Positions 1-64,000 of a stretch of 64,000 bases of DNA are shown here, one piece after another. Within the stretch, counting starts at the first letter, position 1, and each line of letters opens with the position of its first letter. The position numbers were made by a program, and so were the translations under genes. Under the pieces are notes generated by a model that saw only the letters and a program-made list of their open reading frames with translations, was not told the DNA's origin and searched no databases. Origin of the DNA: Candidatus Latescibacterota bacterium. Lineage in GTDB: Bacteria; Latescibacterota; UBA2968; UBA8231. The stretch is from NCBI GenBank assembly GCA_965223905.1, contig CBDCXV010000010.1, forward strand, positions 1,248,001-1,312,000. The letters run 5' to 3'.

Positions 1-730
1 CCGCGGTCGCTCCACCGGGATGGCCGATCAGCTTTTCGTATTCGGCGGCGCCGACGAGCCCGCCGATGAGGCCGCGCATCTGCCCCGACTGCAGGAACGG
101 GTAGAGATCGGGGGCCATCACCGCAGTGCAGCCCGCGGCAAAGGCGAGATTGTGCCTCTCCTGCCCGAACGGCAGCCACCAGAACTCGATCGAATCCCCG
201 GCCGCCAAGTCGATCACCAGGTCGAAGTCGGAGAGACCGGCGACGCGGGCGGTAAGCGGCACCTCGGCGGTGGCGGTGCCCCAGTTGTCCTTGGGGAAGG
301 CGTCGGCGAAATCCTGGCCCATGTTGATGATGACGCTGTAGGTGCCGGGCTTGTACCCCATGAAGGCGTAATCCTCGCCGTAGGTTTTTTCGAACTCCGC
401 CGCGGTCTCCTCGAGCGCCAGCTGGGCGAGACCGGGCGCTTCCGGCCACAGGCAGACGGCGACGACGCCGACGTCGCGGCTGAAGAGGTGACGCAGCAGG
501 GCCTTGGCCATCGGCTGCATTTCCGGTTCGGTGCTGGCTCCGTAGGCGAAGGAGAGCAGGACGAGGGGATCATCCTTTCCCGCGACTTTTTCGACCTCGT
601 CGAAGACAGCCTTCACCTGTTTCTTGGGTTTGACCGGGAACTGCAGATCGGTCAGCAGGGGTATGGCGACCCCGAGGAAGACGGCGGCGAAGATGATGCG
701 GCGGTCGATGCCGAGAAGCCGGTCGATCAT
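1..730 (-). CDS. Conserved membrane-anchored hypothetical protein of the GlmL-like operon (3' end runs off the window)
   Basis: Not in the ORF track; read manually from ATG 730: MIDRLLGIDRRIIFAAVFLGVAIPLL...STEPEMQPMAKALLRHLF...GCTAVMAPDLYPFLQSGQMRGLIGGLVGAAEYE. Open to the window edge; start overlaps the stop of the upstream gene. Confidence 0.8.
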   Translation of the reverse strand, partial: MIDRLLGIDRRIIFAAVFLGVAIPLLTDLQFPVKPKKQVKAVFDEVEKVAGKDDPLVLLSFAYGASTEPEMQPMAKALLRHLFSRDVGVVAVCLWPEAPGLAQLALEETAAEFEKTYGEDYAFMGYKPGTYSVIINMGQDFADAFPKDNWGTATAEVPLTARVAGLSDFDLVIDLAAGDSIEFWWLPFGQERHNLAFAAGCTAVMAPDLYPFLQSGQMRGLIGGLVGAAEYEKLIGHPGGATA

Positions 731-1383
731 TCCTCACCCCCTCCGACGTAGGATCGCTCGATACCGAAGATGATGCGCAGCGAGGTGGCGATGGCTCCGA
801 GACTCACCCCCAGCAGAATGCCGCGCTTGGCCGCGAGGTTGGGGACCGACATCAGCCAGTCCGCAAGGACCGGAAGCGCATCGGAGATCATGGCCCCGAT
901 CGGGACGCGGCCGATCATGACGATGACCGCGGCCACGAGGAGGATGGCGGCATCGGCGCTGCGGGCGCGGAAGGTGCGGTACGCCGCCGAGGCTATGAAG
1001 AAGGCGAGCATCGAGAACATCGTCGCCGTGCAGGGGATGTGGACGTACTGGAACATCCACTGGTAGGCCCCTTCCTGGGCCTGCGGGGCGAACGGTCCGG
1101 CGCCGTCGTTGTGGACGACGAAGAGAAACATGACGCCGAAGCTCGCCAGGGCGACGGCGTTGTACCCCCAGCCGGCGACCCGCTGCCGGATGCGGCTCCA
1201 GTGCAGGTTGAGCAGGCTGAAGAGCCCGAGGAAGTAGGCGAAGGCGAAGACGATGCGCAGCCACAGGGCCAGCTCGCGCTCGACCTCCTGTGCGCCTGGG
1301 TGAGGGATGTAAAAGACCGCCACCGCGACGACGCCGAAGGCGAAGGCGGCCAGTACCGGAAGAGTGCGGCTCAGAAACAGCAT
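727..1383 (-). CDS. Conserved multi-pass membrane protein (GlmL-like operon)
   Basis: 218 aa, about 6 hydrophobic segments, motif ATMFSMLAFFIASAAYRTFRAR; tightly packed with neighbours. Confidence 0.8.
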   Translation of the reverse strand: MLFLSRTLPVLAAFAFGVVAVAVFYIPHPGAQEVERELALWLRIVFAFAYFLGLFSLLNLHWSRIRQRVAGWGYNAVALASFGVMFLFVVHNDGAGPFAPQAQEGAYQWMFQYVHIPCTATMFSMLAFFIASAAYRTFRARSADAAILLVAAVIVMIGRVPIGAMISDALPVLADWLMSVPNLAAKRGILLGVSLGAIATSLRIIFGIERSYVGGGEE

Positions 1384-1392
1384 TTCTCCAGC

Positions 1393-2592
1393 CTACAAAG
1401 CGGTGAACAGGTGCGTGAGCCAGGGGATTCCGGCCGTCGCCAGCAGCGAGCCGGCGATCAGGACGAACAGCAGCAGTCCCTTGCCGATGTCCTGTCCCTT
1501 CAGGCTGCCGAGCAGCCGGGGCTCGCGGGACAGGTAGGCGCTGGCGGCGTACAGCTCCTCGCCGAGGAGAGTGTAGTCGCAGGTGGTGACGAAGAACGGG
1601 AGTTGGGTGAAGGCGTCGGTTCCGGCGATCTGGATCGCCCCGGTGGAGGCCCCGGTCTCGGCGAGCAGCAGCGACTCGGCGTAGAAATACCCCATCATGA
1701 TGTGGGCCGCCGGCTTCTCGCGCACCATGATCCCCTCGACCGCGGCGGCGTAGCTGAACTGGTCGGTGCCGGCGATGAAGATGTTGTCCGGGTTGTAGGC
1801 GTCCGGCCGCCCCGCCTCTATGTACGCCTCCTTCACCGTCTCCTGGCTGACCGACATCACCACCGGGTCGGCGTTGGTCACCTTCAGCAGGGTGTCGTAC
1901 TCCGCGGTGCGGCGGGCGACGCGGCCGAGGATGTTGACGGCGGCGATGGTGGAGATCGCGTTCATCTCGCGAAGGCCGTGGATGAAGAGCACCGACCTGC
2001 CCATCTCGGTGGCGCGGCCCAGCGCCTCGTCGAGCGCCTCGAGGCCGGCGATGCGGCGCACGAAGAGGTCCTTTCTTTTCGCCATCGAGATCGAGATCAG
2101 GATCGCCGCGGACAGCGCCACCCCGAGGAGGAGGTTGTTGAGCTTGCTCCAGTCGAACAGCTGCGCCGTCGCCGTCGCCTCGACCGCCTTGCCGCGGCCT
2201 TCCCCGGCGGCGGTTCGCACCCCGACGCGGAGGAAGTAGGGAGTGTCGTCCTTCAGCGCCACCCGCTCTCCGTCGACTTCGTACTTCTCGACGTGGGCGA
2301 ACTGGTGCCGCGAGGTCTCCGGGCCGAAGCCGAAGACCGAGCGGTCTTCCGACTGCAGGCCGGAGCCGGCGGCAACGGAGGCGGCCAGGTGGAACGGCCC
2401 GGTGGCGAGCTCGGCGACGTAGATATTGTAGACGGCGTCCCCGGGGGCGGCCTCATCGAGCGGCCAGGTCACGGTGATGCTGCCGCCGCTGTCGTTCGGG
2501 GTGTCGAAGGCTTCGAAGGGGGGCGGCGCCGCGGCCTGCCCCCAGGCCAGGGACGGAAGCAGGAAGAGCAGCAGCAGGCGGGAGGGTTTCAT
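1393..2592 (-). CDS. Signal peptide + FN3-like domain + TM + DUF6754-like domain protein
   Basis: N-terminal signal, DTPNDSGGSITVTW FN3-like start, TM helix, then VRRIAGLEALDEALGRATEMGR...GYFYAESLLLAETG...DYTLLGEELYAASAYLS recognised as DUF6754-like. Confidence 0.75.
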   Translation of the reverse strand: MKPSRLLLLFLLPSLAWGQAAAPPPFEAFDTPNDSGGSITVTWPLDEAAPGDAVYNIYVAELATGPFHLAASVAAGSGLQSEDRSVFGFGPETSRHQFAHVEKYEVDGERVALKDDTPYFLRVGVRTAAGEGRGKAVEATATAQLFDWSKLNNLLLGVALSAAILISISMAKRKDLFVRRIAGLEALDEALGRATEMGRSVLFIHGLREMNAISTIAAVNILGRVARRTAEYDTLLKVTNADPVVMSVSQETVKEAYIEAGRPDAYNPDNIFIAGTDQFSYAAAVEGIMVREKPAAHIMMGYFYAESLLLAETGASTGAIQIAGTDAFTQLPFFVTTCDYTLLGEELYAASAYLSREPRLLGSLKGQDIGKGLLLFVLIAGSLLATAGIPWLTHLFTAL

Positions 2593-2783
2593 TCCATCAA
2601 TACCATTTGAGCTTCAACTGGCTGAAGTCAGCTGCACAAAGCTTCGGCCGCGTCCGGGCAGATTCCGCGGTCGTGCATTCGAGACCCGCCCCCTTGCGCG
2701 AGGAGCAGATTCCTTGCCCAGTGTAGTCGGATTGAAGCGGCCCTTGGGCTGGGCGCTGTCGGATCCGGGTAGTCCCACCATCC

Positions 2784-3911
2784 TCACTGCTCGATCAGCT
2801 CGACGTTGGCGCGCGGGACGACCGCCCGGGTCCCGTCTTCGAACTCGACCTCGAGCACCCGCACCCGGGCCCCGCTTTCGACCTCCCGAAGTTCCGGGAT
2901 GAGGGCGCGCACCCGGGCGACGCGCCCGAAGTGAGGGGCGCGGATTACGCGCAGGGCGTCCCCTTCGGCCATGCCTTCCTGATTCTCTTTCGCCGCGGTT
3001 GCCTCGTCCCGCTCCGGGCTCGGCGAGGGGATGAGGATCTCCGGCCGCTGGACCCCGGCGCGGATCTGGGTCGCACCGGAGATCGAGGCCTGCATGCCGT
3101 CGCACGAGCGCAGGATGTCGAAGGTATTGCGCGCCATGGCTATCTCTCCGAACCCCTCGGTGACGATCACGGTGGTGCCGATATCCTCGGCGCCGGTGAT
3201 GGCGACGCCGAGATCGTAGCCGAGCAGCTCCTTGAGATCGCGGTCGTGGATGCCGCCGGCGATCACCCCGGCGGCCCCGGCCCCGGCCGCCTTCTCCAGC
3301 GCCTCGATGCCGGCGATGCCGCCGGCGACCAGCACGGCGCCGCGGCAGCGCTCGTCGATCTGCCCTGCCCGAAGCGGTTCGTCGTGAGCCTGCGACAGGA
3401 CCCGAAGCGGCCCCCAGCGCTCTCCGCCGACGCCGAATATCCCCTGCACGTAAGCCCCCTCCGTCTCGACGACGACCCCCTCTCCGGGAAGCTCCTCGAC
3501 GACCGCTCCGTCGACGAAGGCGGGAATCTCGACGCTCGACGGCGGCTTGCGCAAGAGCACCTGGCCGGTCACCGAGGAGATGCTCTCGACGACGCCGTCG
3601 GTCTCGGCAGGGACAACGGTCTTGAACCACTTGATCCAGGGCCGCGTCTCGGCCAGCGGCTCCCCCTCCCGCACCGGATCCCCTTCCTGTTTCAGCATGT
3701 AGTGGGGCAGGTCGGCCGCGGTGACGCCGAGCCGGTTGACGAGGTTCTGGGTCACCGCGTCGCCCGGCAGCTCGGTGCGCGCCACTACCTGGTCGCGGGC
3801 GACGCGGTCGCCGAGACGCACCGCGAGCTCGCCGGCCAGGGGCAGCCGCCGCGTTTTCCGCAGTTTCGTGTGGGCGCTGACGCGCAGGCCCGGGGTGTAG
3901 GCGTGGGCCAT
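2784..3911 (-). CDS. Conserved hypothetical protein with barrel-sandwich-hybrid (biotinyl/lipoyl-like) repeats and a swivel-like domain
   Basis: Start MAHAYTPGLRV at 3911 shares a base with the upstream stop; VRLGDRV..DQVVA and KQEGDPVREGEPLA repeats; ALEKAAGAGAAGVIAGGI; C-terminal KOW-like segment. Confidence 0.75.
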   Translation of the reverse strand: MAHAYTPGLRVSAHTKLRKTRRLPLAGELAVRLGDRVARDQVVARTELPGDAVTQNLVNRLGVTAADLPHYMLKQEGDPVREGEPLAETRPWIKWFKTVVPAETDGVVESISSVTGQVLLRKPPSSVEIPAFVDGAVVEELPGEGVVVETEGAYVQGIFGVGGERWGPLRVLSQAHDEPLRAGQIDERCRGAVLVAGGIAGIEALEKAAGAGAAGVIAGGIHDRDLKELLGYDLGVAITGAEDIGTTVIVTEGFGEIAMARNTFDILRSCDGMQASISGATQIRAGVQRPEILIPSPSPERDEATAAKENQEGMAEGDALRVIRAPHFGRVARVRALIPELREVESGARVRVLEVEFEDGTRAVVPRANVELIEQ

Positions 3912-5746
3912 CAGCCCGGCTCCGCGGCTTCGGGGTAGGATCCGAGCGCCTCGTTCCACGCCTGCACTTGTTCGCGGCGCTCCGCGCCAGACGCGGCGAA
4001 CTGGATCGGCCGCCCGCGCCCGTCGAGCACGAGGCCGGCAGCGCCTCCGCGCACCCGCGCATGCAGCGCGCGGCCGCTGCCCGCCCCGGCGTCCCAGCCC
4101 CGGGCCGGCTCGAGGGAGAGGCCGGCTTCCTCGCCGTCCGCGAGGTCGATCCGCACCAGCTCACCCATCCGCAGTTGGCCGGACACCGATCCAGACGCGC
4201 CGCCGGTGAGGCTGAACTCGCAGCAGACCTCCCCCGGCCTGCCGCTGCCGGCAAGGGCCGCGCAAGTTCCGAGATCGATCAGGCAGTCGCGCTCGAAGAC
4301 ATCGGAGGCGGCCTGTTCGTCCAGGGCAGCCAGGGCCCCGAGGTGGGGCATCATGAATATGCTGTCGACGGCAAGGCGGGTGATCCCCGCCGGCTGGAAC
4401 GCGTCGATCAGCATCGCCGCGGCCTGCACCCGGCGCGGGGCGTGCGAGAGCACTCCGCCGCTGCCGACGAGAAGGTCGAGGGCCGTCATGTCGATCAGGG
4501 ATTCCCCGGTCGCCGACTGCTCGAAGACGTCGGACAGGGTGCGTTCCGACTGCACCCCCTTGAGACCGACGGCGAGGGCGCGGTGCTGGAGGAAGGCGAG
4601 CCGCAGGGCCTCGCGCGCCAGGGCGTGCTCGAGCTGCAGTTCCTCGAGCTGCTGCGGTATGGTGGTCGGCCGGATCATCTTGTTCTTGATGCGGTCGCGC
4701 AGGTCGGTCTCGTCGATGTCGAAAGGTATCCAGCGCATGGCGTTCTCCAGCCCGGCCTCGTTGAGGACGTTGGAGATGCTGTACGACATGCCGAGGTTGG
4801 CGCTCACCGAACGGTTGAAGACCGGCTCTTCCTCATCCGCTGCGGCGCCGTCGGACCTTGGGCGGAAGACGCTGAAGACATCGGTGGTGGCGCCGCCGAT
4901 GTCGACGCCGATGACGTCGATGCCCCGGCGGCGGGCGATGGTCTGGATGATGCGGCCCACCGCGGCCGGGGTCGGGACGATGGGCGCACCGGTCCAGGAC
5001 ATCAGCTTCCGGTACCCCGGGGCCTGCGCCATCACGTGCTCGAGAAAGAGGTCGTGGATCACATGCCGGGCGGGTCCGAGGTTCTCCCTCTCGAGCACCG
5101 GCCGCAGGTTCTCGGTGACGGTCAGGGCGGTTCTCTCCGCCAGCACTTTTTCGATCTCGGAGCGGGCGTCGCGATTCCCCGCGTAGATGAGGGGGAGCCG
5201 GAAGCCGCTGCCGAACCTCGGTCTGGGGTCGGCCGCGGCGATGAACTCGGCGAGCTCGACGACGTGGGAGACGGTGCCGCCGTCGGTGCCGCCGGAAAGC
5301 AGGAACATGTCGGGCCGCAGCCGGCGGATGCGTTCGATCTTCTCGTGGGGAAGCCGGCGGTCGTTGGCGGCGAGGACGTCCATGACGATGGCGCCGGCAC
5401 CCAGCGCGCAGCGCTGCGCGCTTTCCCCCGTCATCGATGCGACCACCCCCGCGACCATCATCTGCAGCCCGCCGCCGGCGCTGCTCGTCGAGATGTAGAT
5501 ATCGACGCCGCGGTCGCCCGCGGCCGGGGTGATGATCCGCTCCCCGTCGAGGATCGTCCGCCCCGACAGCTCCTCCACCTCGGATATGGCGTTGAGCACG
5601 CCGCGCGTGACATCCTCGAAGGGGGCCTCGACCGTGGTCGGGGCCTCGCCCCGGAAGGTCTGCCGGCAGATTCCGTCCGCCTGGCGCTCGATGAGGATCG
5701 CCTTGGTCGTGGTGCTGCCGCAGTCGGTGGCGATGAAGACGTCCAT
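3911..5746 (-). CDS. GlmL/MutL-like (glutamate mutase accessory family) ASKHA-fold ATPase
   Basis: Start MDVFIATDCGSTTTK; second phosphate motif VDIGGATTDVFS; STSSAGGGLQM and LSGGTDGG. No glutamate mutase genes in the window. Confidence 0.8.
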   Translation of the reverse strand: MDVFIATDCGSTTTKAILIERQADGICRQTFRGEAPTTVEAPFEDVTRGVLNAISEVEELSGRTILDGERIITPAAGDRGVDIYISTSSAGGGLQMMVAGVVASMTGESAQRCALGAGAIVMDVLAANDRRLPHEKIERIRRLRPDMFLLSGGTDGGTVSHVVELAEFIAAADPRPRFGSGFRLPLIYAGNRDARSEIEKVLAERTALTVTENLRPVLERENLGPARHVIHDLFLEHVMAQAPGYRKLMSWTGAPIVPTPAAVGRIIQTIARRRGIDVIGVDIGGATTDVFSVFRPRSDGAAADEEEPVFNRSVSANLGMSYSISNVLNEAGLENAMRWIPFDIDETDLRDRIKNKMIRPTTIPQQLEELQLEHALAREALRLAFLQHRALAVGLKGVQSERTLSDVFEQSATGESLIDMTALDLLVGSGGVLSHAPRRVQAAAMLIDAFQPAGITRLAVDSIFMMPHLGALAALDEQAASDVFERDCLIDLGTCAALAGSGRPGEVCCEFSLTGGASGSVSGQLRMGELVRIDLADGEEAGLSLEPARGWDAGAGSGRALHARVRGGAAGLVLDGRGRPIQFAASGAERREQVQAWNEALGSYPEAAEPG

Positions 5747-5759
5747 TTTCGATCCTGCC

Positions 5760-6116
5760 CTACTGCCGGTCCGCGTCCCGGTTCTGGCTCCGGTCACCTC
5801 GGCTCGAGATGGCCTCCACCAGGGCGTCGACGGCGCGGCGCTTGGCGAGCAGCCGGGTGAAGCGTTTCAGCTCCTCGGGGTTGAAGATCAGCGAGATAAA
5901 GGGGCTGAGGAAGACGAGAAGCTGACTGCCGACGAAGTTGAGCGGCCGCCCGACTTCGAGGAGCATGACCGCCGGGGCGGTCAGTCCGCGGCGCACGAGG
6001 AAGTCGGCGATCCGCTCGATCAGCTCCCGCTCCGCAGCGTCGATGTCGCGGTCGGCAGCCGATTCCACGGCGAAGGCGTGCGACCACCAGGCCCGCATCC
6101 GCTCAACCCGGGACAT
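5760..6116 (-). CDS. Hypothetical protein
   Basis: MSRVERMRAWWSHAFAVES...LIERIADFLVRRGLTAPAVMLLEVGRPLNFVGSQLLVFLSPF; in operon arrangement. Confidence 0.7.
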   Translation of the reverse strand: MSRVERMRAWWSHAFAVESAADRDIDAAERELIERIADFLVRRGLTAPAVMLLEVGRPLNFVGSQLLVFLSPFISLIFNPEELKRFTRLLAKRRAVDALVEAISSRGDRSQNRDADRQ

Positions 6117-6534
6117 GCCGTCCGACCAGTTCCTCCAGCTTTTCCACCCCGACCCCGGCGGCCGGCAGAAAGAGGCCCCGGAAGCTGTCCAGCCGGCTGG
6201 GACGGGGGAACGGGCTGAGGAAGAGCCCGTCATCGCGGACCTCGACGCGGCGTATCTCCTTCCAGGCTCGCAGCCGCCGCCGGAACAGGTGGCTCACGGC
6301 GATTCCGGCGGCGCCGATCTCGTAGCGGGTCGGCAGGAGGAACCGCGACATCGACCCGCTGAGAACGGCGAGGGCTATGGCGCCGTACAGGAGGCCCTCG
6401 AAAGCGACCGCGGCGAGGGCGGAGAAGGCGAGAATCGCCGCCACCAAAGCCGCGGATTTCGGCCACGGCTCTTCGAAGAGAGGGTGGCAGACCCAGGCAC
6501 AGCGGGCCGGATGGGGGGTGGTTTCGCAGCTCAT
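6103..6534 (-). CDS. Small membrane protein (2 TM + PH-like beta domain)
   Basis: Two TM helices then FLLPTRYEI...W..IRRVE...LFLSPFPRPSRLDSFRGLFL; overlaps the next gene. Confidence 0.7.
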   Translation of the reverse strand: MSCETTPHPARCAWVCHPLFEEPWPKSAALVAAILAFSALAAVAFEGLLYGAIALAVLSGSMSRFLLPTRYEIGAAGIAVSHLFRRRLRAWKEIRRVEVRDDGLFLSPFPRPSRLDSFRGLFLPAAGVGVEKLEELVGRHVPG

Positions 6535-6627
6535 CGGTTAGTCGGGCTCACGGAGGTGGCGGGGGAGGCAATCGGGCAGTGTTAATTCTGGCTCCAGAAG
6601 TCCCGAGATGCCAAAATTGGGGATCTG

Positions 6628-6867
6628 TCAACTTCGACGAGCATCCTGAATCGCCTGATTGAAGGCTAAGGACCAGGTTCCTCTGACCCATGTCGGAATC
6701 GTACTCGGAACCTGATTGCCGAGAACTACAAACTCCGCATCTGGATCGGCCTTGTGGCCCTCCTGATATCCCATCTTCCAGGCTTCCTCCATCGGCATAT
6801 GGCCACTGCCTTTGTCTTGGTAATAACTGCGAAATTCGACGAATCGTCTCCGCATCAGCTGGATCAT
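6628..6867 (-). CDS. Small protein downstream of the CRISPR array, weak Rmf/CrpP-like pattern
   Basis: 79 aa; strong SD GAGGTG 7 nt before ATG; AWKMGYQEG...P...W...A pattern. Confidence 0.5.
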   Translation of the reverse strand: MIQLMRRRFVEFRSYYQDKGSGHMPMEEAWKMGYQEGHKADPDAEFVVLGNQVPSTIPTWVRGTWSLAFNQAIQDARRS

Positions 6868-7055
6868 CTTGTCTCACCTCTGGTTGGAGGGCCTTCGCCC
6901 TCTGAATGGGCGCCTGCTATCTCGGCGTGGGTTCGGTGGGATCATCCCCTCCCGAGCAGGCCTTCGACGGTTGGCATGTTATTGGCCGCCGGATGGCCTG
7001 GAGTTTATCCGGGATGTCCGGTTTTTCACAGGGCTTGTGTGGAACATGTGGATAA

Positions 7056-8904
7056 CGCTCAACAAGGCGGGGATGCTTACCCCGACGACACTTGAAGATA
7101 CTGAATGTGGTTGACCTAGACCTTGAACCGCACCGTCGCTCAACGAAGGCCGGGGCGCTTACCCCGGCGACACCGCCGCACGAACTTCACCTAACTGACT
7201 CATTAGAAACGCTCAACGAAGGCCGGGGTGATTACCCCGGCGACACGACGATGGCGTGATCGTCACCTCCGAGGCTCGTGGCCGCTCAACGAAGGCCGGG
7301 GTGATTACCCCGGCGACACAATGGCGACCAGGGACTGCCCGCCCACCGAACGGCCCGCTCAACGAAGGCCGGGGTGATTACCCCGGCGACACGCGGCCCA
7401 CCCCCTGCTGCTACTATACTACCTGTGCTCGCTCAACGAAGGCCGGGGTGCTTACCCCGGCGACACTGGGGAAACGAGGTTTATGAACACCGGCGGCGCG
7501 GTCGCTCAACGAAGGCCGGGGTGCTTACCCCGGCGACACGGAGTGGCAATCGGCGATGATTCACTGGACCCTCGTCGCTCAACGAAGGCCGGGGTGCTTA
7601 CCCCGGCGACACGGCCCGCTTGACGCGGTGCGGGTCTGGATCGGGAACGCTCAACGAAGGCCGGGGTGCTTACCCCGGCGACACCCCTATACGATTGTCC
7701 TTGACATCAGTAACACCCTACCCGCTCAACGAAGGCCGGGGTGCTTACCCCGGCGACACGCATCCCGAAGCTTTTCCATCTTGTCGGCAACCTTCATCGC
7801 TCAACGAAGGCCGGGGTGCTTACCCCGGCGACACGAGGCCGACGCGCAGCTGATTCAGACCTGCCTCGATCGCTCAACGAAGGCCGGGGTGCTTACCCCG
7901 GCGACACGCCCAGCTGGACCTATGAGATGGCCCAGGGCCATAGGTCGCTCAACGAAGGCCGGGGTGCTTACCCCGGCGACACGGGCGGAGACCAATGCCG
8001 CGTTTCCGTTTGTTTCCAGCCCGCTCAACGAAGGCCGGGGTGCTTACCCCGGCGACACTTCGGGCAGTCGCCGTCTCGCAGCCACTCGCCTAAGGTTTTT
8101 CCCGCTCAACGAAGGCCGGGGTGCTTACCCCGGCGACACATGGAGATCCCGTCGTTCCGAAGAACGACCGCCCCGTTCGCTCAACGAAGGCCGGGGTGCT
8201 TACCCCGGCGACACTTGGCAGCTTGCCAGACCAGAAGCCACCTTGGCCTTGCCCAATGTCGCTCAACGAAGGCCGGGGTGCTTACCCCGGCGACACTCGG
8301 TCGCACCAGTCACTGGATAGGCATCAGGAGGGAGCACGCTCAACGAAGGCCGGGGTGCTTACCCCGGCGACACATCCGAAATCACATTGACTGTAGCCCA
8401 AGCCACCCGGATGCCCGCTCAACGAAGGCCGGGGTGCTTACCCCGGCGACACCCGGGCGGACGGTCTGTGCACGGAATGCGGGGGAGAACGCTCAACGAA
8501 GGCCGGGGTGCTTACCCCGGCGACACGCTTATGGGGGCCTACGCTTTCGGATTCAATCGCGGACGCTCAACGAAGGCCGGGGTGCTTACCCCGGCGACAC
8601 GTGTTGGCCGCTTCCGGCGGCAACCTGGCCGAAGTTGTTGAACGCTCAACGAAGGCCGGGGTGCTTACCCCGGCGACACTTTTGAAGTCCCCGACGTGGC
8701 AACAGTAGGCCACCTTCGCTCAACGAAGGCCGGGGTGCTTACCCCGGCGACACTTGCGGAAGAATTACTTGCTTCCTCTGTGTGTCGTAGTCCGCTCAAC
8801 GAAGGCCGGGGTGCTTACCCCGGCGACACGAGAGGGTGGACGTCGACGGGTCCGTTCACCCGAGGGACGCTCAACGAAGGCCGGGGTGCTTACCCCGGCG
8901 ACAC
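7056..8904 (-). CRISPR. Type I-G CRISPR array: 25 repeats (24 intact + degenerate terminal repeat 7056-7091), 24 spacers of 35-45 nt
   Basis: 37-bp repeat GTGTCGCCGGGGTAAGCACCCCGGCCTTCGTTGAGCG (minus strand) with GCCGGGGT/ACCCCGGC hairpin; variant repeats only at the low-coordinate (trailer) end. Confidence 0.99.
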
Positions 8905-9108
8905 TGCTAATTTCTGCAAAAACGGGGAACCGAGCCGAAACAAGATCCTTTCTCGGAAGCGGAGATTTCAGAGATGGCTTGTTTGTAGGCAATTCGCTCG
9001 CTCGAGAACGATACTGTTAAGAGAAATCGGTACAAATGGGGAGAAACTGGCCCTAACGACGACGCTCCGTACCCGGCACTTTCGGATCACCAAGGGTTCG
9101 CAAGTGGG
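8905..9108 (-). promoter_or_regulatory. CRISPR leader
   Basis: AT-richer non-coding stretch between the cas2 stop and the first perfect repeat, opposite the degenerate end. Confidence 0.8.
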
Positions 9109-9399
9109 TTAAAGCACCCAAGGCTGGCCAAGCTCGTGAAGTTGGGTTCGACCAAATCGCAGTCTGGCGTCTTCCAAGCGCCCGGGGAACCGATACACGA
9201 TCACCGAATCACGATGACGGTCGATGACGTCCTGGATCTCGCCGACCATGCGGGCCAACCGCTCAGGGGACAGGCGGCACTCGAAGACCGATAGCTGCAC
9301 CCGTTGACCGTACTTCTCGCAGACTTCGGCGATATGCCTGAGCCGGGGGGCACCCGTGCTTTCCGTGTCGGCGATGTCGTAGGTAACCAGAACGTCCAT
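9109..9399 (-). CDS. cas2: CRISPR-associated endonuclease Cas2
   Basis: MDVLVTYDI...RLRHIAEVCEKYGQRVQLSVFEC...DSVIVY, 96 aa. Confidence 0.97.
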   Translation of the reverse strand: MDVLVTYDIADTESTGAPRLRHIAEVCEKYGQRVQLSVFECRLSPERLARMVGEIQDVIDRHRDSVIVYRFPGRLEDARLRFGRTQLHELGQPWVL

Positions 9400-9401
9400 C
9401 G

Positions 9402-10418
9402 CTACGTCATGACAAAGGGTGGGTACGCCGGAAGATCACCGCGCAGATGGCGTGCAAGCAACGTCGCCTGCACCGATGGCAACGCCCACCTGCCTATTCG
9501 TCGATCGGAAATGGCATGATATATCTCTGCCTCCTTGTGGGCTTCCCATTCCTTGATCAGGCTCGTTCTTCCCTCATCGCTCATGTAGACGCCGCCTCCC
9601 GGCATCCGCACGAAACTATCCTGGCCTACCTGTCGGCGGCGAATCAATGACACGACGAACCGGTCTGTCAGCGCCCGCAGCTCTTCGGCAAGGTCGAGGG
9701 CAAGTGACGGCCTGCCCGAACGCGGGCGATGGAAGAATCCCATCTGGTAGTCCAGGCCGACGCCTTCTACCGCGCCGATGAACTCCGTAACCAGCAAGCC
9801 GTAGCAGAACCCGAGCATTGCATTGACCGGATCCCTGGGCGGCCTCCGGGTCCGCGCTTCGAACGAGAAATTGCTCTTCGAAACGGCTTGACCGACCGCG
9901 CCGAAATAGGCTCTGGCGGCATCGCCTTCGATTCCTCGAACATGGTCGGCGGTGTCGACGCCGGCCAGTCGAGAAATCCGGTCCGAAATCTGTGCGGCGC
10001 GCGTGGCAAGACGACGAGCTTCAGCCGGATCTTTCTCATCCCGTGCCCAGCGGTCGACAACTTTCCTGCTGTTCTGGAGTTTTGCCGCTACGATCGCTTT
10101 GGACAACGCCAGCGAGTGTTCGTCATCCGTAACCGCCCGATACAGGGATATTCGCAAGTGAACGTTGCCGCCGGTCGAGGCGCCAACAACAAACCGAACC
10201 GCTCCACTCATCTTCAGCGCCGTGACGCGAACGCCGCGCCGCACGCACGCCTCCAACGCCTGGGTGGTGATCTGCGCGCTGCCTAACATGACGACCGCGT
10301 CGATCGCTTCCAGGGGAATCCGTTGGCTGCCTTCGGGGGAAGTTACCAGCAGCGAACCGCGGCGATGCTTCACGCGGGCCCGATGGTCGCGGACGTACAC
10401 CGTGCTCAGGTAGCGCAT
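9402..10418 (-). CDS. cas1: CRISPR-associated endonuclease Cas1
   Basis: True start MRYLSTVYVRDH (ATG 10418); GIEGDAARAYF, RTRRPPRDPVNAMLGFCYGLL, GFFH, SLALDLAEELR. Confidence 0.96.
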   Translation of the reverse strand: MRYLSTVYVRDHRARVKHRRGSLLVTSPEGSQRIPLEAIDAVVMLGSAQITTQALEACVRRGVRVTALKMSGAVRFVVGASTGGNVHLRISLYRAVTDDEHSLALSKAIVAAKLQNSRKVVDRWARDEKDPAEARRLATRAAQISDRISRLAGVDTADHVRGIEGDAARAYFGAVGQAVSKSNFSFEARTRRPPRDPVNAMLGFCYGLLVTEFIGAVEGVGLDYQMGFFHRPRSGRPSLALDLAEELRALTDRFVVSLIRRRQVGQDSFVRMPGGGVYMSDEGRTSLIKEWEAHKEAEIYHAISDRRIGRWALPSVQATLLARHLRGDLPAYPPFVMT

Positions 10419-11023
10419 CTGAATACAACGTCGTTCATGTACCTGGTCACCCTGTTCGGGACGCTCGTCAGTCCGGGCAAACAGTGATGCTGCAGCTGGC
10501 ACTCCGTGCAGCGAGAATCGTTGGGAGCACCCGGCAGAGATGCTGTGAGTAGCTGCTGCCGGATTTCTTTTATGATCGCGCCGACCTGACGACGTAGGGC
10601 CGGCGTGAAAGCGACGCGAACCCGTCGCCTCGGACCGCCGTACCAGACGTGCCCATCCGGTATATCTACGTCGAGCATCTCTTCGAGGCACAATGCCTGA
10701 GCGCAGAGCTGCAGATCGGCCGCGGAGCCATGCCGGACGCCCGATTTGTATTCGACAGGACGGACCCCTTCCGAATCGATCTCGACAGCATCGGCGCGGC
10801 CCGTCAGTCTCAGGGTCTCCGACCACAGCGGAATGGATCGCAACACCTGCCGTCCTCGTTCTTGCCTGTGGCGTCCGCTGTCGACACGGCGATGCGCATG
10901 GGTACCCCTGACCGTATGCGCGTTGTCGCTCCAGACACCGTCGCAGTGGATCAGGGCGCATTGACGGGGGCAGTACTCGAAGTGCTCGATAGCGGAAATC
11001 GGGACAATGGGCTGGTCGGTCAC
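10406..11023 (-). CDS. cas4: CRISPR-associated exonuclease Cas4
   Basis: ISAIEHFEYCPRQC, GRADAVE, PVEYKSG, QLCAQALCLEEM, CTECQLQHHC (Fe-S cysteines). Confidence 0.96.
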   Translation of the reverse strand: MTDQPIVPISAIEHFEYCPRQCALIHCDGVWSDNAHTVRGTHAHRRVDSGRHRQERGRQVLRSIPLWSETLRLTGRADAVEIDSEGVRPVEYKSGVRHGSAADLQLCAQALCLEEMLDVDIPDGHVWYGGPRRRVRVAFTPALRRQVGAIIKEIRQQLLTASLPGAPNDSRCTECQLQHHCLPGLTSVPNRVTRYMNDVVFRCAT

Positions 11024-11920
11024 AGCTGTTCGGCCCCAAACGCCCTGGTCGTATCAGCTGAGCCTCTAGGCTTGAACTGGACAGTCTGCCACCCGTCGTG
11101 CACTCCGATTCGGGACCATGCGGCTTTTCTTCTGGGCGTCCAGACATCCATGAGGGCATCGATGCCGGCGGAATCAAGAGGGTGACGCCAAGCCGGCCAC
11201 ATGAACCGGCGCTCGCGTCTGCTCCCCAAGGTTCCCAGCCATCCCCTTTGGGTTTCGCGTGCATCGGACGAACGATCCAGCCGTTCATCAATTCCTGCGC
11301 CCCGCACCGGCAACATGGCCAAGCCGAAGAAAGCAAGCACTTCGACCACAGGGTCGACCCATATAGAGGTCGTATCCGACTGCGAACCCAGCCTCGTCTG
11401 GTCGAAACCCAATCCGTTGTCCTTGACCCGGACGGCACGGCCAGCGAACGAGTCACCGATGCGGTCGATGGAGGGCACTACCTGCGCGTGAACCTTCGTC
11501 AGCCGATGGTGCAGCCACTTGATGGTGCCGGGCCCGGCTGGATCGAAGGGTGCGTGAGCGACTTCTCCGTTTCCGTCAACACAGAGATCCGTCATGGTCG
11601 ACGACAGGGTCCACGAATGTGGGTGACTGCGCGCGGCCCTTGCCCGTGCGGCGAACTCTTCTACCGGAACCTTTCGCCGCAACTGGCCGGCGTCGTTCCA
11701 GTGTTCGGCAATCGGGAGGTCGGTTAGGAAGCCCGTATCCGGCCACGAAGCCACGAGGGCTTCGACAGGGTCAATATCCGCGGCCGAAAGGACGGCCACG
11801 GGCGTGCTGTCTGCGGTCCAGTGAAGCCGGATCGCTGGTATCCAGCACCGTAGCTCCCACCGCTGCCAACCAGCCGTTGAGCCAGGATGCCGGAAGCCCG
11901 GGGCATGTCAGGCTACGCAT
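11020..11920 (-). CDS. cas8g: Type I-G large subunit Cas8g (short Csb3/Cas8u2-like form), +1 frameshift near 11839
   Basis: ATG overlaps the cas3 stop (TGATG): MRSLTCPGLPASWLNGWLAAVGATVLD; removing one base joins it to ...IRLHWTADSTPVAVLSAADIDP...NGLGFD...PVVEVLAFFGLAMLPV; about 299 aa; position in operon. Confidence 0.75.
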
Positions 11921-14742
11921 CAGTGTACCTCCATGTAACCCGGGTCGTCGCCGGCCGATACCGCGTGGTCGGCCTGACGCAGGATCGCTTCGAGCAGGGC
12001 CAGTCCCCAGGGTCCGAACCGGTCGTTGAGCTGTCGGAAACGGGCAGGTTGGTCCCAGTCGACGATGGAGAGGTCGGCCGGTGCTTCGACAGGTACCCCT
12101 TCGACTGACCCGGACACGAAGCCGGTGGTGCCGTCAGCGACTGGAGGCACAAGGGGCCGGCCGCTGCCGTGGTGGCTGATAACCAGATGCAGGAGCAGTT
12201 CGCGCAGGGATGGGTCCACCGAGGCTGGGTGGAGTTCCACCCACTGCCGAACCAGTCGGGCCGAAAGCTCCTCGTGCCGGCCTCCTCGTGGCCAACCGGC
12301 TGCGGCGCGCGCCTCGCTCCATCGGTGGCGAGGCATGTTCGACTTGGCCACTCTGGTGCCGCCGTGCTTTCCGGCGGGATCGAGCCAGAGCTGGAAGCGC
12401 CCGTCCGCCTTGCCGATGTCGTGCATCCGGGCGGCGCGGTCCACTACCTCGGCGAGATCGGCCGCAATGCCGAGGCGCTCCGAAATCGACCGCGCCCGCA
12501 ATCCCACCGCCCGGCAGTGTGGGTCCAGATAAACAGCCGTCCTGGCCAGCGATACCTCGTCGAACTCGTTGCTCCGAGGTTCGCCGCTGTCCTCCTCCTT
12601 GGGCAGCCGGGGCACCTCGTTGGGGGCCGTGACGACTTCCCGGTTCAAGGCGCCGAGGAGGTCCTGCCACTCCCCTTCCTCCCACCCGGCCGGCCTTGCC
12701 GCGGCAACGGCCGTCAGTATCTGCTCCACTGCTTCGGCCCGCTCGGCATCGTCGATGTCCTCATCGTCGCCCGCGATGCCCAGCGCTCGGTCGATGAGAC
12801 CACCAATGGAGATGCCGCAGAGCCGCCGGAGGGCCGCGGCGTCAAGGGACAAGCCATACTCTAGGACGGACATATCCACGACGGGCGACACGGAGGATGT
12901 ATCCCATCCGAACTCGTCCAGAAGACCTCGGTCGGATGGCAGCACAAGCGTGTCGCCGGGCCGAAGACCGTCGCTGGAGACCTTCTCAAGCGTTACACCG
13001 TCGGAACCCAGGCGGCAGAGATCCTCATCCTCGCCGAGCGCGTCCCGGGCCTCGTTGATCGGGACCTCGACCGCCTCGCGGTCGCTGGCCCTCGGCCACA
13101 GCAATTCCCCTTCGTCCGGGACATAGGCGCGCCAGATCAGCGACACTGAGTAGTCCGGGCCGGCGATACCGGAGAAATACGGTTCAACGGGAGCCTCGCC
13201 TTCCGGTGGAGTCGTCGTCTTCATCCACTCCCAAAGAAGCCCGGGAAGGACCTCGGGCGCCCGTCCAGGATCGTCGCAAGGCACTCCCAGAATGCCAGCT
13301 ATTCCTCGGGGCGACAGGTTCACGGTGTCCGCGCCGCCATCCCGCTGGGCAGCTTCCAGCCGCTGAAGCACGGTCTCCGGTTCTGCGCCGTAAACGGGCC
13401 AGGCAGTGGCGTCCCCGGTGGTTGCCCTGCTTCTCTTCACCGGCTTGGGTGGCAGATGTACGTAAATCGCGCGGGCATGGGCATGGCGTCCCAGCCGGTT
13501 CAGCCTGCCGAGGCGCTGAGTGAGGGCCCGTACGCCGCACGCCTCGGTGACGAGATACTCCGCGTCCACGTCGGCTCCGACCTCCAAGGTCTGGGTGGCG
13601 ACCACGATCAGATGACGCTGGCGGCTGGTAGACGCATCGCGGGTGGAGGCCATGCCGTGCACCGAATCGAGAATCCGCGTCCGGGTTCGCTCTGCTTCCC
13701 GTTCCCGGGAGCGGCCGGTCAGAAGCAGGACCTCTGCCGGTTCCTTCGCAGTCAGCTTCCCCAACCGATCGAATGCCTCCCTCGCAACCCGGGGAGTGTT
13801 GGCGAACACCAGGCACGCCGCCGGCGCGGGTGCCTCCCGGATCAGGAAGAGCGCCGCCTCGGCCAACCGCTGCCCGATGTCGCCGGGTTCGAAGACGCAC
13901 ACCTCCATCGGCTTCACCGCGTCCAACCTTTGCCGCACGACCGGGTGTGCTTCATCGTCGGCGTCGAGATCGAACCGGGATTCACCGGCATTACCGGTGG
14001 CTGTAAGCGCAACGATCTTCGGCTTGGAGCGAGCCGGGCCGAAGATGGCCTGTGCGCCGGGGGTGCACTCGGCGAGGGCGATAAGCAAGGTCCGCAGGTG
14101 AGGCCCCAGGTGCGCCTCGTCCAGGAGAACCAGGCTGTCGGTGCCGGCCATGGCGGCGTCAATCGGGCGCATCGACCTCGTCGATCCGTAGCCGCGAAAG
14201 AGCAGCCGGGACCCATACATCGGGAGGGTGGATAGAAGAACGGCGGGGGTGGACGGGTCGGTCGGACGGCGCGAGGTGATTCCGCCGCGAAGCCGGATCA
14301 CTTCCAACGGCTCAGCGTTCGGTCCGGCAGACAGGGAGCGTAGGCGGTCGGCTACCGCGGGGACAAAATCGGCCGCCTCGCCTGCGATTCCCCGCGACGT
14401 GGGATCACCAAGGGCACTGCTGATTGCTTCGCCATGATCGGTCACAGCGTCCACCAGCAGACGCCGGTTGACCACCCACCAGATACGGGTCGGCGCAGTG
14501 CGGTGCGCAGGTGGGCGGTCTGCCTGCGACGCAATCCACCATATCGCGATGTCGAGGCAGGCCGTCTTTCCCAAGCCGGTGGGTACGCCTACCTCGGCAG
14601 GCCACTCTTCGGTATCAGCGACCTGCGCAGCTAGACGCGTCTGCCAGGGAAACGGATCGCGCCCGTTGATCGCTCGATAGAACTCGTCGAAGCCGGGCAT
14701 GGGGGGCAGGACAGGAGGCGGCGCCGGCGCCCTCGCTTCCAT
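11920..14742 (-). CDS. cas3: Type I-G Cas3 helicase with C-terminal HD nuclease
   Basis: PFPWQ, PTGLGKT, VVNRRLLVD, DEAH, ATQTLEVGADVD, QRLGRLNR; C-terminal HDIGKAD, RHE, SHHGSGRP, RQADH. Start at ATG 14742 overlapping the csb2 stop. Confidence 0.95.
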   Translation of the reverse strand: MEARAPAPPPVLPPMPGFDEFYRAINGRDPFPWQTRLAAQVADTEEWPAEVGVPTGLGKTACLDIAIWWIASQADRPPAHRTAPTRIWWVVNRRLLVDAVTDHGEAISSALGDPTSRGIAGEAADFVPAVADRLRSLSAGPNAEPLEVIRLRGGITSRRPTDPSTPAVLLSTLPMYGSRLLFRGYGSTRSMRPIDAAMAGTDSLVLLDEAHLGPHLRTLLIALAECTPGAQAIFGPARSKPKIVALTATGNAGESRFDLDADDEAHPVVRQRLDAVKPMEVCVFEPGDIGQRLAEAALFLIREAPAPAACLVFANTPRVAREAFDRLGKLTAKEPAEVLLLTGRSREREAERTRTRILDSVHGMASTRDASTSRQRHLIVVATQTLEVGADVDAEYLVTEACGVRALTQRLGRLNRLGRHAHARAIYVHLPPKPVKRSRATTGDATAWPVYGAEPETVLQRLEAAQRDGGADTVNLSPRGIAGILGVPCDDPGRAPEVLPGLLWEWMKTTTPPEGEAPVEPYFSGIAGPDYSVSLIWRAYVPDEGELLWPRASDREAVEVPINEARDALGEDEDLCRLGSDGVTLEKVSSDGLRPGDTLVLPSDRGLLDEFGWDTSSVSPVVDMSVLEYGLSLDAAALRRLCGISIGGLIDRALGIAGDDEDIDDAERAEAVEQILTAVAAARPAGWEEGEWQDLLGALNREVVTAPNEVPRLPKEEDSGEPRSNEFDEVSLARTAVYLDPHCRAVGLRARSISERLGIAADLAEVVDRAARMHDIGKADGRFQLWLDPAGKHGGTRVAKSNMPRHRWSEARAAAGWPRGGRHEELSARLVRQWVELHPASVDPSLRELLLHLVISHHGSGRPLVPPVADGTTGFVSGSVEGVPVEAPADLSIVDWDQPARFRQLNDRFGPWGLALLEAILRQADHAVSAGDDPGYMEVH

Positions 14743-16193
14743 CACCGTGCCAGTTCGCTTTCTGTCGGCGATTCGACCGGCACGCAGAGCCCGAACCCGC
14801 GCTGCCGGCCGGCACCGATCACCACCGGTCCCTGAACCGGCTCGGCGAACCAGAGCTCGACATGGGAGTAGGGGAGCCCCGGCCTGCCCGGCCGGTTCAC
14901 CTCCACCGGGGAAAGATCCACCGCTCCGCGAACAAGGGGGCCGCGCGCTTCCCGGAACGCGCCCGGCGCCGGCAGACCAGCGTGTCTGCACCACCGTGTC
15001 ACTTCCGCCAGGTCGAGAGGACGACGGCGCTCGTGAATCGCCGGAAAGGCAGTTACCCACCGGTGGGACGACCGGCACCAGCGGCTTGGGTTCGCGGCCA
15101 AGGGACGAGATTCGTCATTGCGGGCGGAAACCGAAACGTCGATGCCTCGACCCGTCAGATGCCTTACTGCGAATGCGGCATCGCTCGCCCGCTGACGATC
15201 TACGGCATGGGACCCGGGGGGCAGCCACAGCGCCAGCCCGTGAATTCGTCCGCGAGACCGGGGGAACCCGACATCGGGGAGGGCGAGGTAGCGTGCAAGC
15301 TCGTAACCTTTCGCGTCGAACCCGTGGCCGTGAAGCACCGCGGGAGGGTCGCCATGTATCTCCTGGTATTTGCTCAGGACGGCCGCCTTGAACAACTCCG
15401 TGATGGTTGAGACGCGGCGCCCGGAGACCGCGGTGTCGAGACGCAGCCAGGCCACGACAGCACCGCTGTCGATTGGGGCCGCGGTCCCAGGAGATCGATA
15501 CGGTGCCTTGTGGTTGAGAGCAGGAAACTGGGCGCGTCCGATGTCGGCACCGTGTTCGCACCAGGCCTCGTACATCCCATCGAGGATGAGCAGGTCGCCG
15601 GGGGCGGAAACGCCAATCATCAGGTCTCCACCCGGATCGGGGAGAAAGGCATCCGCGGATGAGACTGATTCGGGCACTTGCGTCATGACGCGAACACGCA
15701 CCGGGGAGTCAGCTGCCCCGAGGTAGCCAACTCGAGCAGCGCGGGCTCGGAGAGAGGCCAGCGTGGTCTCGGGCGGGGATTCGTCCCAGGCATAGACCAC
15801 GTGAGGATGGCGGGGCGTGACCCGAACCCCGGGCCGGTTCGGTACGCCGACGCGGCCGACGTACTCCTGATGAACGTCGACCACTTTGCGGCCGTTTTTT
15901 CTTTGACTGCTGAAAGTCCCCTGGTGCCTCACTACGTACCGCTGCTGCAGGACGTTATACTCCCGCTCTGGGTGAGCATGGATGACAGGCGGCGGCAACC
16001 GCTCGAACCACTCCAACTCCGAGCCGTCGGTCACCCGGCAGCGTTCTCCCGTACCGTCCGCGGCAACAAGGGCGGCGAACAGACGGGAGGGCGCCGGCGG
16101 CCACTCACCCGCGGTCAGGCGGCCGGTGTTTGCCGTCCCGTCGGGATCGGCGCGAAACGTCCCGTGCAGAAACTCTACCGAGACGGCAAGCAT
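14742..16193 (-). CDS. csb2: Type I-G Csb2 (Cas5/Cas6 fusion)
   Basis: EWPPAPSRLFAALVA, YLGAADSPV, VLHGH, C-terminal GPVVIGAGRQRGFGLCVP. Confidence 0.93.
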   Translation of the reverse strand: MLAVSVEFLHGTFRADPDGTANTGRLTAGEWPPAPSRLFAALVAADGTGERCRVTDGSELEWFERLPPPVIHAHPEREYNVLQQRYVVRHQGTFSSQRKNGRKVVDVHQEYVGRVGVPNRPGVRVTPRHPHVVYAWDESPPETTLASLRARAARVGYLGAADSPVRVRVMTQVPESVSSADAFLPDPGGDLMIGVSAPGDLLILDGMYEAWCEHGADIGRAQFPALNHKAPYRSPGTAAPIDSGAVVAWLRLDTAVSGRRVSTITELFKAAVLSKYQEIHGDPPAVLHGHGFDAKGYELARYLALPDVGFPRSRGRIHGLALWLPPGSHAVDRQRASDAAFAVRHLTGRGIDVSVSARNDESRPLAANPSRWCRSSHRWVTAFPAIHERRRPLDLAEVTRWCRHAGLPAPGAFREARGPLVRGAVDLSPVEVNRPGRPGLPYSHVELWFAEPVQGPVVIGAGRQRGFGLCVPVESPTESELAR

Positions 16194-17389
16194 CAGTCGG
16201 CGAGATCCGGCCAGGTGGTGCGGATCGCTTTTTTGAGATTGTCCTTGGGGGTGAGTTTGATCGGGGGCTGTTCCCAGCCGTCGAGAGGTACGCCGACTGA
16301 CTTGGCGTGCTCGAGAGCTTCTTTGAGAAGCTTCCCGGTTCCCTTGGCATCACCCAATACGCACACCTTGTCGCCGTCGCTGCCAAGCCACATCGCTGTT
16401 GTCCCCTTGGGCCGCAGTTCCGCACCGGAGCGCAAGGCAAACCCCCGGCCGAAAGCGAGCAGGTGGGCGTGCAGACCAAGCGCAACGAGGAGAGCGCGAG
16501 CTGCGGCGTCCGCTTCTCCGGAGTGATCCGATCCCAGGCTGACTCGCCTGAGCTGGGCAAACGACACCGTGGCCCTCTGGGTTACGCGGGCAAACGAGAC
16601 CGCTGCAGCCGCCGCATCACTGCCCATGAACGGAACTTGGCCGTGACCGATTTCCGAAAGCTTGTCCTTCTTGCCGCCCTCGACTTTGTCCCCTTGGCCG
16701 ATTCCCCAGTTGATGCGATTCTCCTCGTCCGAAGAAATGGCTTCATCGGTGTTGAGGTTCAATGAGTCCCCCTTTAGTCCGAGAACTCGAGTCTCCGTCG
16801 CCGCCGGCTGCCAGCCCACGATCTCCGAAACCCAGGATCGTGCGTGCTTTGTATTGTGCCGCTTCTTGCCGAGGTGGGACTGCCAGAAGCCGTACAAAAG
16901 CGCCTGCGGAAACCACGCCATCAGGGGCCCGCACTCCCACGGAGTGGCCCCGAAGATCGATTGTCCGAGCTCGGTCCTGATGAAATCCTCGTCTCCGAGC
17001 CTGGCATCCCGGAGATACGCATCGGCATTGCGATGCGGAAACTCCAGGCTCGATAGCTGTCTCGGAAGATGGGCTGGAAGGTTGCTCAAGGAGGACAGGT
17101 CAAGCACCAGCTGGGGAACCGACGTCGTGCAATTCCGGCGCAAGGCTTCTTCCAGGCGATTGGCCTGGGACGGCACGTTGTCGATCACAATGACCGGGGT
17201 GGACTCGTCATCGTCCGGCGATGACCACCGTCGATCCGTTTGGTAGGTCCCGCCTTCGTACACGGCAGGTTTGACCAGGCCGCCGGGACCCGACAGCGGT
17301 TCTAGCTCGGTGTCGATGCGGATACCGTCATCGAACGAATCGTCAGCGCAGCCGCTCAGCAGCGCTTTGAGTGTGATGGTGCAGGCCAT
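16193..17389 (-). CDS. cas7g: Type I-G Cas7g (Csb1)
   Basis: VKPAVY, IDNVPSQANRLEEAL, SSLEFPHRNADAYLRD, PQALLYGFWQS, LSEIGHGQVP, LRSGAEL. Confidence 0.93.
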   Translation of the reverse strand: MACTITLKALLSGCADDSFDDGIRIDTELEPLSGPGGLVKPAVYEGGTYQTDRRWSSPDDDESTPVIVIDNVPSQANRLEEALRRNCTTSVPQLVLDLSSLSNLPAHLPRQLSSLEFPHRNADAYLRDARLGDEDFIRTELGQSIFGATPWECGPLMAWFPQALLYGFWQSHLGKKRHNTKHARSWVSEIVGWQPAATETRVLGLKGDSLNLNTDEAISSDEENRINWGIGQGDKVEGGKKDKLSEIGHGQVPFMGSDAAAAAVSFARVTQRATVSFAQLRRVSLGSDHSGEADAAARALLVALGLHAHLLAFGRGFALRSGAELRPKGTTAMWLGSDGDKVCVLGDAKGTGKLLKEALEHAKSVGVPLDGWEQPPIKLTPKDNLKKAIRTTWPDLAD

Positions 17390-17596
17390 GCGGCCACCTC
17401 CGTTTCAGTGAATTCGATTGAGAAGTACTTAGGGGAAAATACCAGCGGCCCGGGACATTTACAATCATTTGCAGCAGTCTCAAACACCACAACTGGTCCG
17501 GGGCCCGGGTGTCCGCGGCCAGGGTAAGAGCCGGACTCGGGATTAGAAGGACGGCCGATTACCTCCAGGGGCCATCCCCACTGGCAGGGCCGAAGA

Positions 17597-18313
17597 TCAG
17601 GTCCAGTTCACGAAAACCAGGTTTTCCAGGTCGTCGACAACGATTTCTACGGAGGAGGGGTCCATCGGTTCGAACCCTTCGAAGTGGTAGTCCGGGATCT
17701 CTACCCCTTTCCCTACGCTGTATCCTGGTTCGAACTCCTCGACCCACTGGATGCCATCGACATTCTCCCCGGTGGAGAAGATCACGCAGTGCCGGGTCGC
17801 CCCTCCCAGGATGTTCTCGAAGTAGTCGTAGTCTTCGGGAAGGATCCCCGGTTCTTCCATCCCGGTCGCCGAGGGTTTGGCAATCAGGAGATAGGCGACC
17901 CCCAGGTTCCGGTTCAGCGCCTCGGGGGGCGGAGTTTCGGAGAGGACCATTTCGAAGGTCAGGTCCTGGGCGTTGACGGTTCCTTCTCCGAAGAAGTAGT
18001 TGTAGTCCTCGCCCGTCACCACACCCCACCAGGCCACAACTTTCGCCCCGGTCAGGTCGGCTCCGGTTTCGTTCCGGATAGTTCCGGAAACCACGAACTC
18101 CTCCTCCGGCCCTTCGGGTTCCGGCGCTTGTTCGGCTGTCCCGGCGGTGCGTTGTTCGGCCAGGTTGTTGACGCTTGCCACCGGCTGGCTCCGGGTAATG
18201 GGGCTGCTGATTCGCTTTGCAGCCGGTGGGTTTTGGCTTTTGACCGGGCTGCTGTTGTCCGAGCAGGATACCAGCAACACCCCGGCCAAAAGGCCCAACA
18301 GTACTCTTCTCAT
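17597..18313 (-). CDS. Putative lipoprotein
   Basis: Start MRRVLLGLLAGVLLVSC (lipobox) with SD GAAGGA; acidic beta-rich body. Confidence 0.75.
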   Translation of the reverse strand: MRRVLLGLLAGVLLVSCSDNSSPVKSQNPPAAKRISSPITRSQPVASVNNLAEQRTAGTAEQAPEPEGPEEEFVVSGTIRNETGADLTGAKVVAWWGVVTGEDYNYFFGEGTVNAQDLTFEMVLSETPPPEALNRNLGVAYLLIAKPSATGMEEPGILPEDYDYFENILGGATRHCVIFSTGENVDGIQWVEEFEPGYSVGKGVEIPDYHFEGFEPMDPSSVEIVVDDLENLVFVNWT

Positions 18314-18338
18314 GGTGTGTCCTTCCTTCAGTTGCGGA

Positions 18339-19049
18339 TCAAGTGGGAATAGCCGCCAGGAATTCCTTTTCAAATCGCACCGCCTCCGACAGCCGTGCGG
18401 CCACCCGCGGCCATGCCTTCCCTATTTTCTTTTGCCTACGTCTATAGTCCTCCGGACGTTTCCCAAACCGCTTTGCCTTGGGAAGATTCCCTAGTTGAGC
18501 CCCCGGATTAGAACGGCATTCCCAGTCGTTGCGTTGGACCAGGGAATTGTTGGGCCAGACGGCAGCAACCACCCAAGCCTCGATATTCTTGGAAGGCGTG
18601 CATAATACCACCTTCGGAGGACACTTAAATTCGCCGAGCCAGTTGAGCACAACCGGTCGCAAGGCGTTGGTCGTACTACTTGGAGGCGGACAGGGTTTTT
18701 CACAAGGCAAATCATTGCGCGGTGCGTCTCGAATGCTTCCACTGCAATAATTTGTTCCTGCAACGTCCGCGTCTACGTGGACGATCAGAACGTCATTGAA
18801 AGAAAGTACCGAAGAACCGGACACGGAACCTCCTCCCTCCGAGGCGGATTGACGGCACCAGCGATAGACTCCGACCCACCCAACACCTGTTTCTCCTGAT
18901 GTCCCCGTATCAAAGGCGCTGGATCCTTCCGGCTGCAATGTCTGGAAAACGAAGTCGGTGTCCGGCAACAACCCGTCCAGAATGGCCCCTATTACGATTG
19001 CGTCGGTAGGTCCTTCGACGGCAACCGCGATACGCAGCGGTTCAGACAT
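18339..19049 (-). CDS. TOPRIM-like protein (DUF4276/RloB-like), partner of the ABC ATPase
   Basis: IAVAVEGPTD, LIVHVDAD (DxD) and NIEAWVVA motifs; overlaps the ATPase stop. Confidence 0.7.
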   Translation of the reverse strand: MSEPLRIAVAVEGPTDAIVIGAILDGLLPDTDFVFQTLQPEGSSAFDTGTSGETGVGWVGVYRWCRQSASEGGGSVSGSSVLSFNDVLIVHVDADVAGTNYCSGSIRDAPRNDLPCEKPCPPPSSTTNALRPVVLNWLGEFKCPPKVVLCTPSKNIEAWVVAAVWPNNSLVQRNDWECRSNPGAQLGNLPKAKRFGKRPEDYRRRQKKIGKAWPRVAARLSEAVRFEKEFLAAIPT

Positions 19050-20256
19050 CCGGGACACCCCCCAGGTGCCCCATCACCCACAGTCGAGACAAGGTCCAGC
19101 CCTGGTCCGCTTTTTCCCTCATGCTCTCATCGACGACCACCGGGCGGACGGAAGTGCGGCCCGAGTTGGTTCGGGACACGGCGAACAAACGCACGCGGTC
19201 ATCCTGCAATGGAAGCCCATCCAGAACCAGCGGATTGTGCGTCGTCAGCAGGATCTGTCGTGGCTCTTCTGCTTCCAGGTACCACCGGCACAAATGCTCC
19301 ATCAAGGACCGGGCCAACCTTGGATTCAATCCGTGATCGGCATTGTCTACCGCACATAGTCGGGGACTTTGTTTATGTCCTGAAATCACTGCGAGAAACA
19401 GAACGTACAAGGCGCCTTCAGAAGCATCGTACCCCGATATAATGTTTCGCCCCTTTCGCATGAATCTGTCCCGAAAGCGGATCACGGAATCCGATGCTGC
19501 AGCAGCTGGAGAGAGAGCCAATTTGGCTGAAGATGTAAACCCATAGCTCTCCGCCCAATCGACAAGCCTCAGGGCCTCCCTGCAAATCTGTTTACTGTTT
19601 TGATCCTCTCCACTTTGATCCTCTCCACGTTGTTTAAGTAGCTCCTTTATTGCTTGCGGCAGGTTCCCGCCAGACAAGCCTAAGGGCTGTCTTGGTTGCG
19701 TTTCCGGTGCAACACCGCGCAATACAGGTGTTGTCGGGGAAAAAATGACATAGTCCTGCAACAACCTTAAGAGATCCAGAGCGGCACCGCTGTCGACTTC
19801 CACGGCCTTCAGTGCAGCCAGTCCCCGTTCGGGATTGGTTTTTTGGGCTTGTGCGGGAGAACGATCAAAATTCTCAATGCCGTCACCTTCCCACCGCTCT
19901 GTCTTGAATTTCCAGGCCGGCGCCGGATCATTAAGCGGATTGTGCAGGGAAACTTCGTAATTCGCTCGCGCGTTTTGCCCTCCGAAATACAGATGTGGAG
20001 GGATTTTATTTCCCGGTCTTCCGGGGAAGGCGGACTTGTAAAGAGCGGGAAGGCCGGGACGGACACCTCGGGCCAACAAGCTTTGATCGTCGACCTTGCC
20101 GTCCGAGGCCGCAGAGAGAACTCCCAAGGCCTCGAGCAAGTTGCTTTTTCCGCTGCCGTTGGCGCCGATGAAGACATTGACTAGTCCCAAGTCGACGGTC
20201 ACGTCCTCCAGGGACTTGAATGTCCTGACGGTTAGAGTCTCGAGCACTTGTCGCAT
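19042..20256 (-). CDS. AAA_21-type ABC ATPase (defence-associated type)
   Basis: FKSL..VTVDLGLVNVFIGANGSGKSNLLEAL, ASEGAL signature, AVDNADHGLNPR, LTTHNPLVLD; start MRQVLETL at 20256. Confidence 0.85.
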   Translation of the reverse strand: MRQVLETLTVRTFKSLEDVTVDLGLVNVFIGANGSGKSNLLEALGVLSAASDGKVDDQSLLARGVRPGLPALYKSAFPGRPGNKIPPHLYFGGQNARANYEVSLHNPLNDPAPAWKFKTERWEGDGIENFDRSPAQAQKTNPERGLAALKAVEVDSGAALDLLRLLQDYVIFSPTTPVLRGVAPETQPRQPLGLSGGNLPQAIKELLKQRGEDQSGEDQNSKQICREALRLVDWAESYGFTSSAKLALSPAAAASDSVIRFRDRFMRKGRNIISGYDASEGALYVLFLAVISGHKQSPRLCAVDNADHGLNPRLARSLMEHLCRWYLEAEEPRQILLTTHNPLVLDGLPLQDDRVRLFAVSRTNSGRTSVRPVVVDESMREKADQGWTLSRLWVMGHLGGVPDV

Positions 20257-20505
20257 CTCAGATCCTGTTGCTCCTGGGCACGAAATCACCGGGCCTGGAC
20301 TTTACGCTCTCACTGCCCATTGTGTCTCCCAAGGTAAAGATAGCACGGGGGTAGGCAAGGATTTCAGGAGCGCTCTTCCCGTCCTTTCCGCCAGTATATC
20401 CAGGCGCAAAAACAGCTTGCAGCGCGCCAATAGCTTGCGGTGGCAAAGCTTGAGTTCAGCAGAAGATCCGCAGGCGAGGCGATCACTCCATTCCCGGGAA
20501 ATCCG

Positions 20506-21561
20506 CTAACTCCAGGCCTCCCTGAGCAGGCGGATCCAGTTGCCGTGCATGATCCCGGCGATGTCGGCGGCGCTGTAGCCCCGCTCCTCGAGCAGGGCGG
20601 GGATGCGCTGCAGGTCGGCTATGGTGTCGATGTCGGCCGGGCTCTGCTCCTTGCCGTAGCCGCCGTCGAGGTCGGTGCCGATGGCGGCGTGACCGGCGTT
20701 GCCCGCCACCTGGCAGACGTGGTCGATGTGGTCGACCACCGTCTCAAGCGTGATGCCGGTGTTGTCGACCACCTGCCTGTCCCAGCGGGGGGACAGCATC
20801 CAGTCGTCGAAGGCGGTGCCGATGACGCCGCCGCGCTCGACCAGCGCCTTTATCTGCCGGTCGTCGAGCTGGCGGTCGTGGTCGCACAGGGCGCGGCAGC
20901 AGTTGTGGGTGGCGATGACGCGCCCTCCGAAAACCTCGAGCGCCTCCCAGAACGCCTGCTCCGCGAGGTGGCTGACGTCGAGGATCATGCCGGCTTCCTG
21001 CAGCGCCCCGAGCATCGGCGCCCCCCTCGGGGTGAGGCCGCCGGGCGCCTGGGTGCCGTGGGAGTAGGAGCTGATCCCGTAGTGGCAGAGGCTGACGATG
21101 CGCAGGCCCTCGTCCCACCATTCCGCCACCTGCTCCTCGCCGACGATGCCGTCGGCCCCCTCCATCGAGAGCACGAAACCGAGCGGCGCCGAGGCGCTGT
21201 CCCGCTCCCAATCCCGCAGGTGGGCGTCGAGGCCGGCGGCGTCGCGGATCTGTCTGAGAACCCCCTTCGCCTCCATGAGCCGGTAGTAGGCGACCTCGCC
21301 GCGGCACTTGGCGTAGGCGATGTCCTGGGTGCGCACCCCGGGGAAGCGCTTCCCCACGGAGGCCAGGCGGCTGTGGCAGGTGGCCACGAAGAGGCCGATC
21401 TCGCCGCGGCGCAGCTCGTCGAAGCAGACCACGTTGAGGCCGCGCCCCTTGCCGGCCATCCCGGCTTCGGACTCCCGTATCGCCGCGATCGGCTGCAGCA
21501 GGTCGCGGTTCCACTCCAGGGCGTTGTAGGCGATATCGAGGTGTGAATCGACGATCAGCAT
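20506..21561 (-). CDS. Membrane/renal dipeptidase family protein (peptidase M19)
   Basis: Start MLIVDSHLD; SMEGAD, ILDVSHL, ATHNCC, HIDHVCQVAG, IGTDLDGG, IMHGNWIR. Confidence 0.88.
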   Translation of the reverse strand: MLIVDSHLDIAYNALEWNRDLLQPIAAIRESEAGMAGKGRGLNVVCFDELRRGEIGLFVATCHSRLASVGKRFPGVRTQDIAYAKCRGEVAYYRLMEAKGVLRQIRDAAGLDAHLRDWERDSASAPLGFVLSMEGADGIVGEEQVAEWWDEGLRIVSLCHYGISSYSHGTQAPGGLTPRGAPMLGALQEAGMILDVSHLAEQAFWEALEVFGGRVIATHNCCRALCDHDRQLDDRQIKALVERGGVIGTAFDDWMLSPRWDRQVVDNTGITLETVVDHIDHVCQVAGNAGHAAIGTDLDGGYGKEQSPADIDTIADLQRIPALLEERGYSAADIAGIMHGNWIRLLREAWS

Positions 21562-21598
21562 GGGGGGCACTCCAGAAGGTTGGGTTCTGTGGATACGG

Positions 21599-22564
21599 TC
21601 AGCGGGATCGCGGAACCGCCAGCTCGGCGAGCAGCTCCCCCCAGCTGCGCCGTTCCCGCTCCGGATCGACCAGCGCGGCCCGCTCGGAGCAGTGCCGGCG
21701 CAGCCGGCGCAGGAACAGATCATCTTTTTCGCAGCGCAGCATAAGGTCGGCGAGGGCGCGGGTGTCTCCGACCGGGAAGTACCCGGGGTAGTCCTCGCCG
21801 AGGATGCCCACCGACCCGTCGATGCGGGTGGAAAGCACCGGCACCCCGCAGGCGATGGCCTCGCAGACGACGTGGGCGCCCCCCTCCATTTCCGAGGTCA
21901 GCACGAGCGCGCGGCTGCGGGCGATCTCGCGCACCGCGCGCCAGCGCGGCAGCTCCCCGAGCCAGCGGTAGCGCCGGTTTTCCCGCTGCTCCCGCAGCGC
22001 CCGGACCGCCATGTCGTCGCTGAGCGCGGCGCCGGCATGGCGCACCCGGATGCGCGAGCCGGGCGGCAGCAGGCGGCTGGCCTCGGCGGCGCGGAACGGG
22101 TCCTTGACCGGGCGCAGGTGGCCGACCACGGAGAGGTTGAAGGTGCGGGCCCGCGAGGAGGGTTCGCGGCTCGGAGGAACGATCGACTGGTAGATGACGC
22201 GGGCCCGGCCCCGGAACCGCTCGGGCAGGGCCGCGGCTCCCAGCTCCTGCAGTACGACGCAGCGGTCGGCCAGCTCGAGGGATCTCCGCGCCTCGGGATC
22301 GGTTTGGATGTCGCGGTAGAGGTCGGTGCCGGTCAGCGCCAGGACGATGGGCCGTTCCGGGTGGGCCGCGGCGAAGCGCGCCAGGGACGCGGCCGAACGC
22401 CGCGCGTGCAGCGCCACCAGCAGGTCGCAGTGCTGGCGCCCGAACTCCTCGGCCACGGCGACGGTGTGGCCGAGCTCCCGCAGGATGCGCCGCCAGCGCA
22501 TCGCCGTGACCCGGTTCCCCTTGCGCGAGCCGGGGGGCGCCGGCGTTACGATCAGGATCCTCAC
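21599..22564 (-). CDS. senB: Selenoneine biosynthesis selenosugar synthase (TIGR04348-type glycosyltransferase)
   Basis: GNRVTAMRWRRIL, LVALHARRS, LTGTDLY, GHLRPVKDP, SEMEGGAHVVCEA, LGEDYPGYFPVGD; adjacent to an EgtB homologue and selD. Confidence 0.9.
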   Translation of the reverse strand: MRILIVTPAPPGSRKGNRVTAMRWRRILRELGHTVAVAEEFGRQHCDLLVALHARRSAASLARFAAAHPERPIVLALTGTDLYRDIQTDPEARRSLELADRCVVLQELGAAALPERFRGRARVIYQSIVPPSREPSSRARTFNLSVVGHLRPVKDPFRAAEASRLLPPGSRIRVRHAGAALSDDMAVRALREQRENRRYRWLGELPRWRAVREIARSRALVLTSEMEGGAHVVCEAIACGVPVLSTRIDGSVGILGEDYPGYFPVGDTRALADLMLRCEKDDLFLRRLRRHCSERAALVDPERERRSWGELLAELAVPRSR

Positions 22565-22730
22565 GGGGCTCGCAGCTCCCGGCGCCGGTGGAGTCCCGGG
22601 GCCGCCAGGCTCTGAGGGCCGGCGCTCTCCCCGGGAGCGGCAAATCCGGGGAACCCAGGTAGCCGCTCCGGGCGGCTATTCAGACTGCCGGGACACCCCG
22701 TTGCGCCTCCCCCGGGCAGCCGGTCCGCGG

Positions 22731-24037
22731 TCACGGGGCGCACGTGCGGAACCCGGTGAGGACGTCGCCGCGGTCCGGGGTCTGGAAGTTGCGGTAGTTG
22801 CTGCGGATCAGCCGCGAGCGCGTCGCCCAGCAGCCGCCGCGCATCACCTTGCGGGTGCCGAACCAGGGCTCGGAGTAATCCTTGTAGGGATCCGGAGTGA
22901 ATCCCGGGAAGGGCTGGAAATCGGAGCTCGTCCACTCCCAGACGTTGCCGATCATCTGGCGGCAGCCGTGAGCGCTGTCGCCGCCGGGGTATGCGCCGAC
23001 GTCGACGGTGCCCATGCCGCGCCAGTCGAGGTTGGCGAGGTCGGGCGCCGGCGGGCGGTCGCCCCAGGGATAACGGCGCTTGGCCGCGCCGTTACCGGGA
23101 CCGCGCGGTCCCGGCTCGGTAGTGGCCGCGGCCTCCCACTCCGCTTCGGCCGGCAGGCGCCTGCCGGCCCAGCGGCAGTACGCGTCCGCCTCGAACCAGT
23201 TGACGTGGATGACCGCCTTGTCCGGCTCGAGCGGCACCCAGGAATCGAAGTGCCGGCGCTCCCATCCGCGGCCCGCCCGGCGAAAGTAGCGGTGGCCGGC
23301 CGCGTCGCTTTGCTGCCGCCACCCCAGCCTTCGTCGCACCAGTGCTCCGGCTTCCCGTAGCCGTCGTCGTCGACGAAGGCGGCGTACTCCGCCTGGGTGA
23401 CGCAGGCGCGGGCGATGCGGAAGGGCTCGAGCTCCACCGCGAACGCCCACTTCTCGTTGTCGAACACGAACGGCTCCTCCGGCGTCGACCCGAGCATGAA
23501 GGAGCCCCCCGGGATCTCGACGTCCCCCGGCAGGGGGCCGCCCCCGGGAATTCCGGTCCCGTCGAGGCCGGTCAGCTGCGGCCGCGGGTAGCCGTGGGTC
23601 TGGCGCGTGTACGTGAACGCCTCGGTGTGCATGTCCTCGTGCAGGGTGCTGTAGAGTGCGTGGTAAAGCAGCTCTTCGGAAGGGCCGCCGGCGAGGTGCC
23701 GCAGCAAGCGGTCGCGGACCTCGCGCATGTACTCGAGGGTCTCTTCGCGCGAGGGCAGCGGCAGGTCCCAGCGCGTGTCGTGGGCGATCTCCATCGAGTC
23801 GTAGAGGGCGTCCTCGTCCTCGCGGACGGGGCGCTCGCCGCAGGCGTGCCGGAGCGCCCACAGCGACTGGAACCAGGCGTGGTGCCCCATCTCCCAGAGG
23901 CCGGGGTTGACGGTGGAAAGCTCCGGGCCCATCAGCTGCCCGTCGCTGAGGTCGCCGACGAGCTCGAAGGTGCGCTCCCTGGCGTCTCGCACCCAATCGG
24001 CAAGCTCTTCGGGGGACGCCAGCTGTCGGACGGACAT
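22731..24037 (-). CDS. senA: Selenoneine synthase SenA (EgtB/sulfoxide-synthase homologue), -1 frameshift near 23322
   Basis: DinB-like N-terminus NPGLWEMGHHAWFQ and HEDMHTEAF, FVFDNEKWA; after one missing base in a G run, FGE-sulfatase domain HVNWFEADAYCRWAGRRLP.EAEWE...GNVWEW...YKDYSEPWFG. Confidence 0.85.
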
Positions 24038-24087
24038 GGTTCCTTCCCTGTTGCTGTTCCTGTTGCAGGGGTCGGGCGATTCCCGAT

Positions 24088-24133
24088 GCCCCCTGAGTGT
24101 AGTCAGTCCCCGGCTCGGGGCAACCGCGTTGCC
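24088..24133 (-). promoter_or_regulatory. Candidate sigma70 promoter of senA
   Basis: Minus strand TTGCCC-N16-TACACT about 60 nt upstream of the senA ATG. Confidence 0.4.
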
Positions 24134-24205
24134 TCGGGGCGGCGACCTGAATAAGTTGTCGCCCGCACCGAATAGACCCCCACATCGACGAACCGACGGA
24201 TACCC

Positions 24206-25261
24206 ATGGCGCTGCACTCAAAAGAGAAGACCCTGACCAGCCTCGCCAAGACCTGCGGGTGAGCGGCCAAGGCGAGCCCGGTCGGGCTCGAGAAGCTGTT
24301 GGCCGGCCTGCCGCGCAAGTCGGACCCCAACCTGCTGGTCGGATTCGAGACCAGCGACGACGCCGGGGTCTACCGGCTCGGGGACGACACCGCCATCGTC
24401 GTCACCGCGGACTTCATCACGCCGCCGGTCGACGACCCGTTCACCTTCGGCCAGATCGGCGCCGCCAACTCCCTGAGCGACGTCTACGCCATGGGGGGGC
24501 GGCCGGTCGCATGCCTCAACCTGATCGGGTTTCCCGAGGAGGATCTCGGCCCCGAAGTGCTGCACGGAATCGTCGAGGGGGCGTTGAGCAAGATCACCGA
24601 GGCGGGGGCGGTGCTGGCCGGCGGCCACACCACCAACGACGACGAGCCGAAGTTCGGGCTCTCGGTAACCGGGGTGGTGCACCCGGACAGGTACTGGCGC
24701 AACGCCGGGGCCCGGCCCGGGGACGCGCTGATACTGACCAAGCCGATCGGCAGCGGCGTGATCTTCAACGCCAACCTCAGGAACGCGCTCCCGGCAGCCG
24801 CCCTGAACCGGACCCTGGCGGTGCTGACCGAGCTGAACAGGACCGCGGCCGAGACCCTGGCCCGGTTCGACGTGCACGCGGCGACCGACATCACCGGCTT
24901 CGGGCTCGCCGGGCACGCCCTGGAGATGGCCAAAGGCTCCGGGGTTACCCTGGAAATCGACGTCGACTCGGTGCCGACCCTGCCGGAAGCGCTGGAGATG
25001 TACGAGCGCGGCATCACCACCGGGGCCAACGCCGAGAACCGGGCGCAGGTCGGGGAGGCCGCCCTGTACGAGAAGGAGCTGCCGGGAAAACAGGGCGAGA
25101 TCCTGGTCGACCCGCAGACCAGCGGCGGCCTGTTCGCCGCGGTTCCCGAGGCCCAGGCCGGGGCCGCGGTCGAGGCCCTGCAGCAGGCCGGCGTGGAAAC
25201 CGCCTGCATCGTCGGCCGCGCCGTCAGCCTGTCGCCGCCGCATTACCTGAAGTTCCAGTAG
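24206..25261 (+). CDS. selD: Selenophosphate synthetase, selenocysteine-containing form (SenC role)
   Basis: ATG 24206 MALHSKEKTLTSLAKTCG-U(TGA 24260-62)-AAK is in frame with SDDAGVY, TADFITP, AANSLSDVYAMGG, GGHT, TDITGFGL.GH and DPQTSGGL. Confidence 0.93.
24263..24290 (+). promoter_or_regulatory. Bacterial SECIS-like hairpin of selD
   Basis: CGAGCCC-GGTC-GGGCTCG stem-loop; G-initiated loop 17 nt after the UGA. Confidence 0.75.
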
Positions 25262-25343
25262 GGGACCGTTGGTCCTGCACCGTTTCCCCATCCAAAATCC
25301 ATATCGGATCCACATCATCACGCGTTATTAAAGGAGGACGAGA

Positions 25344-26203
25344 TTGAAACTTCGCAGGACCTGCTGTGCCCTGGCCATTGCCTTGGCGGGGCAGGCATCG
25401 GCCGCGGACATGTTCCGCTTCACGGCGATTCCCGATCAGAACACCGCCCGCCTCAAGGAGCGCTTCGACCGCGTCGCCGGATACCTGTCGGGCAAGCTGG
25501 GGATCTCGTCGAGTACATACCGGTCAAGTCGTACGCGGCCTCGGTGAACGCCTTCAAGAACGACGAGGTTCAGCTCGCCTGGTTCGGCGGACTGTCGGGG
25601 GTCAAGGCGCGGCGCGCCGTGCCCGGGTCGCAGGCGATCGCCCAGGGGGAGGAGGACCTGCAGTTCGTCACCTACTTCATCGCCAACGCCCGCACCGGCA
25701 TCGAGCCGGGGGAGGAGTTCCCCGCGGCGATCGCGGGCCGCACCTTCACCTTCGGTTCCAAGGGGTCCACTTCGGGGCGCCTGATGCCGGAGTTCTACAT
25801 CAGGCAGCATTTCGAGAAGGCGCCGGGCGAGGTCTTCAAGCGCGTCGGCTTCAGCGGCGACCACTCCAAGACCCTCGCCCTGGTGCAGTCGGGCAGCTAC
25901 GAGGCCGGGGCCCTGAACTTCAAGGTGTTCGACAAGGAGAAGGCGGCCGGCAACGTCGACTCGACCAAGGTGAGCGTCATCTGGCGCACCCCGGCCTACC
26001 CGGACTACAACTGGTCGATCCGCGGCGACGTCGAGGAGAAGTACGGCGAGGGCTTCATCGCCAAGGTCCGCGACGCCCTGCTGGCGCTCGACGACCGCGA
26101 GATCCTCGACCAGTTCCCGCGCACCCGCTTCATCGCCGCGGACAACTCGATGTACGGCCCCATACTCGAGACCGGGACCGCCATCGGCATCTTCGAGCAA
26201 TGA
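25344..26203 (+). CDS. PhnD-like ABC substrate-binding protein (putative selenate type), -1 frameshift near 25506
   Basis: SD AGGAGG + TTG; signal peptide; FTAIPDQN; after the indel VEYIPVKSYAASVNAF...LAWFGGLSGV, FTFGSKGSTSGRLMPE, FSGDHSKT, TPAYPDYNW. Confidence 0.8.
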
Positions 26204-26235
26204 GCCGGGCCATCCCGGCAGCGGCGTCCTGACCC

Positions 26236-26920
26236 GTGTACGATCTCCAAGACCTGAGCGTTGCCTACGAGGACACGCCGGTCCTGGCCGGCGTCTCCCT
26301 GCGCATCGGCGCCAGGGGAGAAGGTCGTCGTCATCGGCCCCAGCGGCGTCGGCAAGACGACCCTGCTGAAGAAGCTGTACGAGCTGCGCCAGGAGCAGTG
26401 CGCGTTCATTCACCAGGACTACGCGCTGGTGCCGCAGCTGTCGGCGTTCCACAACGTCTACATCGGCCGCCTCGACCAGCGCCCCACCACCAGGAACCTG
26501 CTGAACCTCATCCGTCCGGGGCGCGGCGAAATCGAGCAGATCCGGCCGATCTTCGCGGCCCTCGGCATGGAGGAGAAGATGTTCGAGCGGGTCAGCAATC
26601 TCTCGGGAGGGCAGCAGCAGCGGGTCGCGGTCGGCCGCGCCGTGTACCGCGGCTGCGACGTCATCCTCGGCGACGAACCGGTTTCCGCAATCGATCCGCT
26701 GCAGGCCGGGACCGTGCTGCAGCTGATCCGCGACAGCTCCGCCACCGTCGTCCTCGCCATGCACGACGTCAACCTGGCGCTGGCCCACTTCCCGCGCATC
26801 GTCGGGCTGCGCGAAGGGGGCCTCGCCTTCGACCTGCCGGCCGCCGACGTCGACGAGGGGATCCTCGCCGACCTCTACCGCAGCGAGGCAAGCGCAGTTC
26901 TGCCGCCGGCACTTTCGTAG
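26236..26920 (+). CDS. PhnC-like ABC ATPase, +1 frameshift near 26314
   Basis: YDLQDLSVAY...VLAGVSLRI joined to GEKVVVIGPSGVGKTT, LSGGQQQRVAVGRA, DEPVSAIDP, LAMHD. Confidence 0.8.
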
Positions 26921-26932
26921 AGACCGCCTCGG

Positions 26933-28432
26933 ATGCTGCGAACGAGTCTGCAGTTTGTCGGCGTCGCCCTGGTCTGCCTGGTCCTGGCCGACCTGGAGGT
27001 CACCACACTCGATCCCTGGCGCGAGCTGCAACGCATCGGCCTGGGGTTCCTGACCCCCGACCTGCCGGTCCTCTACACCTTCCGCGAAGCCCTCCTCAAC
27101 ACCGTCACCTTCGCCTTCTGCGGCATCTCCCTCGGCCTGGCCCTCGGCAGCGTCCTGGCCCTCTTCTTCCAGGTCACCGCGGTCAGGCTGTTCTGCGCCT
27201 TCATCCGCGCCATCCACGAGATCTTCTGGGCCTTCCTGTTCCTGCCGGTCGTCGGCCTCAACCCGATGTGCGGGGTGCTGGCCATCGGCATTCCCTACGC
27301 CGGCATCTTCGCCAAGGTGTTCGCCGAGATCATGCAGGAGGCGGACAACACGCCCCTGAAAGGCCTGCCCCTGCACACCCCTGGGCTGAGCAGGTTCTTC
27401 TACGGCGTGCTGCCGGTGATCTACGCCGACGTCAAGAACTACACCTCGTACCGGTTCGAGTGCGCCCTGCGCTCGAGCGCCATCCTCGGGTTCATCGGCC
27501 TGCCGACCCTGGGGTTCCACCTCGAGACCGCCTTCCGCGAAGGGCTCTACAGCGAGGCCCCGGCCCTCCTCTACGCCTTCTACCTGCTCATCGCCTCGCT
27601 GCGCTACTGGCTGAAGCCGAAGGTGGCGATCGCCTGCGCCGCGGCCTCGTTCGCCCTGATCTCGACGGAGATACACCTCTCCTGGCAGAACATCACCCGC
27701 TTCGCGACCTGGGAGATCCTGCCCTGGCCGATGCGGCGCGAGGGGTTCCTCGACGGCAGCGGCGAGGTCGCCTTCCCCGCGGGCAGGGTGTGGGATTGGG
27801 CTTTGAAGATCCTGTCGCAGGAAGCGCTGCCCGGGGTGTGGAACACGGTGCTGCTGACGCAGGTGGTTCTGGTGGGGACCGGGCTGTTCACCCTGGTCTT
27901 CTTCGGCGGCATCTGCCGCCACTTCGTCAGGACCAGGCTGTCGCGGGGGCTGGCCAACTACTTCCTCATCGTCATGAGGACGACGCCGGAGTACATCCTC
28001 GCCTACGTCTTCCTGCAGCTCTGGGGCCCGTCGATGCTGCCGGCCGTCCTCGCCATCACCCTGCACAACGGCGCCATCCTGTCGCACCTCACCGGCCAGA
28101 ACGCCAACCTCGTGAAGCTCGAGATCGACGCGGCCAAGAAGCGGGCGAACCGCTACCTGTTCGAGGTCCTGCCGCGGGTGTACGGGCAGTTCATGGCCTT
28201 CCTGTTCTACCGCTGGGAGGTGATGATGCGGGAGTCGGCCATCCTCGGGATTCTGGGGATCTCGACCCTCGGGTTCTTCATCGACAGCGCCATCGCCGAC
28301 GACAAGCTCGACAAGGCGGTGTTCCTGATCCTGGTGACCGCGGTGCTCAACATCGGCATCGACACGGTCTCGCAGAGGATCAGGAGGCGGCTGCGGGTGA
28401 GCACCGGGGCGGTGTTCACCTACCAGCGGTAG
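26933..28432 (+). CDS. PhnE/PtxC-like ABC permease with two fused domains
   Basis: Two copies of the permease pattern (RAIHEIFWA...YRFECALRSSAILGFIGLPTLG and RTTPEYILA...YRWEVMMRESAILGILG). Confidence 0.85.
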   Translation: MLRTSLQFVGVALVCLVLADLEVTTLDPWRELQRIGLGFLTPDLPVLYTFREALLNTVTFAFCGISLGLALGSVLALFFQVTAVRLFCAFIRAIHEIFWAFLFLPVVGLNPMCGVLAIGIPYAGIFAKVFAEIMQEADNTPLKGLPLHTPGLSRFFYGVLPVIYADVKNYTSYRFECALRSSAILGFIGLPTLGFHLETAFREGLYSEAPALLYAFYLLIASLRYWLKPKVAIACAAASFALISTEIHLSWQNITRFATWEILPWPMRREGFLDGSGEVAFPAGRVWDWALKILSQEALPGVWNTVLLTQVVLVGTGLFTLVFFGGICRHFVRTRLSRGLANYFLIVMRTTPEYILAYVFLQLWGPSMLPAVLAITLHNGAILSHLTGQNANLVKLEIDAAKKRANRYLFEVLPRVYGQFMAFLFYRWEVMMRESAILGILGISTLGFFIDSAIADDKLDKAVFLILVTAVLNIGIDTVSQRIRRRLRVSTGAVFTYQR

Positions 28433-28466
28433 GCGGGCGCCGGGGGCGCAGCCCCCGGCATCGCTC

Positions 28467-30935
28467 CTACTTCAGCAGCAACATCTTCCGCATCGACATA
28501 AAGCCGGCGGTGGAAAGGCGGTAGAGGTAGACGCCGCTCGCCACCTCGCGCCCCTGTTCGTCCCTGCCGTCCCAGGTGAAGGCGTGCCCGCCGGGGCCGA
28601 GGCCCTCCCAGGTCAGCAGCTGCAGCCTCCGCCCGGACAGGTCGAAGATCTCCAGGTGCAGGGGCCGGTCCCCCTGACTGCCGAGGACGTCGAAGCGGAT
28701 GGTGGTCCCGGCATTGAATGGATTGGGCACGTTCTGATACAGCACCGCGGCGACGGGCAACGCCGGTGCCCGCAGCCGGTAGGCATTTCCGGCAGCTACC
28801 ACGATCATGTCCCGCTGGAGGGAGGCAAACTGCTTCAGCTCGACCGGCGGAGACCGCACCGCGGCGTACTCGACGACCGGGTCCCCGAAGGTGTACTCGG
28901 AGTCGATCCAGACGCCGCCGCTGAGGTAGAACTGCCTTCCGAACCAGGAGGCGCTGGCGAGCTGTTCTTCTACTGCCGTGGTACCGCCTCCGCCTGAATC
29001 TGCCGTGGTACCGCCTCCGCCCGAATCGCCAACCGCTTCATCCGAGACCCCCTCGGGCAGGACCAGCGGCTGTACCACTCTGGACAGCTCGGTGCCGTCG
29101 TTGCGCACCACCCGGTCCACGGCGACGAAAGAGGTATAGGCGGTGAGCAGGTTGTAGGTCAGACCCAGCTCCATGATATGGCTTCGCACTCGCGCCTCCA
29201 GCCCCAGCCCCGCGTAGTCCCCCAGGGTGGCGATGAGCCGGCGGGCCCAGAGATAGCGGAGCGCCGCGTTGGACTCGTCGGGAGTCACCTGGGAGACGTC
29301 GATTTCGAAGGCGTACTCCCCCTGCCCCGTATGACCCCGCAGCGACAGGGTGCCCTGCCGTTCCCCCTGCCATTTCCCGTAGACCAGGACGGGCCGCTGC
29401 GCCAGCAGGTCCGGGATGACCGCCGGTTCCACCTCGTAGATGTCGAACCCCTCGGCCGCGAAGGTCGCTCCCGAAAGGACCGGGATGCGGATGTACTCGC
29501 GGAACCGGGCGGCCGTCTCTTCGGCCTCGTCCTCCCGGGTGACGACGAACGGCTCCCCGAATCCGACGCGCGCGATCCCCTCGATAAGGAAGCGGTTGAC
29601 GCTGGATCCTATGCCGAAGGCGAAGACGTTCGCGTCTCCGAGATTGTCCCTTATCAGGTCGAATACCTCCGCCTCCGCCGAGATGTACCCGTCGGTGGCG
29701 ATCACGATCGAGCGGGAGGTCTTCTCGCTCGTTCTCGGCAGCTGTATGGCGCGCTCGAGGGCCGCCCCGAGCCGGGTGCCGCCCGCTCCCTCGCTGGCAT
29801 CGATGAACTCGAGGGCCAGCTCTATGTTCTCACTCGATGACGGAAGGGATTTTTCCGACATCAGGTTGGAAACCCCGGCGAACAGCAGCACGTTGAAGTG
29901 GTCGGTCGGTCGAAGCGGCTCGATCAGGTCCCTCAGCAGCGCCTTCGACACATCGAGCGGATAGCCGCCCATCGACCCGGACACGTCGACGACGAAGATG
30001 TACTCCCGCGGGGGAATCTCCTCCTCGGAGACGCGCTCCGGCGGCTGGCCCATGAACAGGAAGAAGTTTTCGTCCAGGAAGCTTTCCCCCTCCCCCTCGT
30101 AGAGCAGCAGACCGGTTTCGATCCGGTCGCCCGCCAGGCTGTAGCGCAGGATGTAATCCCGGTTGCCGCCGGACTCGTCCGACTCGAGCAGCCCGACCCG
30201 CGCCCGGCCCGCCTCCGGGTAGGAGACGTCGACCTCGTGGGAAATCGAGTACAGGGCCTGAATCGGCACCCCGGTGGTCAGCTCGACGTCGATGTCGAAA
30301 CCGTAGGCGGCCGGCTCCCCTTCATGGGTGTAGGGCGTCGCCACGAACAGATCTCTGGAATCGGCCTCGGCCAGGGGAGTCTCCGAGTACCGCGGTCCCA
30401 CCACGGTCGGATATACGAACTCGTACTCCCCTTCGGCCGGCACGAGGGTTTCGGTGTAGCTCAGCTCGACGAAGATGGTATCTCCCGGCAGGATGTTGCC
30501 CACGGTCATCTGAAAGACGTTGGGACGCTGCTGCTCGAGGAGCGAGGCGGTGCGGCCCTCTTCGACCGCCTCTTCGTACTCCTGGCGCGCCTGTTCCCGT
30601 TCCCGTATCTCGGCCGTTATGATGCGGTCGCCGATGGTCATCTCCATTCCGTACACTGCGGCCTGGGTGGAGGCGGGGAATATATAGGTGGCCTCGAGGG
30701 GCCGTTCCCCTTCGTTGGCGTACTCCTGGCGGATCCTGACGTCGGCGATGACACCGGCGATCACCACCGTGGCGGCAACCGATTTCAGAGGAAGCTGGTC
30801 GAGGTCGGGATCGTCGGTTTCGACGAAGAAGAACGGGGAAAGGGTTTGCTGCGGGGGCTCCTGGAATTCCTGCTGCCCCCGGCCGGGCGAGGTGAGGAAT
30901 ACGAGGGTCAGCAGACAGGCGATGGGAACGATCAT
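28467..30935 (-). CDS. Secreted VIT + vWA domain protein with C-terminal FlgD-Ig/sorting-like domain
   Basis: SD AGGAGG, start MIVPIACLL; VIT (LEATYIFP...ASLLEQQRPNVF), vWA DVSGSMGG and ATDG; C-terminal QNVPNPFNAGTTIRF...WDGRDEQGREVASGVYLYRL...KMLLLK. Confidence 0.88.
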   Translation of the reverse strand: MIVPIACLLTLVFLTSPGRGQQEFQEPPQQTLSPFFFVETDDPDLDQLPLKSVAATVVIAGVIADVRIRQEYANEGERPLEATYIFPASTQAAVYGMEMTIGDRIITAEIREREQARQEYEEAVEEGRTASLLEQQRPNVFQMTVGNILPGDTIFVELSYTETLVPAEGEYEFVYPTVVGPRYSETPLAEADSRDLFVATPYTHEGEPAAYGFDIDVELTTGVPIQALYSISHEVDVSYPEAGRARVGLLESDESGGNRDYILRYSLAGDRIETGLLLYEGEGESFLDENFFLFMGQPPERVSEEEIPPREYIFVVDVSGSMGGYPLDVSKALLRDLIEPLRPTDHFNVLLFAGVSNLMSEKSLPSSSENIELALEFIDASEGAGGTRLGAALERAIQLPRTSEKTSRSIVIATDGYISAEAEVFDLIRDNLGDANVFAFGIGSSVNRFLIEGIARVGFGEPFVVTREDEAEETAARFREYIRIPVLSGATFAAEGFDIYEVEPAVIPDLLAQRPVLVYGKWQGERQGTLSLRGHTGQGEYAFEIDVSQVTPDESNAALRYLWARRLIATLGDYAGLGLEARVRSHIMELGLTYNLLTAYTSFVAVDRVVRNDGTELSRVVQPLVLPEGVSDEAVGDSGGGGTTADSGGGGTTAVEEQLASASWFGRQFYLSGGVWIDSEYTFGDPVVEYAAVRSPPVELKQFASLQRDMIVVAAGNAYRLRAPALPVAAVLYQNVPNPFNAGTTIRFDVLGSQGDRPLHLEIFDLSGRRLQLLTWEGLGPGGHAFTWDGRDEQGREVASGVYLYRLSTAGFMSMRKMLLLK

Positions 30936-31227
30936 GGCGCACCTCCTGGAGGGTCGCTCGAAATGGAGCGTGTGAGTGCGGATCGAAAGCCGGGGCACGG
31001 CCCGAAGATGCCGCCGCGATATCGGGAGCAGGAACTTCTCCCTCACTTCGGCCCAGTAGCTGATTTCTTCCGCGGAAATGCGATGATCCGCCATGGCGGT
31101 CTCCGTGTCAGGGGCCGGTAAGGTAACCGCTTGGATACCCGCGATGAAGCCGTCGAGCCCGTGGTGGGATGCCACCCCGGGCGGAAGGGCAACCCGGAGC
31201 AGGGGGAAGCTGTCCCTCCCGCAGGCG

Positions 31228-31623
31228 TCACATCCGCGGCATCGGCTCGAACAGGGAGATGTCCTCCATCGGGTAGTGGCCGCGGTTGTAGGTGACCAAA
31301 ACGAGACCCCTTTCCTTCGCCGTCGCGGCTATGAGCGCATCCCCCCGGCCCAGGGTCACCCCCCGGCCGCGGAAGTCGCGCCAGTACCCGGCCGCGGCCA
31401 GGGCGACGCGGCTGTCCGCGGCGATCTGGTCCAGCGTCTCGAGGAATCGGCGCGTCGGCTCCTCCTCCTGAGGGCGGGCGCCCACCCAGACCTCGAACGC
31501 GGAGAGCGCGGAGCAGCCCAGGGGTTGTTCGTCCTCGATGGTCCGCAGCAGGGCCTCGGTGGGCTCGTGGCCCCGCAGGTGCCAGATGATGACGTCGGTG
31601 TCGAGCAGGTAGCGCAGCGCCAT
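31228..31623 (-). CDS. vapC: PIN-domain toxin VapC
   Basis: YLLDTDVII, SAFEVWVG, DALIAATA, LVTYNRGHY. Confidence 0.9.
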   Translation of the reverse strand: MALRYLLDTDVIIWHLRGHEPTEALLRTIEDEQPLGCSALSAFEVWVGARPQEEEPTRRFLETLDQIAADSRVALAAAGYWRDFRGRGVTLGRGDALIAATAKERGLVLVTYNRGHYPMEDISLFEPMPRM

Positions 31624-31899
31624 TCAACCGCTCTCCGGTCTTCCGGGTTTGCGCCAGCCCTCCTCGTCCCGAAGGGAATCGATCTGTTTCCACACGTCCT
31701 CGTGTGTCCGCAGGTGAGGGTAGTCGTCGTCGCGCCAGGCCCCGAAGGTCTGCTCTCTTTCCGTTCGGAAGGCCAGCTGCCTCAGGCGGCTCTCGATGGC
31801 CTCGGCGATGAACTCGCTTCGCTTCCGCTCGGGCACGCGGGCCCGCAGCGCGGCCGCGGTCGCCTCCGGAAGGACGATGGTGGTACGCACTTTGTTCAT
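31624..31899 (-). CDS. Ribbon-helix-helix antitoxin
   Basis: VRTTIVLPE...RKRSEFIAEAIESRL; directly upstream of vapC. Confidence 0.8.
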   Translation of the reverse strand: MNKVRTTIVLPEATAAALRARVPERKRSEFIAEAIESRLRQLAFRTEREQTFGAWRDDDYPHLRTHEDVWKQIDSLRDEEGWRKPGRPESG

Positions 31900-32128
31900 T
31901 GTTATCCGGCCGATCGGTATGACATGTGAGCTGATTTCATGTGACTTGATGTATGCATAACCATGAAGCGGAGGCTGCCGGCGTCAAGGCTTGCCGGTAG
32001 CCTCCGGGCGGCGGCGTTCCACGGGTCTTTCAGGAATGAGCGTAAGCCGACCTTGCAGCCTTCGGGGATGGCGCCAGGACTGGAACGACACGGGGGTGAG
32101 CGTTTGCCGCGCCGTTTCCGCGGTTTCG

Positions 32129-33139
32129 TCAGGGGCGGAAGAGGTTGACGCTGAAGCGGCGCCCGGGGTCGAACCACTGGTGTTCGAGGGTCATCCCCGC
32201 GGCCGCGGCGAGGGCCTCGATCTCCGCCGCGGAGTACTTGTAGGAGTTCTCGGTGTGGATGGTCTCGCCGTCGGTGAATCCGATCGCGAGCCCCAGCCCC
32301 TCTATGGCGACCGTCTGGGCGCCGGTGCTCTCGAGGTGCATCTCGACGCGCCCGAGCTGCTCGTCCCAGACAGCGCGGTGGCGGAACCGCTCGAGGTCGA
32401 AGCGTCCCCCGAGGTCGCGGTTGATGCGCGCCAGGATGTTCTTGTTGAAGCGGGCGGTCACTCCCTCGCTGTCGTCGTAGGCGCGCTCGAGCACGGCCGC
32501 CTCCTTGCGCAGGTCGATCCCGGCGAGAAAGCGGTCGTCCGGGGACATGGCGGCGCGCACCCCGGCGATGAAGTCGGCGGCTTCGGCCCGCTCGAAGTTG
32601 CCGACGTTCGACCCCAGCCACAGGATCAGCCGCCGGCCCCCGGGGTTCTGCCGGAGGTATTCGAGGCCGTCTCCGTACTCCCCGGCCACGGCGAGGATCT
32701 CGAGGTCCTCGAACTCCTCGGTCAGCGCCGCGGAGCTTTCTTCCAGGGCTGACCGCGAGATGTCGACGGGAATGAACCGCAGGCCGCCCTGGCGCTCGAT
32801 CAGGGCCTCGATCAGCAGCCGCGTCTTGACCGCGGAGCCGCTGCCGAGCTCGACGAGGGTGACCTCGCCGGCAAACAGGGCGGCGATCTCGGGGGCGCGG
32901 CGCTCGAGGATGGCGTGCTCGGCCCGGGTCAGGTAGTACTCGGGGAGGCCGCAGATCTCCTCGAACAACTTCGAACCGGCCTCGTCGTAGAAGTAGCGGC
33001 AGGACAGCCGTTTCGGTGAGCCGGTCAGGCCGGCCCTGACGTCGCCGGCGAAGTCCGCGGTATGGACGCGGCCGGCCGCGGCCAGGAGAGTGATCGCGCC
33101 GGCGGCGGCGGGCGCGGGCTGGACGGCGAATCGGGTGAT
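32129..33139 (-). CDS. egtD: L-histidine N-alpha-methyltransferase (hercynine synthesis)
   Basis: FAGDVRAGLTGSPKRLSCRYFYDEAGSKLFEEICGLPEYYLTRAE, LVELGSGS, WLGSNVGNF, AYDDSEGVTARFN, IHTENSYKY. The frame opens at 33139 on ATC; no canonical start codon. Confidence 0.9.
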   Translation of the reverse strand: MTRFAVQPAPAAAGAITLLAAAGRVHTADFAGDVRAGLTGSPKRLSCRYFYDEAGSKLFEEICGLPEYYLTRAEHAILERRAPEIAALFAGEVTLVELGSGSAVKTRLLIEALIERQGGLRFIPVDISRSALEESSAALTEEFEDLEILAVAGEYGDGLEYLRQNPGGRRLILWLGSNVGNFERAEAADFIAGVRAAMSPDDRFLAGIDLRKEAAVLERAYDDSEGVTARFNKNILARINRDLGGRFDLERFRHRAVWDEQLGRVEMHLESTGAQTVAIEGLGLAIGFTDGETIHTENSYKYSAAEIEALAAAAGMTLEHQWFDPGRRFSVNLFRP

Positions 33140-33150
33140 GGCTCAGGCTC

Positions 33151-33345
33151 CCGGGCTATTCCACCGGCTCGAGGCGGGCGCATCCGCGGCAGGCTTCCGC
33201 CCATCTGTTGCTGGGACAGGACACGGGGTGATCGCTCCGGGCTATTCCACCGGCTCGAGGCGGGCGCATCCGCGGCAGGCTTCCGCCCATCTGTTGCTGG
33301 GACAGGACACGGGGTGATCGCTCCGGGCTATTCCACCGGCTCGAG
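33151..33345. repeat. Tandem repeat, 86-bp period, two full copies plus a 23-bp partial
   Basis: ccgggctattccaccggctcgag at 33151, 33237 and 33323, separated by identical 63-bp segments. Confidence 0.95.
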
Positions 33346-34845
33346 ACGCAGGCCCTTCGGCACCAGGACTCGCTCCGAAAGCTCGAACAGCCCCTGCACC
33401 GCCAGGGCGAGGAGCGCCGCGGGAATCGCCCCCTCCATGATCAGCCGGTTGTCGGCGAGCCGCAGGCCGGTCATGATCGGCTGTCCGTAGCCGCCGGCGC
33501 CGATGAAGGCGCCGATGGTGGCGAAGCCGACGTTGATGACCGCCGAGGTCTTGATGCCGGCCAGGATCGCGCGTGAAGCGAGGGGGAGCTCGATGCGCCG
33601 CAGCCGCACCCACGGAGGCAGGCCGAGGGCCGCGGCCGACTCCCGCAGGGGACCCGGTATGTCGCGGAGGCCGGTGCAGGTGTTGCGCACGATCGGCAGC
33701 AGGCTGTAGAGGAAGAGGGCGGCGATGGCCGGCGGTTCGCCGATGCCGAACGGCTGGATCATGAACACCAGCAGGGCGAGGGCCGGCAGCGTCTGTATGA
33801 CCCCGGTCATCCCGAGGATGACCTGTCCGAGCCGCGCCCACTTGGCGGCGAGGATCCCCAGGGGCAGGGAGACGGCGATGGCCGCGGCCAGCGAGATCCC
33901 GGTCAGGGCGAGGTGCTCCCGGGTGCGCCGCAGCAGGCGGTCCCACAGGGTCGTCTCGACGACCGTGCTTTCGATCTTCAGGGCCCCGGCGAGGAAATCC
34001 GCGGCGACCTTCTCCTCGGGCACGAGCTCGAGCTTGGCGCGGCCGTTGAGCCCCGACATCGTCCTGTCGTCGATGAGCCCCTCGAGCCGGAGGATCGAGC
34101 GCACCGCCTCCGGGGCCCTGCCGGCGAGGTCGGAGCGGTAAAGGACGACGGCGTTGTAGGCCGGGAAGTGGCGGAGGTCGTCGGCCAGCGTTCTCAGGTT
34201 GTAGAACTCGATCTCGGCATCGGTCGAATACATGTCGGTGACGTCGATGTCCCCGGACTCGAGCCCGCGATAGGCGAGGTCGTGCTGCAGTCCCTGGACG
34301 TTTCGATGCCGCAGGCCGTAGCGGTCGCGCAGGCTGGGCCAGCCGTCGCCGCGGTCGAGGAACTCGTTGCTGAAGCCGAAGCGGAGGCCGGGCTGCTTCT
34401 TCAGGTCGGATATGGTCCGCATCCCCAGGCTGTCGGCGAGCGCCTCCGGCATCCCCATCGCGTAGGTGTTGTTGAAGCCGATGGGGCGGCTCATCGCCAG
34501 GCCGTGCTCTTCGAGGGCGGCGCGTATCGCCTCCAAGCCGTGGACGCCGCCGCCCGCCAGGATCTCCTCGCTGATCGTGCCCGTGTACTCGGGGTAGGCG
34601 TCGAGGTCGCCGCGCAGCAGGGCCTCCCACAGGACCCGGGTGCCCCCCAGCTCGCTCTGGTGGGTGACCTCGGCCCCGGAGGCCGCGGCGAGCTGCGCCA
34701 CCATCTCGCCGAGAAGGACGTTCTCCGTGAACGACTTGGAGCCGACGCGGATCTGCGGAGCGTCGGTTCCGGCCCCAGCCCCGGCCGGGCATGCAAGAAG
34801 AAGGGCGGCTGCCGCGGCCGCGGCGCCGGTGCGGAGCGGGTTCAC
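33328..34845 (-). CDS. Betaine/osmoprotectant-family ABC transporter, substrate-binding + permease fusion (OpuBC/EgtU-like)
   Basis: VGSKSFTENVLLGE, YPEYTGT, GFNNTYA, EFLDRGDG, YSTDAEI; permease QTLPALALL...LYSLLPIVRNT...IGAGGYG. Confidence 0.88.
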   Translation of the reverse strand: MNPLRTGAAAAAAALLLACPAGAGAGTDAPQIRVGSKSFTENVLLGEMVAQLAAASGAEVTHQSELGGTRVLWEALLRGDLDAYPEYTGTISEEILAGGGVHGLEAIRAALEEHGLAMSRPIGFNNTYAMGMPEALADSLGMRTISDLKKQPGLRFGFSNEFLDRGDGWPSLRDRYGLRHRNVQGLQHDLAYRGLESGDIDVTDMYSTDAEIEFYNLRTLADDLRHFPAYNAVVLYRSDLAGRAPEAVRSILRLEGLIDDRTMSGLNGRAKLELVPEEKVAADFLAGALKIESTVVETTLWDRLLRRTREHLALTGISLAAAIAVSLPLGILAAKWARLGQVILGMTGVIQTLPALALLVFMIQPFGIGEPPAIAALFLYSLLPIVRNTCTGLRDIPGPLRESAAALGLPPWVRLRRIELPLASRAILAGIKTSAVINVGFATIGAFIGAGGYGQPIMTGLRLADNRLIMEGAIPAALLALAVQGLFELSERVLVPKGLRLEPVE

Positions 34846-35591
34846 GTATCCGCTCCGAGGACCTGCAGCGGCGTCCGCTGCGCGTTGATGAACCGGGACA
34901 CGAACGGATCCGCCGGCGAGTCGACCAGCTCCTGCAACGTCCCCTGCTGCACGATCTCCCCTTCCCGCAGGAGCACGAGGCGGTCGCCGAAGAAGCCGGC
35001 CTCGCCGATGTCGTGGGTGACGGCGACCACGGTTTTCCGCAGGGCCCTGAAGATGTCGCGCAGGTCCCCCTGCAGCTCGGAGCGCACGATCGGGTCGAGG
35101 GCGCCCAGCGGCTCGTCGAGGAGCAGCACCTCGGGATCGAGCATCAGCGCCCGCATCAGGCTGACGCGCTGTTTCTGGCCGCCGGAAAGCTGCGCCGGGA
35201 AGCGGTCGAGCCCGTCGAAGGGGAAGCGGGTCAGCTCCGCCAGCTCGCGCAGGCGGGCCTCGACGCGGTCTTCGTCCCAGCCGAGATGGCGCGCCAGCAG
35301 GGCGGCGTTGTCGCGCGCGCTCAGGTGCGGAAACAGGCCCCCGTCCTGGATCACGTACCCCATGCGGCGCCGCAGGTCGAGCACGTCGCCCCCGTCGAAA
35401 CCCCTGCCGTCGAAGGAGACGGTCCCGGTGTCGGGCCGGATCAGGCAGATCATCAGGCGCAGCAGGGTCGACTTGCCACAGCCGCTCGGACCGATCAGCA
35501 CCGTGGTGACGCCGGCCTGGATGGTCAGGTCGGTGGGGCGCAGGGCAACGGTGTGGCCGAACGATTTCGAGACGCCGGTCAGTTGCAGCAT
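34842..35591 (-). CDS. Betaine-family ABC transporter ATPase
   Basis: GPSGCGKST, GYVIQDGGLFPH, LSGGQKQRV, DEPLGALDP, VTHD. Confidence 0.9.
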   Translation of the reverse strand: MLQLTGVSKSFGHTVALRPTDLTIQAGVTTVLIGPSGCGKSTLLRLMICLIRPDTGTVSFDGRGFDGGDVLDLRRRMGYVIQDGGLFPHLSARDNAALLARHLGWDEDRVEARLRELAELTRFPFDGLDRFPAQLSGGQKQRVSLMRALMLDPEVLLLDEPLGALDPIVRSELQGDLRDIFRALRKTVVAVTHDIGEAGFFGDRLVLLREGEIVQQGTLQELVDSPADPFVSRFINAQRTPLQVLGADT

Positions 35592-35920
35592 GCTATTCTG
35601 TCAGGATTCAATGGGTATTCCGGTGACGCAGGGCTCCGCTCCTGCCGTCGAACATCCCGTTTTCGTCGGAGGTTTGGATTTTGTTTCGGGAAATGGACAC
35701 GTCTGGAAAAGCCGGGTGGGGATGGCGTGTACTGGATGGGGAGTCTCTCGACGCGGGGCGCCAAGAATAGCCACGGCCCCCGCGGCCGGCAACCTGGGGT
35801 GAATACTGCGGGAGTTCCGCAGCCTGGCGCCGAAAAAGCCGGGTGCGGCGCATGACCGCGGCCGGGGCAATGCCGGATGCGTGAGAGACACCTGCCGGGG
35901 TCGCCGCTGTCCCGCAACCG

Positions 35921-36694
35921 TCAGAGCAGCCGGCGCAACCGGAGCATGCGCAGCACCCAGAAGGCCCCCAGGGCCCCGAGCAGGTGCTTCAGGGAATGGC
36001 CGCTGACGAAGCCCACCGCCTCGTATACCGCCAGGTCCAACAGCTCCGCGGCTTTCGCCAGCAGGTAGAACAGGGCGACGACGTAGAGATCGGACCCGCG
36101 CGTGTACGGCGACGGCAGCAGGCGGACCATGAGGGGGACGAACACAATCGGGTAGCCCTGGGCGACGATGTAGTAGCGCAGGTCTCCGGCTCCGGCGCGC
36201 TCGGTGAAGTGCCAGTAGAGGACGCTGAAGATGCCGAAGGCGATCAGCGGCAGCAGGGCGACGGTGCCGGCGCGCCGGGCGAGGCGCTCGGACAGGACCG
36301 CGGAGAGGAAGGCCATGAAGGCGATGCTCATCGGCAGGCGGTCCCACAGCAGGGTATCGTTGCCGGGATCGAGGTGATACCAGGCCGAGCCGACGCCGAC
36401 GAGAGCCACCGAGAGGAAGAGGGCATGGTAGGCCAGCGAGTCGGCCGGGTGCTGGAAAGCCTGCTGCCCCGGGTCCGCGGCGAGGCGGAAAACCGCACCG
36501 AACCCCCACAGACCCACCAGCAGGAAGGGGAGGTTGGAGATCACGTTGAGGCAATGCGGGATGCCGAGCAGGGGGCGCTGATCGGCGAACTGGTGGTAGG
36601 CCGGATCCTGCGGAATCGGCGCCTGCAGGAAAACGGCCGCCCAGAAGGCGACCGTCAGGCAGGCGAGCAGCCGCAGGCGGTGGTCGCGCTTCAT
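35921..36694 (-). CDS. Ceramidase-like (CREST) membrane hydrolase
   Basis: YHQFADQR, NVISNLPF, GSAWYH, WDRLPM, SGHSLKHL; 7 TM. Confidence 0.82.
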   Translation of the reverse strand: MKRDHRLRLLACLTVAFWAAVFLQAPIPQDPAYHQFADQRPLLGIPHCLNVISNLPFLLVGLWGFGAVFRLAADPGQQAFQHPADSLAYHALFLSVALVGVGSAWYHLDPGNDTLLWDRLPMSIAFMAFLSAVLSERLARRAGTVALLPLIAFGIFSVLYWHFTERAGAGDLRYYIVAQGYPIVFVPLMVRLLPSPYTRGSDLYVVALFYLLAKAAELLDLAVYEAVGFVSGHSLKHLLGALGAFWVLRMLRLRRLL

Positions 36695-36706
36695 CTGCCG
36701 GCGCGG

Positions 36707-37135
36707 TCAGCCGGAGGAGGACTCGGAGGCGCCGGTGTGTCGCTCGCCGTAGGGAACCTCGCAGGTCTCGTCGGCGCACTCGACCCTGCCGAACCGGTGG
36801 CGGTTGCGGGCGACGAGGCCGTAGCCGGCGCGGAACAGCTGCCTGATAACCGGAAGGCGGTAGACCCAGGCGAGCAGGTGCCAGGGAGGGAGCCGGCGGT
36901 AGATCTCGTAGACCGCGTCGGCCCCGACGTCGACCCGGCCGCCGTCGTGAATCAGGCGCAGTCCGGTGTTGAAGTCGGAACTCGTGAGGACGGGAAACCG
37001 CTCCTCGATGCCGGCGGTCTGGCGCGGCAGGTACTCGAAGCGGCCGTTGCGGTCGAAGCGGCGGATGCGGCCGAGGCTCCAGAGGCAGAACCGGCATTCG
37101 CCGTCGTACACGATTGCGGGACGGGGTTCGCTCAT
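36707..37135 (-). CDS. DCC1/DUF393 thiol-disulfide oxidoreductase
   Basis: VYDGECRFC, Y.LVARNRHR and C-terminal C...C. Confidence 0.85.
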   Translation of the reverse strand: MSEPRPAIVYDGECRFCLWSLGRIRRFDRNGRFEYLPRQTAGIEERFPVLTSSDFNTGLRLIHDGGRVDVGADAVYEIYRRLPPWHLLAWVYRLPVIRQLFRAGYGLVARNRHRFGRVECADETCEVPYGERHTGASESSSG

Positions 37136-37377
37136 GCCTTCAAGATAGCGAGGGGAAAAGCCAGCGCAAACGGCACGGCGGGTTGTCTTCCCAGTCCGGA
37201 GAATCGCTCCATATCACACTGCCGCAATGGGTTGAGCTGTTTCCCGAATCCAATTTCCGGAGCTGCATAAATACGACAGCCGGGCTGGCGTCTGCATCTT
37301 GTGATAGAGCCAGTACCAGCCCGCCGCCGGATCGCGCATGACGCTGAACCTATCGCCGCTCGCCCGCCAAGGGCCCC

Positions 37378-38835
37378 TCAGCCTTTAGGCGCCGTGAACT
37401 GCAGGCTGTACAGGTCGGCGTCGCTGAGTGCGAAGCGCAGGCGCACTGGTTTGCCGGCCAGGCCGCTGACGTCGGCGGCGCCCTTCCAGGTGACCGTGCG
37501 CTCCAGGTAGTCGCCGTAGATCTCGTCGCAGTCGTCCAGGGTGTGCCCCTTCAGCGCCTTGCCGTCGCCGTCCTGGATCTCGACGCGCACCGAGCCGGCC
37601 GCGGAGGTGCCCGTGTTCAAGCTCAGGGCGCCGCCCGCGAAGGTGAAGGGCCGGGTGATCAGCTCGCCCCCCTTCAGCGGCGCGTTGGCGGAGACGAAGC
37701 CGTCCAGGCGCAGCGTGAAGCGCCGCAGCCGGCAGGCCTCGCCGCGGTAGTAGCCCTCGGTGGTGAAGATCGACAGCTCCTTCGGCGCCGTCGGCAGGTC
37801 GTTGGCCGTCTCCAGGATGCCCCAGGCCGTCATGTTGTTGCGGTTCTCCCAGCGCTCCGGCTGCAGCCCGGGCCGCAGCAGGGCCTCGCTCCAGCGCTTG
37901 AAGTGCAGGCCGTCGCGGCTGGTCATGTACACCGCGTCCGACACGCCGCGGGCCGTATTGCCCCGCATGCTGCGATCCGGCACGAAGCGCTTGGGGAAGC
38001 CCATGTAGATATGCGGGGCCCGGTGGTAGGGCGTCACCGCGTTCGTGTAGAGGTGCTCGACAGGCGCGTCGCCGAAGTCGAGCCACCGCGGCTTCGTCCA
38101 CCGGCGGAAGTCCTTCGAGGTGCAGGTCATGATGCTGCGCACGCGCACCCCGCCGGGGTGGATGGAGTCGCGGTGGTAGTCGACGTAGCAGCCGCGCAGC
38201 GGGTCGTAGAAGGCGAGGTTCAGCGAGTCGAAAGCGCCCGCGGTGATCACCGGCTTCTCCGACAGCAGGCTCCAATGCACGCCGTCCGGCGACTTGAAGG
38301 CGTAGAGGGCCTGCTCGTCGGCCGTGCGCGCGAGGGCGCTGCCCAGGGCCTTGTACTCCTCGCCTTCCCGGCAGTCCGGGTTGCGGTCGCGGAAAGGCGC
38401 GAAGTTGTGCGCGCCTATGCCGTCCCAGACGATGTTGTTGCGCGTCGAGCCCTGGTAGTTGACCAGGCCCAGCTCCGGGCGGTGCCACTCGATGCCGTCG
38501 CGGCTTTCGGCGTAGCACACGACCGGCCGGTAGTGGTTGCCTGACGGGTCGTAGTGGGAACCGCGGTAGTAGGCGCGGAACAGCTTGCCGTCCCGGAACA
38601 CCGTGTGGTAGGCGCTGGTGTTGCCCTCCCACGGCACGTGGTGGTCGATCGCCACGTTGCGCGGCACCGGCTTGTTCAGGCGCAGCTCGACGCCGGACAG
38701 CCGCTCGATCAGGTAGTCGTCGACGAACAGCTCGCGCCGGTCGCCCAGCTCGATGACCCCCGCCAGGGCGGCCCCCGCCTGGGCTCTGCCGGCCGTCCTC
38801 TTCGTCGCGGCTTTCGCTGTCTTCCTCCTGGCCAT
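37378..38835 (-). CDS. Five-bladed beta-propeller glycoside-hydrolase-like protein
   Basis: RELFVDD, PWEG, CYAESRDGIEW, SPDGVHW, TSRDGLHF repeats, LRLDGFVS. Confidence 0.75.
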   Translation of the reverse strand: MARRKTAKAATKRTAGRAQAGAALAGVIELGDRRELFVDDYLIERLSGVELRLNKPVPRNVAIDHHVPWEGNTSAYHTVFRDGKLFRAYYRGSHYDPSGNHYRPVVCYAESRDGIEWHRPELGLVNYQGSTRNNIVWDGIGAHNFAPFRDRNPDCREGEEYKALGSALARTADEQALYAFKSPDGVHWSLLSEKPVITAGAFDSLNLAFYDPLRGCYVDYHRDSIHPGGVRVRSIMTCTSKDFRRWTKPRWLDFGDAPVEHLYTNAVTPYHRAPHIYMGFPKRFVPDRSMRGNTARGVSDAVYMTSRDGLHFKRWSEALLRPGLQPERWENRNNMTAWGILETANDLPTAPKELSIFTTEGYYRGEACRLRRFTLRLDGFVSANAPLKGGELITRPFTFAGGALSLNTGTSAAGSVRVEIQDGDGKALKGHTLDDCDEIYGDYLERTVTWKGAADVSGLAGKPVRLRFALSDADLYSLQFTAPKG

Positions 38836-39059
38836 CTAAGGCTTCCCTTTCTGTATTGCGCGTCACCCCGCCGACCCGCTGCGCCGACGGTAGATCTTAT
38901 AAGCTGCGTCGGTTTGGATGTCGACTCTCTCGCCAGCGTGGGTCGGACCCAGTAAGGTCTATGAAAGTAGCCTACCTGCAACAATGAAGCCTGGACGCCG
39001 TCACGACCTGGGCCGGCAGGATGCCCCGAACGAGTTCGGCAAGGCCCTGGTCGACGCGG

Positions 39060-39598
39060 TCACGGCAGAGCCCGATCCCGCTTCCGGTACCTCTTCGGGC
39101 GGTTCGGCTTCGGCTCCAGCGCCTCGATGCGATCAGCGAGATCGCGAACCGTCCAGACCCGATATCGGCCACCCCCGCCTTGATCGCCGGCGTCGTCTCG
39201 ATGGTCTGGTGAACGCGGCAGAAGTTGTAGTGCATGAAGTGGAGGGCCACGGCGAGCGCGTGGTTTCGGAACCGCTTCGAGAAAGCGTTTGTGCGCCGCG
39301 TGAAGCGCCGCATCCCCATCCGCATGGTCAGATTGTTCCGCTCGGCGAACGACCAGACCTCGTCGACTTCGACGCAGCGGAGCCGCAGGTCTCGCAAGGT
39401 GATGTCCTGGAAGTCTTCCGCCATTTCCCCGGCGAGGACCTGCAGTCGCGCCACCGTGTTGGCGGACACGTCGGTGACGCGCGACGTGGCCCGGAGGGAC
39501 ATCCCGTCGATCAGGCACTTCAGGATCAGTTCGCGTTGGTTTTGAGTGAGGCGATACATGGATCGCCCGATGCCGCTTTTTCAGACTGAGGCACTACC
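39060..39598 (-). mobile_element. Decayed IS1-family element (internally deleted transposase)
   Basis: HTH GMSLRATSRVTDVSANTV; DEVWSF joined directly to ERNNLTMRMGMRRFTRRTNAFSK...HYNFCRVH; IS1-like IR GGTAGTGCCTCAGTCTGAAA at 39579-39598. Confidence 0.8.
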
Positions 39599-39638
39599 GA
39601 GCATTGATTGTGCAACAGCCACAGGAGGAGATTGGCGA

Positions 39639-40529
39639 ATGACAGATCGGGAAATCAGGACTGCTTTTGAGCGGGACGGTTATGTGGTGGTCGAAGACCT
39701 TATCGATGCCCGGGATCTGGAGCCGATCCGCGAATTCATCGAGGCAAAGGTCGATGCGTACAGCCGCGAGTTGCATAGCGAAGGGAAGATATCGTCGTGT
39801 TATGAAGACGAACCCTTTGAGCGGCGGTATGCTGCTATCTGCGAAGAATTGGATATTTTACCGCGCAGTTGGGATTTCGGGATGTTCGGACCTGAGTTTT
39901 TCGATCTCTACAACCTCCCCGGTGTTCTCGACGTGCTCCGCCTTCTCCTTGGACCCGAGGTCTCGAACGTCGGCACCCCGGCGTTGCGGACAAAGCTCCC
40001 CGGCAGCGTGGTTACTTCGTTCCCCTGGCATCAGGACAGCCAGTACATGGACCAGCTTACTATCGGCAAGAAGGAGAAGCACACGGGCGGTCTGCACATG
40101 GTTACCGTGTGGGTGCCCCTCGTCGAAGCGACAGTCGAGAACGGATGCTGCTGGGTCATTCCGGGCAGTCACCGTTGGGGTTTGCTGGAAGGTGCACGGG
40201 GTACGGATTTAAACGTCCGGATGGAGGAGGATGTCGAAGCGCGCGGCACTCCAGTACCTGTTCCTCTCAAACCTGGCGGTGCGTTGTTCCTGTCGAACCT
40301 TTGCGTACACACCAGCAAAGTGAACAAGACCGGGGAATGCCGCTGGAGCATTGACTTCCGTTACTTTCCCACGCCTGACCGGGCCGACTTGACTGCCGTG
40401 GAGCGCGAAGCCGCCGAATTCGTGAAGAACAAATCTTTGGCGGGGGGCAGGGTGCCGCTTGCCGTGCTCACTGAAGGTCGCAAGCCGACGTGGGAAGAGT
40501 GGGAAGCCCGGCATCGCAAACTGGATTGA
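39639..40529 (+). CDS. Phytanoyl-CoA dioxygenase (PhyH) family 2OG-Fe(II) oxygenase
   Basis: [37 protein letters not shown]....RWSID; SD AGGAGG. Confidence 0.88.
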
Positions 40530-40542
40530 ATCCAATACTACC

Positions 40543-41277
40543 GTGACCAAAACCCTGGGCGCGATCTTGCGGCGGATCTTCGGTGCGCTGCGCGATCTGG
40601 CGCCCATCATCCTCGTCATCGCGTTCTTCCAGATCGCGGTGTTGCAGCAGCCCTTTCCGAATCTCGGGCGCGTCGCCGTTGGCCTGGTCTGCGTGATCGC
40701 CGGCCTGACGTTCTTCATCCAGGGGCTCGAAAGCGGTCTCTTTCCCCTCGGCGAGGCCATTGCCCAGGCCTTTGCGCGCAAGGGGAGCGCGACCGCGCTG
40801 TTGATTTTTGCCTTCTGCCTGGGATTCGGCACCACGGTCGCGGAGCCGGCCCTGATCGCGGTTGCCGCGGAGGCCGCGGAAGTCGCCGCGGAAGCCGGTG
40901 TCATCGCCGCCGACGATGAGGCGCGCGCCGCCTACGCCTTCGAGCTGCGCATGGTGGTGGCGGTCTCGGTAGGCGCGGCGATCGTGCTCGGCGTGCTGCG
41001 CATCCTCAAGGGCTGGCCGATCCACCGGCTGATCATCGGGGGCTATGTATTGGTGACCGCAATGACCGCGTTCGCGCCCGCGGAGATAATCGGCGTGGCC
41101 TACGATTCCGGCGGCGTCACCACCAGCACGATCACGGTGCCGCTCGTCACCGCGCTGGGTGTCGGGCTGGCGACGTCGATCCGGGGGCGCAACCCGATGG
41201 TCGACGGCTTCGGGCTCATCGCCTTTGCCAGCCTGATGCCCATGATCTTCGTGCTGGCCTATGGCATGGTGGTCTGA
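40543..41277 (+). CDS. DUF1538 membrane protein
   Basis: [41 protein letters not shown]. Confidence 0.88.
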
Positions 41278-42064
41278 GGTGGAGTTCCTGCGCACTGTTG
41301 CCGCCACCGGGTTGTCCACCGCGCTCGATGTGGCGCCCATTATCGGCATCCTCGTTCTGTTTCAGGTAGCGGTGCTGCGCCGCAACCTGCCGCACTTGGG
41401 CCGGATCGCGGCCGGGTTCGTCTTCGTCCTGCTGGGACTCACGCTCTTCCTCATCGGCCTGGAGGAGGCCCTCTTCCCCATCGGCGAGACCATGGCGCGC
41501 CAACTCACCGCGCCCGAGACCATCGGCAAGGCGAGTCTGGCCGACGGCGTCGACTGGTACGACTACCTGCTGGTCTACGCCTTTGCCGCGGCGATCGGTT
41601 TTGCTGCGACAGTGGCCGAGCCCTCGCTCATCGCGGTGGCGCTCAAGGCCGAGCAGATCTCGGGCGGCGCCATCCACGCCTGGGGCCTCAGAATCGCCGT
41701 TGCGCTCGGGGTGGCCGCGGGGGTGGCGCTGGGCTGCTTCCGCATCGTCACCGGCACCCCCCTGCCCTGGTACATCATCGCCGCATATTTCGTGGTGATC
41801 GCCCAGACCTTCCGGTCGAGCCGGACCATTGTGCCGCTCGCCTACGACAGCGGCGGCGTCACCACCTCGACCGTCACGGTGCCGGTGGTCGCGGCGCTGG
41901 GTTTGGGGCTCGCCGCCACGGTTCCCGGGCGCAGCCCGCTGATCGACGGATTCGGCCTCATCGCCTTCGCCAGCGTCTTTCCCATCATGTCCGTGCTGGG
42001 CTATGCTATGGCCGTGTCCTGGGTGAGCCGCCGGCGGAACGCCAAACATTCCGAGGAGACTTGA
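41261..42064 (+). CDS. DUF1538 membrane protein
   Basis: Paralogue with [16 protein letters not shown] and [11 protein letters not shown]. Confidence 0.88.
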
Positions 42065-42067
42065 GCC

Positions 42068-42418
42068 ATGCAACTGAAGCTGATCGTCGCCCTGGTCAGC
42101 GACGACAAGACCGATACCGTGGTCGATGCCGCGCGCGCCGGCGGCGCGACCGGCGCGACGATATTTACCGGCGTGCGCGGCGAAGGGCTGAAGCCGCAGA
42201 AGACCTTTTTCGGTCTCGACCTGGCGGCCCGGCGCGATGTCGTCCTGTTCCTGGTAGTCGAGACGCGGGCGCGCGACATCCTGGAGCGCATCCGCGATGC
42301 CGGGCGCTTCGAGCAGGAGCCCGGCGCCGGCATTGCCTTCCAGGTCCCGATCGAGGACGCCGTCGGTCTCACCACCCAACTCCCCACCATTCTCGAAGAG
42401 GTGGATGACGAAATATGA
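42068..42418 (+). CDS. PII-family regulator
   Basis: LKLIVALV...ARAGGATGATI...RGEG...GIAFQVPIEDAVG. Confidence 0.87.
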   Translation: MQLKLIVALVSDDKTDTVVDAARAGGATGATIFTGVRGEGLKPQKTFFGLDLAARRDVVLFLVVETRARDILERIRDAGRFEQEPGAGIAFQVPIEDAVGLTTQLPTILEEVDDEI

Positions 42419-42816
42419 GCGAGAAACGCATCATCCGGGTCGGAGACGTCATGGGCTCCAAGCTCTACACCATAGACAGGCTTGCGACCGTGGCCGAGGC
42501 CATGGCACTGATGAAGCAGCACGAGGTCAGTTCGCTCGCCGTCGACCGGCGCGACGACGACGACGAGTTCGGCCTGCTCGTGGTCGCCGACATCGCCCGC
42601 GAGGTGATCGCCAAGAACCGCGCGCCCGAGCGCGTCAACGTGTACGAAATCATGTCGAAACCGGTGTGGACCCTGCCGTCGGGCATGCTCGCCCGCTACG
42701 CCGTGCGCCTGCTCGTGCGCTTTGAAATCTCCCGCGCCGTGGTCGTCGACTACGAGCGCCACCCCCTCGGCATGGTGACTTTGCGAGATCTCGTCCTGAG
42801 CCACGTTGCGGAGTGA
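42415..42816 (+). CDS. CBS-domain protein
   Basis: Two CBS motifs, VNVYEIMSKPV. Confidence 0.87.
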   Translation: MSEKRIIRVGDVMGSKLYTIDRLATVAEAMALMKQHEVSSLAVDRRDDDDEFGLLVVADIAREVIAKNRAPERVNVYEIMSKPVWTLPSGMLARYAVRLLVRFEISRAVVVDYERHPLGMVTLRDLVLSHVAE

Positions 42817-42841
42817 TCGGGGAGGACTGCCCTCCGACCCA

Positions 42842-42881
42842 CCCGTAATTGCACCGGAGCGACCCCCGCCACAGCTCGAGT
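42842..42881. repeat. 40-bp junction repeat P, copy 1
   Basis: cccgtaattgcaccggagcgacccccgccacagctcgagt; 36/40 identical to 47652-47691. Confidence 0.85.
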
Positions 42882-43200
42882 GGTAGTCCGCTTCTTCGAT
42901 GCGGAAGATCGTCTTGCCCGCCTCCACCCGGCCTCCGCTTTGGAATCCCGGATCCACCCAGACGATTTTGCCGCCGACTTGCGGAGAGACATCGATCTCC
43001 GCGCTCGGCCTGACGGTACCGGCCCCGTATACCGGTATGGGACCGGACCCGGCCGTAACCAGACCGGTCTGCGCGAACGGTACCTGGGGCGGCGGCTCGG
43101 TGCGGGCCGGCTCGGGCGCCAGTGAAATCATAAAGGCCGCCAATGCCACGGACACAACGAGAATGGCGCCGGCCGTTACATAGCTGGAAATGCGGGACAT
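42882..43200 (-). pseudogene. Truncated RND efflux membrane-fusion protein (N-terminus only)
   Basis: GTVRPSAEIDVSPQVGGKIVWV..GFQSGG.V.AG..IFRIEEADY ends at repeat P. Confidence 0.8.
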
Positions 43201-43206
43201 GACGAC

Positions 43207-43690
43207 TTACTCCGTGGAGGTCGAATGAAGAGGCGATAGGGCGGCAGGGACTGCGTTGCTCTGCCGGACAGCTTCCCCTTCGGCGGCGGTCCATGCGCCT
43301 CCCAGGGCGCGGTGCAGTGCAAGACGGGCGTAACCCAGATCACGCTCCGCCGCCGCCTGCACGGACTGCGCGCCCAGGGAAGTTTGCGCTGCCGTCAGGA
43401 AAGCCTCGTAGTCCCCCACACCGGAGACATACCGCTGCTCCTGCAACGCCGTTTCCGCCTGAGCCTCTGCCGCCAGGGAAGCGAGCAGCGAATGGCGCCG
43501 GCGGCTGGCTTCCAGCCCCGCGAGGGAGGCCTCGACCTCGCTGACCGCGGTTGCCACCGAACGCCCGAAAGCGGCGGCCGCTTCATTTAGGCGGGCCTGC
43601 GCAAGAGCGACATTGCCGCGAAGCCGCGACCCCTGAAATACGAGGCCCAGCAGGTTGAGGCTGAGATTGCGGAACCATTGATCGGGATTG
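43207..43690 (-). pseudogene. C-terminal fragment of a TolC-family outer-membrane efflux protein
   Basis: FQGSRLRGNVALAQARL..., frameshifted TAVSEVEASL...RYVSGVGDY...LHRALGGAW; no 5' part. Confidence 0.75.
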
Positions 43691-43802
43691 TCGCTCGCCG
43701 TGCACCCACGGTACGACTCGCTCAGCCGCCTCGCGAGCCGGGCGCATCGTCGGCGCCCTCGTTCGTACGCTTACTTACGCCCCCTGGCATCAGTAATTCC
43801 CC

Positions 43803-44603
43803 TTACTCGCCATCGGCAACGCCGGGAAGGGCCATGGTGCTGAGCAGACCGCCATCGACATCGAGCGCGACTCCCGTCAGAAAGGACGATTCCTCGGCGA
43901 GGAAGAACATGATGGCGTTGACGACATCTTCCTCGGTGGGGTTGCGGCCGAGCGGGATGTCCGCCGCGGTCGCCGCGAGGATCGCTGCGGGCGCTGCCCC
44001 AGCGGTCCGTTGTTTGTAGGCGAGCACGTCCTGGCCCATGCCGGTGGTCGAGACACCGACCGGACAGACGCAGTTGACGGTGACGCCGTCGGGGGCCAGC
44101 TCGCCGGCCAGCGCCTTGCTCAGGCCGACGACGCCGAACTTGGCGGCGCAATAGGAGGCAATCAGCGCGCTGCCGATCTTCGACACGTCCGAGCCGATAT
44201 TGACGATGCGGCCGCGCCGGCCGCTCTGGCGCAGGAGCGGGGCCGCGGCCTGGCAGCAGAGAAAAACCCCCTTGAGATCGATGTCGATGACCCGGTCCCA
44301 ATCCGCTTCGGTGGTTTCTTCCAGGGAGCCCAAGTGGATGACACCGGCGGAATTGACCAGGGTGTCCAGGCCCCCGAAGCGCGTCCGGCAGGCGGCTACG
44401 GCCTGTTGGACGGATGCCGGCGAGGTGACATCGAGCACCAGGGCCAGCACGCGGTCGCTGTGCAATTCATCGGCGGCCGCCCGCAGTTTTTCGCCGTCGA
44501 TATCGGCGATGGCGACCCGGGCGCCCTGGGCGAGCAGGGCCCTGGCGGTGCCCAGGCCGAAGCCGCCGGCCCCGCCGGTGATCAGCGCGCGTCTAGGATT
44601 CAA
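43803..44603 (-). CDS. Short-chain dehydrogenase/reductase
   Basis: TGGAGGFG, NSAG, YCAAK, VDGG. Confidence 0.92.
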   Translation of the reverse strand: MNPRRALITGGAGGFGLGTARALLAQGARVAIADIDGEKLRAAADELHSDRVLALVLDVTSPASVQQAVAACRTRFGGLDTLVNSAGVIHLGSLEETTEADWDRVIDIDLKGVFLCCQAAAPLLRQSGRRGRIVNIGSDVSKIGSALIASYCAAKFGVVGLSKALAGELAPDGVTVNCVCPVGVSTTGMGQDVLAYKQRTAGAAPAAILAATAADIPLGRNPTEEDVVNAIMFFLAEESSFLTGVALDVDGGLLSTMALPGVADGE

Positions 44604-45723
44604 AACGATATTTCTCGACGATCTCTTCGTTGACCTCGACGCCGAGACCGGGTTGGTCGCGGACGGCGAGATGGCCCGCTTCCTGCACCCAGGGGTCGGC
44701 GACGAGCTCGTGTTGCATCGGGGACTCGTGCGGTTTGAAGTCGAGGGCGACCCCGTGAGTCGAGTTGGCCATCAGGTGCAGGCTGGCCGCGGTGTTGAGC
44801 GCGCCGCTCCAGGTATGGGCGCTCCACTGCAGATTCTCCGCCTCGATCAGCCTGATATACTGGCGGCAGCCGGTGATGCCGTGACAGCGGCCCGGATCCA
44901 TCTGGATCACGTCGACGCCGCCGGAATGGATCAGGCGGCGATAGCTGTCCAGGTCCCACTCGTCCTCGCCGGTGCCGATCGGCGTCGAGGTGGCGTCGCG
45001 CAGCCGGGCGTGGGCGTCGAGGTCCGAGGGCAGCAGGGGCTGCTCGATCCAGCGCAGGCGGTAGGGTTCCAGGTCGCGGAAGCGCTGGATCGCGGTATTG
45101 AGGTCCCAGATATTGCGCGCGCCGGGGGTGTCGACGACGAGCTCGATTTCGTCGCCTATGACTTCGCGGGTGCGGCGGACAATCTCGATGTCTTTGTTGC
45201 GGTCGAGCCCGAAGACGGCTTCGGGCCGCATGCCCCAACCGGCCTTGACCACACCGTACCCTTGCGCTTTGAGCCAGCGAAACTCGTCGAGGGTCCAGTC
45301 GACGTCCTCCATGTCGAAGATGAACGAGGCCATGGCGACGACCTTGTCGTGGAGCTGCCCGCCGAGCAGCCGGCAGACCGGTTGTCCGAGCGCCTTGCCG
45401 GCGAGGTCCCACAGCGCCATGTCGATGGCGCTGATGGCGAAGGCGGCGATGCCCTCCGGACCGTACCACCAGACGTGGCCCCGCATCGCATGCCAGTGAC
45501 GTTCGACATCGAGGGCGTTCCCGCCGATCAGGAGAGGGGCCAGGCCTTGCTCGGCGATGAGCTTGCTCGCCAGGGCCGCCTCGCGAAATTGCGATATGCA
45601 CTCGCCCCAGCCGACCTGGTTGTCCTCGCCCTCGATGCGCACGAGGGTGATGTAGCGTTCGATGCCCTTGTAGTGGGGCTCGGGATAGGCCAGGGGGAAG
45701 GCCTGGATTTTCTGGATTTTCAT
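44593..45723 (-). CDS. Mandelate racemase/muconate lactonizing enzyme family protein
   Basis: AISAIDMALWDLAGKALGQPV, WIEQP, GTGED, QMD...GIT, H.W. Confidence 0.9.
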   Translation of the reverse strand: MKIQKIQAFPLAYPEPHYKGIERYITLVRIEGEDNQVGWGECISQFREAALASKLIAEQGLAPLLIGGNALDVERHWHAMRGHVWWYGPEGIAAFAISAIDMALWDLAGKALGQPVCRLLGGQLHDKVVAMASFIFDMEDVDWTLDEFRWLKAQGYGVVKAGWGMRPEAVFGLDRNKDIEIVRRTREVIGDEIELVVDTPGARNIWDLNTAIQRFRDLEPYRLRWIEQPLLPSDLDAHARLRDATSTPIGTGEDEWDLDSYRRLIHSGGVDVIQMDPGRCHGITGCRQYIRLIEAENLQWSAHTWSGALNTAASLHLMANSTHGVALDFKPHESPMQHELVADPWVQEAGHLAVRDQPGLGVEVNEEIVEKYRFES

Positions 45724-45821
45724 GACAGTGGTCCTCGGTGACAGTAGTGGGAAACCACCCGCTCGCCGAGCGGCACCGCTCCTGTTTCAGCTTCAACGAC
45801 AGCGCCGCTCGATCTGTAACC

Positions 45822-46295
45822 CTATGCGTCCTGGGGATCGGATGCGGAATGGGTCGCTAACGGGTTGGCCGCCTCGATGCCTCCTGCAGCCTCGGGTTTT
45901 TCCCCGTCCGACCTGTCCTCCTTGACCTTCAGATAGTGGAATACCAACAAGGCAATGCCGATTAATAGGGGGATGATACCCCAAACACTCGCAGTAAGGG
46001 CAACGCGGTGGTCGGGCATGGCCAGGTAAGCGGCAATCCCGTAGCCGAGGCCCAGCGCAATCAGGATCAACGCTGGTTTGCGAGCATCAGTCGGCTGCCT
46101 GAGAGGAATCGGCTGGCCCTGCTCGATCGCGGCTCTCTGGACCTTGCTCTCGAAGAAATATCTCAATGTGAGAAAGACGAAAAGGCCGGCAGCCACGAAG
46201 GGTACCGAAATGACTGCTACCTCGGCCCCAGCCGCCATGGCATTCGACGCCGTCAGCAGGAGGAAACTCAGCACGATGAATGGTAAGCTTTTCAT
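45822..46295 (-). CDS. DUF6249-like membrane protein, divergent from the ECF sigma
   Basis: Start MKSLPFIVL with SD AAGGAG; AAIEQG..P, ALILIALGLG, GIIPLLIGIALLV. Confidence 0.65.
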   Translation of the reverse strand: MKSLPFIVLSFLLLTASNAMAAGAEVAVISVPFVAAGLFVFLTLRYFFESKVQRAAIEQGQPIPLRQPTDARKPALILIALGLGYGIAAYLAMPDHRVALTASVWGIIPLLIGIALLVFHYLKVKEDRSDGEKPEAAGGIEAANPLATHSASDPQDA

Positions 46296-46366
46296 GGTTG
46301 ACTCCTTCGTCCGACTGTATCCGACGGACAAACCAGGGATGGAATATTGTGCCGCCTTTGACACAG

Positions 46367-46448
46367 TTAGAGCGGGGTAGGGAGGATTTGTTTCAGAAGA
46401 AGATGAATGCACGGCATTTTGAAACATTTCCTGCGACAGGAGCTCTAT
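46367..46448. promoter_or_regulatory. Back-to-back ECF-type promoters
   Basis: Minus strand TGAAAC(46395-46390)-N17-CTCTAA; plus strand TGAAAC(46420-46425)-N17-CTCTAT. Confidence 0.7.
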
Positions 46449-46494
46449 ATGGGTAGGGAAATTGCGGCATAAATCGCACACAGGGAAGCTCTCC

Positions 46495-47064
46495 GTGCAG
46501 GATGAAAGATCCCTCATCAGCCGCTGTCGACGAGGAGATGAAAAGGCGTTTGCGGAACTCGTGGATGAACACAAGACCAGGGTCTCAAATATCGTGTACC
46601 GCATGACGGGAGACAGTGATGCGACGGAGGACCTGACCCAGGAAGTTTTCCTCCGAGTACTGCGCGGTCTGCACCGGTTTCGTGGCGAAGCGAGGCTTTC
46701 TACATGGATCTACCGAATTACCTGTCGCGTTTGTTTTCAAGAGCTGCAGCGCCGCCGACACCGGAGCAATCAAGTCCAGTGGAATGATGAAACAGGGGAA
46801 TGGCACCTCCGGGAAACCAGCTCAGGCGAAAGTGTAAAGGAAGACAAGGCCGAAAAGGCTGAGATGGAGGAGGCTGTAGCGCGCTGGGTGGATGAGTTGC
46901 CGCCGCACTACAAGATGGTTATTTCTCTCTACTATGTTGAGGACAGGAAGTACAAGGACATCGCGGACATCATGGGCCTCCCGATGGGTACGGTGAAGAC
47001 ATACCTGCATCGGGCGAAGCAGTTCTTGAGAGCGCGCGCCATCGACGAAGGATATGTGACCTGA
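46495..47064 (+). CDS. ECF RNA polymerase sigma factor
   Basis: GDEKAFAELV, EDLTQEVFLRV, FRGEARLSTWIYRI, YKDIADIMGLPMGTVKTYLHRAK. Confidence 0.93.
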   Translation: MQDERSLISRCRRGDEKAFAELVDEHKTRVSNIVYRMTGDSDATEDLTQEVFLRVLRGLHRFRGEARLSTWIYRITCRVCFQELQRRRHRSNQVQWNDETGEWHLRETSSGESVKEDKAEKAEMEEAVARWVDELPPHYKMVISLYYVEDRKYKDIADIMGLPMGTVKTYLHRAKQFLRARAIDEGYVT

Positions 47065-47603
47065 TGGATTGCCATCGATTCAAGGAGCTCGTGGAGGATT
47101 TTTTTGTTGGCGCATTGACGCCTGCCGACAGAAGAGCCGTCGAGCGACACGTGCGCGCGTGCAGCGCGTGCAGCCGCGACTTTGCCGCCGACCGGCTGCT
47201 CGATGACATCTTGTCAAGGCAAGAGCACGAAGGGCTGTCAGCTGCTTTCACCGAACGGGTTCTGGCGAGCTTTCGTCAAGAGAGAGAGCACCTGTTCGCC
47301 TCTCCAATGCGGGCACTGGGGAGTACTGGATACGCGGCCTCAGCCGCGGCCCTGCTCTACGGATTCACGAAATACCTCGCCGGCACGGGTTTCTCAAACT
47401 CAACGGTGACAGCACTTGCAGATGCCGCGAGGGAGGTGGTTCTCGTTCGGAGTGCCGGGCTGGAAGGGCCAGCCGCGCTATTCGCGGAGGCGTTCGGTCA
47501 GGCCGGCGTTCTGCCGGTGAGCGCGGCCGTCGGCGCCTTCATCATGATATGGGGATTGTATACGCTGCTGGAGGGAAGCCGCCTTGGATACAAGCAGACG
47601 TGA
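47064..47603 (+). CDS. zf-HC2 anti-sigma factor with TM segments
   Basis: MDC...HVRACSAC (HxxxCxxC); TGATG coupling to the sigma gene. Confidence 0.88.
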   Translation: MDCHRFKELVEDFFVGALTPADRRAVERHVRACSACSRDFAADRLLDDILSRQEHEGLSAAFTERVLASFRQEREHLFASPMRALGSTGYAASAAALLYGFTKYLAGTGFSNSTVTALADAAREVVLVRSAGLEGPAALFAEAFGQAGVLPVSAAVGAFIMIWGLYTLLEGSRLGYKQT

Positions 47604-47651
47604 GCACCTGCCCCGCGGCGCGGTCAGAGCTGGAATCCGAGCAGGGCAATG

Positions 47652-47691
47652 CCCGTCATCGCACCGGGACGACCCCCGCCACAGCTCGAGT
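47652..47691. repeat. 40-bp junction repeat P, copy 2
   Basis: cccgtcatcgcaccgggacgacccccgccacagctcgagt. Confidence 0.85.
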
Positions 47692-47723
47692 TCGCAACCC
47701 TGACCTCACGTTCTTGACCGCCG

Positions 47724-48015
47724 TTGCCAACGCCACCGGTATGCCCGAACGGTTGGCGCCTGGGCGATGGCCGCTTCATGTGCTGCGAGTGTGGGGCGCG
47801 CAGTTCGGTGACGGCGGGGACGATCTTTGACCGAACCCGGACGCTGCTGAGCGTGTGGTTCACCGCCTGCGGGTTGTTCGCTACCGGCAAGGACGGGATC
47901 TCGGCGTTGAGCTTGAAGCGGTGCTGGAGATCGGCTCGTACCAGACCGCGTCACCGACGGTGGCCGGCCTACCAGGGACTGGCGCAACTCGGCTACGTGC
48001 ATGATCGTCGCTCTC
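47724..48015 (+). mobile_element. IS1595-family transposase remnant
   Basis: Zn-ribbon GWRLGDGRFMCCECGARSSVTAGTIFDRTRT..SVWF...GISALSL plus a DDE-region piece (WPAYQGL..LGYVH); heavily deleted. Confidence 0.78.
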
Positions 48016-48055
48016 AAGGCGTAGCCGGTGCTCCCCTTGGCGGACGCCGCCCCGG
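48016..48055. repeat. 40-bp direct repeat Q, left copy
   Basis: aaggcgtagccggtgctccccttggcggacgccgccccgg; 36/40 identical to 63705-63744. Confidence 0.85.
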
Positions 48056-48174
48056 GCGGCCACTTGGAGATCCGGCTGCCCTCTCAGAACCCGCGATTTC
48101 TTTTCTGATTGGCCGGCCTCTGCGAAACGCCGCTCTGCCGCCAGCGTTTGCCGGCCGATGACAAAGCGGCCCCC

Positions 48175-51100
48175 TCATCTCAGCAGGGTCATCTTGCGCA
48201 CCAGGGCCCGATCCCCGGCCCTGAGCCGATAGAAGTAGACGCCGGCGGCCACCGGGCGGCCCTGTTCGTCGCGGCCCTCCCAGAAGACATCGTGTATCCC
48301 GGCTTTCAGGGTGCGTCCGGGGATCAGCTTCCTCACCACCTGCCCGGCGAGGCTGTAGACGACCAGGGAGACCTCCCCGGCTTCGGGCACCTGGAAGTAG
48401 ATCGTCGTGCTGGGGTTGAAGGGGTTGGGCGCGGCCAGGGCGGCCAGACCGTCGAGGCCTGTGAGGGCCAGCTGCTCGGCCAGGGCCTTGGCCGCGGCCG
48501 AGCGGGTTATGGCCGATCCCGAGTTTGACCAAGGCCCGGTGCCTTCCTTGCTGGTGGCCTTCAAGCGGACGGTGTACAGGGTGTATGCAGGCAGGCCCGT
48601 CAGCGTCTTACTGGTCACCCGGCCGAGCGTCGTTTCCGAGCATACGGCCTGACGCGGCGCATCGGAGTCGTCCTTCTCCTCCTCCGGCGGATCCTCCTCC
48701 GACCGGAAAGCAGGGTAGCAGTATTGCATGGTGTAGCCGGTGACGGGCGCGCCGCTCGTCGGGTGAGACCAGCTGACCTCGAGTTTGCCCGTGCCCGACG
48801 AAGGCACCCTGACCGTCGGGACCGTCATCTTGCTGGGCGGGCCGATGTCCTGAACGGTGGCGTTGATCAGCTTGTTGCTGTTCGCCGGAGGGTTGGCGTC
48901 GTCAGTAGCCCGGATCCTGACCACATAGATGTTGTTGGTATTCGCATCGGTGGGATCCTCGTAGTCCGGCGCCGACTCGAACCTCAGGGTCAGGCTCGAA
49001 CCCGACGAGGTGAAGGAGAACTCGTCGCTGTCCGTGCTGTAGATGTCCCAGGTAATGCCGTCCCCTTCGGCGTCCGTGGCCGTATACGTGCCCACGGCGG
49101 TGGTGTTCTCGTTGACATTCTGGCGCGCCGTGCCTGAAATCACCGGAGCCGTATTGGCCCGCGTGTAGGTCCTTCGTATGGCCGACCAGGGACTGTCTCC
49201 CTCGTCGCTGGTCGCTTTCACGCGAACCGAGTATCGGGTCCCGGAGCGCAGGTTCTCCAGGGTCGTGCTCGTGGTACCGGCATCGAAGGGCAAGGTGGTC
49301 GTGGAGCTGCAGGCGTTGGTTTGGCAATACTGCAGCTTCCATCCTGTGACTGGGGCATCGCTGGCCGACGTGGACCACCCGACGTCCAGTTCTTCGTGTC
49401 CATTGGTAGCCGGAACCGTGACGGTGACCGTGGGCTTTCCTGGCGGGCCTACGTTTCTGACGCTGACGGTCACCGCCCGGCTGGCCGAGGACGACGACGA
49501 GCAGCCGCCCCGGGCCCGGATCGTGACCTGGTACTGGCGGGAATCGGTCTCGTAGTCGGGGGCGCTGCGGAAGCTCAAGGTGCCCCCGGAGAAATTGAAC
49601 GCGCTCGCGTCGGCCCCTCCCAGCGGCAACCAGCGGCCGCCGCCGCCGTCCGGGTCGCTGAGGGAATAGCTGGCCACCGCGGTGGTGTTCTCGGGGATCG
49701 ACTGGGACGTGGGACCCGAGATCGTCGGGGCACCGCAGTCGGTGCGGCCGCTGCCGGCGGCCCAGCCGCTGGTGCCCTCGTCGTTGGCGGCATTCACCTG
49801 CACTTCGTACGCGGTGTTGGGCGTAAGGCTCGAAATCGTCGTCGAGGTCCCGGTGCCCGAAAACGAGTGCGTGCGCCAGTTTCCCGAGGCCCGGTATTGC
49901 ACGTCGTAGTCGGTGACCGGCGGCCGGCCGCTGGTGTTGGGCGCGTCCCATTCCACCTCCACACTCGTGCGCCCCGCCGCCGACACCCGCACATTGGACG
50001 GCGGTCCCGGCGGCTCGTCGACATCGGTCACGTTCACGGTTACCGTCTCGGTGTCGGACGCCCCCTTCGGGTCCGTCGCCCGGACGGTCAGGCTGTATGA
50101 AGTGGTGCCGCTTTCGTAGCTCGGGGCATTCTGGAAGCTCACCTCGCCGCTGCTACTGATCTGGAAGACGTTCCCGATCACGGACCAGGTGATGGCTTGG
50201 CCTTCCGGGTCCGTGGCCGTGAAGGTGGCTACGGACCGGGTGTTCTCCGGCACGGACTGCGTGCCGGTGTCGTCGATGACCGGCGGCCGGTTCGGCGCCT
50301 TCACCGCAGCGGTAGCGTCGCTCTGCGCGCTCTTGCCCGGACCGTGGGCGTCGGTGTAGCCGACCGTCGCCCGCAGCTGCTTGCCCACATCCGACGTCAC
50401 CGGCGTGTAGCGGGACGTGGCCGCAATGGGGTAGCGCGCCGACCGCTCGATAGGCACCCACCCCGAACTCGCGTCGGCCCGCCGCTGCCACTGCCAGCTA
50501 GTGTCCGCCACGCTCCCGTCTACGTCCACCAGGGTGGCCGTCATCCGCCGACCTACCTCCGGCGACGACGTCGACAAACGCACCGTGCCGGGGGTGTCGG
50601 CCGGCCTCACCGACGACGTCACCGCGCTCTGCGCGCTCTTGTTCGGACCGTGGGCGTCGGTGTAGCCGACCGTCGCCCGCAGCTGCTTGCCCACATCCGA
50701 CGTCATCGGCGTGTAGCGGGACGTGGCCGCAATGGGGTAGCGCGCCGACCGCTCGATAGGCACCCACCCCGAACTCGCGTCGGCCCGCCGCTGCCACTGC
50801 CAGCTAGTGTCCGCCACGCTCCCGTCGACGTCCACCAGGGTGGCCGTCATCCGCCGACCTACCTCCGGCGACGACGTCGACAAACGCACCGTGCCCGGGG
50901 AGTCGCCGTCGTCGTCAACCAGCCTCACCGTAGCGGTTGCGTGCGTGCCCGTGCTCACCCTCTCCGGCAGATCCCCGAATCCCAACGCCACCGACTCGTC
51001 GACCCGGTCGGCATCCTGAGTCGCCGTGACCGTAAACGACTGAGAGGTCGTGCTGCCCGAAAACGACAGCGTGTCTTCCACCCCCGGCCACGTCGCCGTG

Positions 51101-54100
51101 TAGTCGCCCGACTCAGGAGCTCTCGTGATCGGGATCTTCACCAACCGCTCCGCCGCCGCCGACAGCGACACCGTCACCGCCACCGACTCGCCCCCTTCGA
51201 CGGCCTCATACGACGAGCGGCCGAACGTGACCGTCAGCCGCCGGGGTGCAACCAACTCGGCGTACTCCCTGGCCGCCACCTTGCCGGACCCGTGCGCGTC
51301 CGCGTAGTAGACGCGGGCGCTCAGCAACAACCCGGCGTCCCCTGACACCGGCCGGTAGGTCGTGTCCGACGCCACGCGCTGGAGAGCGCGGCCGCCGGGG
51401 CCCGGCTGCCGCGTCTGCCACTGCCAGACCGCGCCGGTCACACCCCCGTCCGGGTCTCTCAGCTGCGCCCTCAGCTGGTGGCCGACCTGGGGCGACGTCG
51501 GCGGCGCCAGGGAGACCACGCCCGGATCGTCCTCGTTGGTGATGCGAACGGACACGCCCAACGTCGTATCCGCTGCCGGCGGCCCGGCGTCTTCGGCTTC
51601 CACGATCACGCTCCAGACGGTGTCCCCGTCAGCGTCCTTCGGGTGTTCGTAGTCGGGCTCCACCAGGAAGCTGAGAACGCCCTGGTCGCTCAGGACCAGC
51701 GTGTCAGACTTGGCATCGGCCCCCGACAGCGTCCACGTGACCCCCGTGGCCAGGCTGCCGTCGTCCGTCCAGCAGGCGCCGTAGTCTTCCACCAGGCCCG
51801 TAGCCCCCTCCGCGAACGTCGTGTCGGCCGCGCCCAGAATCTCCAGCCGCCGGACAGGAGGCGGGGGAGCTGTCGCAACGACCGGATGCGTTTCACCGCT
51901 CTGCGCGCTCTTGCGGTCCTCCTCGTCGGCGCTTTCCCCATCCAGGTAGGAGGCGGTCACCCGCAGCCGATAGCCCACATCGTCCTCCGTCGGCGTGTAA
52001 TAGACATATCCCGGATAGGTGGAGGGAGGCGTCCGCGTTTCCTCATCCGTGGTGGTGGGCTCCCAGCCCGACGAGCCCAGACGCTGCCACTGCTGCGAAC
52101 GCACGTCCACGTTCCCGTCCGGGTCGGTGAGCGTCCCCCTCACCCGCACGTCCACCTGGGGCGTCCCCGTGAGAAACTCGATCCGGCCGGGCCCCTCGTC
52201 CACGTTGGTCACCGTCACCTGAACGGTCAGCGGATTCGACAACAGCGATCCGTCGCTCGTGCGCAGGCTGACCTCGTAGACGTCGTTGCGGTCCGCGTCG
52301 GCGGTGCCCTCGAAATCGGGGAAGTCCGGCCTGTCGGCGAAATACAGCGTGTCGCCGCTGATCCGGAAATGAGCCGCATCCGGGCCTTCTTTCTGCAACC
52401 TGAGCACGTCGTCCGGATTCGGGTCGGTCAGCCGGTAGGTGGCCACCGAGTCCTCCCGGTCCTCGGCGAACAACACCGCGGTGGGACCGTCCGGAGGGTC
52501 CGGCGGCGAGTTGGTCGCCGGCTCCACCAGGGTCACCGCAGCGCCGGCCGGGGAGCCGGCGGTCACCTGCCAGGGCAGCGAACCGAACCCCAGCCTCACC
52601 CTCCCGTCGTCGCCGTCGCCGTCCGGTTTCGCCGTGATCGTGAACGTCCGCGCGGCGTCGCCGTTCGAGAAGGTCAGGGTGTTGCCGCTGCCCAGCCCGC
52701 CCAGGCTGTAGTCGTCCGACTCGGTGCCGGCTTCCCCGGTCGCCTCGATCGGAATGCCCAGCTGCCGGTCCGCGGCCGGTTCCATGCGCACCGTCACCGT
52801 CGCCGCAGCGCCCCCCTCGGCCGCCTGGTACGACTCGGCGCCGAAGAAGACCTGCGCATGAATCACCCGGGCGGTGGAATCGCTCTGCGCGCGCTTGTCC
52901 GGGCCGAGGGCATCCGCATAGCCGACCGTCGCCCGCAGCCGCTTGCCCGCATCCCCTGGTTGCGGCGTATAGCTGGTCAGCCCCGGATAGCGCCCCGCCG
53001 GCAGGGGGGGCTCCCACGCGTCCGTATCCCGGTCCCGGTGCTGCCAATGCCACCCGTCCACCCGGATGCCCCTATCCTGATCGGTGAGCACCGCGGTCAG
53101 CGGCGTGCCCACCCGCGGCGACGACGAGATCAGGGTCACCTCGCCGGGATCGTCCACGTTGGTCACCCGCACCGACACCGGCAAGGCCGCATCCGCCGCC
53201 GGCTGACCGTCGGCGTTGGCCTCCACCGTCACCTCGTAGACCGTGTCTCGGTTGGCGTCGGCCGGATTCTCGTAGTCCGGCGGCTCCTCGAAGCGGAGCC
53301 GGCCCGCATCGTCGATCGTCAGGGTGTCGGCATCGGCCCCCCCGAGGGACCAGGACACCGGCGCGACCGCCTGCCCGTCCGCGGAGAGCGCCCGGTACGG
53401 GGCCACGACGCCCTCCCTCCTCTCGGCGAAGGTGGTATCCTGGGTGCCCACAATCACCAGGGCGCCGGTCGGGCGCTCGGCCAGGGTCAGGGTGGCGCGC
53501 GACGGCGTGCCCGCGCTCACCCCGGCCGGCAACGGCGTCCCGAACCCCAGACTCACCGTCTCGTCGTCTGAATCGGGATCCGCGTTCGCCTGAATCGCAA
53601 ACGACTGCGCCGTGGCCCCCGACTCGAACCACAGCGTGTCGGCCACCCCCGGCCACGTCACCGTGTAGTCGTCTTCCTCGGTCTCCGAATCCGGGGTCAC
53701 CGAAATCGGGATCTTCAGCGCCCGGTCCGTCTCCGGCGATACCGATACCGTCACCGATGCGGTGCCTCCTTCCGTCGCCGAATACGATTCCCTGTCGAAC
53801 GAGACCGTCAGGTCCGGCGGCTCCGGGGATTCTGCCACCGGGCCGATGGCCGCGCTCGCGGCCCCCTTGTCCGGGCCGTGCCCGTCCGTGTAGCTCACCG
53901 TCGCCTGAAGGTACTGCCCTGCATCGGCCGACACCGGCGTATACGCCGCCGCCGTGGCCCCCGAAATCGCGGTCCAGGCCGCCTGATCCGAGGCCCGCCG
54001 ATGCCACTGCCAGCCCGTCACCGCCGCCACCTCGTCCGCGTCGCTCAGCGTCGCCGACAGCTCCGTGCCCACCTGCGCCGTGGCCGGGTCGATCGACACC

Positions 54101-57100
54101 GTCCCGGGCGCATCGTCGTCGTCGACCAGAGACACCGTCGCCGTCGCCGGCGTGCCGGCGCTCACCCCCTCCGGCAGCGGCGTGCCGAAACCCAGCGTCA
54201 CCTCTTCGTCGTCCCAGTCGTCGTCCTGATTCGCCGTGATCGTAAACGTTTGCCGCTCCGCGCCCGAAGAAAACGACAGCGCTCCGTCCGTCAGCCCCGC
54301 CACCGTGAAGTCGCCCGACGGGGGATTGACCGTGATCGGGATGCTCAGCGCCTCCGACGCCGACGGCGACGGCGACAGCCGCACCGTCACCGTCGCCGCC
54401 TCGCCCCCTTCACTCGCCTGATACGCGGCCGCCGCGAAAGACACCGTGCGCCCCGCCGCCGCGGGCGTGGCCGTGGCCTGGGCGGCAGGACCCCACTCCT
54501 GGGGGTTCCCCGCCCGCACCTCGAACGTGTGCGCCTCCCCGTTGGTCAGGCCCTCCACCTGCTGACGACGGGCCGAGCCGTCCCCGGGCACCCGCACCCA
54601 TTTCACCGCCTCCGGACGACGGTATTGATACCTGTCGATGGTGCCCCCGTTGTTGCAGCCCGCCTCCCAAGTCAGCGTCACCTGCCCATCCCCGGGCGCC
54701 GCCTTCAGGTTGGCGGGGGCGCACGGCGGACCCGGTCCCACCGCCCTCGACGCCGTCGCGCTTACTCTTTGCCCGCCGAAGTCGTCGGTATAAGTGACTT
54801 CAACCCACAACCACTGATTGAGATCGCTCACCTGGGGCCTATACTGACGCGTGCGGGCGATCACTCCTAGTTTCGATTCACCGGAGCGCGACCCAGGGGC
54901 CGGCGCCGACAGCGAATCGCCGTCATCGGACCGAGACCACCTCTGCCGGCGCCAGCGCCAGCGCGCCTCTGCCAGCGCCGGGTTGTCCGGGTCGATGAGC
55001 GTCGGCGTCAGCTCCTGACCCACCCGCGGCTGAGTCGTGCTCCACTCCACCCGGCCGCGCGTGTCCGGCCTCTCCGGCGTCGCCGGCACCACGAACGATT
55101 CCGGACCCGTCTTCGTCCCCCGGAGCGCCCGCACCTGAAATTCGTAGGACACCCCGTTGGTCAGACTCCCCACCTCAACCGCCGTCACCGTCGCCCCGGT
55201 GCCGGTCGTTTGCCAGCTATCCGCATCCCAGGTGCCGCCCTCCTGCTTGTACCGGTACGACCACCCCGTGATGCCGGTGAGTCCGGCCGGTACATCCCAA
55301 CTCAACCCGACCGCCCCGGCCCGGGCCTCGGACCGCAAGCCCAGCACCGAAACCTCATTGGATTCCGGACTCTTCTGCTCTTCCGGCCCGATCAGGTACG
55401 CCGTGAACCGATAGGTCTTCCGGTTGTCCAACCGGTTGTCCACCGCCGCCACCGGCGCCGAGAAGGTCAGGCTGCTCGATACCCGTCCCCGCGCTTCCGA
55501 CGATCTCTCACCTGGGGCGCCGAAGGGAATCCCCCCCGTAACGAGTTTCACGAGGTCGTCCCCGGTGAACTCCAGGCACGTCTCGTCCGAACTCGGTCCT
55601 GTACAGCGCTCCAGCACCACATCCTCGAACGGGACCGGGGACACCGGTCCCAGACCCCCGCACGGGACCAGGCTCAAAGACACCCCAAATTCCAACTCGC
55701 CCAACTCGGAAAGCACCCGCAGGGCGAGCGGCTCCCCCCACTCCACTGGCAGGGTCGCGGCGAAGGCCTCCGACTTGGCCTCGTCGCCGCTCATACTGTG
55801 CGCGTCCCGGTAGCGCACCGTCGCCCGAACGGTCCGCCCTACGTCCGGCAACGTGGGCAGGAAAGCCCGGGCAAGTTCACCCAAATCCTCCGGTGCCTGG
55901 AGCACCGGAGTGCCATCTACCAACTCGCCGCCTGCCAGACGGTCCAACGTCCACACCTCGTCAGTCACGGGCCCGTCCGGGTCCTCCAGCCTAACCGTCA
56001 TACAAACACCCATCTTCGGGCTGTCCGTACCAAAACTCACCGTGCCGTCCTCGTCCACGTCGGTCACCGTCACCGTCACCCCGTAATCAGCCGACACGTT
56101 ATCCAGGCTCCCCACCGCCCGCACCCGTACGCGGTAGACGTTGACAGGGTCGTCGGGGTCTCCGCCCTTCGGCTCCTCATAGTCGGGGGCCGAATCGAAA
56201 CTCAACCGGCCCTCCGGGTCGATCGATAAATCATCGTTGTCGTAGTCCTCGTTTTCGTCCTCCACCAGCGACCAGGTGACCGAATCACCGATAAGGGAAC
56301 TGGCCGTGTAGGTTTCCACCGGGTCCGTGCCGATCTCGGCAAACTCAACCGCGCTCTCCCCCGAGATCATGCCGCAGTCCGAAAACGTCGCGTTCGACAT
56401 CGTCAGGGTGCCGTCAGACTCCAGGCAGTTCGTCCCATGGCGGAAAGTGACGTTGCTGAGGTCGGCTGTGCCCCCGCTTTCGACCCGGATGCCGTGCCAG
56501 TCGTCGTTCGACGGCGTAGCGCTGGCCGAACCAAAGGCAACCTCCCCGCCGGCAACCCCGCTTACAACGAGGGTGCCGCCATCCGCCACGATGAGCTCCG
56601 AGCGGGACGCGTCACTGCCGCCGCCGGTACCGTCGCTGCCGGCCGCAAAGCGGACCTCGGTCCCCTCGGTGACGGTCAGCGTCACCTCCTCCGCCTCCGC
56701 CACACCGTCCACGATGACCTCGCGCACAATGACATCGCCGTCGACATGGATGGTGCCCGACCACTCGCTGTCCCCGACCAGCTCGCCCGACCACGGGGTG
56801 GGACCGGTGGAGACGTGGAAGTTGTCGAGAAACAGGGTGTTGTCGGCAGGAGAACTGTATTTGCCGCCGTAGTGGATGTCCGCCCAGGCTCGGTTGATCC
56901 CGATGGTATCGGCGGTCGTATATCGCAGCTCATAGTTGCACAGGGCATTCTCTTTCTTCCCGTTGATCCAGACTTCGATGAGGCCGTTGGATTCGATGAT
57001 CGGATCCGTATCGTTCATCTTGATGCGCTGCTCGATGCGATACCATTGGCCCATCTGATGGTGCGGCAGGAGGTCCCATTCTACTCCATCGCTGCCGGAG

Positions 57101-57801
57101 GGGAAATGATCTCCGGTCCCGCAACTGTGATCGGTGTTTCCGCACTTCTGGTCGAGGTGGTAGACGTAGGAGATCGGCGACCATTCATCGTTAGTATATT
57201 CCGGTCCCCTTCCCGCCAACATGCGGGCCGACCATCCCAGTGAGTCGGGTTCCTGGGGCCACATGCCCCCCGACCCTGATTTATGGGTGCCCGCCAGACC
57301 CGGGATCTTTACTACATGGGCTTTGGCGCCGGCGGGTCTGAAAACCCAGCTTGGATCCAATTTAATGTGATAGCGCAAGTACATCTCGTCATTATCCGGG
57401 ACAAACGAGTCGCGAATCGGTTGCCCCTTCTTCCAGGTGGTATCGACGGCAGCGTCCCCCCGGACGACCTGACCCCCGAGGTAATAGCTGATGCTTCGGC
57501 CATAGTGGGGGGATTCGGGATCCCCTTCCATATTTGGGATAAACACCTTCAAAGACCGGTTGGCAATGACTCCCGACGCGTAGGTTATATCGAGGGTTGC
57601 CCTTTCTGGAAGACCACCTTGGATATGATTGAACTTGACATGGGGCAGGGCTTGGTTCTCGGTGTTAATCATCTTGTCGTTGTGATCCGCCCAGGTGCGG
57701 AGGATGGCTCGGTCCTCGAAGTCCTGCGCGAAATAGGTCGTATCCTGTGCCGAAACATGGACGCTCAAACACAGCAGACTCAGGTATATCGCCTTTTTCA
57801 T
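48175..57801 (-). CDS. Giant secreted protein (3208 aa): PL14-like polysaccharide lyase domain + cadherin/Calx-beta/FN3/Ig repeats + C-terminal FlgD-Ig sorting-like domain
   Basis: Signal peptide; EMYLRYHIK...KIPGLAG...GWSARML...SYVYH...GQWYRIEQRIKMN...NGLIEVWING...YGG; PDYE..D...NVY cadherin, SF...SY.A.EG Calx-beta and FN3 units; APNPFNPSTTIYF...WEGRDEQGRPVAAGVYFYRL...KMTLLR. Confidence 0.88.
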   Translation of the reverse strand: MKKAIYLSLLCLSVHVSAQDTTYFAQDFEDRAILRTWADHNDKMINTENQALPHVKFNHIQGGLPERATLDITYASGVIANRSLKVFIPNMEGDPESPHYGRSISYYLGGQVVRGDAAVDTTWKKGQPIRDSFVPDNDEMYLRYHIKLDPSWVFRPAGAKAHVVKIPGLAGTHKSGSGGMWPQEPDSLGWSARMLAGRGPEYTNDEWSPISYVYHLDQKCGNTDHSCGTGDHFPSGSDGVEWDLLPHHQMGQWYRIEQRIKMNDTDPIIESNGLIEVWINGKKENALCNYELRYTTADTIGINRAWADIHYGGKYSSPADNTLFLDNFHVSTGPTPWSGELVGDSEWSGTIHVDGDVIVREVIVDGVAEAEEVTLTVTEGTEVRFAAGSDGTGGGSDASRSELIVADGGTLVVSGVAGGEVAFGSASATPSNDDWHGIRVESGGTADLSNVTFRHGTNCLESDGTLTMSNATFSDCGMISGESAVEFAEIGTDPVETYTASSLIGDSVTWSLVEDENEDYDNDDLSIDPEGRLSFDSAPDYEEPKGGDPDDPVNVYRVRVRAVGSLDNVSADYGVTVTVTDVDEDGTVSFGTDSPKMGVCMTVRLEDPDGPVTDEVWTLDRLAGGELVDGTPVLQAPEDLGELARAFLPTLPDVGRTVRATVRYRDAHSMSGDEAKSEAFAATLPVEWGEPLALRVLSELGELEFGVSLSLVPCGGLGPVSPVPFEDVVLERCTGPSSDETCLEFTGDDLVKLVTGGIPFGAPGERSSEARGRVSSSLTFSAPVAAVDNRLDNRKTYRFTAYLIGPEEQKSPESNEVSVLGLRSEARAGAVGLSWDVPAGLTGITGWSYRYKQEGGTWDADSWQTTGTGATVTAVEVGSLTNGVSYEFQVRALRGTKTGPESFVVPATPERPDTRGRVEWSTTQPRVGQELTPTLIDPDNPALAEARWRWRRQRWSRSDDGDSLSAPAPGSRSGESKLGVIARTRQYRPQVSDLNQWLWVEVTYTDDFGGQRVSATASRAVGPGPPCAPANLKAAPGDGQVTLTWEAGCNNGGTIDRYQYRRPEAVKWVRVPGDGSARRQQVEGLTNGEAHTFEVRAGNPQEWGPAAQATATPAAAGRTVSFAAAAYQASEGGEAATVTVRLSPSPSASEALSIPITVNPPSGDFTVAGLTDGALSFSSGAERQTFTITANQDDDWDDEEVTLGFGTPLPEGVSAGTPATATVSLVDDDDAPGTVSIDPATAQVGTELSATLSDADEVAAVTGWQWHRRASDQAAWTAISGATAAAYTPVSADAGQYLQATVSYTDGHGPDKGAASAAIGPVAESPEPPDLTVSFDRESYSATEGGTASVTVSVSPETDRALKIPISVTPDSETEEDDYTVTWPGVADTLWFESGATAQSFAIQANADPDSDDETVSLGFGTPLPAGVSAGTPSRATLTLAERPTGALVIVGTQDTTFAERREGVVAPYRALSADGQAVAPVSWSLGGADADTLTIDDAGRLRFEEPPDYENPADANRDTVYEVTVEANADGQPAADAALPVSVRVTNVDDPGEVTLISSSPRVGTPLTAVLTDQDRGIRVDGWHWQHRDRDTDAWEPPLPAGRYPGLTSYTPQPGDAGKRLRATVGYADALGPDKRAQSDSTARVIHAQVFFGAESYQAAEGGAAATVTVRMEPAADRQLGIPIEATGEAGTESDDYSLGGLGSGNTLTFSNGDAARTFTITAKPDGDGDDGRVRLGFGSLPWQVTAGSPAGAAVTLVEPATNSPPDPPDGPTAVLFAEDREDSVATYRLTDPNPDDVLRLQKEGPDAAHFRISGDTLYFADRPDFPDFEGTADADRNDVYEVSLRTSDGSLLSNPLTVQVTVTNVDEGPGRIEFLTGTPQVDVRVRGTLTDPDGNVDVRSQQWQRLGSSGWEPTTTDEETRTPPSTYPGYVYYTPTEDDVGYRLRVTASYLDGESADEEDRKSAQSGETHPVVATAPPPPVRRLEILGAADTTFAEGATGLVEDYGACWTDDGSLATGVTWTLSGADAKSDTLVLSDQGVLSFLVEPDYEHPKDADGDTVWSVIVEAEDAGPPAADTTLGVSVRITNEDDPGVVSLAPPTSPQVGHQLRAQLRDPDGGVTGAVWQWQTRQPGPGGRALQRVASDTTYRPVSGDAGLLLSARVYYADAHGSGKVAAREYAELVAPRRLTVTFGRSSYEAVEGGESVAVTVSLSAAAERLVKIPITRAPESGDYTATWPGVEDTLSFSGSTTSQSFTVTATQDADRVDESVALGFGDLPERVSTGTHATATVRLVDDDGDSPGTVRLSTSSPEVGRRMTATLVDVDGSVADTSWQWQRRADASSGWVPIERSARYPIAATSRYTPMTSDVGKQLRATVGYTDAHGPNKSAQSAVTSSVRPADTPGTVRLSTSSPEVGRRMTATLVDVDGSVADTSWQWQRRADASSGWVPIERSARYPIAATSRYTPVTSDVGKQLRATVGYTDAHGPGKSAQSDATAAVKAPNRPPVIDDTGTQSVPENTRSVATFTATDPEGQAITWSVIGNVFQISSSGEVSFQNAPSYESGTTSYSLTVRATDPKGASDTETVTVNVTDVDEPPGPPSNVRVSAAGRTSVEVEWDAPNTSGRPPVTDYDVQYRASGNWRTHSFSGTGTSTTISSLTPNTAYEVQVNAANDEGTSGWAAGSGRTDCGAPTISGPTSQSIPENTTAVASYSLSDPDGGGGRWLPLGGADASAFNFSGGTLSFRSAPDYETDSRQYQVTIRARGGCSSSSSASRAVTVSVRNVGPPGKPTVTVTVPATNGHEELDVGWSTSASDAPVTGWKLQYCQTNACSSTTTLPFDAGTTSTTLENLRSGTRYSVRVKATSDEGDSPWSAIRRTYTRANTAPVISGTARQNVNENTTAVGTYTATDAEGDGITWDIYSTDSDEFSFTSSGSSLTLRFESAPDYEDPTDANTNNIYVVRIRATDDANPPANSNKLINATVQDIGPPSKMTVPTVRVPSSGTGKLEVSWSHPTSGAPVTGYTMQYCYPAFRSEEDPPEEEKDDSDAPRQAVCSETTLGRVTSKTLTGLPAYTLYTVRLKATSKEGTGPWSNSGSAITRSAAAKALAEQLALTGLDGLAALAAPNPFNPSTTIYFQVPEAGEVSLVVYSLAGQVVRKLIPGRTLKAGIHDVFWEGRDEQGRPVAAGVYFYRLRAGDRALVRKMTLLR
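50319..50898. repeat. Recent intragenic tandem duplication (306-bp period) of one Ig-like domain
   Basis: Near-identical DNA encoding PGTVRLSTSSPEVGRRM...KSAQS twice. Confidence 0.92.
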
Positions 57802-57834
57802 TTGCTTTATTCTTTCTGTCTTCTTGGAAGTTGG

Positions 57835-58821
57835 TTACCGATAGTCGTTCTTGATCCGCCCCCAGCTGGAGGGATCAATGCTCGTCGCCCGGGAAAAAAG
57901 CGCATACCGCCACTTGGGATAATGGGCATCCCTCTCCCGCAACCCGGTGCCGTCCGTATTCACTTCGAAAATGCGGCGGACATACACCCGGTTCATTCCA
58001 CTGATGGTATAGTTCTCCAGTTCTATCTTTGTAAAGGCGATCCGACTGCCGTCCGGAGACCAGGAGATGTCTCGAACCGCGTAGTCGTCGCTGAAGGCGT
58101 CCTCCCCCAACAGCTTCTGCTTCAGGCTGCCGTCGACGGTGGAGACGAAAAGCCCCGGAACCCTTTCAGAGCCGTAGGCTTCGGAGCCGTAGGCGATTTT
58201 CTGGCCGTCCGGCGACCACGCACCGTAGTCGGTGTGAGGTGATATCTCTACGCTGGTGCCGGTTTCGAGGTCCAGGACCAGCAGAGTATAGCATGCGTCG
58301 AAGCAGTCGTTGTACAGCAGTTTGCGCCCGTCGGGCGAGAAGGGCGTGGGCCATGCCCTGCCGGGCAGGGGCAGACCCGCCCCTTTCCTGATCTCCTGAA
58401 ATTTGGTGCCGTCGATTTCTATCGAGTACAGATCGACTAGAAAAACATTAACCATGTCGAAGAAGATCGTTCTCCCATCGGGATGCCACTGGGGAATTCC
58501 AGGGTCCCGATTGAGAAGATAGGCCTCTTCATTATCCAGCAGGATCTTCTCGGCCATGGTTTCGATCTCGAGTCGATACAGACTGCTTTCCCTGACAAAA
58601 GCGACATGTTTCTGATCGGGAGAAAGACTCGGATAGGAACCTTCGACAAGCTCCCGTTCGCCGCTCCCGTCGAGGTTGCTCAGGTAGATCATAAATCGTT
58701 TTTCCGGTCTGATGATCTTTTCATAGACCTTGATTTCCTGGTCCTGCTCGGCTTCCTGGGCTTCGGCCGGCAATCCTCCCAGGCACAAAACAGATGCGAG
58801 TAGTACTACGAGCGCTTTCAT
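57835..58821 (-). CDS. Secreted TolB-like (PD40) beta-propeller with SSWGRIK tail
   Basis: Signal peptide; PSLSPDQ, WHPDG, FSPDG and two WSPDG; ends SIDPSSWGRIKNDYR. Confidence 0.85.
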   Translation of the reverse strand: MKALVVLLASVLCLGGLPAEAQEAEQDQEIKVYEKIIRPEKRFMIYLSNLDGSGERELVEGSYPSLSPDQKHVAFVRESSLYRLEIETMAEKILLDNEEAYLLNRDPGIPQWHPDGRTIFFDMVNVFLVDLYSIEIDGTKFQEIRKGAGLPLPGRAWPTPFSPDGRKLLYNDCFDACYTLLVLDLETGTSVEISPHTDYGAWSPDGQKIAYGSEAYGSERVPGLFVSTVDGSLKQKLLGEDAFSDDYAVRDISWSPDGSRIAFTKIELENYTISGMNRVYVRRIFEVNTDGTGLRERDAHYPKWRYALFSRATSIDPSSWGRIKNDYR

Positions 58822-58824
58822 GCG

Positions 58825-59560
58825 TTACCTCCGTGAAGGGTGTGGTGTCGATACTGGTTGCTCGTCGCCAAAGTTGTCCAACAAGGCGGCGTCAAATCCC
58901 CGAATTGCCGAGTGCGCTTCTCGTTTGATCTGCCCCCAGCTGGACCGATCGACGGTCGTCGCCTGGGAGTGTAGCGAATACCGCCACTTGGGGTAGTGGG
59001 TATCCCTTTCCCGCAACCCGGACCCATCCGTATTCACTTCGAAAATACGGCGGACGTACTCCCGGAAGGGTCCATCGAGGGTATAGTTCTCTAGTTCGAT
59101 CTTGGTGAAGGCGATGCGACTGCCGTCAGGAGACCAAGAGATTTCCCCGACGGCGTAGTCGTCGCTGAAGGCGTCGTCACCCAACAGTTTCTGTTTCAGA
59201 CTGCCGTCGACGGTGGAGACAAACAGCCCCGGATCCCATTCGGAGCGGTAGGCGATTTTCTGGCCGTCAGGGGACCACGCCCCGGAGGCGGTGTGAGGCG
59301 AGATCTCCACGCTGGTACCGGTGTCGAGGTCCAAGACCAGCAGAGTGAAGCATTCGTCGAAGCAGTCGGTAAACAAAAGTTTGCGGCCGTCTGGCGAGAA
59401 GGGGGTGGGCCATGCCCTGCCGGGCAGGGGCAGACCCGCACCTTTCCTGATCTCCTGAAACTTGGTGCCGTCGATCTCTATCGAGTACAGATCGACTAGA
59501 AAAACATTGGCCATGTCGAAGAAGATCGTTCTACCATCGGGATGATAGTGCGGATTGGAG
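58825..59560 (-). pseudogene. 5'-truncated duplicate of the TolB-like gene
   Basis: Near-identical to the previous gene from HPDGRTIFFDM onward; the ATG following the SD (about 59570) is out of frame; no signal peptide. Confidence 0.75.
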
Positions 59561-59636
59561 GCCCGCCCATGGTGCTTTCCTCTCCTCAATCGTTCAGCAG
59601 TGATGGGGGAAGAGTCTTGCATATCAAGACTCGGTC

Positions 59637-59886
59637 TGCAAATCCTGTGCCAATCTGTTAGAAAGCGGACTAACTTATTGCAAATGCAAGAGTTATATCG
59701 TATGTGAGTCTCCTTGCAAGATTTGGGGAAGCGTTGCAGAATGCGACACGTACATCGCTCCGAAGACCGAATGCCCTGTGGCAGAAGAAACTGCAACTGT
59801 TTGTTTATCAATAAGTTATAGAAAAGAATAAGAAGCAGGACGGGGAATGTGTTGCAATTTGGAACGCGAGTCGCATTTTGCGACAC
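59637..59886 (-). promoter_or_regulatory. Sigma54 promoter with IHF site and enhancer palindromes, copy 1
   Basis: TGGCACAGGATTTGCA (-24/-12, 59652-59637); TATCAATAAGTTA (IHF consensus, 59806-59818); GTCGCATTTTGCGAC (59870-59884) plus imperfect copies. Confidence 0.8.
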
Positions 59887-59889
59887 ACC

Positions 59890-60515
59890 TCACACATAGC
59901 AGATCACCAGCTCGATCCCCTGGATGCACTGGGAGTCCCGACCCTCGTACCGGGGTTTGCTGCTCAGGGAGGGTACTATATTCCAGTCGACCTCGGCATA
60001 AATAGCCTTGGTGTTTGGCAGCTCGATCCAGCGGGGATAACCTCCCGAATCAACAGGATTGATCATGCGCACGTTCAGCACGAACGCCCCGTTGGATACC
60101 GAGTCGTAATACGCCCGCCCACTGCCGAACACCTCGGGCAGCCTATGGTTGTTTGCCACCGTGACACTATTCCCTACAAATGAAGTGCTTGCGTCGAAGT
60201 TCCGCTTTCGTCGTACCCCCCTACGAACAACCTTTCGAAGTCGCTCAGCAGGTAACTGGAACTCGACGGCTCTCTGGTGGCGTTGTACCCGTGGGGGAGG
60301 TCGTGGTTGTGGTAGTCACATGCCTGAGGAGTGTTATTTCTACCCCCAACGCAGGACAAAGGGGTCATGGGGTTGGCCGTGGTCTCATCTTGAAAAGTGA
60401 CCAGGACCACGTCCAGAGTCATTGATCGATCCCAGGTGTCTGGGGACCCAGTGGCCAGGACCGAGTGCGCCCCGAGGAACGGCAGGAGGGCGATCCATAA
60501 GAAATGGCGACTCAT
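59890..60515 (-). pseudogene. Fragmented N-terminus of a secreted M6 (immune inhibitor A)-like metalloprotease
   Basis: Signal peptide, VVLVTFQD, then frameshifted FGSGRAYYDSVSNG.F...YPRWIELP; truncated. Confidence 0.5.
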
Positions 60516-61325
60516 GGGCTGGTCCTCCCGTCATGGGCTAAAAACGTATTCTTGATTCTGCCCCAGGAAGAGGACGACGAAGAGGTGGGGATCAACGCAT
60601 CGGAAAGTTCTACCCGGTTGCCGCCGATTACCCCCCCGAAGGGGAGTCGCATCGTTTTCGAATAGCACGGCAACATCGGATCCGCTAATCCCCCAACCGC
60701 ATCCGTTGGAACCATACCCCCAAACAAAGCCGCATCCACGCCCCCCTTCATCGTTGCCCCAGAACGTGAACGAATACCATGGCACCGGTTCCCATCCCGC
60801 CCACACCTTGACTTGATTGTCCCCCTCTACCGTCGGGATCGCGTATTCCGTCTCGTACACGTTCCCCATCCCTTTAAAGCGCGGATCTGTCGATGCCCCG
60901 TACTCCGAGGCAGTGCCGTCAAAGCGAAAGATCGCATACTCTCCGTCCGGAGTGCGCTCCATCAGACGGGTGCCCTCCCAGCGCAGCTTCTTCCCGGCGA
61001 TGAAATGCGGCGGCGCCGGCGGCCAGTGGTCCGGCATGTCGCTGATCACGAAGTAGGTCTTGCTGTCAATCACCTCCGTGCGCTCCACCGTGATCGTGAA
61101 TTGGGGTCTCTTAGGGAACTGCGCCGTGTACGTAGGCCAATGGCTCTTATCCTCATCGTAGGGCGTAAGCCCTACGACAGAATGTCCGTAGGTCCACGAG
61201 TTGCCCACGGCCAGCGGCAGGTAGTTCGAGGCCGCGTAGTCGGTGGCTGCGGCCGGCAGCGCCCAGCTTGCTACGAGCAGAGCGGCCAAGGTCAGGCTAA
61301 TGCCCATCATTTTCTTCTTTCCCAT
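60512..61325 (-). CDS. Secreted protein (YLPLAVGNSWTY family) with SSWGRIK tail reached through a frameshift
   Basis: Signal peptide and NYLPLAVGNSWTY; the alternative frame ends IPTSSSSSSWGRIKNTF. Confidence 0.6.
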
Positions 61326-61397
61326 GATGCTTTCCTCCGTCCTTTTAATTTTTGATTACTGTCCTTAAAGGAGATAACTGTCCGCTCTTGGTGTGAT

Positions 61398-61722
61398 TCA
61401 TGCGTACCCGTCATCAGGCCGCCTTGTTCGATTATTTATGGTAATCCGGGCGTATTCGGCCTTGGTGCCCGGCAGCTCGATCCAGCGGGGATAACCTCCC
61501 GAATCAACAGGATTGATCATGCGCACGTTCAGCACGAACCTGCCGTTAGATACCGAGTCAAAGTACGCCCGCACTGTCCGGCCCATGCGGATAGTTCCAC
61601 CAATAGGTCCAACGGTCACCCACCTCGAGCCCGTTGGGGAGGGGAAAGGGACAACATAGGGACGCCGCCGGTTTGGCAGCGCCAGCCAAAATCAGGACTA
61701 GCAACAGAATAAGGTTTTGCAT
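61398..61722 (-). pseudogene. Chimeric fragment: signal peptide + LEVGDRWTY start joined to an M6-like fragment
   Basis: MQNLILLLVLILAG...LEVGDRWTY, then VRAYFDSVSNGRFVLNVRMINPVDSGGYPRWIELP, near-identical to about 60005-60122. Confidence 0.55.
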
Positions 61723-62077
61723 TCTAGAAGATCCTCTCTTTCGAGTAGTAGACAGTTGCTTTATTCGCCGGAGAACGCCCGCTGATCGACCGCGTCGTTC
61801 ACCGCAGTATTGCCGGCATGTCTAGGGGTAGTATCCCCAAAGTGACCAAGACTACGTCCCAGGGTGCATTACTTGCCCAGATGGGTTGCAGGCGCCCTGG
61901 TTAAGCCGGCCATGAAACCCGGATGTGCCGGCCGGAACCCCCCGGCCGACCGTCCCTGAATAATCTGGGATACCTTTCGCCCAAGAAGATAGCAACCAGC
62001 CGGGAGCCAGTCTGTGGGCGAATGTCTGATATTGGCCTTCCGAAATGCTGCTTTTTGTCTTTCGAAATGATCAGGGG

Positions 62078-62207
62078 CCATTTCGACGGCGGTGCGGCCG
62101 TCCCCGGCCACGCCGACGACTTTTATATCGTCTTCACGACCGAGCAATACCCGCAACCCTTCCTGCATGACCGAATGATCGGCTACCAGTAAAACGCGCG
62201 CTGTCAT
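62078..62207 (-). pseudogene. NarL-type response regulator receiver fragment
   Basis: MTARVLLVADHSVMQEGLRVLLGREDDIKVVGVAGDGRTAVEM, then similarity ends. Confidence 0.65.
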
Positions 62208-62214
62208 GAAAAAA

Positions 62215-62697
62215 TCACTTTTCGATTCCTGAATTGGCCAAGTTGTATTTAAAGTCATACACTGGAACATCCTGCCCGTCCCATCGAAAAACCAGAAACC
62301 CTTCGTCCCAATTCGGGCAAGGGTGGCCACGCATAATCCGCGTCACTGAAGACATAGTACTCGAAGCCATCGATCCTCTCAGTATGAGTGATTTCAATGG
62401 TCAACCTCCTTTCTACATGGGTCAGGGATTCCGGCGGAACGGGATTGTCCCGTCCATGCGGATAACCCGGTATCTCGAAGGCCTTCAGGTATTCCGACTC
62501 GGTACCGGGATACGAGTCATTCGCATAGTGATGCTCGTACGTCCAGCGATTACCCACCGCCAATGGGACGTAGTCGTGCGGATCCATTTCTAACCGGAGA
62601 GAATCGGGCTCATGGATTTCATGGACGGCCACAGCGGCTGAATAGCCAACCAAAAAACGAGCATGAACATTGGCAATCTCATCCCACGACATTTCAT
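62215..62697 (-). pseudogene. Frameshifted paralogue of the PLAVGNxWTY secreted family
   Basis: Signal-like start, DYVPLAVGNRWTYEH...TIEITHTERIDGFEYYVFSD..YAWPP, FRWDG in different frames. Confidence 0.6.
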
Positions 62698-63147
62698 CGA
62701 ATAGCCTCCTATGGGTACCGGGGCAAGCATCTGAATTTCACGTCCCAAGTTATGGACTACTCTACTGATATCATCGCACACAAGATGACCCTCTGGTTGC
62801 CAAAACAAGCGTCCAGACACCGCCACCGCTTACGTGATTCGGGCCCTTTTGCATGAGCGCGGGGAAGTGCACGAGCACAGGACGCCTTCGCCGCTGCCAA
62901 AACCCACTCCATCATTCGCTACACACCGCGCCCTAAGTTTAATTGCGCCTAACTGCGAAGGGTTTCGCTTGGCCCGTACAAGAAACCCCGCCAATATGCC
63001 CTTGTCAATACCAATACCTAAATTTGTTTGGGAGCAAAAATATCCCCCCTTGCCCCCTTTATCTCTGCTATTGGGCGCCTACCTCTCCTATCCGTAGATC
63101 ACCGGGTTCGGGCGCGCTGTACCCTCCCTGCTTGTTAAGATCCGGTT

Positions 63148-63396
63148 TGCAAATTCTGTGCCAATTTTTTTGAAAACAGACTAACATACGGTATATGCGG
63201 GAGTTATATCGTATGTGGGTTTCCTGGCAAAATTTCGGGAAGTGTTTCAAAATGCGACACGCCCATCGCGCCCGACGACCGAATGCCCTGTTGCGGGGAG
63301 ACTTCAACTGTAAGTTTTTGAACAAGTTACAGGAAATATTCGGAGACGGGACGGGGAATGTGTCGCATTTTGGAACACGAGTCGCATTTTGCGACA
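63148..63396 (-). promoter_or_regulatory. Sigma54 promoter/enhancer, copy 2
   Basis: TGGCACAGAATTTGCA (63163-63148); GTCGCATTTTGCGAC (63381-63395); collinear with copy 1. Confidence 0.78.
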
Positions 63397-63704
63397 GTCC
63401 TCACGCATTGGGGATCACCGCATCGAGGCGCCAAAGCCCCTTTGAAGGCGGACCGTCTTCGTCCGTGAGCCGGTTCCAGATTCCCGAACCCGACTTCCGG
63501 AGAAAAGACCTTTCCGATGAGGATCGTCGCTGACCCCGGGGCCGATTACCGGGGCCCTGGTCGGGAACGCCTATGACCGGTGCGCGCTGGGGTACGCGAG
63601 GCAGCGGTCCCCCACTCCCGGACCAGAACTCGGCCTGATCACCGAGGACCTGGAGCCTGGTTCTATATAGTTCCCGGATTCTTCTGAAGTAAACCTACCA
63701 GCCG

Positions 63705-63744
63705 AAGGCGTAGCCGATGCTCCCCTTGGCCCAAGCCGCCCCGG
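63705..63744. repeat. 40-bp direct repeat Q, right copy
   Basis: aaggcgtagccgatgctccccttggcccaagccgccccgg. Confidence 0.85.
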
Positions 63745-63800
63745 AAATCACCCCGGATTCCCCGTCGCGGCGGATCGCCAGCACCTTTAGAATGAATTAT

Positions 63801-64000
63801 TCACAAAATCGCTAAGTTGAGCAGGATGGACTCGATGTTTAAGTGTCCCGTTCCTTTTGTGCTCGTGTGCCTGTCGAATCCAGGTTTCGCATCAAACTTG
63901 GGGGTTCGATCCGGGATGTTGGTGGTGACAAAGCGAGGATTGGCTTTGCCCTGGGTAACCTCGGCCTTGTAGAGGATGCGCTGCGGGCGCTTCCAGCTCT
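63801..64000 (-). mobile_element. IS1380-family transposase fragment (3'-truncated, continues beyond the window)
   Basis: Manual translation SWKRPQRILYKAEVTQGKANPRFVTTNI matches the IS1380 SWxxxRRVxxKAE...NPRFVVTNL motif. Confidence 0.7.

Follow-up and report, generated by a model that had tools for sequence, protein, structure and literature searches.

A possible eight-gene operon for an inner-membrane complex with its own ASKHA-type ATPase, found in Latescibacterota

Results

Layout of the gene cluster

Seven co-directional genes, identified from open reading frame calls and Pfam, fill positions 1-6534 on the minus strand of the window, by which we mean the whole 64-kb stretch of DNA that was analysed. 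An eighth gene lies past the window edge, and its coordinates are taken from the near-identical locus L001. The features are as follows:

g1, 6103-6534, minus strand: 143 aa; hydrophobic hairpin spanning roughly residues 25-61, then a small C-terminal domain
g2, 5760-6116, minus strand: about 118 aa; start at 6116 suggested by homologues (longest ORF 5760-6233)
g3, 3911-5746, minus strand: 611 aa; MutL/GlmL-family ASKHA ATPase; start at the MDVF methionine of homologues (longest ORF 3911-5797)
g4, 2784-3911, minus strand: 375 aa; predicted barrel-sandwich hybrid, swivelling beta/beta/alpha and KOW-like domains
g5, 1393-2592, minus strand: 399 aa; signal peptide, periplasmic FN3, TM, putatively cytoplasmic DUF6754, C-terminal TM
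g6, 727-1383, minus strand: 218 aa; six predicted TM segments
g7, 2-730, minus strand: 243 aa up to the window edge, past which the gene continues
g8, beyond position 1 (L001:14295-15020): 241 aa; about 6 TM
Sigma-70-like promoter match, 6585..6614, minus strand: just upstream of g1; a match to the consensus

The genes are tightly packed, with overlaps of 1 nt (g3/g4) and 4 nt (g6/g7) and gaps of 9 nt (g5/g6), 13 nt (g2/g3) and 191 nt (g4/g5). The promoter match is the sole such site in 1-7200 (9/12 matches; shuffle mean 0.6), and a search for a cobalamin or other riboswitch found none. At the N-terminus of g4, the motif M[AT/P][HQ].YTPGL begins all of the 25 aligned orthologues, which fixes the start at 3911.

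Conservation across related loci

We compared the cluster with 80 related loci, in which g5 is present in 80, g6 and g7 in 79 each, g4 in 69, g3 in 67, g2 in 65 and g1 in 50 (the g1 count coming from tblastn), while g8, a conserved 6-TM gene, comes after g7 in 73. Gene order is kept across Latescibacterota, Gemmatimonadota-labelled and Brocadiales genomes, with g3 holding a fixed position beside g2, g4 and g5-g8 in the same 67 loci, and cross-phylum identity is 63-77% for g3 (26 orthologues), 49-66% for g4 and 49-74% for g6. Since the 80 loci come from other genomes and share both gene order and sequence, the cluster is not a chance grouping. In eight Brocadia/Kuenenia-type loci whose upstream flank is available over the full 10 kb (L056, L060, L067, L069, L070, L072, L074 and L076), g1-g4 are absent beside g5-g8, and in Brocadia genomes g4 is encoded elsewhere.

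An earlier note on this DNA had described seven co-directional genes at 1..6534 and a g4 start at 3911, and both agree with the ORF calls and with the orthologous N-termini. It had also said that a lack of conservation across genomes would count against it; conservation in fact reaches across phyla. Its picture of a self-contained unit is not supported for the seven genes, as an eighth lies beyond the window. Besides, opp genes are attached or interleaved in 44/80 loci, and the ATPase half stands apart from the membrane half in 8 loci. As for the flank past position 1, which the note had proposed to read, the near-identical locus L001 holds no mutase there, but the unit proved incomplete, with g8 next.

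The ATPase and its partner

The product of g3 matches Pfam MutL (PF13941) at 431.4 bits (4.9e-129) over profile positions 2-450 of 450, against a gathering score of 27. It falls short of both curated cut-offs that would make it a GlmL, with 238.9 bits for the equivalog NF040745 (cut-off 475; E 1e-70) and 176.6 bits for TIGR01319 (cut-off 204.05). Among NCBIfam profiles it comes closest to GlmL (1e-70) and to the ornithine-pathway Or-4 protein (2.9e-63). Weak, sub-threshold matches to Hydantoinase_A and Hydant_A_N (E 3.9e-4 and 7.8e-3) lie around the second phosphate-binding motif, and the g3-g4 fusions described below give such matches too. The nucleotide motifs DCGSTTTK (D8-K15), GGTDGG, DIGGATTD (D282-D289) and SGG.LSHAP (S429-P437) are invariant in 26 orthologues; the first, third and fourth of them are the phosphate-1, phosphate-2 and adenosine motifs of ASKHA ATPases. 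The protein ends in an additional domain of about 120 aa, and no PDB relative was found by sequence. On these motifs it may well hydrolyse ATP.

GlmL/MutL serves coenzyme-B12 glutamate mutase as an accessory protein. We found no member of a mutase family in the scanned ORFs of the 64-kb window, in the flanks of L001 past the window edge, or among the conserved neighbour clusters within 10 kb of the 80 loci, where the non-conserved ORFs were scanned in part. Judged by sequence, it is strongly supported that g3 encodes an intact MutL/GlmL-family ASKHA ATPase with no link to any B12 mutase.

The g4 product, modelled at pLDDT 85, resembles at the level of single domains the barrel-sandwich hybrids of BesA and RNAP SI3, the swivelling RraA fold and the KOW/SH3 fold of NusG KOW, all with low TM-scores; RraA also matches by profile (E 0.019). 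Its only Pfam match is a sub-threshold Biotin_lipoyl (19.1 bits, cut-off 22.1), and one homologue, P0207, scores above the RnfC_N cut-off (37 vs 25.6 bits). The family is large, with 3381 representatives at E<=1e-3. We considered and rejected a role as biotinyl/lipoyl carrier, judging by the canonical motif (an invariant modified lysine at the hairpin tip): K97, the only near-invariant lysine of the stretch, is replaced by arginine in L052, one of 25 orthologues, and the canonical hairpin is shorter.

Structure prediction joins g3 to g4 with an ipSAE of 0.79, compared with 0.02 for the best control. That mark is reached by 116/157 solved complexes and 2/215 mismatched pairs, counts that hold roughly here since our own alignments were used for g3-g4. 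The prediction runs have at least 93% of contacts in common, with partner pLDDT of at least 85. The g4 motifs GG..D.DL, YDLGVAITG, TEGFG and GATQIRAG and the KOW end all lie at the predicted interface; in the model, these most conserved motifs sit against the g3 loop R-IKNKMIRPTTIP, which is invariant, and extend to the nucleotide cleft, so that a large surface is predicted to be covered, including the nucleotide-site residues 11, 286 and 435-438 of g3. Natural g3-g4 fusions provide independent support: two of the 150 best g4 relatives are fused proteins, of 995 and 1003 aa, both with an N-terminal MutL domain and both found on several contigs. The model and the fusions together strongly support a g3-g4 heterodimer.

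Several further claims of the earlier note can be settled here. Its motifs DCGSTTTK and DIGGATTD are both present in the protein, its description of the ATPase as an orphan agrees with the two missed GlmL cut-offs and the lack of a mutase in the window, L001 or the conserved neighbours, and its suspicion that such proteins are mislabelled as 'glutamate mutase' is justified by a g3-g4 fused homologue that carries the database name 'glutamate mutase L'. A confident interface between the ATPase and the 2784-3911 protein was indeed predicted. The note knew of no functional description, and our literature search on the cluster likewise found no paper. All three of the outcomes that it had set against itself (a cluster that is not conserved, mutase genes just past the edge, and no confident interfaces between subunits) were checked, and it survived them.

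The membrane proteins

The g5 protein matches Pfam DUF6754 (PF20539) at 385.1 bits (1.6e-115), above the gathering score and over profile positions 2-256 of 257, and a simple hydropathy scan of the L001 orthologue places TM segments at 150-172 and 369-387. Although the window protein has no Pfam fn3 match, its N-terminal domain (residues 27-140, the confident part of its model) adopts a predicted FN3 fold, with FN3 proteins as the top Foldseek matches (E 2.1e-4; TM to target up to 0.68), and longer g5 homologues carry PF00041. The DUF6754 domain itself is modelled at pLDDT below 50; charge and hydropathy suggest that it is soluble and cytoplasmic. More than 8000 g5 homologues were found, and the periplasmic N-termini of DUF6754 proteins vary, with fn3 repeats in some and propeller-type domains (PF13360/PF01011) in others. 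One DUF6754 protein with a propeller-type domain is named BamB by JGI.

In the same hydropathy scan, again of the L001 orthologues, g6 has 6 TM segments and g7 has one TM at either terminus; in g7, a predicted periplasmic alpha/beta domain follows the N-terminal TM; full-length g7 orthologues are about 278 aa, with the second TM C-terminal. Pfam gives no family for the g6 of the window, no consistent match in 29 g6 members and no family for g7, and every Atlas look-alike of g6 is an unnamed cluster. At E<=1, none of the 29 g6 or 24 g8 sequences scanned matches the ABC importer permease family BPD_transp_1. Across g5-g8, we detected no known transporter, channel or motor family, and no cofactor-binding family or motif. 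There is strong support for g5-g8 as a fixed set of membrane proteins.

Both g1 and g2 are small membrane proteins. Among the 80 loci, g1 is restricted to the Latescibacterota/Gemmatimonadota-type clade; its assignment as a bacterial PH domain (bPH_6) was rejected, with a score of 19 bits against a Pfam cut-off of 22 and matches in 0/12 homologues. Where present (65/80 loci), g2 always stands immediately before g3; it has a conserved RPLNF.GSQ motif and one hydrophobic segment, and no Pfam family in the window protein or in any of the 9 homologues scanned.

Linkage to Opp-type peptide transporters

Genes for Opp-type peptide ABC transporters, running in the same direction, flank or interleave the cluster in 44/80 loci (interleaved in 11, adjacent in 33 others). 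SBP5 stands immediately before g1 in 20 loci and OppD-OppF immediately after g8 in 11, and OppD-OppF follow g8 in 2 Brocadiales loci as well. In the 11 interleaved loci the order is g1-g3, then SBP5-OppB-OppC, then g4-g8, then OppD-OppF, with three opp genes splitting g3 from g4. On the g5 tree, OppDF after g8 occurs on both sides of the midpoint, and opp adjacency takes 8 label changes for 5 groups; because few events are needed, the adjacency may be partly inherited synteny. No opp genes were found at the window's own locus or at L001. Other neighbours include a class IV aminotransferase, peptidases and a dipeptidase.

Discussion

Our preferred reading, held tentatively and with somewhat less than even confidence, is that the window carries seven genes of a conserved eight-gene operon for an inner-membrane complex that has not been described before and brings its own cytoplasmic ATPase. 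In broader terms, the cluster would encode an ATP-powered inner-membrane complex, whose role probably lies in the uptake of peptides or nutrients or in work on the envelope; that the ATPase powers the membrane proteins is suggested by gene linkage, in the form of gene order. The g3/g4 head would dock onto g5 at its putatively cytoplasmic DUF6754 domain, perhaps tethered to the membrane by g2, and ATP hydrolysis would then be turned into conformational work in a g5-g8 base, which would present the FN3 domain of g5 and the alpha/beta domain of g7 to the periplasm. The work of the complex would be tied to peptides or other substrates on the envelope side, which it would help to take up or handle, and not to glutamate fermentation. 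Such a link seems most likely because many genomes have genes for Opp-type peptide ABC importers next to or inside the cluster, and because the lineages have exchanged the periplasmic domain of g5. Bolder, and in our view rather doubtful, is the proposal of a new class of envelope machine, in which the motor would be neither ABC, AAA+ nor P-type but an ASKHA ATPase heterodimer, driving an inner-membrane base of four proteins whose periplasmic domains can be exchanged. The machine would act beside Opp-type importers or replace parts of them, and it would be hidden as 'glutamate mutase L' in many mostly uncultured phyla.

Glycerol kinase traps its substrate at GlpF, and perhaps g3/g4 does something similar as a hydantoinase- or kinase-type enzyme, phosphorylating or otherwise activating, and thereby trapping, a peptide, cyclic amide or amino-acid derivative that enters through a channel or carrier made of g5-g8. 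Most ASKHA proteins are kinases, the weak hydantoinase matches of g3 fit this scheme, the swivelling beta/beta/alpha domain of g4 (by its RraA fold match) is the phosphoryl-transfer fold of PEP-utilising enzymes, the predicted g4 interface reaches the nucleotide-site residues of g3, and the opp, aminotransferase, peptidase and dipeptidase neighbours are as one might expect. We nevertheless think it unlikely: neither a substrate site nor a conserved phospho-acceptor residue was identified, g5-g8 are unlike any known carrier, the cross-phylum identity of g3 is that of a core machine and unusual for a peripheral catabolic enzyme, and the set is retained in anammox bacteria, which are autotrophs.

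It is quite improbable that g3/g4 acts as a reactivase or chaperone, spending ATP on a client formed by g5-g8, one of whose cofactors or subunits it would repair, load or exchange, as has been proposed for GlmL/MutL with glutamate mutase. The lack of any cofactor-binding family or motif in g5-g8, the lack of a riboswitch and the sub-cut-off GlmL scores all speak against it, even though g3 clearly belongs to the MutL family and the g4 swivel domain may resemble that of diol dehydratase reactivase. An actin-like role, with g3 polymerising on the membrane and g5-g8 as its anchor in the manner of MreB-MreC-MreD, would suit the ASKHA fold and the bitopic and polytopic partners; we consider it very improbable, as g3 sits in the hydantoinase/GlmL branch and not in the actin, MreB, ParM or FtsA families, and the predicted g4 interface takes up a large surface of g3 including the nucleotide cleft. 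Hardly credible, finally, and already disfavoured, is a true accessory gene for a glutamate (or ornithine/lysine) mutase encoded elsewhere with the membrane genes as unrelated neighbours, for which the top NCBIfam matches and the database names speak, while the missed cut-offs, the lack of a mutase in the window or among annotated neighbours within 10 kb of 80 loci, the fixed place of g3 in 67/80 loci and its fusion to g4 rather than to a mutase subunit all speak against it.

If our preferred reading is true, thousands of genomes, among them Latescibacterota, Gemmatimonadota, anammox Planctomycetota, WOR-3, Eremiobacterota and Ozemobacteraceae, would harbour a membrane complex that uses energy and has gone unrecognised, its ATPase being wrongly annotated as an accessory of fermentation. 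Envelope biology would gain a new type of motor, DUF6754 and four families without a Pfam entry would gain their first functions, and metabolic reconstructions that infer glutamate fermentation from a g3-type gene would be corrected. The predicted g3-g4 pair would also offer a first way into the structure of the MutL/GlmL family, in which searches by sequence turned up no solved relative.

Comparison with known systems

Compared with GlmL/MutL, g3 is alike in its full-length PF13941 match and intact ASKHA nucleotide motifs, but differs in its NCBIfam scores, its additional C-terminal residues, the absence of mutase genes nearby, its obligate-looking partner g4, the natural fusions with g4 and the fixed linkage to four membrane proteins. 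The A-type subunits of hydantoinase, oxoprolinase and acetone carboxylase, which are two-subunit ATP-dependent enzymes, are matched by g3 weakly and below threshold, whereas g4 has no HyuB-like family match; to our knowledge no membrane complex is associated with these enzymes. The B12-enzyme reactivases DdrAB, PduGH and EutA combine an ASKHA ATPase with a swivelling-type domain and a second subunit, a possible likeness to g3/g4, although g3 has no sequence match to any solved structure and no B12 enzyme lies in the neighbourhood. The N-terminal half of g4 appears to be a barrel-sandwich hybrid like the N-terminal domain of RnfC and NqrA and the lipoyl-like domains of membrane-fusion proteins, whereas the remainder, an RraA-like swivel and KOW, differs. 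In layout, the cluster recalls the mechanotransmitting envelope ATPase systems MacB, FtsEX and LolCDE and the Opp/Dpp ABC importers, all of which combine a cytoplasmic ATPase with polytopic subunits and periplasmic domains; however, its motor would be an ASKHA and not an ABC ATPase, and g5-g8 match no ABC permease family.

A conserved cluster of eight genes

Seven minus-strand genes, g1-g7, occupy positions 1-6534 of the window, in a region of 66-70% GC. Long ORFs crowd both strands here because the region is GC-rich, and the minus strand was chosen as coding on homology.

Genes of the cluster, with the number of 80 related loci in which tblastn found a match
g1: 6103-6534, minus, 143 aa; 50/80
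g2: 5760-6233 (longest ORF; probable start 6116, giving 118 aa), minus; 65/80
g3: 3911-5797 (longest ORF; probable start 5746, giving 611 aa), minus, MutL/GlmL-family ATPase; 67/80
g4: 2784-3911, minus, 375 aa, partner protein; 69/80
g5: 1393-2592, minus, 399 aa, FN3-TM-DUF6754 protein; 80/80
g6: 727-1383, minus, 218 aa, 6-TM protein; 79/80
g7: 2-730, minus, open at the window edge; 79/80

The spacing of g1-g7 is operon-like, with overlaps of 1 nt (g3/g4) and 4 nt (g6/g7) and gaps of 9 nt (g5/g6), 13 nt (g2/g3) and 191 nt (g4/g5), and the single promoter-like match within window 1-7200 lies just upstream of g1. No riboswitch or other known RNA reached gathering score in seven of the loci, and an RNA-family search of the window returned only two sub-threshold chance matches.

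The related loci come from a search of a DUF6754 alignment (A1) against one-genome-per-species contigs, which gave at least 581 confirmed places, the best 80 of which were kept. When the seven window proteins were compared with these loci by tblastn, where several misses are contig ends, all matches had identical order and strand, so that the conservation expected in the earlier note holds well beyond this genome. When all ORFs of the loci were clustered, an eighth gene, g8, emerged immediately downstream of g7 in 73 of the 80 loci; its product has about 241 aa and about six hydrophobic segments. The unit is therefore one of eight genes, cut by the window inside g7 (complete g7 proteins have about 278 aa and a TM at either end), and not the self-contained seven-gene machine first proposed. 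The gene set is conserved, and the identities across phyla are high: 63-77% for g3, 49-66% for g4, 49-74% for g6, 45-68% for g7 and 48-72% for g8.

The closest locus, L001, lies on a Latescibacterota chromosome and encodes proteins 86-96% identical to those of the window, which places the window in a Latescibacterota bacterium as well. Between its g5 and g6 (L001:11259-12454), where the window has 9 nt, is a 1.6-kb insert that contains a 117-aa ORF and the gene of an MpaB/Lcp-like oxygenase; this junction of the operon tolerates insertions.

Linkage to opp genes

Co-directional opp genes accompany the cluster in 44 of the 80 loci; neither the window nor L001 has any nearby.

Arrangements of opp genes
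Type A, 20 loci: SBP_bac_5 gene directly before g1
Type B, 11 loci: OppD-OppF directly after g8
Type C, 11 loci: g1-g2-g3, SBP5-OppB-OppC, g4-g8, OppD-OppF, tightly spaced
Brocadiales with opp, 2 loci: OppD-OppF after g8

The arrangement labels cluster on a FastTree of g5 in which long branches were flagged, with 8 changes among 5 groups, and OppDF-after-g8 occurs on either side of the midpoint. In one interleaved operon, a DUF772 transposase gene separates OppB from OppC (L017:5962-7542).

In eight Brocadia/Kuenenia-type loci, g5-g8 occur without g1-g4 within 10 kb. Since Brocadia genomes do encode a g4, 61-62% identical to a Brocadiaceae g4, the two halves can be unlinked.

The ATPase and its partner

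The g3 protein is a full-length member of the Pfam MutL family (431 bits), and the ATPase motifs DCGSTTTK and DIGGATTD quoted in the earlier note are present in its sequence. It scores 238.9 bits against the GlmL equivalog, whose cut-off is 475, and 176.6 bits against the GlmL subfamily model, whose cut-off is 204. A PDB sequence search with g3 alone gave one chance-level match, and with its profile none at E<=1.

For g4, the sole Pfam match is a sub-threshold one to Biotin_lipoyl. LplA upstream of g1 in type B and C loci had suggested that g4 carries a lipoyl or biotinyl group. No invariant lysine was found among the orthologues, so the idea was rejected and the LplA neighbour is treated as synteny. 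A match of g4 to the complex I 75-kDa subunit (7.5e-5), in a Gly/Ala/Val-rich stretch, was not repeated by the profile search and was taken as composition. The g4 model (pLDDT 85) has no whole-chain analogue in the PDB; at the level of domains it matches KOW/SH3 folds (NusG, Spt5, PetP), barrel-sandwich hybrids (BesA, RNAP SI3) and the swivelling RraA fold, and a g4 homologue, P0207, exceeds the Pfam cut-offs for both RnfC_N and KOW. P0207 belongs with P0171, P0191, P0192 and others to a subgroup of g4 relatives of 435-475 aa that carry about 80 extra N-terminal residues and match in two stretches.

Complex prediction of the ATPase with g4, proposed in the earlier note, gave a confident interface, with an ipSAE of 0.79 against 0.02 for the best of three controls. 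For comparison, 116 of 157 solved complexes and 2 of 215 mismatched pairs attain this mark; these counts hold only roughly here, because the prediction was made with our own alignments. The runs agreed in at least 93% of contacts, with a partner pLDDT of at least 85. In the predicted interface, the most conserved motifs of g4 would face the invariant loop 350-370 of g3 together with residues 11, 286 and 435-438 of its nucleotide site. At E<=1e-3 the g4 profile retrieved 3381 representatives, and among the best 150 there are two fusions of about 1000 aa with the MutL domain ahead of the g4 part; one fusion cluster has 12 members, and the other includes a 'glutamate mutase L' record from a Candidatus Ozemobacteraceae bacterium. 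Natural fusions are independent evidence for the pairing, and the complex prediction supports binding of g3 to g4.

The membrane half

The g5 protein is a DUF6754 protein (385 bits, Pfam). It starts with a signal peptide and an FN3 domain; then come a TM, the stretch KRKDLFVRR, the DUF6754 domain and a second TM at the end. The positive-inside rule would place DUF6754 in the cytoplasm and the domain of g7 in the periplasm. The AF2 model of g5, built from 21 sequences, has pLDDT below 50 for residues 174-367 (DUF6754), and the FN3 part alone was used; the ESM Atlas gave no usable look-alike of g5 outside DUF6754. Among the best 120 of 500 matches, DUF6754 proteins of greater length (700-2000 aa) keep the C-terminal module, and their N-terminal part varies by lineage (Planctomycetota, WOR-3, Eremiobacterota and others) between fn3 repeats and propeller-type domains. 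We take PF13360, PF01011 and PF13570 to be PQQ-like propellers, and the JGI name 'BamB' on one longer protein fits that reading.

No Pfam family matched g2, g6 or g7, and in a scan of 24-29 members each of g6, g7 and g8 no family was common to more than six members, all matches being weak. Neither the g5 nor the g7 profile had a significant match in the PDB. Atlas clusters for g6 are unnamed ('hypothetical protein'), commonest in Nitrospirota, Bacillota and Chloroflexota, a lead that bears on range only. Paralogy of g5/g7 and g6/g8, as a pseudo-symmetric dimer, was rejected (hhalign probabilities 0.5% and 0.4%), as was g1 as a bPH protein, a match not reproduced in homologues.

Neighbours and the search for a mutase

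In L001 the genes past g8 encode an aldo/keto reductase and an alpha/beta hydrolase, and those upstream of the cluster a glycosyltransferase, an M19 dipeptidase and an AAA_21 protein. Neighbours conserved across the other loci comprise KsgA, a class IV aminotransferase, SBP_bac_5, RNase III, LplA, a TonB-dependent receptor, a PorV-like protein, a PD40 peptidase, UbiA and ABC components. No mutase was found in the L001 flanks or among the conserved neighbours of the 80 loci, where some of the ORFs not shared between loci were scanned too, nor among 34 further window ORFs, whose matches were to CRISPR-Cas, peptidase, VWA, methyltransferase and other families. Among the ORFs scanned, the absence of a mutase noted earlier extends beyond the window edge, and g3 is an orphan ATPase without a linked mutase; a role as true mutase accessory is disfavoured.

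Other features of the window

Directly upstream of the cluster is a CRISPR array (7064-8927; about 25 repeats of about 37 nt, spaced 72-82 nt), followed by minus-strand Cas genes at 9402-17389:
9402-11456, minus: 684 aa, an N-terminal part of 350 aa and a Cas1 domain at the C-terminal end
11920-15078, minus: Cas3-like helicase/HD protein
14745-16193, minus: Cas_GSU0054
16196-17389, minus: Cas_GSU0053

The GSU markers are presumably of the type I-U/I-G kind. The whole block (6900-17400) is missing from the near-identical L001 (compared over L001:3156-6054), in which g1 is directly preceded by an AAA_21 gene, two unknown genes and the gene of an M19 dipeptidase, with window counterparts at 17600-21723; the difference suggests that the block was recently inserted or lost.

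A giant minus-strand ORF (48178-57801, 3208 aa), in which polysaccharide lyase 14, Calx-beta, cadherin and fn3 domains are joined by a C-terminal FlgD_ig domain, probably encodes a protein that degrades polysaccharides and is secreted or exposed on the cell surface; adjoining it on the plus strand (46462-47600) are an ECF-type sigma factor (Sigma70_r2/r4) and then a zf-HC2 anti-sigma protein. Minus-strand genes for an FGE-sulfatase-domain protein (22734-24221) and a histidine-specific SAM methyltransferase (32132-32968, Methyltransf_33) lie 8 kb apart; together these two families produce ergothioneine (EgtB/EgtD). GC drops from about 0.70 to 0.54-0.59 over 56000-64000, a stretch containing two PD40/DPPIV_N proteins (57838-59886).

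Discussion

The evidence fits one system of two modules, (g1-)g2-g3-g4 and g5-g8, for which rival readings are substrate-trapping chemistry, a reactivase-type chaperone, a filament and the disfavoured true mutase accessory. We found no open-access PMC or bioRxiv literature on DUF6754, PF13941 or this cluster. For the MutL/GlmL family, the same sources yielded no functional statement beyond the label of reactivating chaperone, which it is given in a figure legend (PMC4682846). The two-module system would have the g3-g4 pair dock on the g5-g8 membrane set and power it, and its task may be peptide or nutrient uptake or envelope-side work.

Follow-up and report, generated by a model that had tools for sequence, protein, structure and literature searches.

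Does this stretch of a Candidatus Latescibacterota genome hold a complete module for selenoneine, from the import of inorganic selenium to the uptake of the product, as an earlier note on this DNA had proposed? Examining the window (the whole 64-kb stretch of DNA that was analysed), we concluded that it probably contains a selenoneine gene island, of which the two halves are now split by an inserted VIT-VWA/VapC block, and that the selenoneine genes appear to have two importers beside them, one probably for selenium and the other resembling ergothioneine transporters. Calling this module complete was too strong, since three of its genes are frame-broken and egtD has no canonical start. The named genes (senB, senA, selD, the TIGR04553 transporter, egtD and the betaine-type ABC importer) were all found in their places: senA and senB diverge from selD and a PhnDCE-like transporter with the orientation and spacing claimed, and egtD does lie about 4 kb further on, downstream of a betaine-family ABC importer. 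The features are the following:

21599..22564, minus strand: senB, an intact gene with GTG start for selenosugar synthase (GT4 glycosyltransferase)
22731..24037, minus strand: senA, selenoneine (selenoxide) synthase, interrupted by a 1-nt deletion
24038..24205, no strand: intergenic region between the divergent starts of senA and selD, presumed promoter region
24206..25261, plus strand: selD/senC, selenophosphate synthetase, with Sec at residue 19
24260..24262, plus strand: in-frame TGA of selD read as selenocysteine
24273..24290, plus strand: SECIS-like hairpin
25344..26203, plus strand: periplasmic TIGR04553-type binding protein ("putative selenate" family)
26236..26920, plus strand: PhnC-like ABC ATPase, GTG start, frame-broken
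26933..28432, plus strand: double PhnE-type permease, 499 aa, intact
28467..31175, minus strand: VIT-VWA protein with a T9SS-type C-terminal tail
31228..31623, minus strand: VapC PIN-domain toxin
31624..31929: small ORF upstream of VapC
32129..33139, minus strand: egtD, histidine N-alpha-trimethylase, which makes hercynine
33151..33345, no strand: 86-bp tandem repeat
33328..34845, minus strand: OpuAC-type binding domain (EgtUC-like) fused to a C-terminal ABC permease
34842..35591, minus strand: ProV-type ABC ATPase of the betaine-type importer

The profile check suggested for SenB gave a clear pass of the TIGR04348 equivalog cut-off over the full length (412.6 bits versus 300, profile positions 1-309 of 310), and relatives at 97-100% identity occur in other assemblies. 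Located 166 nt upstream of senB and divergent from selD, senA is read in two pieces, an N part (24037-23324) and a C part (23321-22734, followed by the stop codon at 22731-22733), matching the NF041186 profile with 252.7 bits (positions 3-239) and 222.2 bits (positions 237-382), respectively; neither piece alone reaches the cut-off of 420, and their sum is 474.9 bits. The 435-aa protein P0122 aligns to both pieces, its residues 1-238 and 240-434 flanking a 2-nt gap. Using the motif that discriminates SenA, OvsA and EgtB, taken from the ovoselenol preprint, we read NEH, HR, H..H, Y, Y, N, F, Q, R in senA, with 12 of the 13 informative positions SenA-like; as a control of motif placement, the published letters of EgtB-I were reproduced from the 4x8b alignment. 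The hercynine-binding triad Tyr366/Asn395/Phe396 is present as Y/N/F (alignment to 8ryz/8k5i and 8u41/8ux5), the same triad that converts OvsA to the use of hercynine. The segment VNPGLWEMGH supplies the N, E and H of the motif and the His of IAHDTRW is aligned with Arg87 of EgtB; an alignment of 53 N-piece sequences (the window and 52 loci) has His for Arg87 and N/E for the S/D of EgtB throughout.

Judged from these residues, the enzyme is of the SenA type, neither OvsA nor EgtB. Grouping with the sulfur EgtB enzymes, the outcome named beforehand as fatal to the proposal, was not observed, as the enzyme carries the SenA motif. Both pieces also score lower on EgtB (125.4 bits for the N piece, 160.7 for the C piece) than on NF041186. 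Among solved structures, OvsA gives the highest scores (133.9 + 183.8 bits), but it has M401/Q430/A431 where the window has Y/N/F, and its YNF mutant 8ux5 (183.8 bits) is a better match to the window's senA than the wild type 8u41 (174.2 bits).

The one deviating position, equivalent to Asp416, is Gln instead of Phe or Tyr (YRNFQ, versus YRNFF in SenA and FRNWD in EgtB). In V. paradoxus SenA this position is Phe397, which forms part of the donor-pocket lining, and Gln lies outside the strict published SenA motif, so the NFQ-type enzyme might take another selenium or sulfur donor and make a different product. Found in 9 of 55 senB-linked enzymes, the Gln marks a single Latescibacterota/Gemmatimonadota clade (one change on the tree, support 92/89). 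A different product nevertheless seems very improbable: the NFQ enzymes are directly upstream of senB in 9/9 cases, egtD is near them in 5 of the 8 related loci, window excluded (L002, L004, L011, L017 and L029), the other 12 motif positions, including the N, E and H-for-Arg87 of the selenosugar side, are SenA-like, and on the tree the clade sits within the canonical NFY/NFF/NYF enzymes. In addition, NCBI names a close relative "selenoneine synthase SenA [Gemmatimonadota bacterium]". This name also bears on the claim that the lineage has no characterised example: uncharacterised it is, but it had already been annotated.

The reading of senA as a selenoneine synthase is accompanied by a selD that appears to be itself a selenoprotein gene. 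With TGA translated as selenocysteine (motif TCG-U-AAK), its product has 351 aa and matches TIGR00476 with 373.7 bits, a score above the curated cut-off, over positions 2-310 of 311, whereas the match begins only at profile position 33 without read-through. Of 15 sen-linked selD genes, 13 have a TGA in this place, which corresponds to Cys17, the catalytic residue in E. coli SelD. Folding gave a hairpin with a 7-bp stem and a GGUC loop (MFE -28.7 kcal/mol, z -2.16) that begins 10 nt downstream of the UGA, and it was judged against the usual rules for loop and spacing in bacterial SECIS elements; its 6-bp core is kept in 10/10 sequences, with two pairs changed on both sides (covarying). The Rfam search gave no match for this hairpin and the 64-kb window contains no tRNA-Sec, selA or selB, so that we infer Sec decoding only from the conserved TGA and hairpin. 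Between senA and selD, a sigma-70 consensus scan gave no match above shuffles.

The next genes on the strand of selD encode the PhnDCE-like transporter. Its binding protein, which has a TTG start and a signal-peptide-like N-terminus, matches TIGR04553 in two pieces (positions 2-33 and 33-265), of which the second alone scores 318.8 bits for a cut-off of 250; the frame break falls at profile position 33. In the PhnC-like ATPase, the N-terminal 25 residues are in the frame of 26236 and the sequence from Walker A onward is in that of 26258. The permease, matched by TIGR01097 in two stretches, is 78.96% identical over 499 aa to that of locus L017. The likeness to TIGR04553 systems thus includes a binding protein above the cut-off, PhnC-like and PhnE-type neighbours and linkage to selD; the differences are that two of the three genes are frame-broken here, that the permease is a fused double PhnE, and that the substrate of the family is putative. 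TIGR04553 is indeed only a "hypothetical equivalog", its selenate name is a prediction, and our literature search on TIGR04553 and selenate ABC transporters found no experimental study of the family among the papers listed. Phosphonate, phosphite or another oxyanion could then be the substrate, the more so as the binding protein also matches TIGR01098 (117.3 bits, above the subfamily cut-off of 112.05) and the PhnD, PhnC and PhnE models are matched too, below their cut-offs. We consider this improbable, given that the same protein scores only 86.8 bits on PhnD, that TIGR04553 binding proteins are near senB in 10 of 80 related loci (9/9 of those tested pass the cut-off), and that the system is in one run with selD in the window and in L002, L004, L011, L017 and L066. 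The 2022 discovery preprint (Kayrouz and Seyedsayamdost) also reports this putative selenate transporter near many sen clusters.

A selenium importer being the preferred reading, the question arises whether it and SenA still function. One base is missing from senA at 23322-23323 and one from the binding-protein gene within 25499-25508 (where the DNA is CTGGGGATC), and the ATPase gene has one extra within 26311-26318; as read, the window is therefore without a working SenA and a working selenium importer. If these frameshifts are real, the island is decaying in this strain, selenoneine synthesis and selenium import being lost with only selD (needed for selenoproteins) and bystander genes intact. 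The distribution of the breaks agrees with such a decay: the three indels are all inside 2,994 bp (23322 to about 26315), none of roughly 30 other family-matched genes in the window is split, including a 3,219-aa ORF, and by a rough estimate three errors placed uniformly in about 46 kb of coding DNA would cluster this tightly with p ~0.01. Furthermore, the broken genes are the pathway-specific ones and egtD likewise lacks a canonical start. Against it, a GGGG run is present at each of the three sites, and the senA break is private to this assembly, with 18/18 close full-length relatives (76-97% identity) reading through and the 361-aa frameshifted fragment forming a singleton cluster from one contig. 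Frame switches also affect the senA, the selD and the Opu permease of the closest locus, L017, as long-read assemblies prone to indels would be expected to show, and the exact 499-aa permease sequence of the window is found on a second contig. Since SenA (95-97%) and SenB (97%) are similarly diverged from the same relative, there is no sign of relaxed selection. Real decay would suppose three fixed indels without amino-acid change next door, which makes it unlikely, although it keeps some weight; an assembly artefact is the explanation towards which we lean.

The roughly 4-kb gap between the two halves is filled by a 3.7-kb block containing the VIT-VWA gene (Pfam VIT, VWA and FlgD_ig; NCBIfam Por_Secre_tail), vapC (PF01850, 56.5 bits) and the small ORF, which has no family match in NCBIfam. 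Neither the VIT-VWA nor the VapC gene turned up among the 80 related loci, the block is absent from four related loci, and in L017 all nine genes follow one another in this order with no such block. The VIT-VWA gene breaks up the island but does not belong to the pathway, and vapC is in the same interrupting block.

Beyond this block, the profile check proposed for EgtD was also passed (TIGR03438, 365.4 bits versus an equivalog cut-off of 290.9, positions 2-300 of 301). Its beginning is unusual, with ATC where the start ATG of the relatives stands (the Met of P0312-P0315 aligns to it), GGGAG 8 nt upstream and no ATG, GTG or TTG upstream of the conserved N-terminus; either egtD starts at this non-canonical codon or the start has been lost. 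Close relatives of egtD are called at 205-249 aa. The 86-bp tandem repeat (2.3 copies, 100% identical, TRF score 390) spans the permease stop codon and the spacer between permease and egtD.

The second importer is made of two genes with a 4-nt overlap, where the ATPase gene stops and the fusion gene starts. The ATPase scores 217.9 bits on TIGR01186, under the cut-off of 326.6, and is 72% identical to that of L017. The fusion, preceded by a lipobox-like signal, combines an OpuAC domain (PF04069, residues 31-286) with a permease (PF00528, residues 327-496). Among solved structures, the binding domain is nearest to EgtUC (159.8 bits, versus 127 for Lmo1422 and 124 for ProX). As in EgtUV of S. pneumoniae and H. 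pylori, the ABC importer is encoded by two genes, one of which joins binding domain and permease, but the domain order is reversed, the binding domain being N-terminal in the window and in 5/5 related loci, and it occurs here in producers, adjoining egtD and sen genes, whereas EgtUV belongs to non-producers. The cage and carboxylate residues of EgtU (F293/Y341/Y419/Y443, N339 and T296/R379/K242) read Y, Y, Y, Y, N, T, R and K, so that only F293 differs. Across the six sen-linked copies, 11 of 13 pocket positions are invariant, I243 being Ser or Lys and N339 being Asp in L009; Y341, Y419, Y443 and, in 6/6 copies, T296, R379, D381 and E375 are conserved, the last contacting the imidazole NH of ergothioneine in EgtU.

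These copies also share the loss of EgtU specificity residues (in the window, I243 to Ser, G244 to Phe, F293 to Tyr and Y337 to Phe), which raises the alternative of an ordinary osmoprotectant transporter, for glycine betaine, choline or carnitine, placed beside egtD by chance. The F293/Y337 "F-Y switch" is in the state of ProX, the glycine-betaine protein, and K-S-F replaces the K-I-G of EgtU, an alignment of K242-G244 that is less certain as it rests only on the third-best match; the G244F mutant of EgtU binds ergothioneine about 100-fold more weakly. Pfam OpuAC points the same way, as do the best NCBIfam matches (OsmF, ProW and choline permease, all below cut-off), and the 2026 JACS paper classes such neighbours as housekeeping genes. 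However, the fusion is present in 6 of the 11 loci having egtD and recurs by egtD, senA or senB in 6/80 loci with rearranged orders, whose labels are Poribacteria, Acidobacteria, Latescibacterota and unclassified bacteria: five distinct arrangements were seen (L003, L005, L007, L009 and L029), all five genes being on one strand in L007. Together with the ergothioneine-contacting residues and the closeness to EgtUC, this makes a chance neighbour unlikely, and we favour an importer for a histidine betaine.

How far this layout is new was then assessed against described systems. The earlier note considered the two transporters as going beyond the known cluster, a claim that found no support: both types of neighbour figure in previous papers, and most of the island layout is already described. 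Besides the selenate-type transporter, the 2022 preprint reports egtD co-localised with a small fraction of the sen clusters, and in a table of the 2026 JACS paper, ABC_peri_selen, PhnE and OpuBB/PBP2_AfProX_like permeases appear among the genes encoded together with these enzymes. The sen clusters of Variovorax paradoxus and Amycolatopsis share with the window the three enzyme families at one locus, as well as the Y/N/F triad and the selenosugar-side N/E/H of SenA. The window differs by a SelD that is a selenoprotein (TGA and hairpin), by the Gln at the Phe397 position, by a selD divergent from senA-senB instead of a single three-gene run, by the added EgtU-like importer and by three genes frame-broken as sequenced; relative to the NCBIfam model, its SenA has about 50 extra residues (196 over 146 profile positions). 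The ovs cluster of the ovoselenol pathway (OvsA/OvsM with senB/senC) uses the same selenosugar cassette, but the window has egtD, and no OvsM-type methyltransferase was matched among the island ORFs scanned.

The synteny survey proposed beforehand bore out the linkage of transporters to senB, in varied gene orders. Among the 80 senB loci we counted senA in 56, selD in 14 and egtD in 11, in addition to the 10 and 6 carrying the TIGR04553 binding protein and the OpuAC-permease fusion. As in L017, egtD abuts the PhnE permease in L004 and L011, and SenB and EgtD are in one reading frame in L021 and L009.

From these data we infer substrates, direction and role of transport, and expression, and propose the following scenario. 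A selenium oxyanion would be imported by the TIGR04553/PhnC/PhnE2 system and, after reduction, converted into selenophosphate by SelD (SenC), itself presumably Sec-containing; SenB would move the selenium onto UDP-GlcNAc, giving a selenosugar. EgtD would trimethylate histidine into hercynine, and SenA would join the selenosugar to its C2 to give selenoneine. The second importer, with its EgtU-like domain fused before the permease, would most likely serve to salvage precursor or product by importing a histidine betaine, be it hercynine, selenoneine or ergothioneine. The family identities, the SenA-type substrate motif and the Sec codon with its conserved hairpin are established features of this island, as is the linkage of both transporters and egtD to senB, which is kept in other phyla.

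The genes of the selenium island, which lies in a stretch of 66-73% GC, were told from shadow ORFs by third-position GC content and named by Pfam and NCBIfam. The earlier note had read a complete module here, from selenium import to selenoneine, with two transporters beyond the described cluster. Its genes, strands and distances were all correct; its description stands with the correction that it had missed several frame breaks, and its interpretation stands in part. The island is made up as follows.

Genes of the selenium island and of the block that splits it
21599-22564, minus strand: senB (TIGR04348, 412.6 bits, cut-off 300)
22731-24037, minus strand: senA (NF041186, in two pieces)
24206-25261, plus strand: selD (TIGR00476)
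25344-26203, plus strand: binding protein of the TIGR04553 'putative selenate' family
26236-26920, plus strand: PhnC-like ABC ATPase
26933-28432, plus strand: permease, double PhnE
28467-31175, minus strand: VIT-VWA protein with a T9SS-type tail
31228-31623, minus strand: VapC toxin, PIN domain
32129-33139, minus strand: egtD (TIGR03438, 365.4 bits, cut-off 290.9)
33328-34845, minus strand: fusion of a binding domain and a permease (OpuAC and BPD_transp_1)
34842-35591, minus strand: ProV-type ABC ATPase

A scan for promoter-like and terminator-like sites gave chance numbers (1 against 0.9 expected and 5 against 5.8 expected, respectively), and Rfam and tRNA scans of the window returned no matches. 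An M19 membrane dipeptidase (20506-21723, minus strand) lies directly downstream of senB, its longest ORF overlapping the senB 3' end by 125 nt, and an AAA_21/AbiEii-type ATPase (19042-20289, minus strand), which matches the MADS3 defence ATPase weakly (62 bits against a cut-off of 420), separates the island from cas genes. These belong to a region of lower GC than the island (0.56-0.67), at 7064-8904 and 9405-17404, where an array of 25 CRISPR repeats (each about 37 nt, spacing 72-82) stands beside type I genes encoding a 691-aa protein whose residues 360-645 match Cas1, a 1,064-aa Cas3 with a C-terminal HD domain, and proteins of the GSU0054 and GSU0053 families. Beyond the island, two DUF1538 membrane proteins, a P-II-like protein and a CBS-domain protein are encoded in a run (40426-42816, plus strand). 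An unbroken ORF of 3,219 aa (48175-57834, minus strand) matches fn3, cadherin, Calx-beta and polysaccharide lyase 14, and its C-terminal FlgD_ig-type domain resembles the VIT-VWA protein's tail; the product is probably a secreted giant adhesin or enzyme.

The conservation of this layout was studied by aligning 49 SenB sequences and scanning species-representative genomes with a SenB pattern, of whose 591 matches 582 encode a SenB relative. The best 80 of these 582 loci were kept and searched by tblastn with the window proteins; many are short contigs, so that the absence of a gene is weak evidence. Among the 80, senA was found near senB in 56, selD in 14, egtD in 11, a TIGR04553-type binding protein in 10, the double PhnE permease in nine and the OpuAC-permease fusion in six. 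All nine binding proteins tested passed the TIGR04553 cut-off (267.9-384 bits), and all eight methyltransferases tested passed that of EgtD. The same tblastn search found no M19 dipeptidase, VIT-VWA, VapC, ceramidase-like or DCC1 gene near any of the 80 senB genes, and the dipeptidase is probably unrelated to the island. The related locus L017 (70-79% identity) carries all nine island genes contiguously, in the same order and orientation as the window, and in L004 and L011 egtD abuts the PhnE permease as it does in L017; the VIT-VWA/VapC block was therefore inserted into an island that was originally compact. The Opu-type fusion stands beside egtD, senA or senB in six loci (L003, L005, L007, L009, L017 and L029) in differing arrangements; L007 has it with egtD, senA and senB among five genes on one strand.

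The best solved relative of the SenA candidate is the ovoselenol-pathway enzyme OvsA (133.9 + 183.8 bits), ahead of the Variovorax paradoxus SenA (85.9 + 161.3 bits), and the top score goes to 8ux5, an OvsA mutant carrying a Y/N/F triad. The window enzyme has this same triad, which converts OvsA to hercynine use, and an OvsA identity was rejected because of the triad and the presence of egtD. According to the ovoselenol preprint, the composite motif of SenA is xNEH--HRHxHYYN(F/Y)(F/Y)R, and that of OvsA ends in HYMQAYR. We placed this motif by alignment to EgtB (4x8b), SenA (8ryz, 8k5i) and OvsA (8u41, 8ux5), a placement that also recovered the published letters of EgtB-I, and found N-E-H, H-R, H..H, Y, Y, N, F, Q, R in the window enzyme. 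Relative to EgtB, it has His in place of Arg87. The sole departure from the SenA motif is Gln at the position of EgtB Asp416 and SenA Phe397, which lines the donor pocket. The triplets that end at this position were aligned for 55 senB-linked enzymes and read NFY in 31, NFQ in nine, NFF in seven, NYF in four, NFA in three and NYN in one. On the tree of the C-terminal domain the NFQ set, formed by Latescibacterota and Gemmatimonadaceae loci and the window, requires a single change (support 92/89) and branches within the canonical types. Because of its 12 SenA-like positions, the Gln departure and the nested NFQ clade, we file the enzyme as a predicted SenA type that differs from the motif at one defining residue. 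NCBI already names one of its relatives SenA, and the relatives are labelled Gemmatimonadota.

The neighbouring selD, as listed, matches TIGR00476 only from profile position 33. Its frame continues upstream through a TGA (24260-24262), within the motif TCG-TGA-AAK, to an ATG at 24206; reading this TGA as selenocysteine gives 351 residues that cover profile positions 2-310 of 311 with 373.7 bits. Downstream of the TGA, positions 24273-24290 can fold into a stem of 7 bp closed by a GGUC loop (-28.7 kcal/mol, z -2.16). In the ten TCG*AAK-type sequences each position of its 6-bp core is paired in nine or ten, and in two pairs both bases have changed (C-G/G-C and U-A/C-G), some of the substitutions being synonymous. 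Among the 15 readable sen-linked selD genes (14 loci and the window), 13 have a TGA at the catalytic position and two (L063, L065) have Cys. The window selD is a predicted selenoprotein gene; no tRNA-Sec, selA or selB was found within the 64-kb window. The sen-linked selD genes of Rubrobacteraceae (L030, L033, L069) carry an in-frame stop at the catalytic position in another motif, KAG*GSK or KAG*ASK. The SenA enzymes of L030 and L033 have Ala at the Phe397 position (NFA) and form a separate clade with L056, and the stretch fetched for L069 holds no senA.

Three genes of the island have frame breaks in this sequence. NF041186 matches senA in two frames (positions 3-239, 252.7 bits; 237-382, 222.2 bits), and residues 1-238 and 240-434 of P0122, a 435-aa relative, align on either side of two bases (23322-23323) that stand in place of codon 239, which is Glu or Gln in relatives; senA thus lacks one base. 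A base is also missing from the binding-protein gene, whose frame shifts within 25499-25508 (profile position 33), whereas the ATPase gene has one base too many within 26311-26318, just ahead of Walker A; a GGGG run is present at all three sites. We consider it likely that these breaks are local errors of assembly or polishing. The frameshifted 361-aa SenA fragment is a singleton cluster in the protein collection, from one 2.18-Mb contig, which speaks for an artefact, or else for a private change of very recent date, and the clusters of the neighbouring permease, ATPase and VapC have 32, 49 and 37 members, the exact window permease sequence being also present on a second contig. Eighteen close relatives of SenA, full in length and 76-97% identical, were examined, and each of them reads through the break site. 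L017, the nearest genomic locus, also switches frame within 1-11000: near 9176 in senA, near 1670 in the Opu permease, and in selD, which is in three pieces. This suggests that its assembly is of an indel-prone long-read type. Against a uniform error process, about 30 other family-matched genes of the window have full profile coverage or long unbroken frames, including the 3,219-aa ORF, MutL (2-450/450), Cas1 (1-282/283) and Cas3. All three indels thus fall into a single stretch of 3 kb, a clustering for which we roughly estimate p ~0.01. A real inactivation of the island would be the alternative, and we regard it as rather unlikely. Among the GTDB representatives listed by the scan there was no relative closer than 71%, and a GC3 phase plot was too coarse to be of use for breaks near gene starts. 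In practice, annotation pipelines would label senA and the selenium importer pseudogenes here, probably on the strength of assembly noise.

Other candidate breaks were rejected. Indel noise across the window was set aside since the overlapping same-strand ORF pairs checked (2784-4160/3911-5866, 5760-6293/6103-6537 and 43803-44771/44593-45786) are ordinary genes with long upstream open frames. Two PD40 ORFs are tandem paralogs and not one broken gene, as a single TAA stop between them is followed by an ATG and a signal peptide. A 187-aa ORF (43210-43770, minus strand) covers just part of the OEP (TolC-like) profile, positions 66-187; no neighbouring frame contains a complementary piece, and the ORF is possibly a gene remnant.

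The profile of egtD is fully covered only if translation starts upstream of any ATG, GTG or TTG. The start Met of more distant EgtD proteins (P0312-P0315, 'MTQFAKQP...') aligns with an in-frame ATC at 33139-33137 ('ITRFAVQP...'), 8 nt upstream of which lies GGGAG; on these grounds a fourth frameshift, with an other-frame ATG in the last copy of the adjacent repeat, was rejected. The three closest EgtD clusters (88-95% identity; 11, four and three members) are all called at 205-249 aa, and no full-length EgtD above 79% identity was among the matches listed. As the closest relatives are also short, the missing canonical start looks like a trait of the clade rather than an assembly error. Just upstream, the assembled sequence shows an 86-bp tandem repeat (33151-33345, 2.3 copies, 100% identity), which may be genuine or artefactual. 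It covers the end of the Opu permease gene, stop codon included, and the whole spacer before egtD, and the ATGs within each copy are in other frames than egtD. In two related loci, SenB and EgtD share one continuous reading frame (L021, 8920-10857; L009, 6363-8327), that of L021 encoding 646 aa, of which residues 9-319 are SenB and 339-639 EgtD. Such apparently natural fusions would tie hercynine synthesis to selenosugar synthesis.

For the binding domain of the Opu-type fusion, the best solved match is EgtUC, the binding domain of the ergothioneine importer EgtU (159.8 bits; Lmo1422 scores 127 and ProX 124). The cage, carboxylate and imidazole contacts of EgtU are kept (N339, Y341, Y419, Y443, T296, R379, E375, D381 and K242). 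Four positions linked to ergothioneine specificity differ: F293 is Tyr and Y337 is Phe, which corresponds to the glycine-betaine ProX state of the F-Y switch described for EgtU, I243 is Ser, and G244 is Phe. In EgtU, the mutation G244F is reported to weaken ergothioneine binding about 100-fold. The altered pattern, K-(S/K)-F / Y / F, is present in all six sen-linked copies, and the fusion order is reversed relative to EgtU, the binding domain coming first in all copies examined. The importer is thus a predicted EgtU-like transporter that falls outside EgtU itself. Its gene context suggests a histidine betaine as ligand, and an ordinary osmoprotectant transporter is possible. We propose, tentatively, that it represents a distinct EgtU-related class with a pocket tuned to hercynine or selenoneine, which would unite synthesis and the salvage of precursor or product in one island, and that SelD, being usually a selenoprotein, would gate the pathway by selenium supply. 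The portions available of the sen, ovs and EgtU papers address neither a histidine-betaine pocket class nor such gating.

To our knowledge, selenoneine biosynthesis has been characterised only in Variovorax and Amycolatopsis. With the window locus and its relatives, the predicted pathway extends to Gemmatimonadota and Latescibacterota, where three additions recur: a putative selenium importer, egtD and an EgtU-like importer with a conserved pocket of its own. In a 2026 JACS paper, the genes that accompany these enzymes include ABC_peri_selen (3.1%), PhnE (3.1%) and OpuBB/PBP2_AfProX_like (5.4%), and transporters are regarded as housekeeping neighbours. Judged by title and abstract, none of the papers listed in literature searches deals with sen-linked transporters or is an experimental study of the TIGR04553 transporter; Supplementary Fig. 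1 of a 2022 preprint may show this layout. The window locus is an uncharacterised case of a known island type, in which the NFQ SenA clade, the EgtU-like importer and the prevalence of selenocysteine in sen-linked SelD are the points worth following up. Should hercynine or selenoneine prove to be its specific ligand, the importer would be the first transporter of these compounds from bacteria, and a useful handle for tracing selenoneine exchange in the environment.
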